Source: Actinomycetota bacterium (GTDB lineage Bacteria; Actinomycetota; Acidimicrobiia; Spongiisociales; UBA11373). Taken from it: a stretch of 54,951 nucleotides of DNA. The stretch lies in NCBI GenBank assembly GCA_043810615.1, contig JBDROA010000201.1, forward strand, positions 1 to 54,951, given 5' to 3'. The notes beneath the pieces were generated by a model, which had not been told where the DNA came from, searched no databases, and saw only the letters and a program-made list of their open reading frames with translations. Numbering within the stretch: position 1 is the first letter of the stretch; each line of letters opens with the position of its first letter. The position numbers and the translations under genes were made by a program. Positions 1 to 54,951 of this stretch are shown here, piece by piece.

Positions 1-138
1 CGTATACACCACCTTCGGATTACGAGCCGCCAACACCTTCGTAATCGCCGCCGTCAAAGTCGTCTTCCCATGATCAATATGACCCATCGTCCCCACATTC
101 ACATGCGGCTTCGTACGCTCAAACCTCTCCTTACCCAT
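1..138 (-). CDS. tuf: Elongation factor Tu, 5' fragment (runs off window edge)
   Basis: Manual translation [36 protein letters not shown] matches the EF-Tu N-terminus with G1 box GHIDHGKT; SD GAAGGAG at about 148-154. Confidence 0.98.
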
Positions 139-183
139 CGCAGCGGACTCCTTCTTGGTGTTGTTACCGTTTCCGTTCGATCG

Positions 184-255
184 TAGCGGCGGGTGGATTC
201 GAACCACCGACTACCCGATTATGAGCCGGGTGCTCTGCCACTGAGCTACGCCGCC
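184..255 (-). tRNA. tRNA-Met (CAT), probably elongator; CCA not encoded
   Basis: Reverse complement GGCGGCGTAGCTCAGTGGCAGAGC...CTCATAA...GGTTCGAATCC...GCCGCTA folds as a cloverleaf; Met versus Ile2 not distinguishable with certainty. Confidence 0.93.
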
Positions 256-309
256 TCGCCGCCCCGGGGCCGCTGCCCCGGCCGGGGTGACGCCCGGGTC
301 GTCACCCTG

Positions 310-381
<72 letters not shown>

Positions 382-407
382 AGTGAGCGGTCAGGTTACC
401 GCACCGG

Positions 408-490
408 TGGGGGGAGAAGGATTTGAACCTCCGTAGGCGTTCGCCGGCAGATTTACAGTCTGCTCCCTTTGGCCGCTCGGGCATCCCCCC
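408..490 (-). tRNA. tRNA-Tyr (GTA)
   Basis: GGGGGGATGCCCGAGCGGCCAAAGGGAGCAGACTGTAAATCTGC, long variable arm, GGTTCAAATCC; TATGAT -10-like hexamer just upstream. Confidence 0.96.
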
Positions 491-582
491 GAGGCGCCGC
501 GATCATAGCCCCCCGCAGCCGCCGGAGCTCCCGGCCCCGTCCGGCTTGCCCCCCCCCAACGCAGGCGGTGGCGCCGTGACTC

Positions 583-1455
583 TCAGCGAATGCCCTGCGC
601 CATCTCGGTGAGCCGCTCCACCCGCTCGGGGATGGGCGGGTGAGTGGAGAACATCCGCCTCAGGCCGCCACCGCCGCCGCTGCCGCGGCCCAGGGCCTTC
701 AGCGGGTCGGCGATGAACAGCTGGGCGGTGGAGGGGTTCAGGGGCATGGGGATCCGGGCGGTGCCGGCCTCCAGCTTCTCCAGGGCCCGGGCCAGGGAGA
801 GGGGCGAGCCGGTCATCTCGGCCCCGCTGCGGTCGGCCTCGAACTCCCGCGAGCGGCTGATGGCCATCTGGATGACCACGGCGGCGAGCGGCGCCAGGAT
901 GATGCCGACCAGGCCGATGGCCATGCTGAAGGCGTCGTTGTGGCGCCGGTTGCTGCCAAGCCCTCCCCACAGCGCCATGCGCATCAAAAAGCTGAGGGCG
1001 GCGGCCACGGTGGCGGCGATGGTGGCGATGAGCACGTCCCGGTTGCGCACGTGGGAGAGCTCGTGGGCCAGCACCCCCTCCAGCTCCTGGAGGTCCATGA
1101 CCTGGAGGATCCCCGCAGTCACGGCCACCGCGGCGTGGCGGGGGCTGCGGCCGGTGGCGAAGGCATTGGGCTGGGCAGAAGGGATCAGGTAGATGCGCGG
1201 CATCGGCATGTCCTCGCGCTGGGTGAGCGAGCGCACGATCGAATACACGTTGGGCACTTCGTGCTCCTCCACGGGCTTGGCCCCGGTCGAGGCCAGGGCG
1301 AGCTTGTCCGAGAAGAAGTAGATGAGGAAGTTCAACCCGCCGGCGACGGCCAGGGCGGTGAGCGCCCCGCTGGTGCCGCCGATCCACTGGCCCACGAGCA
1401 CGAAGAGCGCCCCCAGGGCCGACATCAGCACCAGGGTCTTGAAGCTGTTGCGCAT
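583..1455 (-). CDS. htpX: Zinc metalloprotease HtpX (M48)
   Basis: PNAFATGR, HELSH zinc motif, SRSREFEAD, FSTHPP; start set at MRNSFKT, 7 nt after TACCAT. Confidence 0.96.
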   Translation of the reverse strand: MRNSFKTLVLMSALGALFVLVGQWIGGTSGALTALAVAGGLNFLIYFFSDKLALASTGAKPVEEHEVPNVYSIVRSLTQREDMPMPRIYLIPSAQPNAFATGRSPRHAAVAVTAGILQVMDLQELEGVLAHELSHVRNRDVLIATIAATVAAALSFLMRMALWGGLGSNRRHNDAFSMAIGLVGIILAPLAAVVIQMAISRSREFEADRSGAEMTGSPLSLARALEKLEAGTARIPMPLNPSTAQLFIADPLKALGRGSGGGGGLRRMFSTHPPIPERVERLTEMAQGIR

Positions 1456-1574
1456 GGCCGGGATGGTAGGGGGGCCGGTGCCTTTCCGGAATAGCGAGGG
1501 ACGGCCGACGGCGGAGTCCGCACCGGCACCGGCTTCATCGTGCTCTGCCCGGCACCGGGCCGGCCACGAACGAG

Positions 1575-1603
1575 GGAGGCGGGGCCCGGCGGGCCCCGCC
1601 TCC
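1575..1603 (-). terminator. GC-rich hairpin downstream of the subtilase gene
   Basis: Perfect 13-bp stem GGAGGCGGGGCCC-ggc-GGGCCCCGCCTCC about 20 nt after the stop; U-tract weak. Confidence 0.65.
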
Positions 1604-1624
1604 TCTGACTCGACCGATCGTGCG

Positions 1625-4600
1625 CTAGGGCACAGCCGGGAAGAGCGTGATCGCCTCGGTGATCTCGGTGGCACCACCGCGGTAGCCGCCTCCCCGATCT
1701 CCGTTGCTGAAGAGCAGGACGCCCAGCTCCGGGGTGTTACCCGGCCAGAGGCCGAAGTCGAACACCGTCATCGTGCCCACCGACATCCCGGCCACGTCTG
1801 AAGGCACTGCGTAGTAGCCCTCGCCGTAGGGGGTGACCACCAGGCCGTAGACCAGGTCGCCGGGGCCGCCGAAGTAGATGTCGGCGGCGTAGACGTCCAG
1901 GCCCACGTTGGTGCCGGGCCCGACGTAGGCCATGTCGGTCCCGGTGAGACCCACCTGCTCGCCGCACAGGTACAGCGCCGTGTTACCGGTGTTGGTGGCG
2001 TGCTCGGCATAGAACCAGGCACTGGCGCCGCCGGTGGCCATGTCGATGGCCCAGGTGACCTGCCGGCCGTCGGAGGCCCCCCAGGGGCCGGCCAGGTCGG
2101 CGTTGGTCACCATGTAGTCGTCCACGCCGTTCTGGTCGATGTCCAGGAACAGCTGGTAGCTCACCGGCAGCAGGTGCGACTGCCGCTCGTGGCTGTTGAT
2201 GGCGAAGGCCCAAACGAACGACTCCTCCCCAGAGCAGTAGCCCGCGGGCACGGGGAACGTGTTGACGCCCACTGCGGCCAGGTCGGGGGTGGGGGCTCCG
2301 GTCCCGGCACCACCCGTGGGGAGGTTCGGGCTGACGGCGAGCAGGGTGTAGGCGTCGTTCTGCGCCAAACCCACGCCCTTGTTCCTCAGGGTCACGGTGG
2401 CCATGCCCGCATCGAACACCATGGGCAGGGCGCGCTCCTTGGCCGCCTGGCGAGGCAGGACGTGCCAGGGCAGGTGGATCGACCCGTCGGCGGACGTCAG
2501 GGTGAGGTACCCGTCGAACTCGTTCAGGGTGAGCGCCGCCCCGTTGGCTCCGTTGGCGCCCGAGTTCATCGAGTTCGTCGGCAGCAGGCTGCCGTCGATC
2601 GTGATGGTGACCCGGAACCAGCGGGTCTCGTAGGGGTCCAGCTTGATCCGCGCCGGGGCCTTGATGCTCACCGCCCCGCTCGCCTCATCGTCGGCGAAAC
2701 GGAAGCTGCTGGCGATGGTGTAAAGCACCTCGGCGTCGCTGTAGTTGGTAATCGTGACCTTCTTGGTCACTCTCTTGATGCCGAACACATCGATGAACCC
2801 GAACGACAGGGCGCCTGCCTTGATGGGGCCGGAGGCCCAGGCCGCCGCCGGTGAGGCGAGCGCCCGGTCGACCCGGACCTCGCCGCCGCCGATGCGGCTG
2901 ATCGGGGCCAGGTCGCCGCCGAAGAAGGCGGCCATGTTCATGATGTCGGTCTCGGCGGTGTTCATGAGCACCGCCTTGATCTCGGCCGGCGTGCGGGTCG
3001 GGTAGGCCTGCACGAGAAGAGCCGCAGCGCCGCTCACCATGGGAGCCGCCCCCGAGGTGCCGCCGAAGGGGCCGGTCTCGGTGCCCGTACCGTAGATGGC
3101 CGACATCGAGGCGCCGGGGGCGCCGATCTCCGGCTTGATGATGCTGGTTCCCATGGACGGGCCCCGCGACGAGGAACCGACCATGTGCTGCACGAGCGGG
3201 ATACCGTTGGCCGGGTCGAACACCACGTAGGTGTTTGGGATGCCCGACTTCAGGGTATTGGAAACGACCTGGCTCACCATGAAGCCGGGAACGTCGATGG
3301 GTCGATCGCCGCCGTCGCCCCCGGCGAAGGGGTCCCCCGGGGCGATGAGGCCGATGATCCCCGCCACGGCACCGCCCTGGCCGACGTTGCTGATCTTCAA
3401 GGTGAAGTTGCAGGCCCCGCGGTCGACCAGCACGATCTTCCCGGTCAGGGACCCGGCGGCGAAGGGGGCGCAGCCGTTCAAGTTGCCTCCCGCCCCGTCA
3501 CCGTACTGCACCAATCCCTCGATCTTCCCGGTGGTCTCGAGAGGCACCGACCAGTCCTGGAACACCGCCGGGTAGTCGCCGACGATGCCGGCCGGAGCGG
3601 TGATCTCGAGCAGCGGCTGGACGGCCGAAGGCACGTTGGTCTGCGCCACTGAGAGGGCGGTGGGAGCAGCCGACGGAGTGCCGAGAATGTAGGGCTTGTC
3701 CGCCCCGTTGCCCGCAGAAGCCACCGTGAGGACGCCGACCGCAGAGGCAAGCTCTACAGCCTGGGACAGGTCGTCGTCGATCGCCGTGCCGTAGCCGGCC
3801 CCCAGCGACATGTTGATGATGTCGACGTGGTCGGCCACCGACCCGTCACCGTCGGGGTCGAGGGCGAAGTCCATGCCCTCGATCAGCGCGATGCCGCTAC
3901 AGGCGGTGGAAACCGAAGAGCAGACCTTGACGCCGTAGAGGCTCACCCCGGGGGCAACCCCGCCCAGGCCGCCGATGATGTCGGCCACGTGGGTGCCGTG
4001 CCCGCCGTCGGTGCCGTCGTCGAGCGGGTCGGGATCGGGAGCCTCCGCCGGTCCGCCGGAGCCGTACCAGTCGCCGCCCACAAAGTCGTACCCGCCGACG
4101 ACCTTCCCGGTGGGGAAGGAGCCCGGCTCGATGATGGTGGGATCGTTGGCGGCGTACTCGGCCGGGTCGCCGCTGCCGCCGAACGCGGCGTGGAGGTAGT
4201 CGATGCCGGAGTCGAGGACGGCCACGGTGACGCCGGTGCCGTCGAACCCGAGGTCCTGCACCGCGGTGGCGCCGATGTAGGGCACGGTCTCGGACAGGTC
4301 GAGTTCGAAGTCCCGGACCCGCCGGATGGAGGCCACGTTCGGGTTGGCCGCGAGACTCCGCAGGGCCGCGGCGTCCACATCGGCGAAGACGGTGTTGAGG
4401 GCCACCTGCGCGGCGCCCAGGATCGTCCCTCCCTGACGGCGCAGCACACTGGCGAATTGCGCCTGCTGGTCGAGCACGGTCCGCATCTGGATCTTCTGCA
4501 GGTCGGCGCGCGCCCCGGTGGCGGCGACCGCGGCAACCGGGTCGCTGGTGAGGCGGATGCTGACCCTCACCCGGCCCTCGGCGCCGAACAGGCCCAGGTC

Positions 4601-4771
4601 GATCTTGTCGTCCACGACCACGCCCGAAGCGGAGGCCGGGGTATCCAGCCTCAGATCGGCCACGTGATCGGGCAGAGCCCGCTCGGGTCGTTCGGCCTCC
4701 TGGGCGCTGCCCATGGCGGCCGTCCCGAGCAGGGTGATCAGGGCCACAACCAGCACGAGTGTGCGCTTCAC
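1625..4771 (-). CDS. Secreted S8 subtilase with PA domain (Vpr-like)
   Basis: Signal peptide (KRTLVLVVALITLLG), triad motifs LDSGID / HGTHVA / GTSGAAP, PA insert GKIVLVDRGACNF; GTG start after GGAAGGGAG. Confidence 0.93.
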   Translation of the reverse strand: MKRTLVLVVALITLLGTAAMGSAQEAERPERALPDHVADLRLDTPASASGVVVDDKIDLGLFGAEGRVRVSIRLTSDPVAAVAATGARADLQKIQMRTVLDQQAQFASVLRRQGGTILGAAQVALNTVFADVDAAALRSLAANPNVASIRRVRDFELDLSETVPYIGATAVQDLGFDGTGVTVAVLDSGIDYLHAAFGGSGDPAEYAANDPTIIEPGSFPTGKVVGGYDFVGGDWYGSGGPAEAPDPDPLDDGTDGGHGTHVADIIGGLGGVAPGVSLYGVKVCSSVSTACSGIALIEGMDFALDPDGDGSVADHVDIINMSLGAGYGTAIDDDLSQAVELASAVGVLTVASAGNGADKPYILGTPSAAPTALSVAQTNVPSAVQPLLEITAPAGIVGDYPAVFQDWSVPLETTGKIEGLVQYGDGAGGNLNGCAPFAAGSLTGKIVLVDRGACNFTLKISNVGQGGAVAGIIGLIAPGDPFAGGDGGDRPIDVPGFMVSQVVSNTLKSGIPNTYVVFDPANGIPLVQHMVGSSSRGPSMGTSIIKPEIGAPGASMSAIYGTGTETGPFGGTSGAAPMVSGAAALLVQAYPTRTPAEIKAVLMNTAETDIMNMAAFFGGDLAPISRIGGGEVRVDRALASPAAAWASGPIKAGALSFGFIDVFGIKRVTKKVTITNYSDAEVLYTIASSFRFADDEASGAVSIKAPARIKLDPYETRWFRVTITIDGSLLPTNSMNSGANGANGAALTLNEFDGYLTLTSADGSIHLPWHVLPRQAAKERALPMVFDAGMATVTLRNKGVGLAQNDAYTLLAVSPNLPTGGAGTGAPTPDLAAVGVNTFPVPAGYCSGEESFVWAFAINSHERQSHLLPVSYQLFLDIDQNGVDDYMVTNADLAGPWGASDGRQVTWAIDMATGGASAWFYAEHATNTGNTALYLCGEQVGLTGTDMAYVGPGTNVGLDVYAADIYFGGPGDLVYGLVVTPYGEGYYAVPSDVAGMSVGTMTVFDFGLWPGNTPELGVLLFSNGDRGGGYRGGATEITEAITLFPAVP

Positions 4772-4956
4772 AGCCCACTCCCTTCCTCGTCGCTTGCCTC
4801 CGGCGCGCCCATAGGACGTGCCCGCCACTGAATCTAGCGCGCGCAACTGCCCCCCGCGTCGGGTGAGTGGGCCCTGATCCCGGCGAAAGGCGCCCCTGCG
4901 GCCAACCGGGAGGCCGGGCGGGCTCCGATCCGGGTCCCCGCCACCCCGGCATCCGT

Positions 4957-6012
4957 TCAGCGGCGGGCCACCAGCACCCGGAAGTCCCCCAGGCCGCGCG
5001 GATGTAGCAGAGCCTCGCCACCGGTGATCAAGCTGCGGACCCGGAGGCGCTCAATGGGGTCGCCGTCGCGCGCCAGGGCCATCTCCTCGCCGCGCCGGGC
5101 CGCCAGGAGGTCCCGCAGGCCCCAGCGCTCGAGGAAGGCCGCCTGCGGCAGCACCTCGGCCTCGGCTCCCTCCTCCACGGCCACCAGCGACAGCGCCCCG
5201 AAGTCCACGTCGGCGGTGATGTCGGTGCCTCCCGGTTCCACCAGAGGGCCGGGGCCCAGATGGTGCTGCCTATAGGTGCGCAGGGTCCCCTCGGCCCGCC
5301 TCCGGGCCAGGCCGGCAGCGGTGCCGCCGTAGTCGATGACCACCACCGCCCCGGTGGCAACGAGTTGCAGTGTCCCCCGCAGCCACTCCCCGGCGGCGAT
5401 CTGGGTCTCGACCACGCCGCCCTCCGCCACCGGGCCGGCGTGACGGGTCGCCCACGACGCCACCTCGGGGCGCGCCGGGCCCTCCAACCAGCACAGTGAC
5501 CTCCCGGCCGCCCCCACCACAAGCTCCACCCATCCTGCGCCCCGGCGCACCGCCAGGGCCACCGGCAGGTTGTCCGCCAGTTCGTTGGCCACCACCACCC
5601 CCCGGAAAGGGCCCACGATGGCCGCCGGGCCCTCCGCGACGGCCGCCTCGGGCACGAAGAGGCGCAGGGACTCACGGGCGGCAGGGGACACCTCGAGCGC
5701 CCAGGGGCGCACCCCCACCCGCACGGCGTCGAGGAGGGCGCGCAGTAGCGAGCCCGAACCGGCTCCGGCATCCACCACGGTGATGGGATCGGGGCCGAGG
5801 CGAGCGGCCTCCGCCTCCACGAAGCGGGCCAGGGTGGCCCCGAAGAGGGGGCTGACCTCCGGGCTGGTCAGGAAGTCCCCCTCCCGCGTCGAGCGCAGCG
5901 GGCCCGAGGAGAAGTAGCCCTCATCGGGGTCGTAGAGGGCGGCCCGCATGAACTCGTCGAAGGGGAGAGGGCCCTCCTGCTGGATGCGCCCGACGAGACG
6001 CTCGCGAAGCAC
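4957..6012 (-). CDS. SAM-dependent methyltransferase, MidA/NDUFAF7 family
   Basis: GPLPFDEFMRAALYDP..GYF, GDFLTSPEVSPLFG, DAGAGSG, ANELADNLP, DITADVDF, GLGDFRVL. Confidence 0.9.
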   Translation of the reverse strand: MLRERLVGRIQQEGPLPFDEFMRAALYDPDEGYFSSGPLRSTREGDFLTSPEVSPLFGATLARFVEAEAARLGPDPITVVDAGAGSGSLLRALLDAVRVGVRPWALEVSPAARESLRLFVPEAAVAEGPAAIVGPFRGVVVANELADNLPVALAVRRGAGWVELVVGAAGRSLCWLEGPARPEVASWATRHAGPVAEGGVVETQIAAGEWLRGTLQLVATGAVVVIDYGGTAAGLARRRAEGTLRTYRQHHLGPGPLVEPGGTDITADVDFGALSLVAVEEGAEAEVLPQAAFLERWGLRDLLAARRGEEMALARDGDPIERLRVRSLITGGEALLHPRGLGDFRVLVARR

Positions 6013-6021
6013 CCGCCCAGG

Positions 6022-7530
6022 CTACGGCAGCGCCAGGCCCCGTGCCGCCTCGCCGAAGAAGGCGAGCACTTGCGGGTAGAAGCCGGCCGCCAGCACCACC
6101 GCCGCGGTGATGGCCAGGGCGGCGGCCAGGGGGCGGGCGAGCGGCGCCCCTTCCGGCATCGGGTCGGGGGACGGGTCCATGAACGCCACCTTGAGCACCC
6201 GGGCGTAGAAGAACAGGGCGACGACCGCATTCACCGCCGCCACCACCGCCAGGGCCACCCCCCAGGGGTTCCCCGGGTCGCCCAGGACCGAACGGAACAT
6301 GACGAACTTGGCGAACCACCCGGCCAGCGGCGGGATACCCGCCAGGGAGAAGAAGAAGATCCCCAGCAGGGTCGCCAGCCCCGGCGAGTACCGCGCCAGG
6401 CCGGCCCAGTCGTCGATCTCCCGACTCCCGGTGCGCTCGGCGATGGCGATCACCGCGGCGAAGGCCCCCAGGTTCATGAAGGCGTAGACCAGCAGGTAGG
6501 TGAGCGAGCCGAAGAAGGCGTCCTGCAGGGCCGGCCCCTCGAAGGCGGCGGCCATGGCGAAGGGGACCAGGATGAACCCGGCGTGGGCCACCGAGGAGTA
6601 GCCGAGCAGACGCACCACGTTGCTCTGGCGCAAGGCGGTGAGGTTGCCCACCGTCATGGTCAGGGCCGCCAGGATCCACAGGGCGGGGCCCCAGACGTCC
6701 CGCGCCCCGGCGAAGGCGACGTAGCAGATGGTGAAGAGGCCCACGAAGCCGGCCCCCTTGGAGCCCACCGACAGGTAGGCGGCCACCGGCAGGGGCGCCC
6801 CCTGGTAGGTGTCCGGGGCCCAGAAGTGGAAGGGGACCGCGGCGATCTTGAAGCCGAACCCGACCAGCACGAACAGCACGCCGAGCACGAAGGCCGGCTC
6901 CCCGGCGACGGCGGCCGTTGCGGCGGCGATCCCGGCGAAGGTGAACTCCCCCGTGGTGCCGTAGACCAGGGACATCCCCATGAGCAGGACGGCCGACGAG
7001 AGCACCCCGATGAGGAAGAACTTCAGCGCCGCCTCGTTGGAGCGCAGGTCCCCCTTGCGCCAGCCGGCGAGCAGGAACGCCGGCCCGGAGACCAGTTCCA
7101 GGCCGATGAACATGGTGATGAGATCGCGCGACGAGGCCATCACCACCGCCCCGGTGATCGAGGCGAGCACCAGGAAGTAGTACTCCCCCTCGTAGTAGCG
7201 GTCGGCCCGCAGGTAGCTCACCGAGGCCAGCAGCACGATGGCGCCGGCCACCAGGAACAGGCCCTTGAGCACCAGGGCGAAGTCGTCCACCACATAGGAC
7301 CCGCCGAACATCTCCCGCGGCCCGGCGGCGCATGAGAAGAGCCGTTCACAGTTGGCCAGCGTCAGCAGGGGCACGGCAGCGGCGAGGAGCCCCGCTATCC
7401 CGGCCGCCCCGGCGAGCCAGCGGCGACGCGGCGCCACCACGAGGTCCACCCCCAGCACCACCAGCAGGGTGGCGCCGAGGATGAGCTCGGGGAGCAGGGC
7501 GTGGTAATCGAACACTCGCTCAGCCTCCAA
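6022..7530 (-). CDS. nuoN: NADH-quinone oxidoreductase subunit N (operon 1)
   Basis: SNEAALKFF, FKIAAVPFHFWAPDTYQGAP, SLAGIPPLAG. Confidence 0.95.
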   Translation of the reverse strand: MEAERVFDYHALLPELILGATLLVVLGVDLVVAPRRRWLAGAAGIAGLLAAAVPLLTLANCERLFSCAAGPREMFGGSYVVDDFALVLKGLFLVAGAIVLLASVSYLRADRYYEGEYYFLVLASITGAVVMASSRDLITMFIGLELVSGPAFLLAGWRKGDLRSNEAALKFFLIGVLSSAVLLMGMSLVYGTTGEFTFAGIAAATAAVAGEPAFVLGVLFVLVGFGFKIAAVPFHFWAPDTYQGAPLPVAAYLSVGSKGAGFVGLFTICYVAFAGARDVWGPALWILAALTMTVGNLTALRQSNVVRLLGYSSVAHAGFILVPFAMAAAFEGPALQDAFFGSLTYLLVYAFMNLGAFAAVIAIAERTGSREIDDWAGLARYSPGLATLLGIFFFSLAGIPPLAGWFAKFVMFRSVLGDPGNPWGVALAVVAAVNAVVALFFYARVLKVAFMDPSPDPMPEGAPLARPLAAALAITAAVVLAAGFYPQVLAFFGEAARGLALP

Positions 7531-9103
7531 AGGCGCGGCGCACCAGGCTCACCACGGAGTCGTTAGTGGCGCCGAAGACGATGGCCGGGTACACGCCGAT
7601 GGCCAGGGTGACCAGCACCAGGGGCACCCAGGCCCCCAGTTCGTAGCGGTCGGCGTCGTGGAGTGGCTCCTCGCGCCACTCCTCGGGAACCTCCCCCAGG
7701 TTGACCCGCTGCAGCATCCACAGCAAGTAGCCGGCGGTGAGCACCGTGCCGATGGCCCCCACCACCATGGCGGTGCGGAAGAGGGCCAGGTTGGCCCCGG
7801 CGAAGGGGTTGTAGGCGGCGAGCAGCGCCATGAACTCTCCCCAGAACCCGGCCAGGCCGGGCAGGCCCAGGGAGGCCATGGCGGCAAAGCCCAGGATGCC
7901 CCCCAGGACGGGGAGCAGCTTCTGGTTGCCACCGAGGCGGGCCATCTCCCGGGTGTGGTAGCGGTGCTGGATGGACCCCGCCAGGAAGAACAGCAAGCCG
8001 GTGATCACCCCGTGGGCCACCATGCCGACGATGGCGGCGTTGATGCCCACGTCGGTGAGGGTGGCGATGCCCAGCATCACGAAGCCCATGTGCCCCACCG
8101 AGGAGAAGGCGATCAGGCGCTTCATGTCGGTCTGGGCCAGGCAGGCCAGCGACCCGTAGATGATGGCCACCACCGCCAGCACGGCGACGGCCGGAGCCCA
8201 CGCTCTGGCCTCCTGAGGGAGGACGGGCAGCGCGATGCGGATGAAGCCGTAGGCCCCCAACTTCAAGAGGATGGCCGCCAGCAGCACCGAACCTACCGTG
8301 GGAGCGGCGGTGTGGGCGTCGGGGAGCCAGGTGTGCAGCGGCCACATGGGCACCTTGACGGCGAAGCCCATGAACAGGGCGAAGAACACCCAGAAGGCGA
8401 AGGTGCCCGTGAACCGCCCCTGGGCCCCCAGTTGCGAGAGCACTTCGATATCGAAGGTGCGCCCGGCCCCGGCGGCGTCGCCCGAGCGGAAGTAGAGAGC
8501 CAGGAAGCCCAGCAGCATGAAGGCCGAGCCGAAGAAGGTGAAGAGGAAGAACTTGATGGCGGCGTAGAGGCGGGTCTCCACGGGCTTGCGGAACCCCGGC
8601 AGCCGCATCGGGTTGCGGTCGCCCCAGATGCCGATCATGAAGTACATCGGGAGCAGCACCAGCTCGAAGAAGATGAAGAAGAGCACCAGGTCCAGGGCCA
8701 CGAAGGTGCCCGCCATGCCGGTGGCCAGCACCAGCATCAGCGCCAGGAAGGCCTTGGGATTGTGCGGCTCGGGCCAGTGGTTCCACGAGTAGATCACGCA
8801 GAGCAGCGTGATGAAGGTGGACAGCACCACCATCGGCAGGCTGATCCCGTCCACCCCGATGTGGAAGTTGGACCCGATGGCCGGGATCCACGACTTGTCG
8901 GTGCCGAACTGATAGCCGGCCTCGGCGAAGTCGAAGAGGATCGTGACGATCACCGACACGGCGAAGGAGGCGGCGGCGAAACCGAGGGCGATGGCCTTGA
9001 TCGCCGTCTCCCGGGCACGCGGGACCGCCAGCACCACGGCCGCCCCCACCAGGGGGAGGAACACGATGAGGCTCAGCCCCCACCCGTTCTCGAACCAGCC
9101 CAT
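7520..9103 (-). CDS. nuoM: NADH-quinone oxidoreductase subunit M (operon 1)
   Basis: GVDGIS, VKVPMWPLHTWLPDAH, LGLPGLAGFWGEF. Confidence 0.95.
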   Translation of the reverse strand: MGWFENGWGLSLIVFLPLVGAAVVLAVPRARETAIKAIALGFAAASFAVSVIVTILFDFAEAGYQFGTDKSWIPAIGSNFHIGVDGISLPMVVLSTFITLLCVIYSWNHWPEPHNPKAFLALMLVLATGMAGTFVALDLVLFFIFFELVLLPMYFMIGIWGDRNPMRLPGFRKPVETRLYAAIKFFLFTFFGSAFMLLGFLALYFRSGDAAGAGRTFDIEVLSQLGAQGRFTGTFAFWVFFALFMGFAVKVPMWPLHTWLPDAHTAAPTVGSVLLAAILLKLGAYGFIRIALPVLPQEARAWAPAVAVLAVVAIIYGSLACLAQTDMKRLIAFSSVGHMGFVMLGIATLTDVGINAAIVGMVAHGVITGLLFFLAGSIQHRYHTREMARLGGNQKLLPVLGGILGFAAMASLGLPGLAGFWGEFMALLAAYNPFAGANLALFRTAMVVGAIGTVLTAGYLLWMLQRVNLGEVPEEWREEPLHDADRYELGAWVPLVLVTLAIGVYPAIVFGATNDSVVSLVRRAFGG

Positions 9104-9118
9104 GTCGCTCGCCCTCCT

Positions 9119-11206
9119 CTAGCCGAAGATCAGAAAGCCGACCACCAGCAGCACCGCCCCCAGGAACAGGGCCGCGGCGTACTGCTGCACCTTGCCCGTC
9201 TGCACCCGGCGCAGCGCCCCGCCCACTTCGCCGGCGGCGGCCGCGGCGGCGTTGATGCCCAGGTCGATGCCCCGCTGGTCCAGCCCGCCGTAGACCAGCG
9301 AGGCCAGCCGGCGGGCCACCACCCCGAAGGCGTTGACCGCACCGTCGATGACCACGTTGTTCGACCAGTTCGCCGCCCGGGCCAGCGGCCCCCGGATGGG
9401 CCGCACCAGGGCGTAGTCGTACAGGTCGTCCACGAAGTACTTGCGCTCCAGCAGCGGGTAGAGGAGTGGAATGCGGAAGCGATCCCGCTCCTTCTGGGTG
9501 GCGCGGTCCCGCCCGAACACCGCCGTCCCCACCGCGATCCCGGCCAGGGCCGCCAGGGTGCCGATGGCCGCCAGGCCCAGGTCCAGGCCTTCGGCGTGGT
9601 GCTCCACGATGGGATGGGCCCGGGCCGCCAGCCACTCGGTGAGGGCGGTGAAGGCCCCCGGGACGTTGACCAGGCCGCCCACCGCCGCCAGGGCGGCCAG
9701 GCCGATGAGCGGGTAGGTCATCACCAGCGGCGATTCGTGGGGGTGGCCGGCTCCCTGGTACTTCCCGAAGAATGTGAGGTTCACGGCGCGGGCCATGTAG
9801 AAGGCGGTGACGAAAGCCCCGGCCAGGGCCAGCACCAGCACGAACGTCGCCAGCGACCCGCCCCCGTGCTGCGAGTCGTAGTACAGCGAGGCCAGGATCT
9901 CGTCCTTCGACCAGAAGCCGGCCAGGGGGACGACGCCCGCCAGGGCCAGAGACCCGACAACGAAGGTCCAGAACGTGGCCGGCATGGACTTCCGCAAGCC
10001 GCCCATGTCGCTCATGTTGTTGGAGCGGACCGAGTGGATCACCGACCCGGCGGCCAGGAACAGCAGGCCCTTGAAGAAGGCGTGGGTGAACAGGTGGAAG
10101 AGGCCGGCGGTGTAGGCCCCGGCTCCCATGGCCGCGGTCATGTAGCCCAACTGGCTCACCGTGGAGTAGGCCAGCACCTTCTTGATGTCGTCCTGGACCA
10201 TGGCGAGCAGGCCGCCCAGGAACAGGGTCAGCGCCCCGATCACCAGGATCAACGGCTTGAGCCCGGCCCCGAATCCCTCCGCCTGGTAGAAGGGGAACAT
10301 CCGTCCGAGCAGGTAGACCCCGGCGGTCACCATGGTGGCGGCGTGCATCAGCGACGACACCGGGGTGGGGCCGGCCATGGCATCGGGGAGCCACACGTGG
10401 AAGGGCCACTGGGCGCTCTTGCCCATGGCCCCGACGAACAGTGCCAGGCCCACCCAGACCCCCACATCGGCCAGTGCGGAGTCGTTGGCCCCGACGGCGT
10501 CGAGCAGGTCGGTGAAGCGGAACGACCCCACCGCCACCCCGGCGATGATCACCCCGAGGAAGAGGCCCACGTCGGCCACCTTGTTGACGATGAAGGCCTT
10601 GATGGCGGCGGCGTTGTTGGCATGGTCCTCCCACCAGTGTCCGATGAGCAGGTAGGAGGCGACGCCGACCAGTTCCCAGCCGACGATCAGTTGGATGGTG
10701 TTGGGGGAGGAGACCAGCACCAGCATGCCGCCGGCGAACAGGGAGAAGGCGGCGAAGAACCAGGTGAAGCGGACGTCGCCCTTCATGTACCCCTTGGAGT
10801 AGGTGAACACGAAGAAGCCGACGATGCCGACGACGAAGTACATCATGGTGGACAGGCCGTCCACCAGCCAGCCCCACTCGAGCACCAGGTCGGCGCCGCC
10901 GGGGAGCACGCCGATGCGGGCGATCTCGATGTGGCGCTCGAAGGCGAAGGGCTCCACCCAGTTGCCGATGAGCAGCGCCGTCCCGTAGAGGGCGACAAAG
11001 GCCAGGGCCCCCTCGGCCAGCTCCCAGCCCTTGAAGGGGAGGCGCTTGCCGAAGAGCACGATGAGCCCCATCGCCAGCAGCGGGACCACCGGGATGAGCC
11101 AGGCCCCCTGCGCCAGCAGGCCGAGGAACCCGGAGGGCTCGGCGGCCGCGGCGGCGTGCCCGCCCTCGGCGGTGCTCAGTGCGGCGAAAGACAGCATCCC
11201 GGGCAT
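9119..11206 (-). CDS. nuoL: NADH-quinone oxidoreductase subunit L (operon 1)
   Basis: GKSAQWPFHVWLPDAMAGPTPVS, HAFFK, C-terminal QTG; ATG overlaps nuoK stop (TGATG). Confidence 0.95.
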   Translation of the reverse strand: MPGMLSFAALSTAEGGHAAAAAEPSGFLGLLAQGAWLIPVVPLLAMGLIVLFGKRLPFKGWELAEGALAFVALYGTALLIGNWVEPFAFERHIEIARIGVLPGGADLVLEWGWLVDGLSTMMYFVVGIVGFFVFTYSKGYMKGDVRFTWFFAAFSLFAGGMLVLVSSPNTIQLIVGWELVGVASYLLIGHWWEDHANNAAAIKAFIVNKVADVGLFLGVIIAGVAVGSFRFTDLLDAVGANDSALADVGVWVGLALFVGAMGKSAQWPFHVWLPDAMAGPTPVSSLMHAATMVTAGVYLLGRMFPFYQAEGFGAGLKPLILVIGALTLFLGGLLAMVQDDIKKVLAYSTVSQLGYMTAAMGAGAYTAGLFHLFTHAFFKGLLFLAAGSVIHSVRSNNMSDMGGLRKSMPATFWTFVVGSLALAGVVPLAGFWSKDEILASLYYDSQHGGGSLATFVLVLALAGAFVTAFYMARAVNLTFFGKYQGAGHPHESPLVMTYPLIGLAALAAVGGLVNVPGAFTALTEWLAARAHPIVEHHAEGLDLGLAAIGTLAALAGIAVGTAVFGRDRATQKERDRFRIPLLYPLLERKYFVDDLYDYALVRPIRGPLARAANWSNNVVIDGAVNAFGVVARRLASLVYGGLDQRGIDLGINAAAAAAGEVGGALRRVQTGKVQQYAAALFLGAVLLVVGFLIFG

Positions 11207-11511
11207 CACCACTTCATCAGGTCGAGCTCGTCGACGTTGGCCGACGAGCGGTTGCGGAAGATCAGGATCACGATGGCCAGGCCGATGCCGACTTCGGCGG
11301 CGGCCACCGTGATGACGAACAGGGCGAAGACGTGACCGGTGCGCAGCGGGTCCAGGAGCAGGGAGCCCAAGGCCACCAGGTTGATGTTCACCGCGGCCAG
11401 CATCAGCTCGATGGAGAGCAGCACCGCCACCGCGTTGCGCCGCACCAGCACGCCGTAGACCCCGAGGGAGAAGAGCAGGGCGCCCAGGATGAGGAACTGG
11501 TTGATCGTCAT
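11206..11511 (-). CDS. nuoK: NADH-quinone oxidoreductase subunit K (operon 1)
   Basis: LLSIELML, VAAAEVGIGLA; start MTINQF overlaps nuoJ stop. Confidence 0.94.
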   Translation of the reverse strand: MTINQFLILGALLFSLGVYGVLVRRNAVAVLLSIELMLAAVNINLVALGSLLLDPLRTGHVFALFVITVAAAEVGIGLAIVILIFRNRSSANVDELDLMKW

Positions 11512-12032
11512 TCCTTCGGGTCCTTCCGGGCGAGCACGATGCCCCCGATGAGGGCGGCGAGCAGCACGAACGACACGGCTTCGAAGGGGATCACGAAGCG
11601 ACTGAAGAGCAGGTCGCCCAGGTCGCCCGTGAGGTTTCGCTCCACGGTGGCGCCCTCCGCCCAACCGAAGAAAGTGGTGGTGGAATAGGCCAGGGTGGCG
11701 AAGACCGCCCCGGCCACCGCCATGGCCGGCCAGCGCCGCTCGTGGTCGAGGCGCACCGGGTCGCGCCGCAGCGGCGCCCGGGTGATCATGAGCCCGAACA
11801 GGAACAGGACCACCACCGCGCCGATGTAGACCAGCACCACCGTCCAGGCCACGAACTCGGCGCCGAGCAGCAGGAACAGGGCGGCCGACCCGGCCAGGGC
11901 CACGACCAGCATCAGCACGGCGTGGACCAGGTTGCGGGTGGTGACCACCCACCACCCGGCCACCAGCACAACGATGCCGATCGCCAGGAACACCAGGTTC
12001 TCGCTCTGGCCGATCCACTCGCCCCAGCTCAT
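11508..12032 (-). CDS. nuoJ: NADH-quinone oxidoreductase subunit J (operon 1)
   Basis: [29 protein letters not shown]. Confidence 0.94.
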
Positions 12033-12535
12033 GGCTCACTCCCCTCCAGGGCGGGAGGCTCGGGGACGGTCGCCAGCCACTCGCCCAGGCGCGCCTTGTC
12101 GTGCCGCAGGTCGGCGACGCTCTCGGCGGAGTACTCGTACTCCGGCGACCAGAACAGGGCATCGAAGGGGCAGACCTCGACGCAGGTGCCGCAGTACATG
12201 CACAAGGCGAAGTCGATGTCGAAGCGGTCGAGCACCGAGCGGGTGCGGGCCCGCCCTCCCGGCTCGGCGGGAGGCCGCTGCTCCTTGTGGCCCTCGATGT
12301 AGATGCACCAGTCGGGGCAGTCCCGGGCGCAGAGCATGCACACGGTGCAGGCCTCGGCGTCGAGGGCGATGACCCCCCGGGCCCGGGGCAGGGGGATCTC
12401 CTTCTCCAGCGGGTACATGATGGTGGGCGGCTTGCGCAGAAAGGTGCGCAGCGTCAGCCACATACCCTTGAAGAGGCCGAGGCCGGGGACCGCCGAGCGG
12501 AGGCGCTTGCCGGACGAGGACCGGGGGGCGCTCAC
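12029..12535 (-). CDS. nuoI: NADH-quinone oxidoreductase subunit I (operon 1)
   Basis: Two [4Fe-4S] motifs [12 protein letters not shown] and [12 protein letters not shown]. Confidence 0.94.
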
Positions 12536-13545
12536 CGGATCACCTTCAGCGTGGCGGTCACCGCGATGTTGGCCAGGGCGATGGGCACCAGCCAGCGCCA
12601 GGCCAGCGACTGCAGCTGGTCCTCGCGCAGACGCGGCCAGGTCCAGCGGAACCAGATCATCACAAAGACCAGGAACAGCGACTTGCCCAGCAGGACGAAG
12701 GGGCCGAACCAGTCGGCGTTCACTCCCCAGAAGTGGTAGCCGCCCAGGAAGAGGACCGAGGCGATGGCCGACATGGCCAGCATCCCGGCGTACTCCCCCA
12801 GCAGGAACATGGTGAAGCGGATCCCGGAGTACTCGGTCAGGTAGCCCATGACCAGTTCCGACTCGGCGACGGGCATGTCGAAGGGGATGCGCACCAGTTC
12901 GGCCAGGGCGGCGATCATGAAGATGACGAAGCCGATGATCTGCCCCTGGAGGGCGTAGGGCAGGCTGATGCCCACGCTGCCGATGTGGAACAGGGGCTGG
13001 GCCTGGGCCTCGGTGATGCCCACCATCGACATGGTCCCCGCCTGGATGACCACGCCCACCACCGCCAGCACCAGGGGCAGCTCGTAGGCGATGAGCTGGG
13101 CCCCGGCCCGCAGGCCCCCGATGAGGGAGTACTTGTTCCCCGAAGACCACCCCGCCATGAGGATGGCGATGGTGCTCACCGACCCGGCGGCCAGGGCGTA
13201 GAAGATGCCCACATCGAGGTCGCCGGCCACCAGCACCGGCGACAAGGGGATGATCACGATCACGGCGAAGGTCCCCAGGAGCGACACCATGGGGGCCAGG
13301 CGGAACACCGGCCCGTCGGCCTCCGCCGGGACCAGGTCCTCCTTCTGGAGGAACTTCAGGGCCTCGGCGAACACCTGGGCCCAGCCCCAGCGGCCCCCGG
13401 CGAAGTAGGGGCCGATGCGGCTCTGCATGTGGGCCGACACTTTGAGCTCGGCGAACATGATGACCAGAGCCACGGCGAAGACCACCACGACGGCCACCGC
13501 CAGCTTGACCCCGAGCACCACCCAGACGTTGTCCGGCAGGTTCAT
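12532..13545 (-). CDS. nuoH: NADH-quinone oxidoreductase subunit H (operon 1)
   Basis: [39 protein letters not shown]. Confidence 0.95.
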
Positions 13546-14741
13546 CGGTCCACGTCCCCGAGGACGAAGTCGAGGCTGCCCAGGATGGCGATGATGTCGG
13601 GGATCAGAGCCCCTTCCAGCAGCCAGGGCAGCACCGAGAGGTTGCAGAACGAGGCGGAGCGGATCTTGACCCGGTAGGGCCGCCGCCCCCCGCCGGAGAC
13701 GATGTGGTACCCCATCTCCCCCTTGGGGTTCTCCGCCCGCACGTAGCACTCCCCGCGGGGCACCTTGATGACCCGAGGGACCTTGGCCTGCAGGGGCCCG
13801 GAGGGCAGGGAGTCGAGGGCCTGCTCGATGATGCGAGCGGCCTGGCGGATCTCCTCGAGGCGCACCCGGCAGCGGTCGTAGGCGTCGCCGCCGGGCATGG
13901 TGACCACGTCGAAGTCGAAGCGGTTGTAGGGCAGGTAGTCCTCCACCTTGCGCAGGTCGAAGGCCACCCCCGACGCCCGCAGGTTGGGCCCGCTGACCCC
14001 GTATTCGATGGCCCGCTCGGCGGGCAGGACCCCCACCCCGATGGTGCGCTGCTGCACGATCTCGTTGCCCAGGACCAGGCCCTCCAGGTCGTCGCAGACC
14101 CGGCGCACCGCCGCCAGGGCCCGGCGGGTGCCGTCGCTGAAGCCCCTGGGCAAGTCCTGGGACACCGTGCGCTGCTCGGCCCCGCCCCCCGCCGCCGGGC
14201 GCACCCCGCCGATGCGGTTGAAGTTGGGGTGGAAACGGCCCCCGGTGACCCCCTCGATGAGGTCGAGCACCCGTTCCCGCTCGCGCAGGGCATACATGAG
14301 CGGGGTGGGCGCCCCCAGTTCGGCCGGGAAGGAGCAGAGGAAGACCAGGTGGTTGGAGATGCGGAACATCTCGGTGAGCATCAGGCGGATGTACTGCGCC
14401 CGCTCCGGCGCCTCCACCCCCAGGAGCCGCTCGGCGGCGACGATGAAGGGGACCTCGTTGGCGAAGCCCGAGACCCAGTCGATGCGGTTCACCAGGGCGG
14501 TGATCTGGGCGTAGGTGCGGGCTTCGACCAGCTTCTCATAGCCGCGGTGCATGTAGCCGACGACCGGCTCCACCTTCTCCACCCGCTCCCCGGCCACGGT
14601 GGCCACCAGGCGGAGCACGCCGTGGGTGGAGGGGTGCTGCGGGCCGATGTTGAGGGTCATCTCGGGGGTCTGGATCTCCACCGCAACCGCCGCCTCGGAA
14701 CGGTGCATGGCGAGGAGGTGGCGGTCGGCAGGGGTGGTCAC
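13542..14741 (-). CDS. nuoD: NADH-quinone oxidoreductase subunit D (operon 1)
   Basis: [26 protein letters not shown]-terminal GDVDR. Confidence 0.96.
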
Positions 14742-15346
14742 GCGCCGCCCCCCTTCGCCTCTCCCGGGGCCGCTTCGCCCGCGGGCAGCGGCGTCACCTC
14801 GACGGCTCCCGGCCAGGCCTTCACCTCGCGGCTGAGCAGCGGATAGGACTTGCGCAGGGGGTGGCCCACGAACCCGTCGGGCAGGTAGATGTTGACCGGG
14901 TTGGGGTGGCCTTCGAAGCGGATGCCGAACATGTCGGCGGCCTCGCGCTCGTGCCAGTCGGCCCCGCCGTAGACCCCGGTCAGCGAGTCGATCCGCAGGT
15001 CGTCGCGGGGCAGGTCGGTGCTGAGGATCACGGCCTCCCCGACGGTGACGTCGGCGAGGCGGCTGATCATCTCGTAGCGCTCCTCAATGGGGTCGCCCTC
15101 GAGGGCGTCGCCCACCGCCACCTCGTTCGACCAGTGGATGGCCGAGAGCCAGGCGAAGAAGGGGAGGTGCTCCTTGAGGGCCCGGTGCGCCGCCACCCAG
15201 CGCTCCCGGGGCACCCGGACCTTGGCGGTGCGGAAAGCGTCGCTCCACTCACCGGACCCGGCGAGGGCGGCCCACTGGGCGGCACGAGAAGGCGGCGCCT
15301 CGGGGGGCGGGGCCGGGCTGGCGTCCGGGGCCTCAGGCTCACTCAC
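14738..15346 (-). CDS. nuoC: NADH-quinone oxidoreductase subunit C (operon 1)
   Basis: [29 protein letters not shown]. Confidence 0.94.
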
Positions 15347-15824
15347 CGGCGGTCCACTTCTCGCGGATGTTCTCGCCCTGGATCTTGCGCTGCAGAGCGA
15401 CGATGCCCTCCATGAGCGCCTCGGGTCGGGGGGGGCAGCCGGGGACGTAGACATCCACCGGGATGATCTGGTCCACGCCCTTGGTCACCGAGTAGGAGTC
15501 CCAGTAGGGGCCACCGCAGTTGGCGCAGGATCCCATGGAGATGACGTACTTGGGTTCGGCCATCTGGTCGTACAGCTTGCGCACCGCCGGGGCCATCTTG
15601 TCGGTCACCGTGCCCGCCACGATCATGAGGTCGGCCTGGCGGGGGCTGGCGGGCAGGGGGATGATGCCGAAGCGCATGAAGTCGTAGCGGGGGCCGGCGG
15701 CCGCCATCATCTCGATGGCACAGCAGGCCAGGCCGAACTGGAACAGCCACAGCGAGTACTTGCGGGACCAGTTGAGCAGCCAGGTGAGGGGCTTGGGGGC
15801 GTCGAAGCGGTCTAGGACTCCCAC
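15339..15824 (-). CDS. nuoB: NADH-quinone oxidoreductase subunit B (operon 1)
   Basis: [25 protein letters not shown]. Confidence 0.96.
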
Positions 15825-16180
15825 TTCAGCACTCCCTTGCGCACCGCATACACCAGGCCGGCGAGCAAGATCACGATGAATATCACCATCTCCACCAGGG
15901 CGAACAGACCCAGCGACTCCAGGCGCACCGCCCACGGGAAGATGAAGACCGCCTCGACGTCGAAGATCAGGAACAGCAGGGCGAAGATGTAGTAGCGGAT
16001 GTGGGTCTGGGCCCAGCCGCTCCCCACCGGGTCGATGCCACACTCATAGCTCTGCGCCTTGGTAGCCGAGGGACGGCTCGGACGAAGCAGCCAACCCACT
16101 CCCACCGCGGCCGCCACCAGGAGCGCCCCGAAGCTGGCGAACGCGGCGACGGTGATGTAGTCCTGGAAGTACTCCGCCAC
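15812..16180 (-). CDS. nuoA: NADH-quinone oxidoreductase subunit A (operon 1)
   Basis: [17 protein letters not shown]; GTG start with AGGAG SD. Confidence 0.95.
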
Positions 16181-16209
16181 TGTGCTCCTACCCGCACGCG
16201 GACTGCCGG

Positions 16210-16215
16210 AGTATA
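16210..16215 (-). promoter_or_regulatory. Candidate -10 element for nuo operon 1
   Basis: TATACT on the minus strand 30 nt upstream of the nuoA start in otherwise very GC-rich DNA. Confidence 0.55.
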
Positions 16216-16298
16216 GGAAGGGGGAGAGGCCCGGTCCTCCCCGCGGCGGGCCGCCACTCCTCCCGAAGGGAGAATCCCCGCCCGCTACCCTCGCCGCC

Positions 16299-17387
16299 AT
16301 GCGCCTGCCGGACTACACGGGGAGCGGGTTGGTCAACCTGGTGGCCGAACTGGAACGGCGGCTCGCCGGGAACGCGCCCAGCCCCGGGCTCCACCCCGAC
16401 CTCGCCGCCGTTGTCCCCGAGGCCGCCACCTACCTGCTGGTGCTCTTCGACGGCCTGGGCGATATGCAGTTGGGCCACCCTGCCGCCGCCCCTTTCGCCG
16501 CGACGCGCCGGGGCGCCCTCGACGCCCCCTTCCCCACGACCACCACGGTGAGCCTGGCCACGGTGGCCACCGGCCTGCCCCCGGTTCGCCACGGCCTCAT
16601 CGCCTACCAGTTGTGGCTCCCGGACCTGGGCCGGGTGGCCAACACCATCAAGTGGACCACCCTGTGGGGCGACCCGCTGGACCTGGACTTCGAGCGCTTT
16701 CTCCCCCACCCCAACACCTGGGAGCGGGTCGCCGCCGCCGGGGTGGAACCCATCGTCATGCAACCGCTCAACTTCGGCGGAAGCCCGCTCACCCGGGTGC
16801 TCTACCGGAGTTGTCGCTGGGAGCCTTACGCCGACCCCGGGGAGGCGGTGGCCGCGGCGGTGCAGTTGACCCGGCCCCGGCAGCGCCTGGTGACCCTCTA
16901 CATCCCCCACGTCGACTTCGCCGCCCACGTGTGGGGCCAAGAATCCGACGGCTACGCCGAGGCGCTGCGCCTCGCTGCCGGGATCTGGCAGAGCATCGCC
17001 GCCGCCCTGCCCCCGGACGTGGTGATGGTGGGCACCGCCGACCACGGCCACGTGGACATCCCCACGGTCCGCCAGGTGCGGATCGACAAGGAAGATCACG
17101 AGGGGCGCACCTTCTACGGCGACCCCCGGGTGACCTTCGTCCGCGGCGAAGGCGCCTCCCTGGCCGCCGGCCTGCCCGCCACCTGGGTGCCCTTCGAGGA
17201 GATGACGGCGTGGTGGGGATCGGGGAAGCCCCACCCCCGCTTCGCCGAACGGGCCCCCGACGGCGCTCTCTTCGCCGACCCGGGCTACGCCCTGCTCCAC
17301 CGCTTCAGCGACGACCGCCTCATCGGCCAGCACGGAGGCCTGACCGAGGAGGAGTTGCGGGTGCCGCTGCTCGTGGCAGGAGGGTGA
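16299..17387 (+). CDS. Alkaline phosphatase superfamily nucleotide pyrophosphatase/phosphodiesterase
   Basis: LVLFDGLG, PFPTTT catalytic Thr region, TADHGH, GQHGGLT..E. Confidence 0.88.
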   Translation: MRLPDYTGSGLVNLVAELERRLAGNAPSPGLHPDLAAVVPEAATYLLVLFDGLGDMQLGHPAAAPFAATRRGALDAPFPTTTTVSLATVATGLPPVRHGLIAYQLWLPDLGRVANTIKWTTLWGDPLDLDFERFLPHPNTWERVAAAGVEPIVMQPLNFGGSPLTRVLYRSCRWEPYADPGEAVAAAVQLTRPRQRLVTLYIPHVDFAAHVWGQESDGYAEALRLAAGIWQSIAAALPPDVVMVGTADHGHVDIPTVRQVRIDKEDHEGRTFYGDPRVTFVRGEGASLAAGLPATWVPFEEMTAWWGSGKPHPRFAERAPDGALFADPGYALLHRFSDDRLIGQHGGLTEEELRVPLLVAGG

Positions 17388-17411
17388 GGATATTACACCA
17401 CCCCGCCCAGC

Positions 17412-17429
17412 AGGTCATGGTCCTGACCT
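17412..17429. promoter_or_regulatory. Palindromic operator of the TA locus (putative)
   Basis: AGGTCA-tggtcc-TGACCT directly abutting the antitoxin ATG at 17430. Confidence 0.55.
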
Positions 17430-17687
17430 ATGACCAGTGCCCTTCCTTTCTCCGAAGCCAGGGCCCAGCCGTCGGAACCGGCGGATCGAGTCGAGACCGG
17501 GCACGACCCGTCCTCGTCAACCGCAACGGCCGACCCTCTTTCGTCCCCGCGAGTCCCGACGACCTCGAGTCGCCAGAACTGGCCGACCCTGGACGGCCTC
17601 CGGGATGAGGAACTGATCACCTCGATCCGTCGATCCCGCCGACAGGCGGAGGCGGGCCGGCGACTGCGCCTCGAAGACCACATCTGA
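17430..17687 (+). pseudogene. Phd/YefM-family antitoxin, degraded (two compensating frameshifts)
   Basis: LPFSEARA...DRVETGHDP in frame 0, VLVNRNGRPSFV..SPDDLES in the shifted frame (about 17510-17585), then TLDGLRDEELITSIRRS back in frame 0. Confidence 0.8.
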
Positions 17688-17851
17688 AGATCTGCGGCCC
17701 AATAGGGTTCAGCGGGTTTCTGAAGGCCGGCTCGATGCCGATTCGACGAAAGCGTCGCGATTCTCCCGGTGCCCCTCTCCTACCGGCGATCAGGCCTCTC
17801 TGGCGGTCCGGTGGCCGTGGACAGACGCCCGTATTGCGCCGCGAGTCTTGA

Positions 17852-18121
17852 GGCCTCGGGCACGAGGTCGACATCACCCTTGAGGGACTTCGTCACGCGC
17901 GGCGGCTGCCGGAGAAGATCAGGGTCGCGGCGTTGGAGGCCGTCCTTGGACGGATGGCGACAAACCCCCGGAGGGCGGGCAAGCCCCTGGTCGGAGAGCT
18001 CCTCGGCCTCTACTCGGCCCGACGCGGCGACTACCGCATCACCTACGAGATCCCCGAAGCGGAACAGGTCGTGATCGTCCACCGGGTACAGCACCGCGGG
18101 ACGGTGCACCGGCCCCGGCGA
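17852..18121 (+). pseudogene. RelE/ParE-family toxin, start and stop lost
   Basis: EVDIT..GLR..RRLPEKIR...NPRRAGKPLVGELLGLYSARRGDYRITYEI...HR; in-frame TGA at 17849 upstream; CGA at 18119-18121 where a stop is expected. Confidence 0.8.
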
Positions 18122-18294
18122 CGGTTCGTCACCGGGCGGCGCGGCGGCGTCGAATGGCCCGGTGCCACAACGCGCCGTGCGCCGAAGTCACCGTCACCGC
18201 CACGGGTGTCCCCGCCAAGGCCCTCCCCCGCCCCACCGAGACACCTCCCCCGACAAGAAGCCGAGCCCTCCGCCCCCCGTCTAGGCTGGAGGCC

Positions 18295-21609
<3,315 letters not shown>

Positions 21610-21642
21610 CCTGCCGGGGTTCCCGGACGGAGAGAAGGCCCC

Positions 21643-21825
21643 ATGCTCCTTGCCGCCCTGGCTCCCCTGATCGCGGCCGCGGCCGCCTTCGCCGCCTACG
21701 CCCTCTGGGACCTGCGCCGCTCGACCGTGAAGGTACTGCCCAAGTGGGCGTGGGCGGTGATCATCCTGATCAGCATCCCCGCCGGCGCCGTCGTCTACTT
21801 CCTGGCCGGCCGAGAGGCCACGTGA
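21643..21825 (+). CDS. Small membrane protein, PLDc_N (YxlE-like)
   Basis: ALWDL...LPKWAWAVIILISIPAGAVVYFLAGR; stop overlaps the next GTG. Confidence 0.8.
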   Translation: MLLAALAPLIAAAAAFAAYALWDLRRSTVKVLPKWAWAVIILISIPAGAVVYFLAGREAT

Positions 21826-22697
21826 CCATCGCCACCCGGGGCCTGGTGAAGCGCTACGGCGATCACGTCGCCCTCGACCGCGTGGACCTCGCCGTGTCCC
21901 CGGGAATGGTGTACGGACTGGTGGGTGCCAACGGGGCGGGGAAGACCACCCTGCTCTCCATCCTGGCGGGCCTGCGCCGGCCCACCTCCGGTTCGGTCCA
22001 CGTCGAGGCCGACCGCTCCCAGGTGGCGGTCCTCCCCGACGCCCCCCGCTTCGAACCCTGGCTCACCGGGCGGGAGGTGGTCTCCCTGGCCGCCCACCTC
22101 GCCGGCCGGGGCCGGGCCCGGATCGACGAGGTGCTCGCCGGAGCCGGCCTGGCCGACGCAGCTTCTCGCCGAGTGGGCGGCTACTCGCGCGGCATGCTGC
22201 AGCGTCTCGGCATAGCCGCCACCGTGGTCCCCGAACCCCGGGTGCTGCTGCTCGACGAACCCGCCGCCGCCCTGGACCCCGGAGGCCGACGCGACGTGCT
22301 CGACCTGGTACGCCGCCTGCGGGGAGAGGCCACGGTGGTGTTCTCCAGCCACATCCTGGCCGACGTACAGGAGGTGAGCGACTGGGTGGGCATTCTCGAC
22401 CGGGGCCGACTGCTCTTCCAGGGCCCGGTGGCCGATCTGCTGGTGCACCACGCCGCTCCCACCTACCTGGTCACGGTACGCCTCGGCCTGGCCGAGGCCG
22501 AAGGCGCTCTGAGGCGCTGCCCCTGGGTCCACCGCCGGGATCGCCTCGACGACCGGACCTTGAGGGTGCGGGTGGCCTCCCTCGAAGAGGCCGAGGCCGG
22601 GTGGGCGGCCGCCCTGGCCGGTAGCGGAGCCCGGGTCGTCTCGGTCCGGCCCCAGGCCCTCACCCTGGAAGACGTCTTCCTCGAGGTGACCCGATGA
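21822..22697 (+). CDS. ABC-2 type exporter ATP-binding protein
   Basis: GANGAGKTT, YSRGMLQR, LLLDEP, SSH, LEDVFL. Confidence 0.93.
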   Translation: MTIATRGLVKRYGDHVALDRVDLAVSPGMVYGLVGANGAGKTTLLSILAGLRRPTSGSVHVEADRSQVAVLPDAPRFEPWLTGREVVSLAAHLAGRGRARIDEVLAGAGLADAASRRVGGYSRGMLQRLGIAATVVPEPRVLLLDEPAAALDPGGRRDVLDLVRRLRGEATVVFSSHILADVQEVSDWVGILDRGRLLFQGPVADLLVHHAAPTYLVTVRLGLAEAEGALRRCPWVHRRDRLDDRTLRVRVASLEEAEAGWAAALAGSGARVVSVRPQALTLEDVFLEVTR

Positions 22698-23443
22698 CCC
22701 TATGGCGCCTCGAGTGGCTCCGCCTGCTCCGCACCCGACGTCTTCTGGTGCTGGTGGGGGTCTACACCTTCTTCGGACTGCTCGGCCCACTCACCGCCCG
22801 CTACCTCCCGCAGATCATCGAGCGTTTCGGCGGGGAGATGACCGTGATCGTTCCCGACCCGGTGCCCGCCGACGGCATGGCCCAATTCGGCGCCAATGCC
22901 CAACAGGTGGGTCTGCTGGTGCTGGTGGTGATCGCCGCCGGGGCTCTCACCTTTCACGCCCTGCCTGAGATGGCCATCTTCCTCAGGACCAGGGCTCGCT
23001 CCGTCGGGCGACTCCTGGTCCCCCGGGCCGCGGTCACCTGGTGCGCCGCCGCCATCGCCCTGGTCGTGGGAACCGCGGCCGCCTGGTACGAGACCGCCAT
23101 CCTGCTGGGAACGGTTCCGGCCGGGGCGGTACTCGCCGGGACCGCCCTGGGTCTGGTCTACCTCGCGTTCGTGGTGGGAGTGGTGGCCGCGGTGGCCGCC
23201 CGGTCCCCCGGTCTGCTGGCCACGGCAGCCGGAAGCTTGATCGCCCTGCTCGCCCTCCCCCTGCTGGGCCTGCTCAGCCCGGTGGCGCCCTGGCTGCCCA
23301 GCTACCTCGTGGGAGCGCCGGATGCCCTGGTGGCCGGACGCACCGGATTCACCGAGTACCTGGGAGCCATGGCGGTGAGCCTGGCCGCCACCGCCGGCTT
23401 GCTCGCCCTGGCAGCACGGATGGCCGGCACCCGCGAGATCTGA
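22694..23443 (+). CDS. ABC-2 type permease
   Basis: About six hydrophobic segments, coupled to the ATPase by ATGA overlap. Confidence 0.85.
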   Translation: MTLWRLEWLRLLRTRRLLVLVGVYTFFGLLGPLTARYLPQIIERFGGEMTVIVPDPVPADGMAQFGANAQQVGLLVLVVIAAGALTFHALPEMAIFLRTRARSVGRLLVPRAAVTWCAAAIALVVGTAAAWYETAILLGTVPAGAVLAGTALGLVYLAFVVGVVAAVAARSPGLLATAAGSLIALLALPLLGLLSPVAPWLPSYLVGAPDALVAGRTGFTEYLGAMAVSLAATAGLLALAARMAGTREI

Positions 23444-23530
23444 CCCGGTCCCGATGCCGTCATCGGCGCCCGCTTCCCGGGGGTCCGTCTGGGGGGCCGC
23501 AGCGATGCCGGAGTCGCCTTGGGTAACCGG

Positions 23531-24685
23531 TCAGGCCGACCCCACCATTGCCCCCGCTGCGGCCGGGGCCTCGTCTGCCCCCCGCCGCGTCTCCCAGGCG
23601 CCTATGGCGAAAGCCCCCAGGCCCACCAACAGCGGGACCAGGTAGAGCAGGGCGGCCGCCAGGGAGAGCAGCCACATCCCGCCCCGCCAGAGCAGCGCCC
23701 CCACCACGAACCCACCCAGCATCCCGCCCCGGCCGCCCAGCAGGCGTTCCCCGGCGGCGGCCACCGCCGGGGTCGGGCCCACGAAGAGGCCCACCACCCA
23801 GAAAAGCAGGATGAGAACGGCCACCGGCAGCCCCACCAGGGTGAGGAACAAGGGGAGGGCCACGATGGGCGGCACCACCAGCACCCCCAGGCCGACCAGG
23901 GCGGAGCGCCTGGGGCGCTCCCGGGCCACCCGCACCGCGCGCGGGGCGGTCCCCCGAAACACCCAGAACACAGCCACCCCGGCCACGACGAACCCCAGCA
24001 CCGACAGCCACCCGACCAGGCGGGTCAGCGCCTTGGCCCAGACCGGGGCCAGCACCTCGGCCCGCACCAGGGACCCGCCCACCGTGGCCGCGTCGGAGAC
24101 CCGCACATCGTCGCTGGCCCGGAAGGTGACGTCCCCGGCCACGCGGGCGGCGTCGCCGAGCACCATGTCGTCCACCCGGGCCGCCACGTCGCGCCCCACC
24201 TGGCCGTCCACGGTGAGCCGCCAGGCCTGCGCCCGCACGTCACGGCCCACGCTGCCGGTCACTTCGGCAGAGCCGCCGATGACCAGAACGTCCCGGGCCA
24301 CCTCGCCGCCCACCCGGGCCTCACCCACGAAGGCGCTCAGGTCGGCGCCGATCCGGCCCCCCGCCTCCAGGCGCACCGCCGCGAGCAGCACCGACTCCCC
24401 CACCTCGCCGGAGATCCGCACCGGACCGCCGACCAGGCCGACGACGTCGCCCTCCACCGTCCCGGTGATGATCACCTCCCCGGTGAGCACCACCAGATCG
24501 CCCTGCACCACCCCTTCCACAATGGTGCGCCCACCCACGGCGTAGAGGTCCTCGGCGACCAGGTCGTCGGCGGTGACGATGACCTGGTTGGCGGTGCGGA
24601 TGCTCCCCAGCAGAGGGCCGGCGGGCAGGGCAATGCCCCCGGCGAGCAGGAGGATCCCTACCAGTCTCCTAAAGAGGAAGGGCAT
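23531..24685 (-). CDS. Membrane protein with bactofilin-like (polymer-forming) beta-helix repeats
   Basis: N-terminal hydrophobic segment, repeated GxVxGD(L/V)/RDV units, C-terminal multi-TM region; overlaps the nuoN 3' end. Confidence 0.75.
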   Translation of the reverse strand: MPFLFRRLVGILLLAGGIALPAGPLLGSIRTANQVIVTADDLVAEDLYAVGGRTIVEGVVQGDLVVLTGEVIITGTVEGDVVGLVGGPVRISGEVGESVLLAAVRLEAGGRIGADLSAFVGEARVGGEVARDVLVIGGSAEVTGSVGRDVRAQAWRLTVDGQVGRDVAARVDDMVLGDAARVAGDVTFRASDDVRVSDAATVGGSLVRAEVLAPVWAKALTRLVGWLSVLGFVVAGVAVFWVFRGTAPRAVRVARERPRRSALVGLGVLVVPPIVALPLFLTLVGLPVAVLILLFWVVGLFVGPTPAVAAAGERLLGGRGGMLGGFVVGALLWRGGMWLLSLAAALLYLVPLLVGLGAFAIGAWETRRGADEAPAAAGAMVGSA

Positions 24686-26135
24686 CGCGCAGCACCTCGA
24701 GCAACGGCCAAGGAGCGATGCCGAACACCAGCGTGGCCGCGGCGGCCACCGCCAGCACGACGCGGGCCCCCCAGCCCACCGCCGGCCCGGCGGGCACCTC
24801 GGCCGCCTCCTCCGAATCGGAGAGGTACATGGCCACGATCACCCGCAGGTAGAAGAAGAGGCCGGCCACGGTGGCCAGCACCGCCACGATCACCAGCCAC
24901 AGGTAGCCGGCATCGATGGCGGAGCGGAACACCGCCACCTTCCCGGCGAACCCGGCGGTGAGGGGGATCCCCGCCATGGCCAGGAGCATCAGGGACATCG
25001 CCGCCGCCAGCCACGGGGCGCGGCGCCCCAACCCGGCCCAATGTGACATAGGGGACCGCCCGGCACCGTCGCCCGACACCACCGCGGCCACGGTGAAGGA
25101 GCCGAGCACCTGGACGGCGTACGTGGCCAGGTAGAACCACATGTCGCCGATGCCGCTACGCCCGGCCACCAGGGCGGTGAGGATGAAGCCGGCGTGGGCC
25201 ACCGAGGAGTAGGCCAGCAGGCGCTTCACGTCGTCCTGAGCGATGGCCAGGAGCGTCCCCACCACGACCGACAACGCGGCGAGCGCGGCCACCGCCGGCA
25301 CCCAGTCGTCGGCCCGAGCCCCCAGGGCGCCGGTGAGCACCCGGGCCAAGGCGGCGAACCCGGCCACCTTGGCGGAGGCGGCGAGAAACCCGGTGATCCC
25401 TCCCGGCGCCCCCTGGTACACGTCGGGAGCCCACACGTGGAAGGGGGCGGCCGACACCTTGAAAGCCATCCCCACCAGCAGCAGCGCCAGGCCGGCGAGC
25501 AGCACCCCCGGCCGGAAGATGATGGTGTCCGCCAGGTAGTCGGCGATGCCGCCGATGCCGTAGATGGTCGTGGACCCGGTGGCGGCGAAGACCAGGGCCA
25601 CCCCGTACAGGAAGACCGCTGAGGCGAAGGCCCCGAGCAGAAAGTACTTGAGCGAGGCCTCGTCGGCATCCTTGCGCTCCCGGGTGAAGCCGGTGAGCAC
25701 ATAGAGGCTGATCGAGAAGATCTCCAGGCCGATGAACAGCATGATGAGGTCGGCGGAGGCGGCCATCAGGTGAGCCCCCGTCGCCGCCAGCATCACCAGG
25801 GCGACGAACTCGGCGCCGCGCCGCCGCTGCGAGGCCGCCAGGCGCCAGGCCGACATCAGCCCCAGGCCGGCCAGGGGGAACACCAGCATCCCCGCCAGGG
25901 CGGAGAAGCCGTCCACGGCGATCATCTCGTGCCAGAACACCCCGGCGTCGGAGCCCCGGCCGGCCACCCACTGCCAGGCGGAGAGCGCCGCCCCGGCGGC
26001 CAGGCCGGCCCCGGCGATCGCTCCCCACACCGCGGCGCGGGGCTTGAAGGTCACCTCGACCATCAGCAGGAGCACCACCGCCGCAACCACGGCGACCTCG
26101 GGGGCCACCGACAGGAAGGTGAGCGAGACGTTCAC
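24669..26135 (-). CDS. nuoN: NADH-quinone oxidoreductase subunit N (operon 2)
   Basis: EASLKYFLLG, FKVSAAPFHVWAPDVYQGAP. Confidence 0.95.
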   Translation of the reverse strand: MNVSLTFLSVAPEVAVVAAVVLLLMVEVTFKPRAAVWGAIAGAGLAAGAALSAWQWVAGRGSDAGVFWHEMIAVDGFSALAGMLVFPLAGLGLMSAWRLAASQRRRGAEFVALVMLAATGAHLMAASADLIMLFIGLEIFSISLYVLTGFTRERKDADEASLKYFLLGAFASAVFLYGVALVFAATGSTTIYGIGGIADYLADTIIFRPGVLLAGLALLLVGMAFKVSAAPFHVWAPDVYQGAPGGITGFLAASAKVAGFAALARVLTGALGARADDWVPAVAALAALSVVVGTLLAIAQDDVKRLLAYSSVAHAGFILTALVAGRSGIGDMWFYLATYAVQVLGSFTVAAVVSGDGAGRSPMSHWAGLGRRAPWLAAAMSLMLLAMAGIPLTAGFAGKVAVFRSAIDAGYLWLVIVAVLATVAGLFFYLRVIVAMYLSDSEEAAEVPAGPAVGWGARVVLAVAAAATLVFGIAPWPLLEVLRDALPL

Positions 26136-27676
26136 GGCTGCACCTCCGCGGCCGGCAGGTCGGCCTCGGTGCCGAACTGCGGCACCTCATACTCGGTGGT
26201 CATCTCGATGCGGTCCAAGATGCCCTGCACCGCCGGTTCCACCCGATCCAGGGCCGGCTTGGGGAAGATGCCCAGGAAGAGGACCAGCGCCAGGATCGGC
26301 ACCAGCAAGGCCACCTCACGGAACCCCAGGTCGCGCAGGCCCCGATTGGCCTCCGCGGTGATCGGGCCGGTGAACATCCGCTGGTAGGCCCACAGCAGGT
26401 ATACCGCGGCCAGGACCACCCCCAGGGAAGCGGCGATGGCGAACCCCGGCAGCGACAGATAGGAGCCCAGCAGCACCAGGAACTCCCCCACGAACCCGTT
26501 GAGCGGGGGGAGGCCGATGGAGGCCAGCGCCGTGAAGAGGAAGATCCCGGCAAACACCGGCATCACCGCGGCCAGGCCGCCGTAGTCGGCGATGGCGCGG
26601 GTGTGCCGCCGCTCGTAGATCATCCCCACCAGGAGGAAGAGGGCGCCGGTAGTGAGGCCGTGGTTCACCATCTGGATGACCCCGCCCTGGAGGCCCTGGG
26701 TGGTGAGGGCGAAGATGCCCAGGACCACGAAGCCCAGGTGGCTGACCGACGAGTACGCCACCAGGCGCTTGATGTCCTTCTGCACCGTGGCCACCACCCC
26801 CCCGTAGATGATGCCGATGACCGCCAGCACCGCCAGCACCGGCACCAGGTCCACCGTGGCCTCGGGGAACAGAGTGAGGTTGAAGCGGATCAGGCCGTAG
26901 GCCCCCATCTTCAGCAGCACCCCGGCCAGGATCACCGACCCGGCGGTGGGGGCCTCGACGTGGGCGTCGGGGAGCCAGGTGTGGAACGGGAACAGGGGCA
27001 CCTTGATGCCGAAGGACAGGGCGAAGGCCCCGAACAGCCAGAACTGAACGGCCCGGCTCAGGTCGACGCCGAGCATTTCGACGAAGTCGAAGGAGGGCCG
27101 CCCCAACTGGTCGCCAGCGAGGAGGGCCAGGGCCAGGATGCCGGCGAGCATGAGGGCCGAGCCCAGAGCGGTGAACAGGAAGAACTTCACCGCGGCGTAC
27201 ACCCGCCGCTCCCCGCCCCAGATCCCGATGATGAAGTACATCGGGACCAGCATCACCTCCCAGAAGGCGAAGAAGACCAGCAGGTCGAGGGCGACGAACA
27301 CTCCGAGGATCCCCGCCTCCAGGAAGAGCATCGAGGCGAAGTACCCCTTCACCCGGGTGGTGATGGCGGTGCTGGCCACCAGGGCGATGGGGAAGAGGAA
27401 TGCGGTGAGCAGCACCATGAGCAGGGAGATGCCGTCCACTCCCAGGTGGTAGGAGACCCCCCAGGGCTCGTACCAGGTGACCTGCTCCTCGAATTGGAAC
27501 CCGGCCGGGCCCACCTCGAAGGAAGCGAGCAGCCAGCAAGCCGCCCCCAGGGTCAGCAGGCTCAGCGCCACCGCCACCGGCAGCACCAGTTCCCCGCGAC
27601 GCCGGGGCAGGGCGAGGACGATCAGGCCCGCCACCGCGGGGAGGAGGACGATGGTGGAGAGGATGGGGAAGTCCAC
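26132..27676 (-). CDS. nuoM: NADH-quinone oxidoreductase subunit M (operon 2)
   Basis: GVDGIS, IKVPLFPFHTWLPDAHVEAPT. Confidence 0.95.
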   Translation of the reverse strand: MDFPILSTIVLLPAVAGLIVLALPRRRGELVLPVAVALSLLTLGAACWLLASFEVGPAGFQFEEQVTWYEPWGVSYHLGVDGISLLMVLLTAFLFPIALVASTAITTRVKGYFASMLFLEAGILGVFVALDLLVFFAFWEVMLVPMYFIIGIWGGERRVYAAVKFFLFTALGSALMLAGILALALLAGDQLGRPSFDFVEMLGVDLSRAVQFWLFGAFALSFGIKVPLFPFHTWLPDAHVEAPTAGSVILAGVLLKMGAYGLIRFNLTLFPEATVDLVPVLAVLAVIGIIYGGVVATVQKDIKRLVAYSSVSHLGFVVLGIFALTTQGLQGGVIQMVNHGLTTGALFLLVGMIYERRHTRAIADYGGLAAVMPVFAGIFLFTALASIGLPPLNGFVGEFLVLLGSYLSLPGFAIAASLGVVLAAVYLLWAYQRMFTGPITAEANRGLRDLGFREVALLVPILALVLFLGIFPKPALDRVEPAVQGILDRIEMTTEYEVPQFGTEADLPAAEVQP

Positions 27677-29557
27677 TCAGAACCCTCCTCGCGACAGGAA
27701 CCAGGCGAGCAGGGCCACCGTCCCGGCCACGATGCCCAGGCCGTACTGGCGCACGAAACCGGTCTGCAGCGGCCGCAGGCGCTCCCCCACGGTGCGCACC
27801 AGCACTCCCACCCCGTTCACCAGGCCGTCGACGCCCTTCTGGTCCACCGTGTCGGCGGTGAAGCGGGCGGCGGCCTCGCCCCCGGCGGCGAAGACCCGGG
27901 CGTAGCCCTCGTCCACCCGGTAGCCGCGGCGCACCAGGTCCCAGGCCGGCCCCTCTTCGGCGGGCCGGCGGCCCCGCAGGTAGGCGGCGGCGGCGAGGAG
28001 GATGCCCATCAGGGCCACCCCTGCCGAGACGATGGCCAGCACCACCTGCGTCCCTCCCGCCGGCAGGTGAGCCAGGTCGAGGCCCTCGAAGGCCGGCTCC
28101 AGGAAGTGCTCCAGGCCGGGGCGCCAGGGGGTGTTCACCACCCCGCCGGCCAGGGCGAGGACGGCGAGGGCGGCCAGGGGCCCGGTCATCACCCACGGGG
28201 CCTCGTGCGGGTGGGCCCCCTCGGCCCAGCGCGGCTGCCCGAAGAAGGTCAGGTAGATCATCCGGCTCATGTAGAAGGCGGTGAGCAGAGCCGTCAGCAG
28301 GCCCAGCGCCCAGATGACCCGCCAGGCCCCGCCCCGGGCGAACAGGGTGGCCAGGATCTCGTCCTTCGACCAGAACCCCGACAGGGGCGGGATGCCCGAG
28401 ATGGCCAGCCAGGCCACCGCCATGGTGAGGGCGGTCACCGGCAGTTTGCGCCACAGGCCCCCCATGCGCCGCAGGTCCTGCTCTCCGGCCAGGGCGTGGA
28501 TCACCGCCCCGGCACCCAGGAAGAGCAGGGCCTTGAAGAAGGCGTGGGTGGTGAGGTGGAACATGCCGGCCACGTAGGCCCCGGCCCCCACCCCGGCGAA
28601 CATGTAGCCCAGTTGGCTGATGGTGGAGTAGGCCAGCACCCGCTTGATGTCGTGCTGGGCCACGGCGATGGTGGCGGCATACAGAGCCGTGCCGATGCCC
28701 ACCGCGGCCACCACCGCGGCCGAGGCCGGTGCCAGGTCGAACAGGGCCCCGGTGCGGGCCACCATGAACACCCCGGCGGTCACCATGGTGGCGGCGTGGA
28801 TGAGCGCCGACACCGGGGTGGGACCCTCCATGGCGTCGGGGAGCCACACGTACAGGGGGAACTGGGCCGACTTGCCCGCCGCCCCCATCAGCAGGAGCAG
28901 GGTGATGACGGTGGCCATCCCCGTGGTCAGTTCCGTTGAGGCCCGGCCCAGCACCTCCTCATAGCCGAGCGAGCCAAAGGTGGCGAACACCAGCATGAGC
29001 GCCACCAGGAAGCCGGCGTCGCCCACCCGGTTCACCACGAAGGCCTTCTTCCCGGCCGCCGCCGCCACGGGCTTCTCGAACCAGAAGGAGATCAGCAGGT
29101 AGGAGCAGAGGCCCACCAGTTCCCAGCCCACGAAGAGCAGGGCGAACCCATCGGCCAGGACCAGGATCAGCATCGAGGCCACGAAGAGGTTCATGTAGGC
29201 GAAGAAGCGCCCGAACCGGGGGTCGCCCTTCATATACCCGATCGAGTACAGGTGGATGAGGGCGCCCACCCCGGTGACCACCAGCGCCATCAAAGCGGAC
29301 AGCGGGTCCCACAGAAGCCCGGCCCGCACCCCGAGGGGGCTCAGCCAGTCGAACCAGGGGATGTGGAGCGCCTCGCCGGTCCCGGCGAGGAAGCCCCAGC
29401 CCGCCGACCCGGCGAGGACGAAGCCGGCACCCACGGTGAGGGTGCCCAGCACCCCGGCCCAGGGCTCCCGCAGGCGGCGGCCCCCGGCGAGCAGCAGGAC
29501 GCTGCCTCCCAACGGGAGGAGAATGAGCAGGGAGACCATCACCTCGCTCGCCTCCAT
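27677..29557 (-). CDS. nuoL: NADH-quinone oxidoreductase subunit L (operon 2)
   Basis: GKSAQFPLYVWLPDAMEGPTPVSALIHAATMV. Confidence 0.95.
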   Translation of the reverse strand: MEASEVMVSLLILLPLGGSVLLLAGGRRLREPWAGVLGTLTVGAGFVLAGSAGWGFLAGTGEALHIPWFDWLSPLGVRAGLLWDPLSALMALVVTGVGALIHLYSIGYMKGDPRFGRFFAYMNLFVASMLILVLADGFALLFVGWELVGLCSYLLISFWFEKPVAAAAGKKAFVVNRVGDAGFLVALMLVFATFGSLGYEEVLGRASTELTTGMATVITLLLLMGAAGKSAQFPLYVWLPDAMEGPTPVSALIHAATMVTAGVFMVARTGALFDLAPASAAVVAAVGIGTALYAATIAVAQHDIKRVLAYSTISQLGYMFAGVGAGAYVAGMFHLTTHAFFKALLFLGAGAVIHALAGEQDLRRMGGLWRKLPVTALTMAVAWLAISGIPPLSGFWSKDEILATLFARGGAWRVIWALGLLTALLTAFYMSRMIYLTFFGQPRWAEGAHPHEAPWVMTGPLAALAVLALAGGVVNTPWRPGLEHFLEPAFEGLDLAHLPAGGTQVVLAIVSAGVALMGILLAAAAYLRGRRPAEEGPAWDLVRRGYRVDEGYARVFAAGGEAAARFTADTVDQKGVDGLVNGVGVLVRTVGERLRPLQTGFVRQYGLGIVAGTVALLAWFLSRGGF

Positions 29558-29560
29558 CGC

Positions 29561-29866
29561 CTATCCCTTCAGCCCGGACAACTCGTCCACCGACGCGGTG
29601 GCCCGCCGGCGGAACACGGTCACGATGATCGCCAGGCCCACCACCACCTCGGCGGCGGCCACCACCATCACGAAGAACACCGCCGCCTGGCCGTCGAGGA
29701 CACCCAACTGCCGTCCGGCGGCCACGAAGGAGAGGTTGGCGGCGTTGAGCATCAACTCCACCGACATGAACATCACCAAGGCGTTGCGCCGCAGCAGAAT
29801 GCCCGCCGCCCCGATGACGAAGAGCAGCGCCGCCAGCGCCAGGTACCAGCCCGGGGTGACGGTCAT
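29561..29866 (-). CDS. nuoK: NADH-quinone oxidoreductase subunit K (operon 2)
   Basis: [24 protein letters not shown]. Confidence 0.95.
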
Positions 29867-30396
29867 GCCGTCTCCTCCTCGTCGGGCGACTCCTCGCCGG
29901 CATGGTGAAACAGGCCCAGAGCGACGGTCCCGGCGGCAGCGATGATGAGCAGCAGAGCGGTGAGCTCGAAGGGGAGCACCCAGCGGCGGAAGATCTCGCT
30001 GCCCAGGGCCTCCACTGTGCCCTCGTCGCCCCCCCCTGCCGCCGGACCGGTTACCCAGGTGAAGCGGCCGGCCGCCAACACCGCCGCGCCGAACAGGGCG
30101 AGCAGACCCAGGGCCAGGGGGCGCTGCACCGGCAGGTTCTCCTTGCGGTCCTCCGCCCGGTCCACCCCCACGAGCATGATCACGAAGAGGAACAGGGTCA
30201 TGACCGCCCCGGCGTAGACGATCACCTGGACCGCGGCCACGAAGTGGGCCCCGTTGGATACGTAGAAGACGGCCACCGAGAACAGGGTGAGCATCAGCCC
30301 CAGGGCCGAGTAGACGGGGTTGCGAGCCCACACCGTGGTCACCGCCCCGAAGACGGCCGCCAGGGCGAAGACGACGAAGAGCACCAACTCCACCAT
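29863..30396 (-). CDS. nuoJ: NADH-quinone oxidoreductase subunit J (operon 2)
   Basis: [25 protein letters not shown]. Confidence 0.94.
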
Positions 30397-31016
30397 TAAC
30401 CCTCCCCCTCCTCTCCTGCCGGGGTCGCCGACTGGCCTCGCTCCGCCGGGGGCAGGCCCCGGCCGGCGATGGGAGTCCAGGCGACCAAGCCCTCATAGGC
30501 GGCGCGCCCCGAAGGGGCCGTGGCCCGCATCCAGCCGTCGGGCCGGCGCAGCTCGTCGAGGTCCACCAGCGGCCCGGCGGGCTGGGGGTGGGGCACGTTG
30601 CCCTCGCCATCCATCAGCAGCTCGCCCCGGGTGTACATGGCGTCGCGGCGGTGGGTGACCGACATCTCGAACAGGTGGGACATCGTGACGGCCTCAGTCG
30701 GGCAGGCCTCCACGCACAGCCCGCAGAAGATGCAGCGCAGCAGGTTGATCTCGTACACGTACCCATAGCGCTCCCCCGGGCTGACCGGGGTTTCGGGGGG
30801 ATTCTCCCTGGCGCGCACGTAGATGCAACGAGCGGGGCACACCCCGGCGCACAGTTCGCACCCGATGCACTTCTCCATGCCGTCGGGGTAGCGGTTGAGC
30901 ACATGGCGGCCGTGGAACCGGGTGGGCTTGGCCCGCTTCTCCTCGGGGTACGAGATGGTCACCCGGCGCCGGAAGATCTGGCGCAGGGTGACGGCGAAGC
31001 CGGAGAAGGCGCCCAT
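30396..31016 (-). CDS. nuoI: NADH-quinone oxidoreductase subunit I (operon 2)
   Basis: [12 protein letters not shown] and [12 protein letters not shown]. Confidence 0.95.
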
Positions 31017-32128
31017 CAGCCCAGGGCCTCCGACCACGGCGCCCCCCAGCTGCGCAATGCGGTCACCAGGGCGAAGAGCATGAGCCAGACCAGGGCGAGG
31101 GGGATCAGCCGCTTCCAGCCCAGGTCCATCAACTGGTCGTAGCGCAGCCGGGGCAGGGTGGCCCGCAGCCAGATGAAGATGAATACCAGGGCAAAGGTCT
31201 TCAGGAAGAACCAGAACAGCGGCATCACCCAGGCGATCCAGGCGGGCAGCCCGAAGTCGGGGCCCAGCCAGCCGCCGAAGAACAAAGTCACCGCCAGCGC
31301 CGAGACGTTGAACATGTTCAAGTACTCGGCCAGGTAGAACAGGGCGAAGCGGAAACCGGAGTACTCGGTGTGATAGCCGCCTACCAGTTCGGACTCGGCT
31401 TCGACCAGGTCGAAGGGGGCCCGGTTGGTCTCGGCGATGGCGGCGATGAAGTAGAGCACGAACGAGGGTGCCAGCCAGAAGACGAACCACCCCGGGATGA
31501 TCCAGCGGAACGACCCCTGTTGCAGTTCCACGATCCGGGAGAGCGACATGGAGCCGAGGCCCGCCTGCCCGCTCGACTGGGCCGAGGCCAGCAACACCAC
31601 CGGCACGAGGGCCAGGCCCATGGCCGCCTCGTAGGAGATCATCTGGGCAGTGGCCCGCACCCCGCCGAGCAGCGGGTACTTGGAGCCCGAGGCCCAGCCG
31701 GCGAGCACTACGGCGTACACCGCCAGCGACGACATGGCCAGCACGAAGAGCAGGGCCACGTTGAGATCGGCGACCTGCAGGGTCACCGGCGTGTCCCCGA
31801 TGTGGAAGGGGCGGCCGACCGGGATCACCAGGAAGATGAGGAAGGCGGGGACCATGGCGGCGATGGGAGCTGCCAGGTACACCCCCAGTTCCACCTTGCG
31901 GGGGATCACGGACTCCTTGAACAGCAACTTGAGCCCGTCGGCCACCGTCTGCAGCAGGCCCCAGGGCCCGGCCCGGTTGGGGCCGATGCGGTTCTGCATG
32001 TCGGCGACGATCTTGCGCTCCGCCCACACCAGCAGGATGACCACCACCAGCAGCAGAGCAAAGGCGGCCACCACCTTGACCGTGGCGGTGAACCAGACGT
32101 TGGCGAAGAGGCGCTCCAGCAGGCTCAT
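31016..32128 (-). CDS. nuoH: NADH-quinone oxidoreductase subunit H (operon 2)
   Basis: MQNRIGPNRAGP, NRAPFDLVEAESELVGGYHTEYSG. Confidence 0.96.
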   Translation of the reverse strand: MSLLERLFANVWFTATVKVVAAFALLLVVVILLVWAERKIVADMQNRIGPNRAGPWGLLQTVADGLKLLFKESVIPRKVELGVYLAAPIAAMVPAFLIFLVIPVGRPFHIGDTPVTLQVADLNVALLFVLAMSSLAVYAVVLAGWASGSKYPLLGGVRATAQMISYEAAMGLALVPVVLLASAQSSGQAGLGSMSLSRIVELQQGSFRWIIPGWFVFWLAPSFVLYFIAAIAETNRAPFDLVEAESELVGGYHTEYSGFRFALFYLAEYLNMFNVSALAVTLFFGGWLGPDFGLPAWIAWVMPLFWFFLKTFALVFIFIWLRATLPRLRYDQLMDLGWKRLIPLALVWLMLFALVTALRSWGAPWSEALG

Positions 32129-34531
32129 GGCAGCGCCTCCACAGTGACCCGCAAGCCGCGGCCCACCGCCGCCCCCAGGTTGGCCGGCAGGTACACCGTA
32201 CCCGGGGCGAGGGAGGGGTCGAAGGCCGCCGGAAGTTCGGCCTCGCCGCCGCTCCCCACCAGGCGCACCCGGCTCCCCTCCACCACCCCCAGGCGGGCGG
32301 CGTCGGCGGGGTGCAGGCGCAGCACCGGGGCGGGGACGAGACGAGCCAGCGAGGGGCCCTGCTGCACCAGGGTGCCCCGGTCATAGAGCACCCGGGCCAG
32401 GTGGAGCACCAGGTCCCCGGCGTCCTCGTCGGGGGCCTCGAGAGGAAGGCCGTACGGGGCCGGGGTGGGCAGAAGCAGCCCTTCTCTCCCGGCCCCACAA
32501 TCGAGCGCCGCCCAGGTCACCCCGGAGTAGGCGGGGGCGACGGCGGCGATCTCGGCGGAGAGGGCCTCGGCCGACTCGGCGCCGATGGAGTGCCCCAGGT
32601 GGCCGGCCAACTCCTCGAGGATCTCATTGGCCGGGCGGGCCTGCCCGGGCCCGGGGACGAGGCGATTCACCTTCTGTACCCGGCCTTCGAGGTTGGTGAC
32701 CGTCCCCTCCACTTCGGCGAAGCCCAGGGAGGGGAAGACCACGTGGGCCCGGCGCGACGACTCGGTGAGGAACAAATCGACGGCCACCACCACTTCGGCC
32801 CTCTCCAGGGCGGCGGTGGCGCGGGCCGGGTCGGGGAAGTCGGAGGCCGGGTCGGAGCCGAGCAGGACCAGGGCCCGGATCCGCCCTTCCTCGAGGCCGG
32901 CGACGATGCCGGCAGCGGCGTCGCCCGCGCCGCCGGGCAGGCCGTCCCAGGCCCGCTCCAGGGCCTCCCGGGCGGCGGGGTCGGCCGCCGGCACCCGCCC
33001 GGGGAGCAGATCCGGGGCCACCCCCATGTCGAGAGCGCCGTAGAGGTTGGAGCGCCGTGCCACAGGCAGCACCTTGGCCCCCGGGAACCCCTCGGCGAAG
33101 GCGGCCACCGCCTCGGCCAGGCCCGGGTCCTCGGCGAGGCCGGTGCGCCCCACAACGGCCACCAGGGGCCCCTGCTCCAGGGCAGCCCGGGCGGCGGCGG
33201 CGTCGCCCTCCCCGTTGGACAGGCGGCGCAGCATCTCCGCCCCCTCCCCCGGCCGGTAGCGCAGGGTGTGGGCTGCCACCGGGTCGAGGCCGTTGCCCCG
33301 GGGGTGGACCACTACCAGGAGGGCGCCCAGTTGGGCGGCGGCGCGGCGCACCCGCAGATAGAGGACGGGCAGTTCCTCTTTGAGGTCGGGCCCCCACACC
33401 AGCACCGCCCCCGCCGTCTCCAGGTCGTCGAAGGAGGCCCGGTGAGGCAGGCCGGTCAGGAAACGGGCACCCAGAGCGTCACCGAGACGGGCGTCGAGGT
33501 GGTTGGTGCCCACCGTGGTCCGGAGGAACTTGCCGAAGGCGTAGGCCTCCTCGTTGGTGCTGCGCGCCCCGCCCAGGCCGGCGACGGCGTCGGCGCCGCT
33601 CCCGTCGATGACCCGGCGCAATTCGGCGGCGGCCCGTTCCAGGGCCTCGCCCCAGGTGGCCGGGTGCAACACCCCGTCCTTGCCCCGCACCAGGGGAGTG
33701 GTGAGGCGCTCGGAAGAGGCGATGTACTCCAAGCCGAAGCGGCCCTTGTCGCAGAGCCATCCCTGGTTGGTGAGGGCGTTGTCCACGCCCAGGAAGCGCA
33801 CCACCCGGTTGGTGGTGGCCTGGACGGCGATGCGGCAACCCACCGCGCAGTGGGGGCAGGTGCTCTCCACCGCCTCCAGGTCCCAGGGCCGGGCCCGAAA
33901 GCGGTAGGGGGTGGCGGTGAGCGCCCCCACCGGGCAGATCTGGACGGTGTTGCCCGAGAAGTAGGAGGAAAACGGCTCTCCGGGGAAGGTGAGCACCGCG
34001 GTGGTGTTGCCCCGGGAGACAAACTCGATCAGGGGGTCACCGGCGACCTCGTCGGCGAAGCGGGTGCAGCGGGCGCACAGGATGCAGCGCTCCCGGTCGA
34101 GCAGCACCAGATCGGAGATGGGGATCGGCTTGGGGAAGTGGCGCTTCTCCTCGACGTAGCGGCTTTCCCCCGGCCCGTAGGCCATGGTCTGGTCCTGCAG
34201 GGGGCACTCCCCGCCCCGGTCGCACACCGGGCAGTCGAGGGGGTGGTTGGCCAGCAGGAACTCCAGCACCCCTTCCTGGGCCTTCTTGACCACATCGGAG
34301 CCGGTGTGCACCACCATGCCCTCGGCCACCCGGGTGGTGCAGGAAGCGGTGAGGGCCCGACCCCGCGGCCCCTCGATTTCCACCAGGCACATGCGGCACA
34401 TCCCCACCGGCTCCAGGCGGTGGTGCCAGCAGAAGCGCGGGATGAAGACGCCGGCCCGCTGCGCCACCGCGATGAGCAGTTCCCCGGCGGTGGCCTCCAC
34501 CGCCTGCCCGTCCAGGGTGATCGTGATGGGC

Positions 34532-34539
<8 letters not shown>
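32125..34539 (-). CDS. nuoG: NADH-quinone oxidoreductase subunit G
   Basis: IPRFC, CRMCLVE, HPLDCPVCDRGGEC, CILCARC, N7-type CPHCAVGC...CDKGR. Confidence 0.95.
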
Positions 34540-35820
<1,281 letters not shown>

Positions 35821-35824
<4 letters not shown>

Positions 35825-36435
35825 GGCCCCTCCCCCGCCGTGCCGTAGGGCTCGAAAGCGGGCACGGGGGCCACCGCCCCGGCCGCCTCACCCGGGCCCC
35901 AGTCGAAGGCCCGCTGCCCCCCGTACTCCTCCTGCAGGGCGTCGGAGCGCACCACCGCCGGGCGCTGCTCGCGCAGTCGGCGGCACAGCCGGTGAGCCTG
36001 CTCCGGCGTGACCCCCTCGACGGTCTCGTAGTTCACCTGAAGGGCCGGGGCGCCCCCGCAGGCTCCCAGGCACTCCACGTGTTCCACCGAGAAGAGGCGC
36101 TCCCCGTCGGTCGCGCCGTCGGCCACCCCGGTCTCCGCCTCCACCGCGGCCAGCACCTCCTCGCCCCCCATGAGGTGGCAGGAGATCGAGGTGCACACCG
36201 AGACCAGGAAGCGGCCCGGGGCCTCCGGGTACATCGTGTAGAACGAGGCGATCCCCTGCACCTGGGCCGGGGTGGTGCCGGTCAGTTCGGCCACCCGGCG
36301 CAGGCCCTCGTCGGTGAGGCCGCCGTCGTGCCACATCGCCAGGTAGAGCAGGGGCCCCAGGGCGGAGCGGGGCTCGGGGTAGCGGGCCACCAGGGCCTGC
36401 GCCCGCGCCTCGAGTTCGGGGGCCCAGGCGCTCAT
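35821..36435 (-). CDS. nuoE: NADH-quinone oxidoreductase subunit E
   Basis: ASFYTM, CTSISC, ECLGACGGAP [2Fe-2S] ligands. Confidence 0.94.
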
Positions 36436-37862
36436 CGATCCACGTCTCCCAGCACCGGGTCGGCCGAAGCCACGGTGGCCACCGTGTCGGCGATGAGCGA
36501 GTCGGCCAGCATCACCGGCAGCGCCTGGGTGTTGGCGAAGGAGGGGCCCCGCACGTGGAGGCGCCACGGCCTGGCGCCACCCCGCGACACCAGGTACATG
36601 CCCAATTCGCCCCGCGGCGACTCCACCGCCTGGTACACCTCGCCGGGGGGCACTTTGAAGCCCTCGGTGAAGAGCTTGAAGTGGTGGATCAGGGCCTCCA
36701 TGGACTGGTCGAGGCGGGCCCGGGGTGGCGGGGTCACCTTCAGGTCGTCGCTGCGGTAGTCGCCGGAGGGCATGGCGGCGGTCACCTGCTCCACCAGGTG
36801 CAGGGACTGCTTCATCTCCTCGATGCGCACCCGGTAGCGGTCGTAGACGTCGCCGCCGCTGCCGATGGGGACATCGAAGTGGTACTGCTCGATGCCCGAG
36901 TAGGGGAACGCTCGCCGCAGGTCCCAGGCCACCCCGGTGGCCCGCAGGATGGGCCCGGTGACCCCGTAGGCCCGGCACTCTTCGGAGGTGATGACCCCCA
37001 CCCCCACAGTGCGCCCTTTGAAGATGGGGTTGGCGTCGAGGAGAGCCTGATAGTCGGCGATGCCCGGCGGCACCTGGGCCAGGATGCCGGCGATGTCGTC
37101 CTCCCAGCCGTCGGGCAGGTCGGCGGCCACGCCTCCGGGGCGGATGTAGTCGTGGTTCATCCGCAGGCCGGTCACCTTCTCGAAGAAAGCCAGGAACAGC
37201 TCGCGTTCCCGCCAGCCGTAGAGCATCATCGACAGCGCCCCCACGTCGAGGCCCTGGGTGGCGAGCCACACCAGGTGGCTGGCCACCCGGTTCAGTTCGG
37301 TCATCAGGATGCGGATGGCCTGCGCCCGGGGCGGCACCTCGATGCCCGCCAACCGCTCGACCGCCAGGGAGAAGCACAACTCGTTGAAGAACGGGGACAG
37401 GTAGTCCATGCGGGTGACGTTGGTGGGCCCCTGCACGTAGGTGAGGGCCTCCGCCGTCTTCTCCATGCCGGTGTGCAGGTAGCCGATGATCGGCTTGGCC
37501 CGCCGGATGGTCTCCCCCTGCAACTCCAGGTGCAGACGCAGCACCCCGTGGGTGGCGGGATGCTGCGGTCCCATGTTGATGATCTGCGTGTCGCCCGAAC
37601 CGGGCGTCGCGCTCCCCGTGTAGTCGTCGTCCACCAGCGCGCCCATCTGCTCGGCGAGGATTGCGGGGGCCTCGTCGGCCAACATCTCCTGGGCGCCCTC
37701 GTCGGTGAACCGGCCCAGGTCCACCGGGGCCTCGGTGCCCGACATCCACAGGTCGTGGGTGCGGCGCCGGGAGTCATCGGCCCGGGTCGCCTCCGGGAGC
37801 GGGCGCATCCCGACGGCGGGGGCCTCGGTGTCGCCGTTGACGATGTCGGGAGACTGGCTCAC
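36432..37862 (-). CDS. nuoD: NADH-quinone oxidoreductase subunit D (operon 2)
   Basis: NMGPQHPATHGVLRL, GYLHTGMEK, RMDYL, GDVDR; start uncertain (long N-terminal extension). Confidence 0.95.
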   Translation of the reverse strand: MSQSPDIVNGDTEAPAVGMRPLPEATRADDSRRRTHDLWMSGTEAPVDLGRFTDEGAQEMLADEAPAILAEQMGALVDDDYTGSATPGSGDTQIINMGPQHPATHGVLRLHLELQGETIRRAKPIIGYLHTGMEKTAEALTYVQGPTNVTRMDYLSPFFNELCFSLAVERLAGIEVPPRAQAIRILMTELNRVASHLVWLATQGLDVGALSMMLYGWRERELFLAFFEKVTGLRMNHDYIRPGGVAADLPDGWEDDIAGILAQVPPGIADYQALLDANPIFKGRTVGVGVITSEECRAYGVTGPILRATGVAWDLRRAFPYSGIEQYHFDVPIGSGGDVYDRYRVRIEEMKQSLHLVEQVTAAMPSGDYRSDDLKVTPPPRARLDQSMEALIHHFKLFTEGFKVPPGEVYQAVESPRGELGMYLVSRGGARPWRLHVRGPSFANTQALPVMLADSLIADTVATVASADPVLGDVDR

Positions 37863-38365
37863 GGTGCGTCCTCGACCGCTTTGAACTGCACCGGCACCGA
37901 GCCCACCGGGTGGTCCTTGCGCAGGGGATGGCCCTCCCACTCGTCGGGGAGGAGAAGGCGGGTGAGGTCGGGATGGTCGTCGAAGCGGATCCCGAAGAGG
38001 TCGTAGGCCTCCCGCTCGTAGAAGTTGGCCCCGGCGAAGACCCCGGTGATTGAGGGCACCCGGGGGTCGTCCCCCGGCACCGCGATCAGGATCCGCAAGC
38101 GGAGACGGGCCTCCATGGAGAGCAAGTGCACCACTACCTCGAAACGCCCTTCGGCCCGCGACAGGTAGTCGACGGCGCACAGGTCGAGGAACGTGTCCAG
38201 GCCCGCCTCTCGTGCCGCCCGGGCCAAGGCCACCAGGTCCTCGCGCCCTACCCGCGCTACGGGGTCGCCCCGGGAGGTGAAGAACGAGGCGCCGGGGAAC
38301 CGCTCGGCGAGGCCGGCAAGCACAGTGTCTCGGCGTGTCCCGGGGGCGGCGGCGGCGGCGCTCAT
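37859..38365 (-). CDS. nuoC: NADH-quinone oxidoreductase subunit C (operon 2)
   Basis: [30 protein letters not shown]. Confidence 0.95.
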
Positions 38366-38832
38366 CGGGCGATCTCCCCGGTGCGGATCTTCTCGTGGAG
38401 GGTGAGGATGCCGTGTATCAGCGACTGGGGCCCCGGGGGGCACCCGGGTACGTAGACGTCCACCGGCACCACCTGGTCCACCCCCTGGACCAGGGCGTAG
38501 TTGTTGAACATGCCCCCGGTGGAAGCGCAGGCCCCCATCGAGATGACCCACTTGGGCTCGGGCATCTGGTCGTAGACCTGGCGAAGGACGGGGGCCATCT
38601 TCTGGGAGACCCGCCCGGCCACGATCATCAGGTCGGCCTGGCGGGGCGAGGCCCGGAACACCTCCATGCCGAAGCGGGCCAGGTCGTTGTGCGCCGCCCC
38701 GGCGGCCATCATCTCGATGGCGCAGCAGGCCAGGCCGAAGGTGGCAGGCCACATGGAGCGGGTGCGGGCCCAGTTCGCCGCCTTCTGCAGCGTGGTGGTG
38801 AGGAAGCCTGGGAGCGAGGCCGTTCCGGGCAT
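38362..38832 (-). CDS. nuoB: NADH-quinone oxidoreductase subunit B (operon 2)
   Basis: [24 protein letters not shown]. Confidence 0.96.
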
Positions 38833-39266
38833 CAGGCGGCCGTCCGTTCGGTCTCCGCCGGGGCCGTCGCGGCGTGCTGGTAGCGCCGGCGCCGCGGCAG
38901 GTTCCAGTCGAGGGCACCGCGCCGCCACACGTAGACCAGGGTCTCGACGAGCAACAGGGTGAACAGGCCCACCGCCCCCATGCCGTACCAGCCGAGGTCG
39001 TCGAACGAGGCCGCCCAGGCAAACAGGAAGACGATCTCGATGTCGAAGACCACGTACAGCATCGCCACCAGGTAGAACTTCACCGGGAAGCGCTGCGCCG
39101 GTTCCTGCAGGGGGACGATGCCGCACTCGTAAGGCTCCACCTTCTCGGGGGTGGGCCGACGCGGCGCCAGGACGCGGGCCAAGGCCAGGGAGACCACGGA
39201 GAACCCGACCACCAGCAAGAACATCAGAGCGATGGGCAGATAGGCGCTCAGGTCTGTTTGCTGCAC
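38832..39266 (-). CDS. nuoA: NADH-quinone oxidoreductase subunit A (operon 2)
   Basis: [20 protein letters not shown]. Confidence 0.95.
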
Positions 39267-39330
39267 CCTTCCCCCGGCCGGTCGGGAACGGGCAGAGGAT
39301 AGACGAGCCGCGGTCCCCGGTGCCCCGGGG

Positions 39331-40605
39331 TTAACGGCCCGGCGCCACCCGCACCAGGCGCTCGAGCGCGCGATAGGCGGCGGCGCCGGCGCCCCACTCG
39401 GCCGGGTCGAGGAGATTCGACATCACCCGCAGGGTCCACTCCATCAGCGGGCGGGCGCGGAAGCCGACCCGGGTGAGGGATCGCATCACCCCGGGGCGGC
39501 CGAGGGCCTGCATGAACACCCGGCCCATCCGGAAATAGAGGCCGAAGTGGTCGGCCAGGTCCTGCCGATAGGCTTGCAGCAGGCCGAGATCGTCGGCGGC
39601 GAGGGCCCGGTGCGCCCGTTCCGCGGCCAGGTGCCCGGTCTGGAGGGCGTAGGCAATGCCCTCCCCGTTGAAGGGGTTGATCGCCCCGGCGGCGTCGCCC
39701 ACGAGCACCCAGTTGGGCCCCACCACCGGCCCCACCGACAGGCCCATGGGCAGCATGCCCCCCGTCGCCGGGCCCTGCGCCGTCTGCGCCGACAACCCCC
39801 ACGACGAAGGGGCCGTGGCCGCGAGGGCCTCCATGAGATCGCGGGTGTTCACCGCATGCCAGCGATGGAAGGTGGAGACAACCCCGACCCCGGCGTTGAC
39901 CGTGCCGTCGCCCAGGGGGAAGACCCACCCGTAGCCGGGCACCACCTTGCCGGCGACGTCGTGCAGGTCGAGGTAGCTGTCCAGGAACGGGTCGGCGGAG
40001 CGAGGGCTGGCGAAGTAGGCCCGGGCCCCGAGACCGAAGGGGAGGTCGCCATCGCGCCGCGCCCCCAGGGCTCGCCCGAAGCGGCTGAGGGCGCCATCGG
40101 CGACCACCACCACCCGGGGGCGCACGACCTCGACCTCGCCGCCGCGCTGCAGGGCCACCCCGGCGATGCGGCCCTCGTCCAGCAGCGGGCGGGCCTCGGT
40201 CCCGGTAGCCAGGATGGCCCCCTGCCCTGCCGCCAGGGCGGCCACCCGCCCGTCGAGGTCGGCGCGCCGCAGGACCGCCCCCCAGTTGGGGTACACGGGG
40301 TGCTCCGGCCAGTCCAGTTCCAGGGTGATCCCGCCGGCGTGGGAGCGCAAGCCCCGGCAGAGGTGCAGGCCGGGAACGGCGAAGTCGAAGCCCATGGTCC
40401 CCAGTTCGTGGACGGCGCGGGGGGTGAGGCCGTCACCGCAGGTCTTGGGCCGCGGGTACTCGCCCTTCTCCACCAGCAGGGCCCTGTGCCCCCGGCGCGC
40501 CAGCCAGTAGGCGGCGGCGGCGCCGCCCGGGCCGCCGCCCACCACGAGCACATCGGGATCGGGGGTCATCGGCCGGAGGCCAGGCGGAAGGGCGTAGGAG
40601 GTCAC
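39331..40605 (-). CDS. Geranylgeranyl reductase family FAD protein (MenJ-like menaquinone side-chain reductase)
   Basis: VVGGGPGG, PRPKTCGDGLTPRA, GYGWVFP, GDAAG..NPFNGEGI; alternative ATG at about 40569. Confidence 0.9.
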   Translation of the reverse strand: MTSYALPPGLRPMTPDPDVLVVGGGPGGAAAAYWLARRGHRALLVEKGEYPRPKTCGDGLTPRAVHELGTMGFDFAVPGLHLCRGLRSHAGGITLELDWPEHPVYPNWGAVLRRADLDGRVAALAAGQGAILATGTEARPLLDEGRIAGVALQRGGEVEVVRPRVVVVADGALSRFGRALGARRDGDLPFGLGARAYFASPRSADPFLDSYLDLHDVAGKVVPGYGWVFPLGDGTVNAGVGVVSTFHRWHAVNTRDLMEALAATAPSSWGLSAQTAQGPATGGMLPMGLSVGPVVGPNWVLVGDAAGAINPFNGEGIAYALQTGHLAAERAHRALAADDLGLLQAYRQDLADHFGLYFRMGRVFMQALGRPGVMRSLTRVGFRARPLMEWTLRVMSNLLDPAEWGAGAAAYRALERLVRVAPGR

Positions 40606-40614
40606 CGGCCCGGC

Positions 40615-41247
40615 TCAGCCGCCCGCCGCACCCTGGTGCAGGTGGAAGGCCAGCACCTGCAGTTCGGTGGAGAAGTCCACGCGGCGCACCTTCACGTGGT
40701 CGGGAACCCGCACCACGGTGGGGGAGAAGTTGAGGATGGAGGCCACGCCGGCGCCGGCCAGCGTCTCGGCCACCGGTTGCGCCCCGTCGGGCGTGGTGCT
40801 GATAACCCCGATACGCGCCCCCCGCTCCCCCACGGCGCCGGCGAGCGCCTCCAGGGGCTCCACCCGGTGGCTCCCCACCCACGTCCCCACCTTGAGCGGG
40901 TCGTCGTCGAAGACCCCCACCACCCGGAACCCCTGCTCCTGAAACCCGTCGTAGTTGGCCAGCGCCCGGCCCAGGTTGCCCGCCCCGACGATGACCAGGG
41001 GCCATTCGTGGGTGAGGCCGAGTTCGCGGCGGATCTGGAAGCGGAGGTGCTCGGTGTCGTAGCCCACCCCCCGCACTCCGTAGGAGCCCAGGTAGGAGAG
41101 GTCCTTGCGCACCTTGGCCGAGTTGACCCCGGCCCGGGCGGCCAGATCCTCCGAGGAGATGCGGCTCACCCCAGCGGGGAGATCCTCCAGGCACTGGAGG
41201 TAGACGGTGAGCCGGGGGACGGCGACTCCGGGAACGGCGTGCTTCAC
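40615..41247 (-). CDS. rex: Redox-sensing transcriptional repressor Rex
   Basis: RL..Y, ISSEDLA, KVRKDLSYLGSYGVRGVGY, GAGNLG, ILNFSP; GTG start 8 nt after TATATT. Confidence 0.96.
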   Translation of the reverse strand: MKHAVPGVAVPRLTVYLQCLEDLPAGVSRISSEDLAARAGVNSAKVRKDLSYLGSYGVRGVGYDTEHLRFQIRRELGLTHEWPLVIVGAGNLGRALANYDGFQEQGFRVVGVFDDDPLKVGTWVGSHRVEPLEALAGAVGERGARIGVISTTPDGAQPVAETLAGAGVASILNFSPTVVRVPDHVKVRRVDFSTELQVLAFHLHQGAAGG

Positions 41248-41427
41248 AAGCGCACAATATAGAGGCTCCATCCAGCGCCCTCTCCCCGCGCCCAGCGCCG
41301 GGGGAGGCTCGAGGCCCGCCGGGGCCGAGCGGAGTGGGCAGACCGCGGCACAGGCGAGTCGCTCCTCTGCCCTCTTTCCAGCCTTCTCCTCCAGAGCCGG
41401 GAGGGGGAAGCCCTCTCGACCCCGCCC

Positions 41428-41957
41428 CTACTCCCCGACGGCCCCGTCGGGGCACTCCCGCAGCAGGTCGGCGTGGCCGCTGCGCCGGGCGTACTCCTGG
41501 ATCATCTTCACCATCGTCCAGTGCAGCATCAACGCAGCATCAACGCAGCATCGGCGGCGGCGTGGTCGTCCAGGGACGGCGCCGCCGCGGCCATTGCCCG
41601 CGATCGGGCGCACCCGGCCCGCCAGGCCTCAAGGTCGGCCGCCGCGCCGGCGGGATCGGCGCCGGCGAAGTCATGCCAGGCGTGCGGATCCGAAGGATCC
41701 CCGCACAACCAGGGGGTGTCCTCTCCGGCGAAGGAACATCGGCGGTAAGCGCGCTCCAGTTCCTCCAGGTGGCGCACCAGGCCCAGCAGGGAGAGGCCGG
41801 AGGGAGGCACAGCGCGTCGGGCCAACTGCTCCGGGGCGAGGTCCCGGCCCTTCATCGCCAGGGTGGCCCGGTGAAACTCCAGCCACACCTCCAGCGAGGT
41901 GCACTCGTCCGCGCCGCTGGGTGGTTCCCTCCGTTCGAGACCCGGGCCGCCGCTTAC
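41428..41957 (-). pseudogene. DinB/DUF664-family protein, frameshifted
   Basis: WLEFHRATL, PPSGLSLLGLVRHL in one frame; MIQEYARRSGHADLLRE..DG..GE in another; junction at an 11-bp tandem repeat; expected start reads GTA. Confidence 0.85.
41523..41552. repeat. 11-bp tandem repeat (GCAGCATCAAC x2 + GCAGCATC)
   Basis: Read directly from the sequence. Confidence 0.95.
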
Positions 41958-42754
41958 CGCACCGCCCCGAACGACACCGCCGCGCCCTCTACCAGGCCCA
42001 GGCTCTCGTCGGCGCGCCCGCCGGGGACGGCCACCGCCACCATCCCGTAGGAGTCCACATGCACCACCCCGCCCGGACCTTCCCCGTAGCTGGCGGCCCA
42101 CACCATCTCGTGGCGGGCGCCGGCCGCCTCCACCAGCATCGGGCCGCCCGGTACCAGGCCGACCGCCAGCAGGTCATCGGGGGCCACGTTGGTCTGGGCG
42201 TTGCCGAACCCGTCCACCCACCACACCTGCCCCCGCACCGTTCCCTCTCCCACCTCGGACAGGGGGAGCAGCAGAGGGGTGAGCGAGGCCGGCGGCACCT
42301 CCGGGCCCAGGTCGGTGTGACCGGCCTGGCCCGAGGCGAGCACCGCCGCCGCCGGGGCGAACACATCGCGCCCATCGAAGGTGACGCCGTCCGCGGGCAG
42401 GCGGAAGCGGGGGTCCTCCAGAGACACCGCCCGCTCCGCCCCGCCGGTCATGGCCACCGCCGGAGCGAGCAAGCCGTTGTCCGGGCCGACGAAGAACCCC
42501 CAGGGCGTGGCCACCGCCACCCCGCGCCGAGCGGTCCCCACCCCCGGGTCCACCACGGCCAAGGCCACGCCGGGCGGCAGGTACTGCACGGCGCGCACCA
42601 GGGCCAGGGCCCCGCCGCGCACATCGCCCCGCCTCACGCCGTGGGTGACGTCCACGACCCGCACCTGTGGGGCGATGCGCAGGATCACCCCGTGCACCAC
42701 GCCGACGAACTCATCGCCGAGGCCGTAGTCGGACAAGAAGGAGATGGGAGACAT
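41954..42754 (-). CDS. SAM hydrolase / SAM-dependent halogenase family (DUF62)
   Basis: ISFLSDYG..D.FVG, DVTH, VVDPGVGT.RR, GPDNG, TFDGRDVFAP, DGFGN; alternative ATG at 42763. Confidence 0.92.
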   Translation of the reverse strand: MSPISFLSDYGLGDEFVGVVHGVILRIAPQVRVVDVTHGVRRGDVRGGALALVRAVQYLPPGVALAVVDPGVGTARRGVAVATPWGFFVGPDNGLLAPAVAMTGGAERAVSLEDPRFRLPADGVTFDGRDVFAPAAAVLASGQAGHTDLGPEVPPASLTPLLLPLSEVGEGTVRGQVWWVDGFGNAQTNVAPDDLLAVGLVPGGPMLVEAAGARHEMVWAASYGEGPGGVVHVDSYGMVAVAVPGGRADESLGLVEGAAVSFGAVR

Positions 42755-42947
42755 GGGGGACATGGGGGAGAGCACGGGTTGCGGGTCCACGGGCGCCGAG
42801 GATAGAGGGAGCGCTCCCGAAAGCCCCGGCCGGAACCCGCGCCGACCCCGACCGCCGGCCGGCGGCTCCGGGCAGTGTCCCACCGGGCCGCGCTCACAGC
42901 TTCCGCCTCCCCCATACAATCGCCCTCCCGCGACGCGGAGGGCCCCC

Positions 42948-43838
42948 TTGCACGGAGACCAAGTCCACACGCCACTCATGGACGACCTGGTGCGCCGTCG
43001 CGGCGTGGTGCTGCTCGTCGGGGCCCCCGACACCGGCAAATCGACTTTCGCCCGACGCCTGCTCGGTGTCGCCGCCGCCGCCGGGGTGAGCACCGCCTAC
43101 GTGGACGCCGACGTCGACCAGACCACTACGGGGCCGCCGGCCTGCGTCGGGCTCCACTGGGTGCGCCGGCCCGGCGACCTCGCCGACCTGGCCCGGGCCG
43201 ACGCCCTCGAATACGTCGGGTCCATCAAACCCGAAGGGGTGGTGCTGCAGCACGTGGTCGCCACCGCCAAGCTGGTGGAACTGGCCCGCTCTCAGGCCGA
43301 ACTGGTGGTGATCGACACCACCGGGGCCATCTCGGGCGTGGTGGGCCAGACCCTCAAATACCACAAGATGGAGTTGTGCCGCCCCGACGTTGTGGTGGGC
43401 CTGCATCGGGGCGGTGAACTGGAGCCCCTGGTCGGCATACTGCGCCGGTTCTTCAACGCCACCGTCGAGCTTTCCGGTGCCGATCCCGAAGTGCGCCCCG
43501 CCTCCCCCGAGGACCGCCGCGCCCGGCGCGCCGCCGCCTTCACCACCGCCTTCGCCTCCCCTCTCGAGCGCTGGCGGGTGCGCCCCACGGTGTTTGCCCC
43601 CACGCTCCCCGCCGGCCTCGACCTGGCCCGCCTCGATCGGGTGCTCGTCGGCCTCACGGACGGCGCCGGCCGCTGCCGGGGCCTCGGAGTGCTGGAGCAC
43701 GAGCAGGGCATCCTGCGGGTGCTCACCAACAGCGGCGAGGAAATGCGCGGCCTGCGTCTGGGGTCGCTCACCATCGACCTCACCACCTGGGACGTACACC
43801 GGGTGCGCCTCAACGAAGTGATGTTCGGGCTGGACTGA
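42948..43838 (+). CDS. Clp1/Nol9-like polynucleotide 5'-hydroxyl kinase family P-loop protein
   Basis: GAPDTGKST Walker A, VDADVDQTTTGPP (cf. DxDxGQ...GPP), IDTTG, LKYHK; TTG start after GGAGG (alternative ATG 42978); TACAAT upstream. Confidence 0.8.
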   Translation: MHGDQVHTPLMDDLVRRRGVVLLVGAPDTGKSTFARRLLGVAAAAGVSTAYVDADVDQTTTGPPACVGLHWVRRPGDLADLARADALEYVGSIKPEGVVLQHVVATAKLVELARSQAELVVIDTTGAISGVVGQTLKYHKMELCRPDVVVGLHRGGELEPLVGILRRFFNATVELSGADPEVRPASPEDRRARRAAAFTTAFASPLERWRVRPTVFAPTLPAGLDLARLDRVLVGLTDGAGRCRGLGVLEHEQGILRVLTNSGEEMRGLRLGSLTIDLTTWDVHRVRLNEVMFGLD

Positions 43839-43871
43839 GGGCGGCGGCCGCCGACCCGGCGATCGGGGCGC

Positions 43872-43960
43872 GTGCGAAGGCCCAAGGAACCTCGCCGGCT
43901 CCATCCCCCGCACTTCCCCAGACGAGGTACTCGACCGGCCCGGCACCTTGGGCCTCGCAC
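43872..43960. repeat. Long imperfect inverted repeat / structured element
   Basis: GTGCGAAGGCCCAAGG pairs with CCTTGGGCCTCGCAC (one bulge); inner ACCTCG/CGAGGT stem. Confidence 0.7.
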
Positions 43961-44087
43961 CATCGAAGATACGGGGCGCGGCGGGGATCGTCAATCGGTC
44001 CGGGCGCGCCGCGATTTCGCGAGCCTGCGAGACCACGGCGGGGCTACTTGAGGTCAACTGCCCCCAGACCGCAGTCGCCGCGCCGGG

Positions 44088-44143
44088 TGATCCACAGTAT
44101 CCACAGCCATCCACAGGCGGTTGTCCACAGGCCCTGTGGGCAA
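44088..44143. promoter_or_regulatory. Cluster of five DnaA-box-like 9-mers
   Basis: TGATCCACA 44088, GTATCCACA 44097, CCATCCACA 44107, TTGTCCACA 44121, inverted TTGCCCACA 44135-44143. Confidence 0.75.
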
Positions 44144-44148
44144 GCCCA

Positions 44149-44357
44149 CTAGAGCTTTCTTTCGCGCTCCCGGGCCGACCCGATCAGGGCCGTCAGCGCC
44201 ACCGCTTCGGCCTCGTGGGCCTCGCCCAGGATGAGCTCCAGTTCCGTCGCGCTCGCCTCGGCCACGGGCACCCGGCTCAAACCACTGCGCTCTCCGGGTC
44301 GGCAGCCCACCGGCAGGTGACCCCCTCGACCAGTGGGCGCGCCTCCTCGACGCTCAC
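44149..44357 (-). pseudogene. Remnant of a small gene following mshA (possibly YbjN-domain), apparent internal deletion
   Basis: GTG coupled to the mshA stop gives VSVEEARPLVEG...AVV then stop; another frame gives protein-like RVPVAEASATELELILGEAHE...RKL; family guess rests on recalled mshA synteny. Confidence 0.45.
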
Positions 44358-45568
44358 GGCCGGGCGATCCCCGAGTACAGCTCGAGCAAGCGGTCGGCGG
44401 TGGCAGGCCAGGAGAACCTCTCGGCCTGGGCGAGCGCCCCGGTCGAGAGCCGGGCCGACAGACCCGGCTCGGTGAGGATGCGGAGCAGCGCCGCGGCGTA
44501 GTCGCCCGGGTCCCAGCCGGAGACCAGGATCCCCGACTCGCCGTCGGCCACGGCGTGCGCCAGGCCGCCAACCGCGGCGCCCACCACCGGCACGCCACAC
44601 GCCTGGGCTTCGACGGCCACCAGCCCGAAGGACTCGCTGCGCGACGGCACGACCACCACGTCGGCCGCCCGGTAGTAGTCGGCGAGCTCGGTGTGCGGCA
44701 CGGGCGGGAGGAAGCGGGCCCGGCCGCCGAAGCCGGCCGCGCCGACGGCGGCCCGGAGCCGGGCGGCCTCCTCCGCCCCCTGCGGGCCGCTCGGCCCTCC
44801 GACCACCAGCAGGCGGCACCCCGGCAGGGAGCCCGCCAGCCGGGCGAAGGCCTCTACGGCCACGTCTGCTCCTTTGAGCGGCTGGAGGCGCCCCACGAAG
44901 AGCACCAGGGGCCCGTCGGCCGCCAGGCCCCGCGCCGCCCGCGCCTCACTCCGGGACCCGGGGGAGAACACACCGTGGTCCACCCCCGGCGGGGAGACGC
45001 AGAGGCGCTCCGGGTTGGCCGCGTAGTGCTCGATGAGTTGGGCGGCCTCAACGGGGGTCGAGGCGATGACGCACCCGGCCCGGGCGATCACCTCGGTCTC
45101 GGCGGCGAGGCGCAGCAGTCCGGCGGGGGCCTGGTCGGCCCGGCGGGTGGCGTCCTTCACCCGCCCGAGGGTGTGGAAGGAGATGGCGAGGGGCACTCGC
45201 AGCACCTCGTGCAGCAGCAGCCCGGCCCAACCCGACAGCCAGTAGTGGCTGTGGAGAACGTCGTACGCGGCGCGGTGGCGCACCGCCCAGCGCGCCACCC
45301 CCTCGGCGAAATCTCCCACGGCCTCGGCGAGGGCGTCGTCCCCGGCGCCGCCCGTGGGGCCCGAGGCCAATTGCACCACGCGGTAGCCGGGGACCACCTC
45401 GACCTCCCCGGCGGCGGCGCCCCGGGTGAACACGTCCACCTGCACTCCGCGCCCTGCCATGACCTGGGCCAGTTCGTGGACGTAGACGTTCATCCCCCCG
45501 GCGTCGTCCGAACCGGGCGCGGCCAGCGGCGAGGTGTGGATGCTGAGGTAGGCGACCCGCGCGATCAC
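44354..45568 (-). CDS. mshA: D-inositol-3-phosphate glycosyltransferase (mycothiol biosynthesis)
   Basis: HTSPLAAPGSDDAGGMNVYV, HSHYWLSG, GRLQPLKG, SESFGLVAVEAQACG. Confidence 0.9.
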   Translation of the reverse strand: MIARVAYLSIHTSPLAAPGSDDAGGMNVYVHELAQVMAGRGVQVDVFTRGAAAGEVEVVPGYRVVQLASGPTGGAGDDALAEAVGDFAEGVARWAVRHRAAYDVLHSHYWLSGWAGLLLHEVLRVPLAISFHTLGRVKDATRRADQAPAGLLRLAAETEVIARAGCVIASTPVEAAQLIEHYAANPERLCVSPPGVDHGVFSPGSRSEARAARGLAADGPLVLFVGRLQPLKGADVAVEAFARLAGSLPGCRLLVVGGPSGPQGAEEAARLRAAVGAAGFGGRARFLPPVPHTELADYYRAADVVVVPSRSESFGLVAVEAQACGVPVVGAAVGGLAHAVADGESGILVSGWDPGDYAAALLRILTEPGLSARLSTGALAQAERFSWPATADRLLELYSGIARP

Positions 45569-46473
45569 CGCACTCCCTCCACCACGAACAGGGGCCGGGG
45601 CCGGCCCCCGAGGCGGAACTTGTAGGCCTCATCCCCCTTGAGGAAGTCGAAGCGGGCCAGGCCGGCCTCTATGGCCTGCTGCACCAGCAGGTCCACCAGC
45701 ACCGCTCCCGGTGAGGCGCCGGCCGCTGCCGGGTCGTTGGCCGAGTGGTACAGGTAGTAGGCCCGCTCGTCCTGGAAGCCGAACGCGGCCGCCACCGGCG
45801 TCCCGCCGGGACCCGCCAGCAGGTCGAGGCGGGCGCCCTCGATCTCGAGCAGATCTCCGAAGAAGTCCTCCAACTCGCCGGTTAGAAAGCCCCCCTTCGC
45901 CCCGGGGGCGGCGCGGTGCATGGCGGCGAAGACGGGCAGGCCATCGTCCCCCGCCCTCTCAAGGCGCCCGGGACCGAAGGACGCCTCGAAACGGCGGCGC
46001 TTGCGCCGCACTTCGTGGCGCTCCTTGCCGTCCAGGACGGCCAGGTACTCCTCGCGGGTGGCCGGCAGGTCGAGGATCACCGCCGCGGCGTGCGGTTCGG
46101 AACGCACCGGCACCCCGGCCGCGGCGGCGCCGGCGGTCACCACCGCGGCGGCTTCCTCCGGCATCGAGTCGAAGCGAAAGGGGGTCCCCGGCTCCAGACC
46201 CGCCACCAGTTGCGCCACCAGGCCGGTGGCCCCGGGGCCCAGTGGGGCGTGGTAGTCGGTGAGGTCGGCCTCCCCCATGAACTCCACCGACCCGTCGGGG
46301 AGGCGCCGGGCCGGGAGCAGCGCGGTGGCGGATTCGAAGATGAGCGCCTCCCCCTCCCCCCGGTGGCGCCACCAGGCTTCCAGGAAGGACCGCTCCGGGA
46401 ACGGGCCGCACAGATCGGCGGTGGGAGGGAGGCCGAATCCGGAGGAGCCCCAGTCGTCGGAGGCCGGTCTCAC
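45565..46473 (-). CDS. GNAT-family acetyltransferase (CelD/BcsL-like)
   Basis: TDYH.PL, LDLP...EYL..L..KERHEVRRKRRR, SPG..L, FDFLKGDEAYKFRLG. Confidence 0.85.
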   Translation of the reverse strand: MRPASDDWGSSGFGLPPTADLCGPFPERSFLEAWWRHRGEGEALIFESATALLPARRLPDGSVEFMGEADLTDYHAPLGPGATGLVAQLVAGLEPGTPFRFDSMPEEAAAVVTAGAAAAGVPVRSEPHAAAVILDLPATREEYLAVLDGKERHEVRRKRRRFEASFGPGRLERAGDDGLPVFAAMHRAAPGAKGGFLTGELEDFFGDLLEIEGARLDLLAGPGGTPVAAAFGFQDERAYYLYHSANDPAAAGASPGAVLVDLLVQQAIEAGLARFDFLKGDEAYKFRLGGRPRPLFVVEGVR

Positions 46474-47411
46474 CCGCGGCCTTCCAGCACCTGGAGGTGG
46501 CCGACGGGGCGGCCGCCGCCCAGCACGACCGGGCGGGCCACGCCGGCGAGCATCTCGGCACCGTAGTCCGGGAGGGCGCCCAGGTGCCGCAGGGCAGCGA
46601 TCACAGCCACTATGGCCGGAGCGTCCTGGCCCGTCCAGCCCTTGGCGGCCACCCCGAGGCCGCCGAACCAGGCGACCCCGACACAGCCCTGCGCCCCGCC
46701 CTTGACCGCGGCGTGACACCAGCGAGCCAGTTGCGCCTCGGGCCGGTCGCCGTCGGAGGTGAGCGAGGCGAAGCGCACCATGGCGTCGGCGACGGGGGCC
46801 AGGGCCGGGTCCGTGGCCAGGCGGGCGAAGGCCGCAGCGAGGCCGGTCGTCGTGCCGCGGAAGGTGGGCACGCCGCAGCCGTCCACCCCTACCGGGTCCG
46901 GTAACTCCCCGCTGGCGTCCGCAACCTCCTCCCGGATCTCCTGCTGCAGGGGATGACCCGGGTCGGTGTACTGCAGCGACCAACCCCGGGCGACGCAGGC
47001 CCGCAGCATGGCAGCGTGCTTGCCGGAGCAGTTGTGGAACAGGCGGTGGGGAGCGCCCACCCCGGAGGCGGCGAGGCGGCGCGCCGCTCTCTCCGAAGAG
47101 GGCCACGCTTGCGGGCACAGGAGGTGCTCAGGGCCCAGGCCCACCTCGGCCAGCATGCGCTCCGCCAGCGCGACGTGGACCGGCTGGCCGCCGTGGCTGG
47201 CGGCCGCCAGCGCCAGTTGCTCGGGGGCCAGGGTGGGGCCGTGGCGGCGCGAGACCGCCGCCTGGAAAGGCTTGGCCGCCGAGCGGAAGAAGAAGCGGGT
47301 GGCCTGGTCCTCCCCGGAACGGAACACCACAGCCCCTCCGGCGTCGACCGCGGCCACGGTGACGGGGTGACGCGACTCGACCAGCCCGGAGCGAACCATC
47401 CCGATGAGCAC
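46470..47411 (-). CDS. L-asparaginase type II / Rhizobium AnsA-like family
   Basis: RSGLVESRH, RSAAKPFQA, ASHGG, HNCSGKH, DGCG.P, KGGAQG. Confidence 0.88.
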   Translation of the reverse strand: MLIGMVRSGLVESRHPVTVAAVDAGGAVVFRSGEDQATRFFFRSAAKPFQAAVSRRHGPTLAPEQLALAAASHGGQPVHVALAERMLAEVGLGPEHLLCPQAWPSSERAARRLAASGVGAPHRLFHNCSGKHAAMLRACVARGWSLQYTDPGHPLQQEIREEVADASGELPDPVGVDGCGVPTFRGTTTGLAAAFARLATDPALAPVADAMVRFASLTSDGDRPEAQLARWCHAAVKGGAQGCVGVAWFGGLGVAAKGWTGQDAPAIVAVIAALRHLGALPDYGAEMLAGVARPVVLGGGRPVGHLQVLEGRG

Positions 47412-47413
47412 GG

Positions 47414-47953
47414 CTACACCGGCGGTACGGCGTCCCCGCCCCGCAGGCTCCGGTGGTAGCGGCGCACCAGTTCTGCCTGGAGGAGGTCGGAGGCCTCGAA
47501 CACGACACGGCGCTGCCGCGAGATCTCGGCTTCGGTCTCGGCCAGGCGATGCTGCGCCACGCCCAGTTCGGGGTCGCCCATCTCGGGGAGGCGGGCCAGG
47601 AAGTCGTCGGCCAGGGCCAGGTCCACCGCCCGGCGACCCTGCATCGGCAGATTGGGCATCTTCACCGGCACCCGGCGCTCGGGCAGCCCCGGCTCGCCGG
47701 CGGTCCACGAGGCCAGCACCTCGGGAAGGGCTTCGAGGAGACTGCGCTGCTCCTCTCCCCCCCGGCGGCGCACCTCGAAGGCGAGGAGGTCGAGGCGGCC
47801 CTGCAGCAGCCGCCGATAGTACGAGAACTCGACATCGAGGTCGACGCAGATGCGGCGCCGCGACCGAAGTTCCTCGAGGGACAAGTCCTCCAGGCCGGAG
47901 GTGAACTCCGGCGACTGGATCAAGTCGATGCGGCGGCGGGGGGGGTGGGTCAC
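47414..47953 (-). CDS. rsiG: RsiG/AmfC-like anti-sigma factor (c-di-GMP-binding family)
   Basis: Two helical repeats: DVEFSYYRRLLQGRLD and EAEISRQRRVVFEASD..QAELVRRY. Confidence 0.8.
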   Translation of the reverse strand: MTHPPRRRIDLIQSPEFTSGLEDLSLEELRSRRRICVDLDVEFSYYRRLLQGRLDLLAFEVRRRGGEEQRSLLEALPEVLASWTAGEPGLPERRVPVKMPNLPMQGRRAVDLALADDFLARLPEMGDPELGVAQHRLAETEAEISRQRRVVFEASDLLQAELVRRYHRSLRGGDAVPPV

Positions 47954-48002
47954 GGCAATGGAAGGGTGGACGGGCGCCAGCCTATCCCATCGCCGCCGGG
48001 TT

Positions 48003-49163
48003 TCAACAGGCGTGGCGGCTGAGGGTGGGATACGGATTCACCGGCGAGGTGCCGTATCCGTTGGGGCGGATCTCGAAGTGAAGGTGGTAGGCCCCCGGTG
48101 CCGAGTTGCCGGTGTCTCCCATGTAGCCGATGACCGTGCCCGCCGCCACCCACTGACCCGACACCTGCCCCGCGGGGTAGACGTCGATATGGGCGTACAG
48201 GAAGGCCGCGCCGTAGTCGGCGTGGAGCCACAGGTTGTTCCCTCCGAGGAGGCTGTTCCCCGGGCGGATGATCCCATCGGCAACGGCGACCAGCGGCGTG
48301 CCCTTGGGCCCCATCAGGTCCGTGCCGACGTGGCGCCGGCCTTCGGCCCGCGGCGCCCCCCAGGAGTTCGTGTAGAAGTTGGGCCCGGCGACCGGGCAGA
48401 CGAACCCGGGGGTGGCCTCGTCGGCCACACCCCCTGCCGGGTTGAGCAAGGCCTGGCGGATCACCTCCTGCCGGTACTCCCGGCTCAGGCGGCGCTGCCT
48501 CTCGATCTCCTCGAGGCGGCGCCGTTCGGCGAGAGCGGCTTCGGCGGCAGTCAGGTTCTGGTTCGCGGAGGCGAGGTCCGTCTCGCGCTCCGCCAGCAGC
48601 TCGTACATCCGGGCGGCCACCGCCTCGGCCTCAAGGCGCAGGTCCCCGGCCTGCGCCGTATCCGTCTCCAGTTCCACCTCGAGGCGGGCCATCTCGGCGG
48701 TGATGGCCTCCATGTTGTCCAGCGACGCCGCCTGCTCTTCGATGGCCCGGACCAGCACCTGGCGGGCCACCAGCGCCTGCTGGGCCCGGTCGCTGACGAA
48801 GAGGCCCGACCCCGAGCTCTGCTGAGGCCCCAGCATGTAGGCCGACACCGCTCGCTCCCTGATCTCGGCTCGCATGCGGCGGACCTCGACTTCATAGGCG
48901 TCGATACGGCTGCGCATCTGGCCGATGCGGAAGATAAGCGATTGGTACTGCCCGTTGAGGTCTTCGTAGGCCTCGGCCGCCTCATTCAGGTCGGTGAGGG
49001 CGGCGGCGCGAGCGGCGGCCGCCTCCTGCTGCACCCGGCGGGCTTCGGTCACTTCCTCCTCGCTCGCCGAGCGCGCCGGGGCCGCCGTGCCGAGCACCAC
49101 GAGGGCGACGAACAGGGTGAACCCGTGACGAGCGAGCCGCGACAGGACGGGCATCGAGGTCAT
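48003..49163 (-). CDS. Secreted coiled-coil M23 peptidase (peptidoglycan hydrolase family)
   Basis: Signal peptide, long coiled coil, H.GTD, YAHI, GYMGDTGN, HLHFEI. Confidence 0.9.
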   Translation of the reverse strand: MTSMPVLSRLARHGFTLFVALVVLGTAAPARSASEEEVTEARRVQQEAAAARAAALTDLNEAAEAYEDLNGQYQSLIFRIGQMRSRIDAYEVEVRRMRAEIRERAVSAYMLGPQQSSGSGLFVSDRAQQALVARQVLVRAIEEQAASLDNMEAITAEMARLEVELETDTAQAGDLRLEAEAVAARMYELLAERETDLASANQNLTAAEAALAERRRLEEIERQRRLSREYRQEVIRQALLNPAGGVADEATPGFVCPVAGPNFYTNSWGAPRAEGRRHVGTDLMGPKGTPLVAVADGIIRPGNSLLGGNNLWLHADYGAAFLYAHIDVYPAGQVSGQWVAAGTVIGYMGDTGNSAPGAYHLHFEIRPNGYGTSPVNPYPTLSRHAC

Positions 49164-49181
49164 GCTATGGCCGGTATCGAG

Positions 49182-49190
49182 TTATCCACA
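49182..49190 (+). promoter_or_regulatory. Consensus DnaA box upstream of the M23 gene
   Basis: TTATCCACA 19-27 nt upstream of the ATG at 49163. Confidence 0.6.
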
Positions 49191-49247
49191 GTCTTTCCGC
49201 AGCCATCGGCAAAGCGGCGAGGCCGGTAAAGGGGAACGGCGGCGAAG

Positions 49248-50228
49248 TCAGACCAGCAGGTGCAGCGCCAGCCAGAAGGCACCGGCGGCCATGATCACCC
49301 CGTCGAGGTGGACCAGGCTGCCCTGGGTGGCACCCGAGAGGAAGAAACCGCCGGAGCGGGCCAGCGAGCCCACGTTGCGCCCCGCGACCAGGCCCGCCGC
49401 GGCTGCGGCCGCCGCCACCACCGTGGGCCACAGATCCTCAGACCACACCGCTCCCGCCAGCACCCCGGCCCCGAGAGCGCCGAGCACCCCGGCGGTCAGG
49501 GGGTCTACCGGAGCCAGATCGGTGGTCGCCGCCACCCAGGACACCGCCACCGCGATCGCCGCCACCAGCAGGAAGGAGGTCATCTCCGCCTCGGAGCGCA
49601 GGCGGAGCACCATCAGGGCTCCGGTGCCGAAAGCCCCCACGGCCGACAGGAGCGCTCCGGTGGCGGTGGACTCCAGGGATCGCAGGTGTGGGGTGAGCAC
49701 GCTCCACGCCAGGGCGAGGAGGACCGCCCCCACCGTGGCGATCGCCATCCCCGTGTTGCCGAAGCGATAGGAGGCCAGCGTGCCGGCGGTCACCGCCAGG
49801 ATGATCGGCACCGCCCCCACCCAGAGCCCGCGTCGGCCGGCGGCGCCGGCCAGGTCGTAGCCCCACAACAGCCCGGTGAGCACCACCGCCACCGCGAACC
49901 ACTGCGGCGAGAGGGCATTGCCGATGAACAGAGCGGCCGTGACCCCGGCCAGCAGGGCCAGTTCCAGCCCCACGGGGGAGCGCACCACCGTGGTGCCCCC
50001 CGAAATCGGCGGGATCAGGGCGACCTCGTCGTCGTCGCGGATCGGGGTGGCCGGGCCCGCCCGCTCCCCGTTCACCCAGGTCTGGGCGGTGAGCAGGGCC
50101 CGGGCAAAAGCCGGGCCGAAGCGGGCGGTGGCGTTGGCCACCACCTCCTCGACCGTCTCGCCGGGGACCTCGACGGAACCCGCTCCGGCGACCTCACGCA
50201 GGCTGGCGAAGAGGCGCAGGCGGGCCAT
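49248..50228 (-). CDS. MoaD/ThiS ubiquitin-like domain fused to a multi-TM (CdsA-like) membrane domain
   Basis: MARLRLFASLRE.AG...VNGE...DDEVALIPPISGG continues without a stop into about 250 hydrophobic residues. Confidence 0.8.
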   Translation of the reverse strand: MARLRLFASLREVAGAGSVEVPGETVEEVVANATARFGPAFARALLTAQTWVNGERAGPATPIRDDDEVALIPPISGGTTVVRSPVGLELALLAGVTAALFIGNALSPQWFAVAVVLTGLLWGYDLAGAAGRRGLWVGAVPIILAVTAGTLASYRFGNTGMAIATVGAVLLALAWSVLTPHLRSLESTATGALLSAVGAFGTGALMVLRLRSEAEMTSFLLVAAIAVAVSWVAATTDLAPVDPLTAGVLGALGAGVLAGAVWSEDLWPTVVAAAAAAAGLVAGRNVGSLARSGGFFLSGATQGSLVHLDGVIMAAGAFWLALHLLV

Positions 50229-50516
50229 CAACGGGCCGCCCGTCGTCGCCGGGGCCGCTCTCCGCGACGCGGCGCGTCCTGGGGCCGGGGCCCCGGGGCC
50301 CGCCGTCCCGGTGATTTCACGCCGTTCATCGACCCTTCCCTCCGCCGCGGCCGGCATCGTCGGCAGGCCCGTCCCCGGGGCTCCCGATCCGGTTCACGGT
50401 CGAACCGTATCGCGGCGGTCCCTGCGGCCCATCGACGCCACGCTCTCAGGCTACCGGGTGAGGCCGTCCCCGACGGGGAGCCAACCGCTTCCCCCGCCCC
50501 CCCGGAGCGCGCCCGC

Positions 50517-51686
50517 TCAGTCTTCCTCCACGAAGGTGAACCCGAAGAAGTCCTGGGCCCGCCGCCCCTCTTCGGTGAGGGCGATGGGGTCTTCCTCGTC
50601 GAGCACGCCGTCGCCGTCGAAGTCGATGCGCACTCGCACCCAGAAGGTGGCGTCGGCGGTGAGGGCGGTCTCGAACTCGAAGTCCACACCGGTGGCGGTC
50701 CCCGCGGGGAGCAGGTCGCTCACCAGCAGGACCCGTCCCGGGGAGCCCGCCTGGTCGACGCGCAGTTCCAGGAACCCACCGGAGGGCAGCGTCACCGAGG
50801 CAACCGTCACCACCGACCCGTCGCCCTCCTGGTCCTCTACCTCGAGCACCGTGGGCGCCAGGCGCACCACCGTGACCACCGCCGTCGCCCGGGCCGGGCC
50901 GCCGTCGGAGCCCTGGGCCACGTCGTCGAGCGAGTCGGCCGAGGTGAGCCCGGCCACGCCGTCGCCATCGCGGTCCACGTAGGCGACGGCGAACACCTGC
51001 TGGGTGGTTTCGAGGGGCCGGTCCAGAGTGAGCACCACGTCTCGCGAGGTCCCTTCCGGGAGCAGGGCACTGAGTCCCAGGATCGCCCCGGGAACTCCGT
51101 CCTCGTCGGCGTGCAGCGCCACGAAGCCCGGGGCGGGCAGGGTCACCTCGGCCACCACTACACCGGCGCCATCGCTGCGTTGATCGGCCAGATCGATGGC
51201 CGCCGGGGCCAGCGGGGGCAGCAAGTCGATGGTCGCCGCGGCGGTGGCCGGGTCGCCGTCGGCCAGGGTGGCGGGGAGGTCCACGAAGTCGTCGGGAGGC
51301 TCGTAGCGAAACTGCCCGTCGCGGTCCATGTCGATGTGCAAGGTGGCGTGCAGCACCGCTCCGGCCTCGAGCGGGAAGAAGAGCGGCACCACCACTCCGG
51401 ACACCGTCCCCCGCTCGATGAGCTCGGACACCCCCAGAACCTCCCCCGGAGTGCCGGAGGCGTCCGACTGCAGGACCACGAAACCGGCCGAGGGCAAGGT
51501 CGCCGAGCCCACGATCACCGCCGAACCCTCCACCCGCTGATCGACGAAGACGAGGGCGCCCGGCCCGGTGGCCGGAGGCACGTCGGCCGGGTCCACCATC
51601 GTCGTAGTGGTGGTGCCCGAAGACTCGTAGGCACACCCCCCGGCGGCGAGGGCCAGGGCAATGACGAAGGGGAAGAGGCGCCGCAT
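50517..51686 (-). CDS. Lipoprotein with three tandem acidic beta-rich repeats
   Basis: Lipobox AAGGC, Thr linker, three DQxxxG..V.V...TLP..GF units each with a DxDxDG motif. Confidence 0.8.
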   Translation of the reverse strand: MRRLFPFVIALALAAGGCAYESSGTTTTTMVDPADVPPATGPGALVFVDQRVEGSAVIVGSATLPSAGFVVLQSDASGTPGEVLGVSELIERGTVSGVVVPLFFPLEAGAVLHATLHIDMDRDGQFRYEPPDDFVDLPATLADGDPATAAATIDLLPPLAPAAIDLADQRSDGAGVVVAEVTLPAPGFVALHADEDGVPGAILGLSALLPEGTSRDVVLTLDRPLETTQQVFAVAYVDRDGDGVAGLTSADSLDDVAQGSDGGPARATAVVTVVRLAPTVLEVEDQEGDGSVVTVASVTLPSGGFLELRVDQAGSPGRVLLVSDLLPAGTATGVDFEFETALTADATFWVRVRIDFDGDGVLDEEDPIALTEEGRRAQDFFGFTFVEED

Positions 51687-51688
51687 GC

Positions 51689-52549
51689 TCACCCCAGGGT
51701 ATCGCCCGCCGGGGCTTGCGCCCGCCGTGCCCCCCACGCCGCCCACCCCCTGGTGCCAGCCAGCACTCCGAAGAAGACGGCCACCGCCAGCCCCGACATG
51801 GTGGCCCCGGCGGCGGTGTCGAGGTGATAGGAGATGAGCAGCCCCGCCGCCACCTCCACGACGCCCAGCGCCGCGGCCACCACCATCACCGTGGGAACGC
51901 GACGGGCCAGCAGCACCGCAGTGGCCGGCGGGGCGATGAGCAGACCGAAGACCAGGAGGGCGCCCACCGCCTGGAAGGAGGAGACCACGGCCAGAGTGAT
52001 CAGACCCATCATCACCAGGTGGGCCAGGCGGGGGTGAAGCCCCAGGGTGGCCGCCTTCTGCTCGTTGAAGCACAACACCAGCAGCGGCCGGTAGAAGAGG
52101 GCCACCCCGCCCAGGGCCAGCACCGCCGCCACCCCCTGCAGCACCAGGTCGCCCCCGGAGGTACCGAGCACGTCGCCGAAGAGGATGGTCACCAGGTCCA
52201 CGGCGAACGACCCGCTCCGGGAGATGATGATCACCCCCAGAGCGAGCATGCCCACAAACAGCAGGCCGATGGCGGTGTCCTCGGACAAGCGGGTGGTGCG
52301 GTGCACCAGGGAGATGGCCCCCACCATGATCAGCGCGGCCACCGTCGCCCCGGCCACCGGGTTGAGGTCGAGCAGCAAAGCCACGGCGATGCCGGGGAGG
52401 ACCCCGTGGGCCAGGGCGTCGCCCATGAAGGCCAGGCCTCGCAGGATCACCCAGGTGCCCACCACCGAGGTGGTGAGGACGGCGAGCACCCCAGCGGCCA
52501 GGGCCCGCTGCATAAAGTCGAAGGAGAAGGGGTGGGTCAGCCAGTCCAC
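51689..52549 (-). CDS. Zn/Mn ABC transporter permease (ZnuB/AztB-like)
   Basis: FMGDALAHGVLPG, EDTAIG, ILFGDVL, VGALLV. Confidence 0.93.
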   Translation of the reverse strand: MDWLTHPFSFDFMQRALAAGVLAVLTTSVVGTWVILRGLAFMGDALAHGVLPGIAVALLLDLNPVAGATVAALIMVGAISLVHRTTRLSEDTAIGLLFVGMLALGVIIISRSGSFAVDLVTILFGDVLGTSGGDLVLQGVAAVLALGGVALFYRPLLVLCFNEQKAATLGLHPRLAHLVMMGLITLAVVSSFQAVGALLVFGLLIAPPATAVLLARRVPTVMVVAAALGVVEVAAGLLISYHLDTAAGATMSGLAVAVFFGVLAGTRGWAAWGARRAQAPAGDTLG

Positions 52550-52607
52550 GGCGGGCTCACCATAGAACGGCGTTGTCCGGGGCGGTGCCGTCTCGTACCA
52601 GGAGGCG

Positions 52608-53606
52608 TCACGGCGTCAAGGCGGCGGCGATGCGCTCGGCGTTGACGCGCTGCATGCCGGCGTAGGTGTCTGCCCCGGAACCGCTCTCGCCCAGCGACCC
52701 TGTGTAGAGGCTCACCACTTCCACACCTTCGCCCAGTTCGGCGGCCAGCGCCCCGGCCAGGTCGGCGGACTGGGTGGTCTCGGCGAAGATGGCCCGCACC
52801 CCCTCACTGCGCAGGATCTCCACCAGGGCAGCCAGGTCGGCCGGACTCGGCGCGGCGAAGGCGGCCCCGCCGGGGATGATCGCCCCCAGCACCTCGAACC
52901 CGTAGCGGTCGGCGAAGTAGCCGAAGGCGTGATGGTTGGTGACCAGTTTGCGCTGCTCCGCCGGGATGGCGTCCAGAATGGCCTCGATCTCGCCGTCCAG
53001 GTCCTGCAGTTGCCGCCGGTACGCCTCTGCTGCAGTGCGCCACGCCCCGGCGCAGTCCGGGTCGGCTTCCGCCAGTGCCTCGCCCAGGCCGGTCACCACG
53101 TCGGCCATACGCTGCGGGTCGGTCCAGATGTGCGGGTCGAGGCTGCCGCGGTCCTCGTCGCCCACTGCACCATCCTGGTTCTCGTGAGCGGCAGCCTCAT
53201 TCAAAGGCAGGGCTTCTATGAACGAAGCCGCCTCCACCACCGTCACCCCGTCGGCGGCCGCAGAGGCGACGACCTCCTGCAGGCCCTCCTCGAGGCCCAG
53301 GCCGTTCACCACCACGACGTCGGCCTCCCGCAGCGCCACCGCCTGGGCGGCCGACGCCTGGAAGGAGTGGGGATCGGCACCGATGGGTATGAGCACCTCG
53401 ACTCGTTTGGAGTCCCCGACCACATTGCCCACGACGTCCCCCAGGATCGAGGTGGTGGCCACGACCCGAAGTTCGGCGCAGGCGCCATCGCCGGACGGGG
53501 CCGCCTCGTCGGCACCGCACCCGGCCGCCACCAGCCCCACCAGAGCCAGGAGCAGCGCCGCCCCCCGGCCCGGCGCTGCGGACCGCGTGTGAGCCAAACC
53601 AGACAC
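52608..53606 (-). CDS. Zn/Mn ABC transporter substrate-binding lipoprotein (ZnuA/AztC-like)
   Basis: Lipobox AAGC, DPHSF, NGLGLE, DPHIW, NHHAFGYFA. Confidence 0.93.
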   Translation of the reverse strand: MSGLAHTRSAAPGRGAALLLALVGLVAAGCGADEAAPSGDGACAELRVVATTSILGDVVGNVVGDSKRVEVLIPIGADPHSFQASAAQAVALREADVVVVNGLGLEEGLQEVVASAAADGVTVVEAASFIEALPLNEAAAHENQDGAVGDEDRGSLDPHIWTDPQRMADVVTGLGEALAEADPDCAGAWRTAAEAYRRQLQDLDGEIEAILDAIPAEQRKLVTNHHAFGYFADRYGFEVLGAIIPGGAAFAAPSPADLAALVEILRSEGVRAIFAETTQSADLAGALAAELGEGVEVVSLYTGSLGESGSGADTYAGMQRVNAERIAAALTP

Positions 53607-53618
53607 CTCCCCCAGTAC

Positions 53619-53633
53619 CGAGAATGGTTCTCA
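53619..53633. promoter_or_regulatory. Zur/Fur-type operator
   Basis: CGAGAATGGTTCTCA, a 7-1-7 imperfect palindrome between the divergent binding-protein and regulator genes. Confidence 0.75.
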
Positions 53634-53652
53634 GTGCTATCGTATCCCGCCG

Positions 53653-54108
53653 ATGGTTCCCGGGCAAGAAGACCAGGCCGACGGAGAGGTGGCCGCCTAC
53701 CTCAGCACGCAGGGCGTCAGGTACACCGCGGCGCGCCGCCTGGTGGTACGCGCCCTGACGCGGGCCGGGGGCCCCATGGCAGCGGCCGACATGCACGAGA
53801 AGCTCCGGGGGCGCGTCCCCCTGTCGTCGCTGTACCGCACGCTCGCCGTCCTGGAGGGCATCCGGGTGCTGTCCAAGGAGCACGACGCCGCGGGGATCGC
53901 CCGCTACGAACTGGCCGAGTGGCTCACCGGCCACCACCACCATCTGGTTTGCGGCTCCTGCGGCGAAGTGCGCGATGTCGCCGTCGACCCGCAGACGGAA
54001 ACCACCATCGCCCGCCTGGTCGAACGCATCGCAACCGCCTCGGGATACCGCTCCACCGGCCACCGCATCGACGTGGAAGGGACGTGCGCCGCATGCCGGA
54101 CCGCCTAG
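53653..54108 (+). CDS. zur: Fur-family regulator, probably Zur
   Basis: RYT..R, SSLYRTL, HHHHLVCGSCG, C-terminal CAAC; flanked by metal uptake genes. Confidence 0.85.
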   Translation: MVPGQEDQADGEVAAYLSTQGVRYTAARRLVVRALTRAGGPMAAADMHEKLRGRVPLSSLYRTLAVLEGIRVLSKEHDAAGIARYELAEWLTGHHHHLVCGSCGEVRDVAVDPQTETTIARLVERIATASGYRSTGHRIDVEGTCAACRTA

Positions 54109-54896
54109 CCGCCCGCGGAACGGGCATTGTCCTCGCCTACGACGGGCGGGTGGCTGTGACCGCGTCCGACTTCGCCGTCCCCGCCGGGCGCCTGACCGCG
54201 GTCATCGGACCCAACGGTTCGGGCAAGTCCACGCTGCTCAACGCCATGGCCGGCCTGCTCCCCCCGCGCCGGGGATCCCTGGAAGTGCTGGGACGACCCC
54301 CGGGCAAGGTGCATCGCCGGGTGGCCTACGTGCTTCAGGCCACCAAGGTGAACGAGGTGATGCCGGTCACGGTGAGCGAGGTCGCGGCTATGGGGCGCTA
54401 CGCCCTCCTCGGCCTCTGGGTCCCCCTCACCGGCGACCATCGCCGGGCCTACCGCCGCGCTTTGGAACGCCTGGAGATCCTCGACCTCGCCGGCCGCCAC
54501 CTCCACGAACTGTCCGGGGGGCAGCGCCAGCGGGTTTTCGTCGCCCAGGGACTGGCCCAGGAGGCCGACCTCCTCCTGCTCGACGAACCGGTCACCGGCC
54601 TCGATCTGGTATCCACCGAGCGCATTCGTTCCGCCATCGCCGCCGAAATCGACCGGGGGACGACCGTCGTCATGACCACCCACGACATCGCCGACGCCAA
54701 CCGGGCCGACCACGTGATCCTCATGGCCGGCCGGGTCCACGCCGAGGGGCCGCCGGCGCGGGCCCTGAACCCCGACCGCCTCTCCGAGGCCTACGGGATC
54801 GGCATCGTCCACCTGGAGGATGGCTCGCTGGCGCTCGACGATGCCCATCATCGGCCCGCCGCCGAACGCCACGTCCACTTCGAACGCGGGCACTGA
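54093..54896 (+). CDS. Zn/Mn ABC transporter ATP-binding protein (ZnuC/AztA-like)
   Basis: GPNGSGKST, LSGGQRQR, LLLDEP, TTHD, His-rich tail. Confidence 0.92.
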   Translation: MPDRLAARGTGIVLAYDGRVAVTASDFAVPAGRLTAVIGPNGSGKSTLLNAMAGLLPPRRGSLEVLGRPPGKVHRRVAYVLQATKVNEVMPVTVSEVAAMGRYALLGLWVPLTGDHRRAYRRALERLEILDLAGRHLHELSGGQRQRVFVAQGLAQEADLLLLDEPVTGLDLVSTERIRSAIAAEIDRGTTVVMTTHDIADANRADHVILMAGRVHAEGPPARALNPDRLSEAYGIGIVHLEDGSLALDDAHHRPAAERHVHFERGH

Positions 54897-54951
54897 GCCC
54901 TCTCTTGCCTCTCCCGCGGTCACAGGGAAGGTGGCCCGCCCCGGGGTGGGG

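Follow-up and report, generated by a model that had tools for sequence, protein, structure and literature searches.

A MidA/NDUFAF7-family methyltransferase gene ends an 11-subunit nuo operon and is associated with arginine-type NuoD in Actinomycetota

The window (the whole stretch of 54,951 nucleotides that was analysed) carries two operons encoding complex I subunits, both within one 35-kb stretch. According to Pfam, operon 1, on the minus strand, comprises nuoA, B, C, D, H, I, J, K, L, M and N. Its first genes are nuoA (PF00507; ORF limits 15812-16300), nuoB (PF01058; ORF limits 15339-16043), nuoC (PF00329; ORF limits 14738-15454) and nuoD (13542..14741, 399 aa; PF00346, E 6.6e-85). They are followed by a block from nuoH to nuoM (7520..13749, limits with unrefined start codons), which contains nuoH (PF00146, within ORF 12532-13749), nuoI (Fer4 families and NCBIfam NuoI, 3' part of ORF 12029-13150), nuoJ (PF00499, 11508-12032), nuoK (PF00420, 3' part of ORF 11206-12162), nuoL (9119-11212, Pfam PF00361/PF00662 set and NCBIfam NuoL) and nuoM (7520-9103, same Pfam set), and then by nuoN (6022..7530; PF00361, E 1.5e-63). 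No nuoE, nuoF or nuoG was identified by Pfam in operon 1; in the window, these genes were found only in operon 2 (24669..39126, minus strand), a set of 14 genes that serves as a contrast, with Pfam matches for N, M, L, K, J, I, H, G, F, E, D, C and B.

A gene encoding a SAM-dependent methyltransferase (4957..6012, minus strand, 351 aa) lies immediately after nuoN. The stop codon of nuoN ends at 6022 and the methyltransferase starts at 6012, i.e. a gap of 9 nt, in agreement with the spacing of about 10 nt given by the first-pass annotation. An in-frame stop is present three codons upstream of the GTG start, which is therefore the first possible one. Between the two genes, no promoter-like or terminator-like site was found, and no RNA contig bridging their junction was found. 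Two peptidase genes are located downstream of the methyltransferase on the same strand (589..4846): an S8 subtilase that contains a PA domain (1625-4846; PF00082 and PF02225) and an HtpX-like M48 peptidase (about 589-1449), the latter detected by tblastn with an M48 protein from locus L016 (55% identity, E 5e-83).

The assignment of this gene to the MidA/NDUFAF7 family, proposed from the sequence alone, was checked by HMM search and holds. The protein matches PF02636 (Methyltransf_28, COG1565) with an E-value of 3.3e-33 and 115.6 bits for a cut-off of 23.3, and covers profile positions 2-244 of 249; no NCBIfam model matched. Among PDB sequences, phmmer retrieved 4f3n (2.5e-33), 1zkd (3.6e-22) and Dictyostelium MidA 5ztz (1.4e-10). 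Similarity to Dictyostelium MidA is low, the phmmer alignment spanning residues 12-99 only and the structural alignment giving 21% identity. The AF2 model (pLDDT 93.8, pTM 0.92) was submitted to Foldseek and matches 4g67 (COG1565) with a TM of 0.86, 5ztz with 0.84 and 1zkd with 0.77; beyond these three, the next match has a TM of 0.35, and other methyltransferases have a TM of at most 0.45. The closest matches in sequence and structure, 4f3n/4g67 from Burkholderia thailandensis and 1zkd from Rhodopseudomonas palustris, are structural-genomics entries of COG1565/DUF185 deposited as uncharacterised or putative proteins. SAM motif I (AGAGSGS, 5749-5769) and the family motif ANELADNLP (5563-5589) are both present. 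In an alignment of 20 homologues (28-79% identity), residues G83, G85, G87, E107, N143, E144, D147, D227, Y228, D264 and T266 are invariant. The alignment, the model and its structural matches together give an intact GxGxG SAM motif and a class I SAM-methyltransferase fold with the extra domains of the family.

We then compared the NuoD proteins of the two operons. NuoD of operon 1 contains GYMHRGYEK (14532-14558), in which the candidate target Arg66 is encoded by CGC (14544-14546), whereas NuoD of operon 2 (36432-37745) reads GYLHTGMEK (37458-37484), with a threonine codon ACC (37470-37472). Both codons are as first annotated. In the entire assembly (2.66 Mb, completeness 96%) there are one PF02636 gene and only two NuoD genes, the second of which reads HTG; the product of operon 1 is therefore the sole NuoD with the arginine, as had been claimed. 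Arg66, within the HRGxEK motif, falls 26 residues past the second histidine of QHPxxHG. The canonical quinone-site pair is incomplete in this NuoD: His40, in the beta1-beta2 loop, is kept and the tyrosine is replaced by Trp89 (14475-14477). In the alignment with Thermus thermophilus Nqo4, NRIDW stands opposite RMDY and Trp89 opposite Y87; the corresponding tyrosine of operon 2 NuoD is at 37401-37403. Neither Arg66 nor Trp89 varies among 19 aligned NuoD sequences of the operon 1 type.

The two NuoB proteins differ in the opposite direction, which the first-pass annotation had missed. NuoB of operon 1 has a threonine (15609-15611, within the motif 15588-15623), and its alignment with mitochondrial NDUFS7 gives the same threonine, in IVAGTLTNKMAP. 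NuoB of operon 2 has an arginine in VAGR (38611-38613, within the motif 38590-38625), at chain position 83 of T. thermophilus Nqo6 (R83). An arginine at the VAGR position was found in all five HTG-only genomes tested and, at the position of Nqo6 R83, in five of five family f9 genomes. The sequences show a reciprocal switch, NuoD-Arg/NuoB-Thr in operon 1 versus NuoD-Thr/NuoB-Arg in operon 2. This pattern matches the inter-subunit arginine switch published for Yarrowia and Thermus, in which the NuoD and NuoB side chains fill the same space (PMC8042128). The two complexes had been opposed as methylatable and non-methylatable; the Arg/Thr contrast between the NuoD proteins is real, but operon 2 is not simply devoid of the arginine, which is supplied by NuoB. 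With a threonine in NuoD and the arginine coming from NuoB, the 14-subunit complex would thus offer no substrate.

We investigated the distribution of MidA and of the NuoD motif across genomes, a linkage that had been predicted for HRG- rather than HTG-type NuoD and that was recovered at both scales. Within Acidimicrobiia, 180 out of 201 genomes, related and thus not independent observations, have both MidA and a GY.HRG.EK NuoD. Neither is found in 10 others, all of which retain GYLHTGMEK; eight of these are at least 96% complete, and those eight come from four families. Contig ends account for 8 of the 11 discordant genomes (three with MidA only, eight with the motif only). We also examined 60 MidA loci, one from each of 60 Acidimicrobiia genomes. 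The nuoN gene is directly upstream of MidA (at most 500 nt) in 37 of them; another 13 have it farther upstream in the same orientation, and the fetched flank of the other 10 does not contain it. A second sample, which overlaps with this one, has 40 of 71 evaluable loci without nuoN in the upstream flank. All 39 loci whose sequence reaches the N-terminus of NuoD display GYMHRGYEK, with MidA identity down to 28%. In 16 of the 60 loci, MidA is followed by an M48 gene in the same orientation. The adjacency of MidA and nuoN is missing in families f2 and f42. In f2, MidA and the HRG-type nuoD are unlinked, yet both are kept in 20 out of 20 genomes.

To cover the phylum, we used a sample of 251 genomes, 83 with MidA and 168 without. 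An arginine-type NuoD is present in 82 of the 83 MidA-bearing genomes (70 GYMHR..EK, 7 GYLHR, 4 GYMHR..DK and 1 GNLHRGVEK). The exception, G273 (98% complete), has MidA and only an HTG NuoD was found in it. Moreover, the HRG type is the only NuoD found in the MidA-bearing genomes G218, G232, G246, G260, G271 and G229. Outside Acidimicrobiia, a GYMHR-type nuoD lies at most 10 kb from MidA in 29 of 65 MidA-bearing genomes, from nine families, and in all four loci examined there it is a lone nuoD. This lone gene is convergent with MidA and directly adjoining in L079 and L085, and separated from it by one ORF in L075 and L078; some of the lone NuoD proteins near MidA read HRA instead of HRG. Many MidA genes of the phylum occupy unrelated neighbourhoods. 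Conversely, a GYMHR NuoD is present in 38 of the 168 genomes without MidA; family f47 has the motif in 12 of 13 genomes and family f48 in 10 of 11, and MidA in none of either (0/13 and 0/11). The pairing of MidA with arginine-type NuoD is more than chance, as it is seen repeatedly within the class and, with the genes arranged differently, elsewhere in the phylum. MidA had also been proposed as a factor dedicated to the complex without N-module. The association follows the arginine-type NuoD, lone nuoD genes included, rather than the absence of the N-module.

The explanation that we favour and consider probable is that a MidA-type enzyme, whose gene closes the 11-subunit nuo operon, methylates Arg66 of the operon's own NuoD. 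This explanation is supported by the family, the fold, the operon position, the Arg/Thr switch and the fact that MidA accompanies arginine-type NuoD across genomes; from these we infer the substrate residue, its methylation state and the timing of the reaction in assembly. The methyltransferase would be expressed with the operon and its target would be Arg66 in the HRGxEK motif, equivalent to Arg85 of mammalian NDUFS2 and R121 of Yarrowia. Methylation would precede the docking of NuoB and act on NuoD either as a free protein or within a Q-module intermediate. The modified arginine would afterwards be packed against cluster N2, where NuoD and NuoB meet, in a space that the 14-subunit complex would fill with the VAGR arginine of NuoB. 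The predicted complex between MidA and operon 1 NuoD obtained a weak score (0.33, against 0.00 for the best of three controls), with no interface reported; its runs share no fewer than 48% of contacts, with a partner pLDDT of at least 84. In the benchmark of this prediction, the mark was reached by 116 out of 157 solved complexes and by 2 out of 215 mismatched pairs; just 18 of these 157 reached it with a score of at most 0.60, as did both mismatches that passed.

Several known systems can be compared with this locus. Human NDUFAF7 and Dictyostelium MidA, which serve in mitochondria as assembly factors of complex I and as protein arginine methyltransferases, share with the window enzyme the PF02636 domain, the fold, the association with the 49-kDa/NuoD subunit and a candidate arginine in the same HRGxEK motif. 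In contrast to them, the window enzyme is bacterial, operon-encoded, distant in sequence and known here from sequence and model, and its partner complex has 11 subunits, no N-module and a NuoD with a tryptophan at the quinone-site tyrosine. The complex I of Paracoccus denitrificans is likewise bacterial, but it is alphaproteobacterial and has 14 subunits; the homologous Nqo4 arginine is reported as symmetrically dimethylated in this species and unmethylated in Escherichia coli (PMC3750175). Among control genomes, PF02636 is present in Caulobacter and absent from E. coli, and gave no match in T. thermophilus. The arginine alone does not imply modification, since genomes with an arginine-type NuoD but no MidA are common and since the E. 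coli arginine is unmodified. Thermus thermophilus resembles operon 2, with GYLHTGFEK in Nqo4 and R83 in Nqo6 for HTG and VAGR, and Mycobacterium smegmatis NuoB likewise reads VAGR. Unlike Thermus, the genome studied here holds both arginine solutions, and the methyltransferase goes only with the NuoD one.

A 2021 preprint (bioRxiv 10.1101/2021.02.01.429150) had previously pointed out that the methyltransferase gene lies next to an 11-gene operon. Its passages on Ca. Actinomarina, from the same class, describe the string HeR - 11-subunit nuo - NDUFAF7 - htpX - pspE, with a 14-subunit operon nearby as in the window, and name the NDUFAF7 gene as an accessory factor. This gene order was also found in the family f12 loci L036-L038. 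The window differs from it by the lack of a heliorhodopsin directly upstream of nuoA and by an S8 peptidase gene that separates MidA from htpX. The preprint, whose text contains neither "methyltransferase" nor "MidA", does not take up the Arg/Thr contrast, the NuoB switch or the phyletic pattern in its NDUFAF7/nuo passages.

Other functions of the enzyme have to be weighed against methylation of Arg66. It could act on the 11-subunit complex elsewhere, on another NuoD residue or another subunit, or be a NuoD chaperone for which methyl transfer is secondary. The operon position, the co-occurrence and the lone nuoD pairs indeed tie it to the complex or to NuoD and not to one residue, and the HRA of some adjacent lone NuoD proteins fits poorly with the remark of Carroll et al. 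that a glycine usually comes after the methylated arginine (PMC3750175). We nevertheless regard this reading as unlikely, given the invariance of Arg66 in 19 out of 19 aligned sequences and the retention of the arginine in all but one of the MidA-bearing genomes of the phylum sample. In addition, the family is not known to modify any residue other than the homologous arginine (PMC3829151), and the full conservation of the SAM-binding residues argues against a pure chaperone.

Somewhat less probable still, the enzyme could have its target outside complex I, be it DNA, a small molecule or another protein, in which case the order of the genes would be inherited synteny with no bearing on function. 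The family is widespread in bacteria and its prokaryotic function has been inferred in silico only, according to a 2025 paper in which Wolbachia MidA expressed in E. coli gave preliminary m4C and m6A DNA signals (PMC12455994); the unrelated neighbourhoods of many MidA genes in the phylum point the same way. Such a target is however difficult to reconcile with two distinct arrangements connecting MidA to arginine-type nuoD in different classes, with the retention of both unlinked genes throughout f2, with the joint absence of MidA and the HRG motif in 10 genomes whose other complex I operon stays, and with the single MidA-bearing genome lacking an arginine-type NuoD. Finally, that the enzyme also or instead serves the 14-subunit complex, for example by methylating the VAGR arginine of NuoB, is very improbable: the two arginine side chains share the same space (PMC8042128) and the operons are close neighbours, but the 10 HTG-only genomes have no MidA, those tested among them all read VAGR, and T. 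thermophilus, with the same switch, has no PF02636 match.

With methylation of Arg66 as the preferred reading, the presence of two complexes in one genome makes a useful natural contrast. More speculatively, MidA might mark a distinct and widespread NuoD class (GYMHR...NR.DW, with a tryptophan in place of the quinone-site tyrosine), found in 11-subunit operons or as lone genes paired with MidA. We consider this extension unlikely. If true, the methylated product of a lone nuoD would serve as an interchangeable or independent module. It might be exchanged into the 14-subunit complex or function apart from complex I, and would alter the acceptor or the redox tuning of cluster N2. Arginine methylation would in that case regulate bacterial respiration or set its specificity, rather than being merely a step of assembly.

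The methyltransferase gene of the window, hereafter MidA, encodes 351 aa on the minus strand (6012-4957) and lies directly behind the 11-gene operon nuoA, B, C, D, H, I, J, K, L, M and N (operon 1; 16300 to 6022, minus strand; Pfam assignments). The nuoN stop codon ends at 6022 and MidA starts with a GTG at 6012, which agrees with the spacing of about 10 nt given in the first-pass annotation; an in-frame stop three codons upstream of this GTG excludes a longer form of the protein. Scanning for promoters and terminators gave no candidate site between the two genes; two terminator-like matches inside nuoN are no more than expected from shuffled sequence. The proposed membership in the MidA/NDUFAF7 family was confirmed by the Methyltransf_28 profile (PF02636), which matches at E = 3.3e-33 and 115.6 bits (cut-off 23.3) over profile positions 2-244 of 249. 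The second operon (operon 2; about 24669-39126, minus strand; Pfam) comprises all 14 nuo genes, including nuoE, F and G, while the complex encoded by operon 1 has no N-module. The NuoD of operon 1 (NuoD1) carries an arginine in GYMHRGYEK (CGC, 14544-14546), whereas the NuoD of operon 2 (NuoD2) carries a threonine in IGYLHTGMEK (ACC, 37470-37472), so that the previously noted difference holds at the codon level. The assembly containing contig C201 (2.66 Mb, 96% complete) has one PF02636 gene and two NuoD genes, and NuoD1 is therefore its single arginine-bearing NuoD, as had been claimed. The G+C content of the window is about 70%, and its nearest protein and locus relatives carry an Acidimicrobiia label.

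The two nuo operons (6022-16300 and 24669-39126) are in tandem on the same strand, with about 8 kb between them. The HRG and HTG motifs are 15-29 kb apart on one contig in many genomes of the class, according to their coordinates, and they are likewise neighbouring in a family of another class (f42). The tandem placing of the two operons looks old. Downstream of MidA and on the same strand, we found an HtpX-like M48 peptidase gene (589-1449) and, inserted between the two, the gene of a PA-domain-bearing S8 subtilase of 1073 aa (1625-4846, minus strand). Of 60 related loci, 16 have an M48 gene behind MidA in the same orientation; some of these are from family f2, in which MidA is no longer part of the nuo operon. 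Just upstream of operon 2, a FAD-dependent oxidoreductase (39331-40605, minus strand) gives weak geranylgeranyl-reductase/lycopene-cyclase signals; its substrate may be a quinone side chain.

Assembly of human complex I requires the dimethylation of an arginine beside cluster N2. In the 49-kDa subunit of cattle, the residue is Arg85, which is symmetrically dimethylated; human, Pichia pastoris and the bacterium Paracoccus denitrificans share this modification, while the conserved arginine of E. coli NuoCD is unmodified (Carroll et al. 2013, PMC3750175). NDUFAF7 is the enzyme assigned to this methylation (Rhein et al. 2013, PMC3829151). In Yarrowia, cluster N2 depends on the corresponding R121 of the "HRGXE motif"; Thermus thermophilus has a threonine at this position and makes up for it with R83 of Nqo6 (NuoB), located where NDUFS7 has T122 (Hameedi et al. 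2021, PMC8042128). The same reciprocal exchange separates the two operons of the window. The arginine of operon 2 NuoB falls at chain position 83 when aligned to T. thermophilus Nqo6 and is shared by M. smegmatis NuoB, while the threonine of operon 1 NuoB aligns with that of mitochondrial NDUFS7 in IVAGTLTNKMAP. Operon 1 (NuoD-Arg, NuoB-Thr) is therefore of the mitochondria-like type, and operon 2 (NuoD-Thr, NuoB-Arg) of the Thermus-like type. The 14-subunit complex had been described as non-methylatable; this stands for NuoD2, with its threonine, but the arginine is not lost from the complex, as it is shifted to NuoB. The arginine-bearing NuoB motif VAGR was found in 5 of 5 genomes possessing only HTG-type NuoD and, for family f9, in the 14-gene operon of all 5 genomes examined. 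The NuoB of the 11-gene operon has threonine in all 11 loci found by a strict pattern and in 3 more loci, these counts being small because the pattern missed most loci.

We then considered the distribution of MidA within Acidimicrobiia. PF02636 was present in 183 of 201 sampled genomes, and the MidA neighbourhood was analysed in 60 genomes from 33 families, chosen from 150 listed places for family spread and long contigs. In 37 of the 60 loci, an operon-1-type nuoN was directly upstream of MidA on the same strand, with at most 500 nt between alignment ends, and in 13 loci it lay further upstream (850-10,029 nt). No nuoN was found in the fetched flank of the 10 others (all 7 of f2, one of f8, one of f14 and one contig end). 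Among the eight f2 and f8 loci scanned, four (L016, L017, L020 and L029) have an M48 peptidase gene downstream of MidA. All 39 loci reaching the N-terminus of NuoD display GYMHRGYEK, although identities go as low as 53% for NuoD and 28% for MidA. A second set comprised 80 loci obtained from genome_contigs with the MidA alignment, all in Acidimicrobiia-like records and partially overlapping the first set (hence not independent). It gave 71 evaluable loci, with nuoN adjacent in 22, upstream at a distance in 9 and not found in 40; most of these 40 are f2-like relatives at 50-56% identity, and some have short flanks. The NuoD motif was GYMHRG[YK]EK in all 17 cases seen.

At the genome level, we searched the 201 genomes for the pattern G-Y-x-H-R-G-x-E-K, for which a reversed control pattern gave zero matches. 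MidA and the HRG motif were both present in 180 genomes and both absent in 10; three genomes had MidA alone and eight had the motif alone. The 10 genomes lacking both all keep GYLHTGMEK. Four families (f20, 5 of 5; f23; f31; f36) account for eight of these genomes, with a completeness of 96-99%, the other two being 74-78% complete. Contig ends account for 8 of the 11 discordant genomes: the contig stops within the operon (G037, G125, G129), ends in a MidA fragment (G144) or begins inside nuoD (G071), or the motif coordinates lie less than 4.1 kb from the downstream contig end (G091, G097, G145). The remaining three (G031, G108, G165) have no such explanation. Family f2 keeps both genes in 20 of 20 genomes even though MidA is not linked to the operon there. 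Family f9, where the HTG pattern did not match, might be taken to possess only the 11-subunit operon, but it also has a 14-gene operon, with GYLHTGMER or GYLHTGMEW in NuoD. In loci L167, L168 and L169 of this family, the otherwise invariant lysine of the motif is thus replaced. As these variants escape the HTG pattern, its 185 matches among 201 genomes are an undercount, and the absence of this pattern was not counted as evidence.

A phylum-level sample of 251 genomes, with the completeness setting at 90% or more, was searched as well. PF02636 was found in 83 of them (18 Acidimicrobiia and 65 others) and GYMHR..EK in 108, with no control matches. This motif occurs in 70 of the 83 MidA-bearing genomes versus 38 of the 168 MidA-less genomes. 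A looser pattern (G..HR...EK) produced many chance matches and non-zero controls, and its counts per genome were dropped, only recognisable single rows being used. The other 13 MidA-bearing genomes were inspected one by one and gave the NuoD motifs GYLHRG.E (G218, G232, G246, G260, G271), GYLHR[GS]VEK (G219, G412), GYMHR[AG][FM]DK (G224, G238, G266, G292) and GNLHRGVEK (G229); G273, 98% complete, bears MidA with HTG-type NuoD only. An arginine-type NuoD is therefore present in 82 of 83 MidA-bearing genomes, a count uncorrected for kinship among genomes. These tallies include ten unpublished genomes, nine of which (G201, G217, G245, G283, G312, G336, G359, G401, G411) have MidA and the motif and one (G264) the motif without MidA. 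Without them, MidA is found in 74 of 241 genomes, with an arginine-type NuoD in 73 of 74, and GYMHR..EK in 61 of 74 MidA-bearing and 37 of 167 MidA-less genomes. The two genes are unlinked in f51 and in f42, where MidA is present in 18 of 18 genomes and GYMHRGYEK in 17 of 18.

Conversely, an arginine-type NuoD does not imply MidA. Families f47 and f48 display the motif in 12 of 13 and 10 of 11 genomes, respectively, with a NuoD of type GYMHR[GAS]FEK and no MidA (0 of 13 and 0 of 11). In the phylum sample, the small MidA-less genomes of family f65 (e.g. G233, G274, G402) have a NuoD-like motif GYLHRCFEK, with a cysteine after the arginine. The linkage to HRG- rather than HTG-type NuoD, proposed as a check in the first-pass annotation, thus clearly holds from MidA to NuoD, without being reciprocal across the phylum. 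Given the E. coli precedent of an unmodified arginine, such an asymmetry is that predicted for an enzyme and its substrate.

Outside Acidimicrobiia, the coordinates place MidA and a GYMHR-type nuoD on one contig within 10 kb in 29 of 65 MidA-bearing genomes (28 of 56 without the unpublished genomes). This pairing concerns nine families: f55 (13 of 13), f60 (5 of 5; genomes of 7.5-9.2 Mb), f49 (3), f71 (2), f75 (2), f67, f77, f79 and f86. In all four loci examined (L075:784-3349; L078:6-3289; L079:11213-13715; L085:102-3310), a lone nuoD converges on MidA; the two are immediate neighbours in L079 and L085, and a single ORF separates them in L075 and L078. The 3.8-14.7 kb fetched around these lone nuoD genes contain no nuoB, H, L, M or N. 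Their motifs are GYMHRG[YA]EK or GYMHRAAEK. This arrangement is distinct from that of the operon and ties MidA to the NuoD subunit, not to the membrane arm.

The window MidA is an intact member of the PF02636 family; no NCBIfam model matched it. In control genomes, PF02636 was present in Caulobacter, Synechococcus and Haloferax and was not found in E. coli and Thermus. The best PDB sequence match is an uncharacterised COG1565 protein of Burkholderia thailandensis (4f3n, E = 2.5e-33); a DUF185 protein of Rhodopseudomonas palustris (1zkd, E = 3.6e-22) and Dictyostelium MidA (5ztz, E = 1.4e-10, residues 12-99 only) also match. The AlphaFold2 model, built with 20 homologues, has a mean pLDDT of 93.8 and a pTM of 0.92. 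With Foldseek, it matches 4g67 (TM 0.86), Dictyostelium MidA 5ztz (TM 0.84 at 21% identity) and 1zkd (TM 0.77), the next class of matches reaching at most TM 0.45. In an alignment of 20 homologues with 28-79% identity to the window protein, the SAM motif G83-x-G85-x-G87 is invariant, together with E107, N143-E144-x-x-D147, D227-Y228, G261, D264, T266 and Q290. Within the stretch G-D-F-x-T-S-P-E, T49 is invariant, and at least 90% of the sequences keep D46, F47, S50 and P51. Complex prediction for MidA and NuoD1, both given as alignments, scored 0.33 against 0.00 for the best of three controls and was graded as weak support. Of 157 solved complexes 116 come up to this mark, as do 2 of 215 mismatched pairs; those doing so with a score of 0.60 or less are just 18 of the 157 and both of the passing mismatches. 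Contact agreement in these runs was at least 48% and partner pLDDT at least 84, and the output contained no interface.

The 11-subunit enzyme also differs at its acceptor site. The top NCBIfam score of NuoD1 is for NF008974 (PRK12322; 432.6 bits, under its 522-bit cut-off), and the only cut-off it passes is that of NF004739 (PRK06075; 420.5 vs. 360). Among solved structures, it matches Thermus Nqo4 best and cyanobacterial NdhH next. In the alignment, Trp89 of NuoD1 (14475-14477, minus strand) stands at the place of Thermus Tyr87 (NRIDW vs. RMDY). All 19 aligned NuoD sequences of this type, those of the lone pairs included, have this tryptophan, whereas the quinone-site tyrosine is kept by NuoD2 (37401-37403) and cyanobacterial NdhH. 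As this tyrosine is named as the residue deprotonated during quinone chemistry (Hameedi et al., PMC8042128), its replacement makes the acceptor site of operon 1 non-canonical, and the enzyme may bind or reduce its acceptor differently. A literature search turned up no paper on Y144W in complex I. NuoD1 (13542-14741, minus strand) also has a stretch of about 13 residues (around 181-193) with no counterpart in Thermus Nqo4 or cyanobacterial NdhH, which splits the Pfam match in two and is mostly missing from the consensus of related NuoD1 sequences.

In a groundwater metatranscriptome (run X1), a 237-nt contig was identical to MidA at 5460-5688 and a 151-nt contig matched nuoN with no other letters and one gap; DNA carry-over is possible for both. 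No contig bridging the nuoN-MidA junction (6012-6022) was found in the RNA runs checked. Runs X2 and X3, whose RNA nature is only a guess, contain relatives at 90-95% likeness.

The adjacency of nuo genes and NDUFAF7 is already in print. A 2021 heliorhodopsin preprint (10.1101/2021.02.01.429150) gives for Ca. Actinomarina the string HeR - 11-subunit nuoA-N - NDUFAF7 (K18164/PF02636) - htpX - pspE, with a 14-subunit operon nearby, and mentions the PF02636 gene in passing as an accessory factor. Our search, which left most subscription journals outside, found no paper on the NuoD Arg/Thr contrast between two operons, on the NuoB switch in this setting, or on the MidA/NuoD phyletic pattern or lone nuoD-MidA pairs. 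According to a 2025 paper, the function of MidA in prokaryotes has so far been deduced in silico only, and Wolbachia MidA expressed in E. coli gave preliminary DNA methylation (PMC12455994).

With the qualifications already made, the interpretation of MidA as an arginine-methylation factor for the N-module-less complex is supported as far as comparative genomics reaches. MidA would methylate Arg66 of NuoD1 with SAM before NuoB docks, a mechanism that we consider the most likely one and reasonably probable. The value of the window MidA lies in the within-genome contrast and in the lone nuoD-MidA modules. Both N2-proximal arginine solutions, NuoD-Arg with MidA and NuoB-Arg without it, coexist in this genome and in most of the class, and offer a natural control for the role of the methyl groups. 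Furthermore, the lone pairs in Streptomyces-sized genomes may provide a genetically tractable setting for the enzyme and its candidate substrate. If the methylation is true, arginine methylation of complex I would reach well beyond the alphaproteobacterial/mitochondrial lineage.
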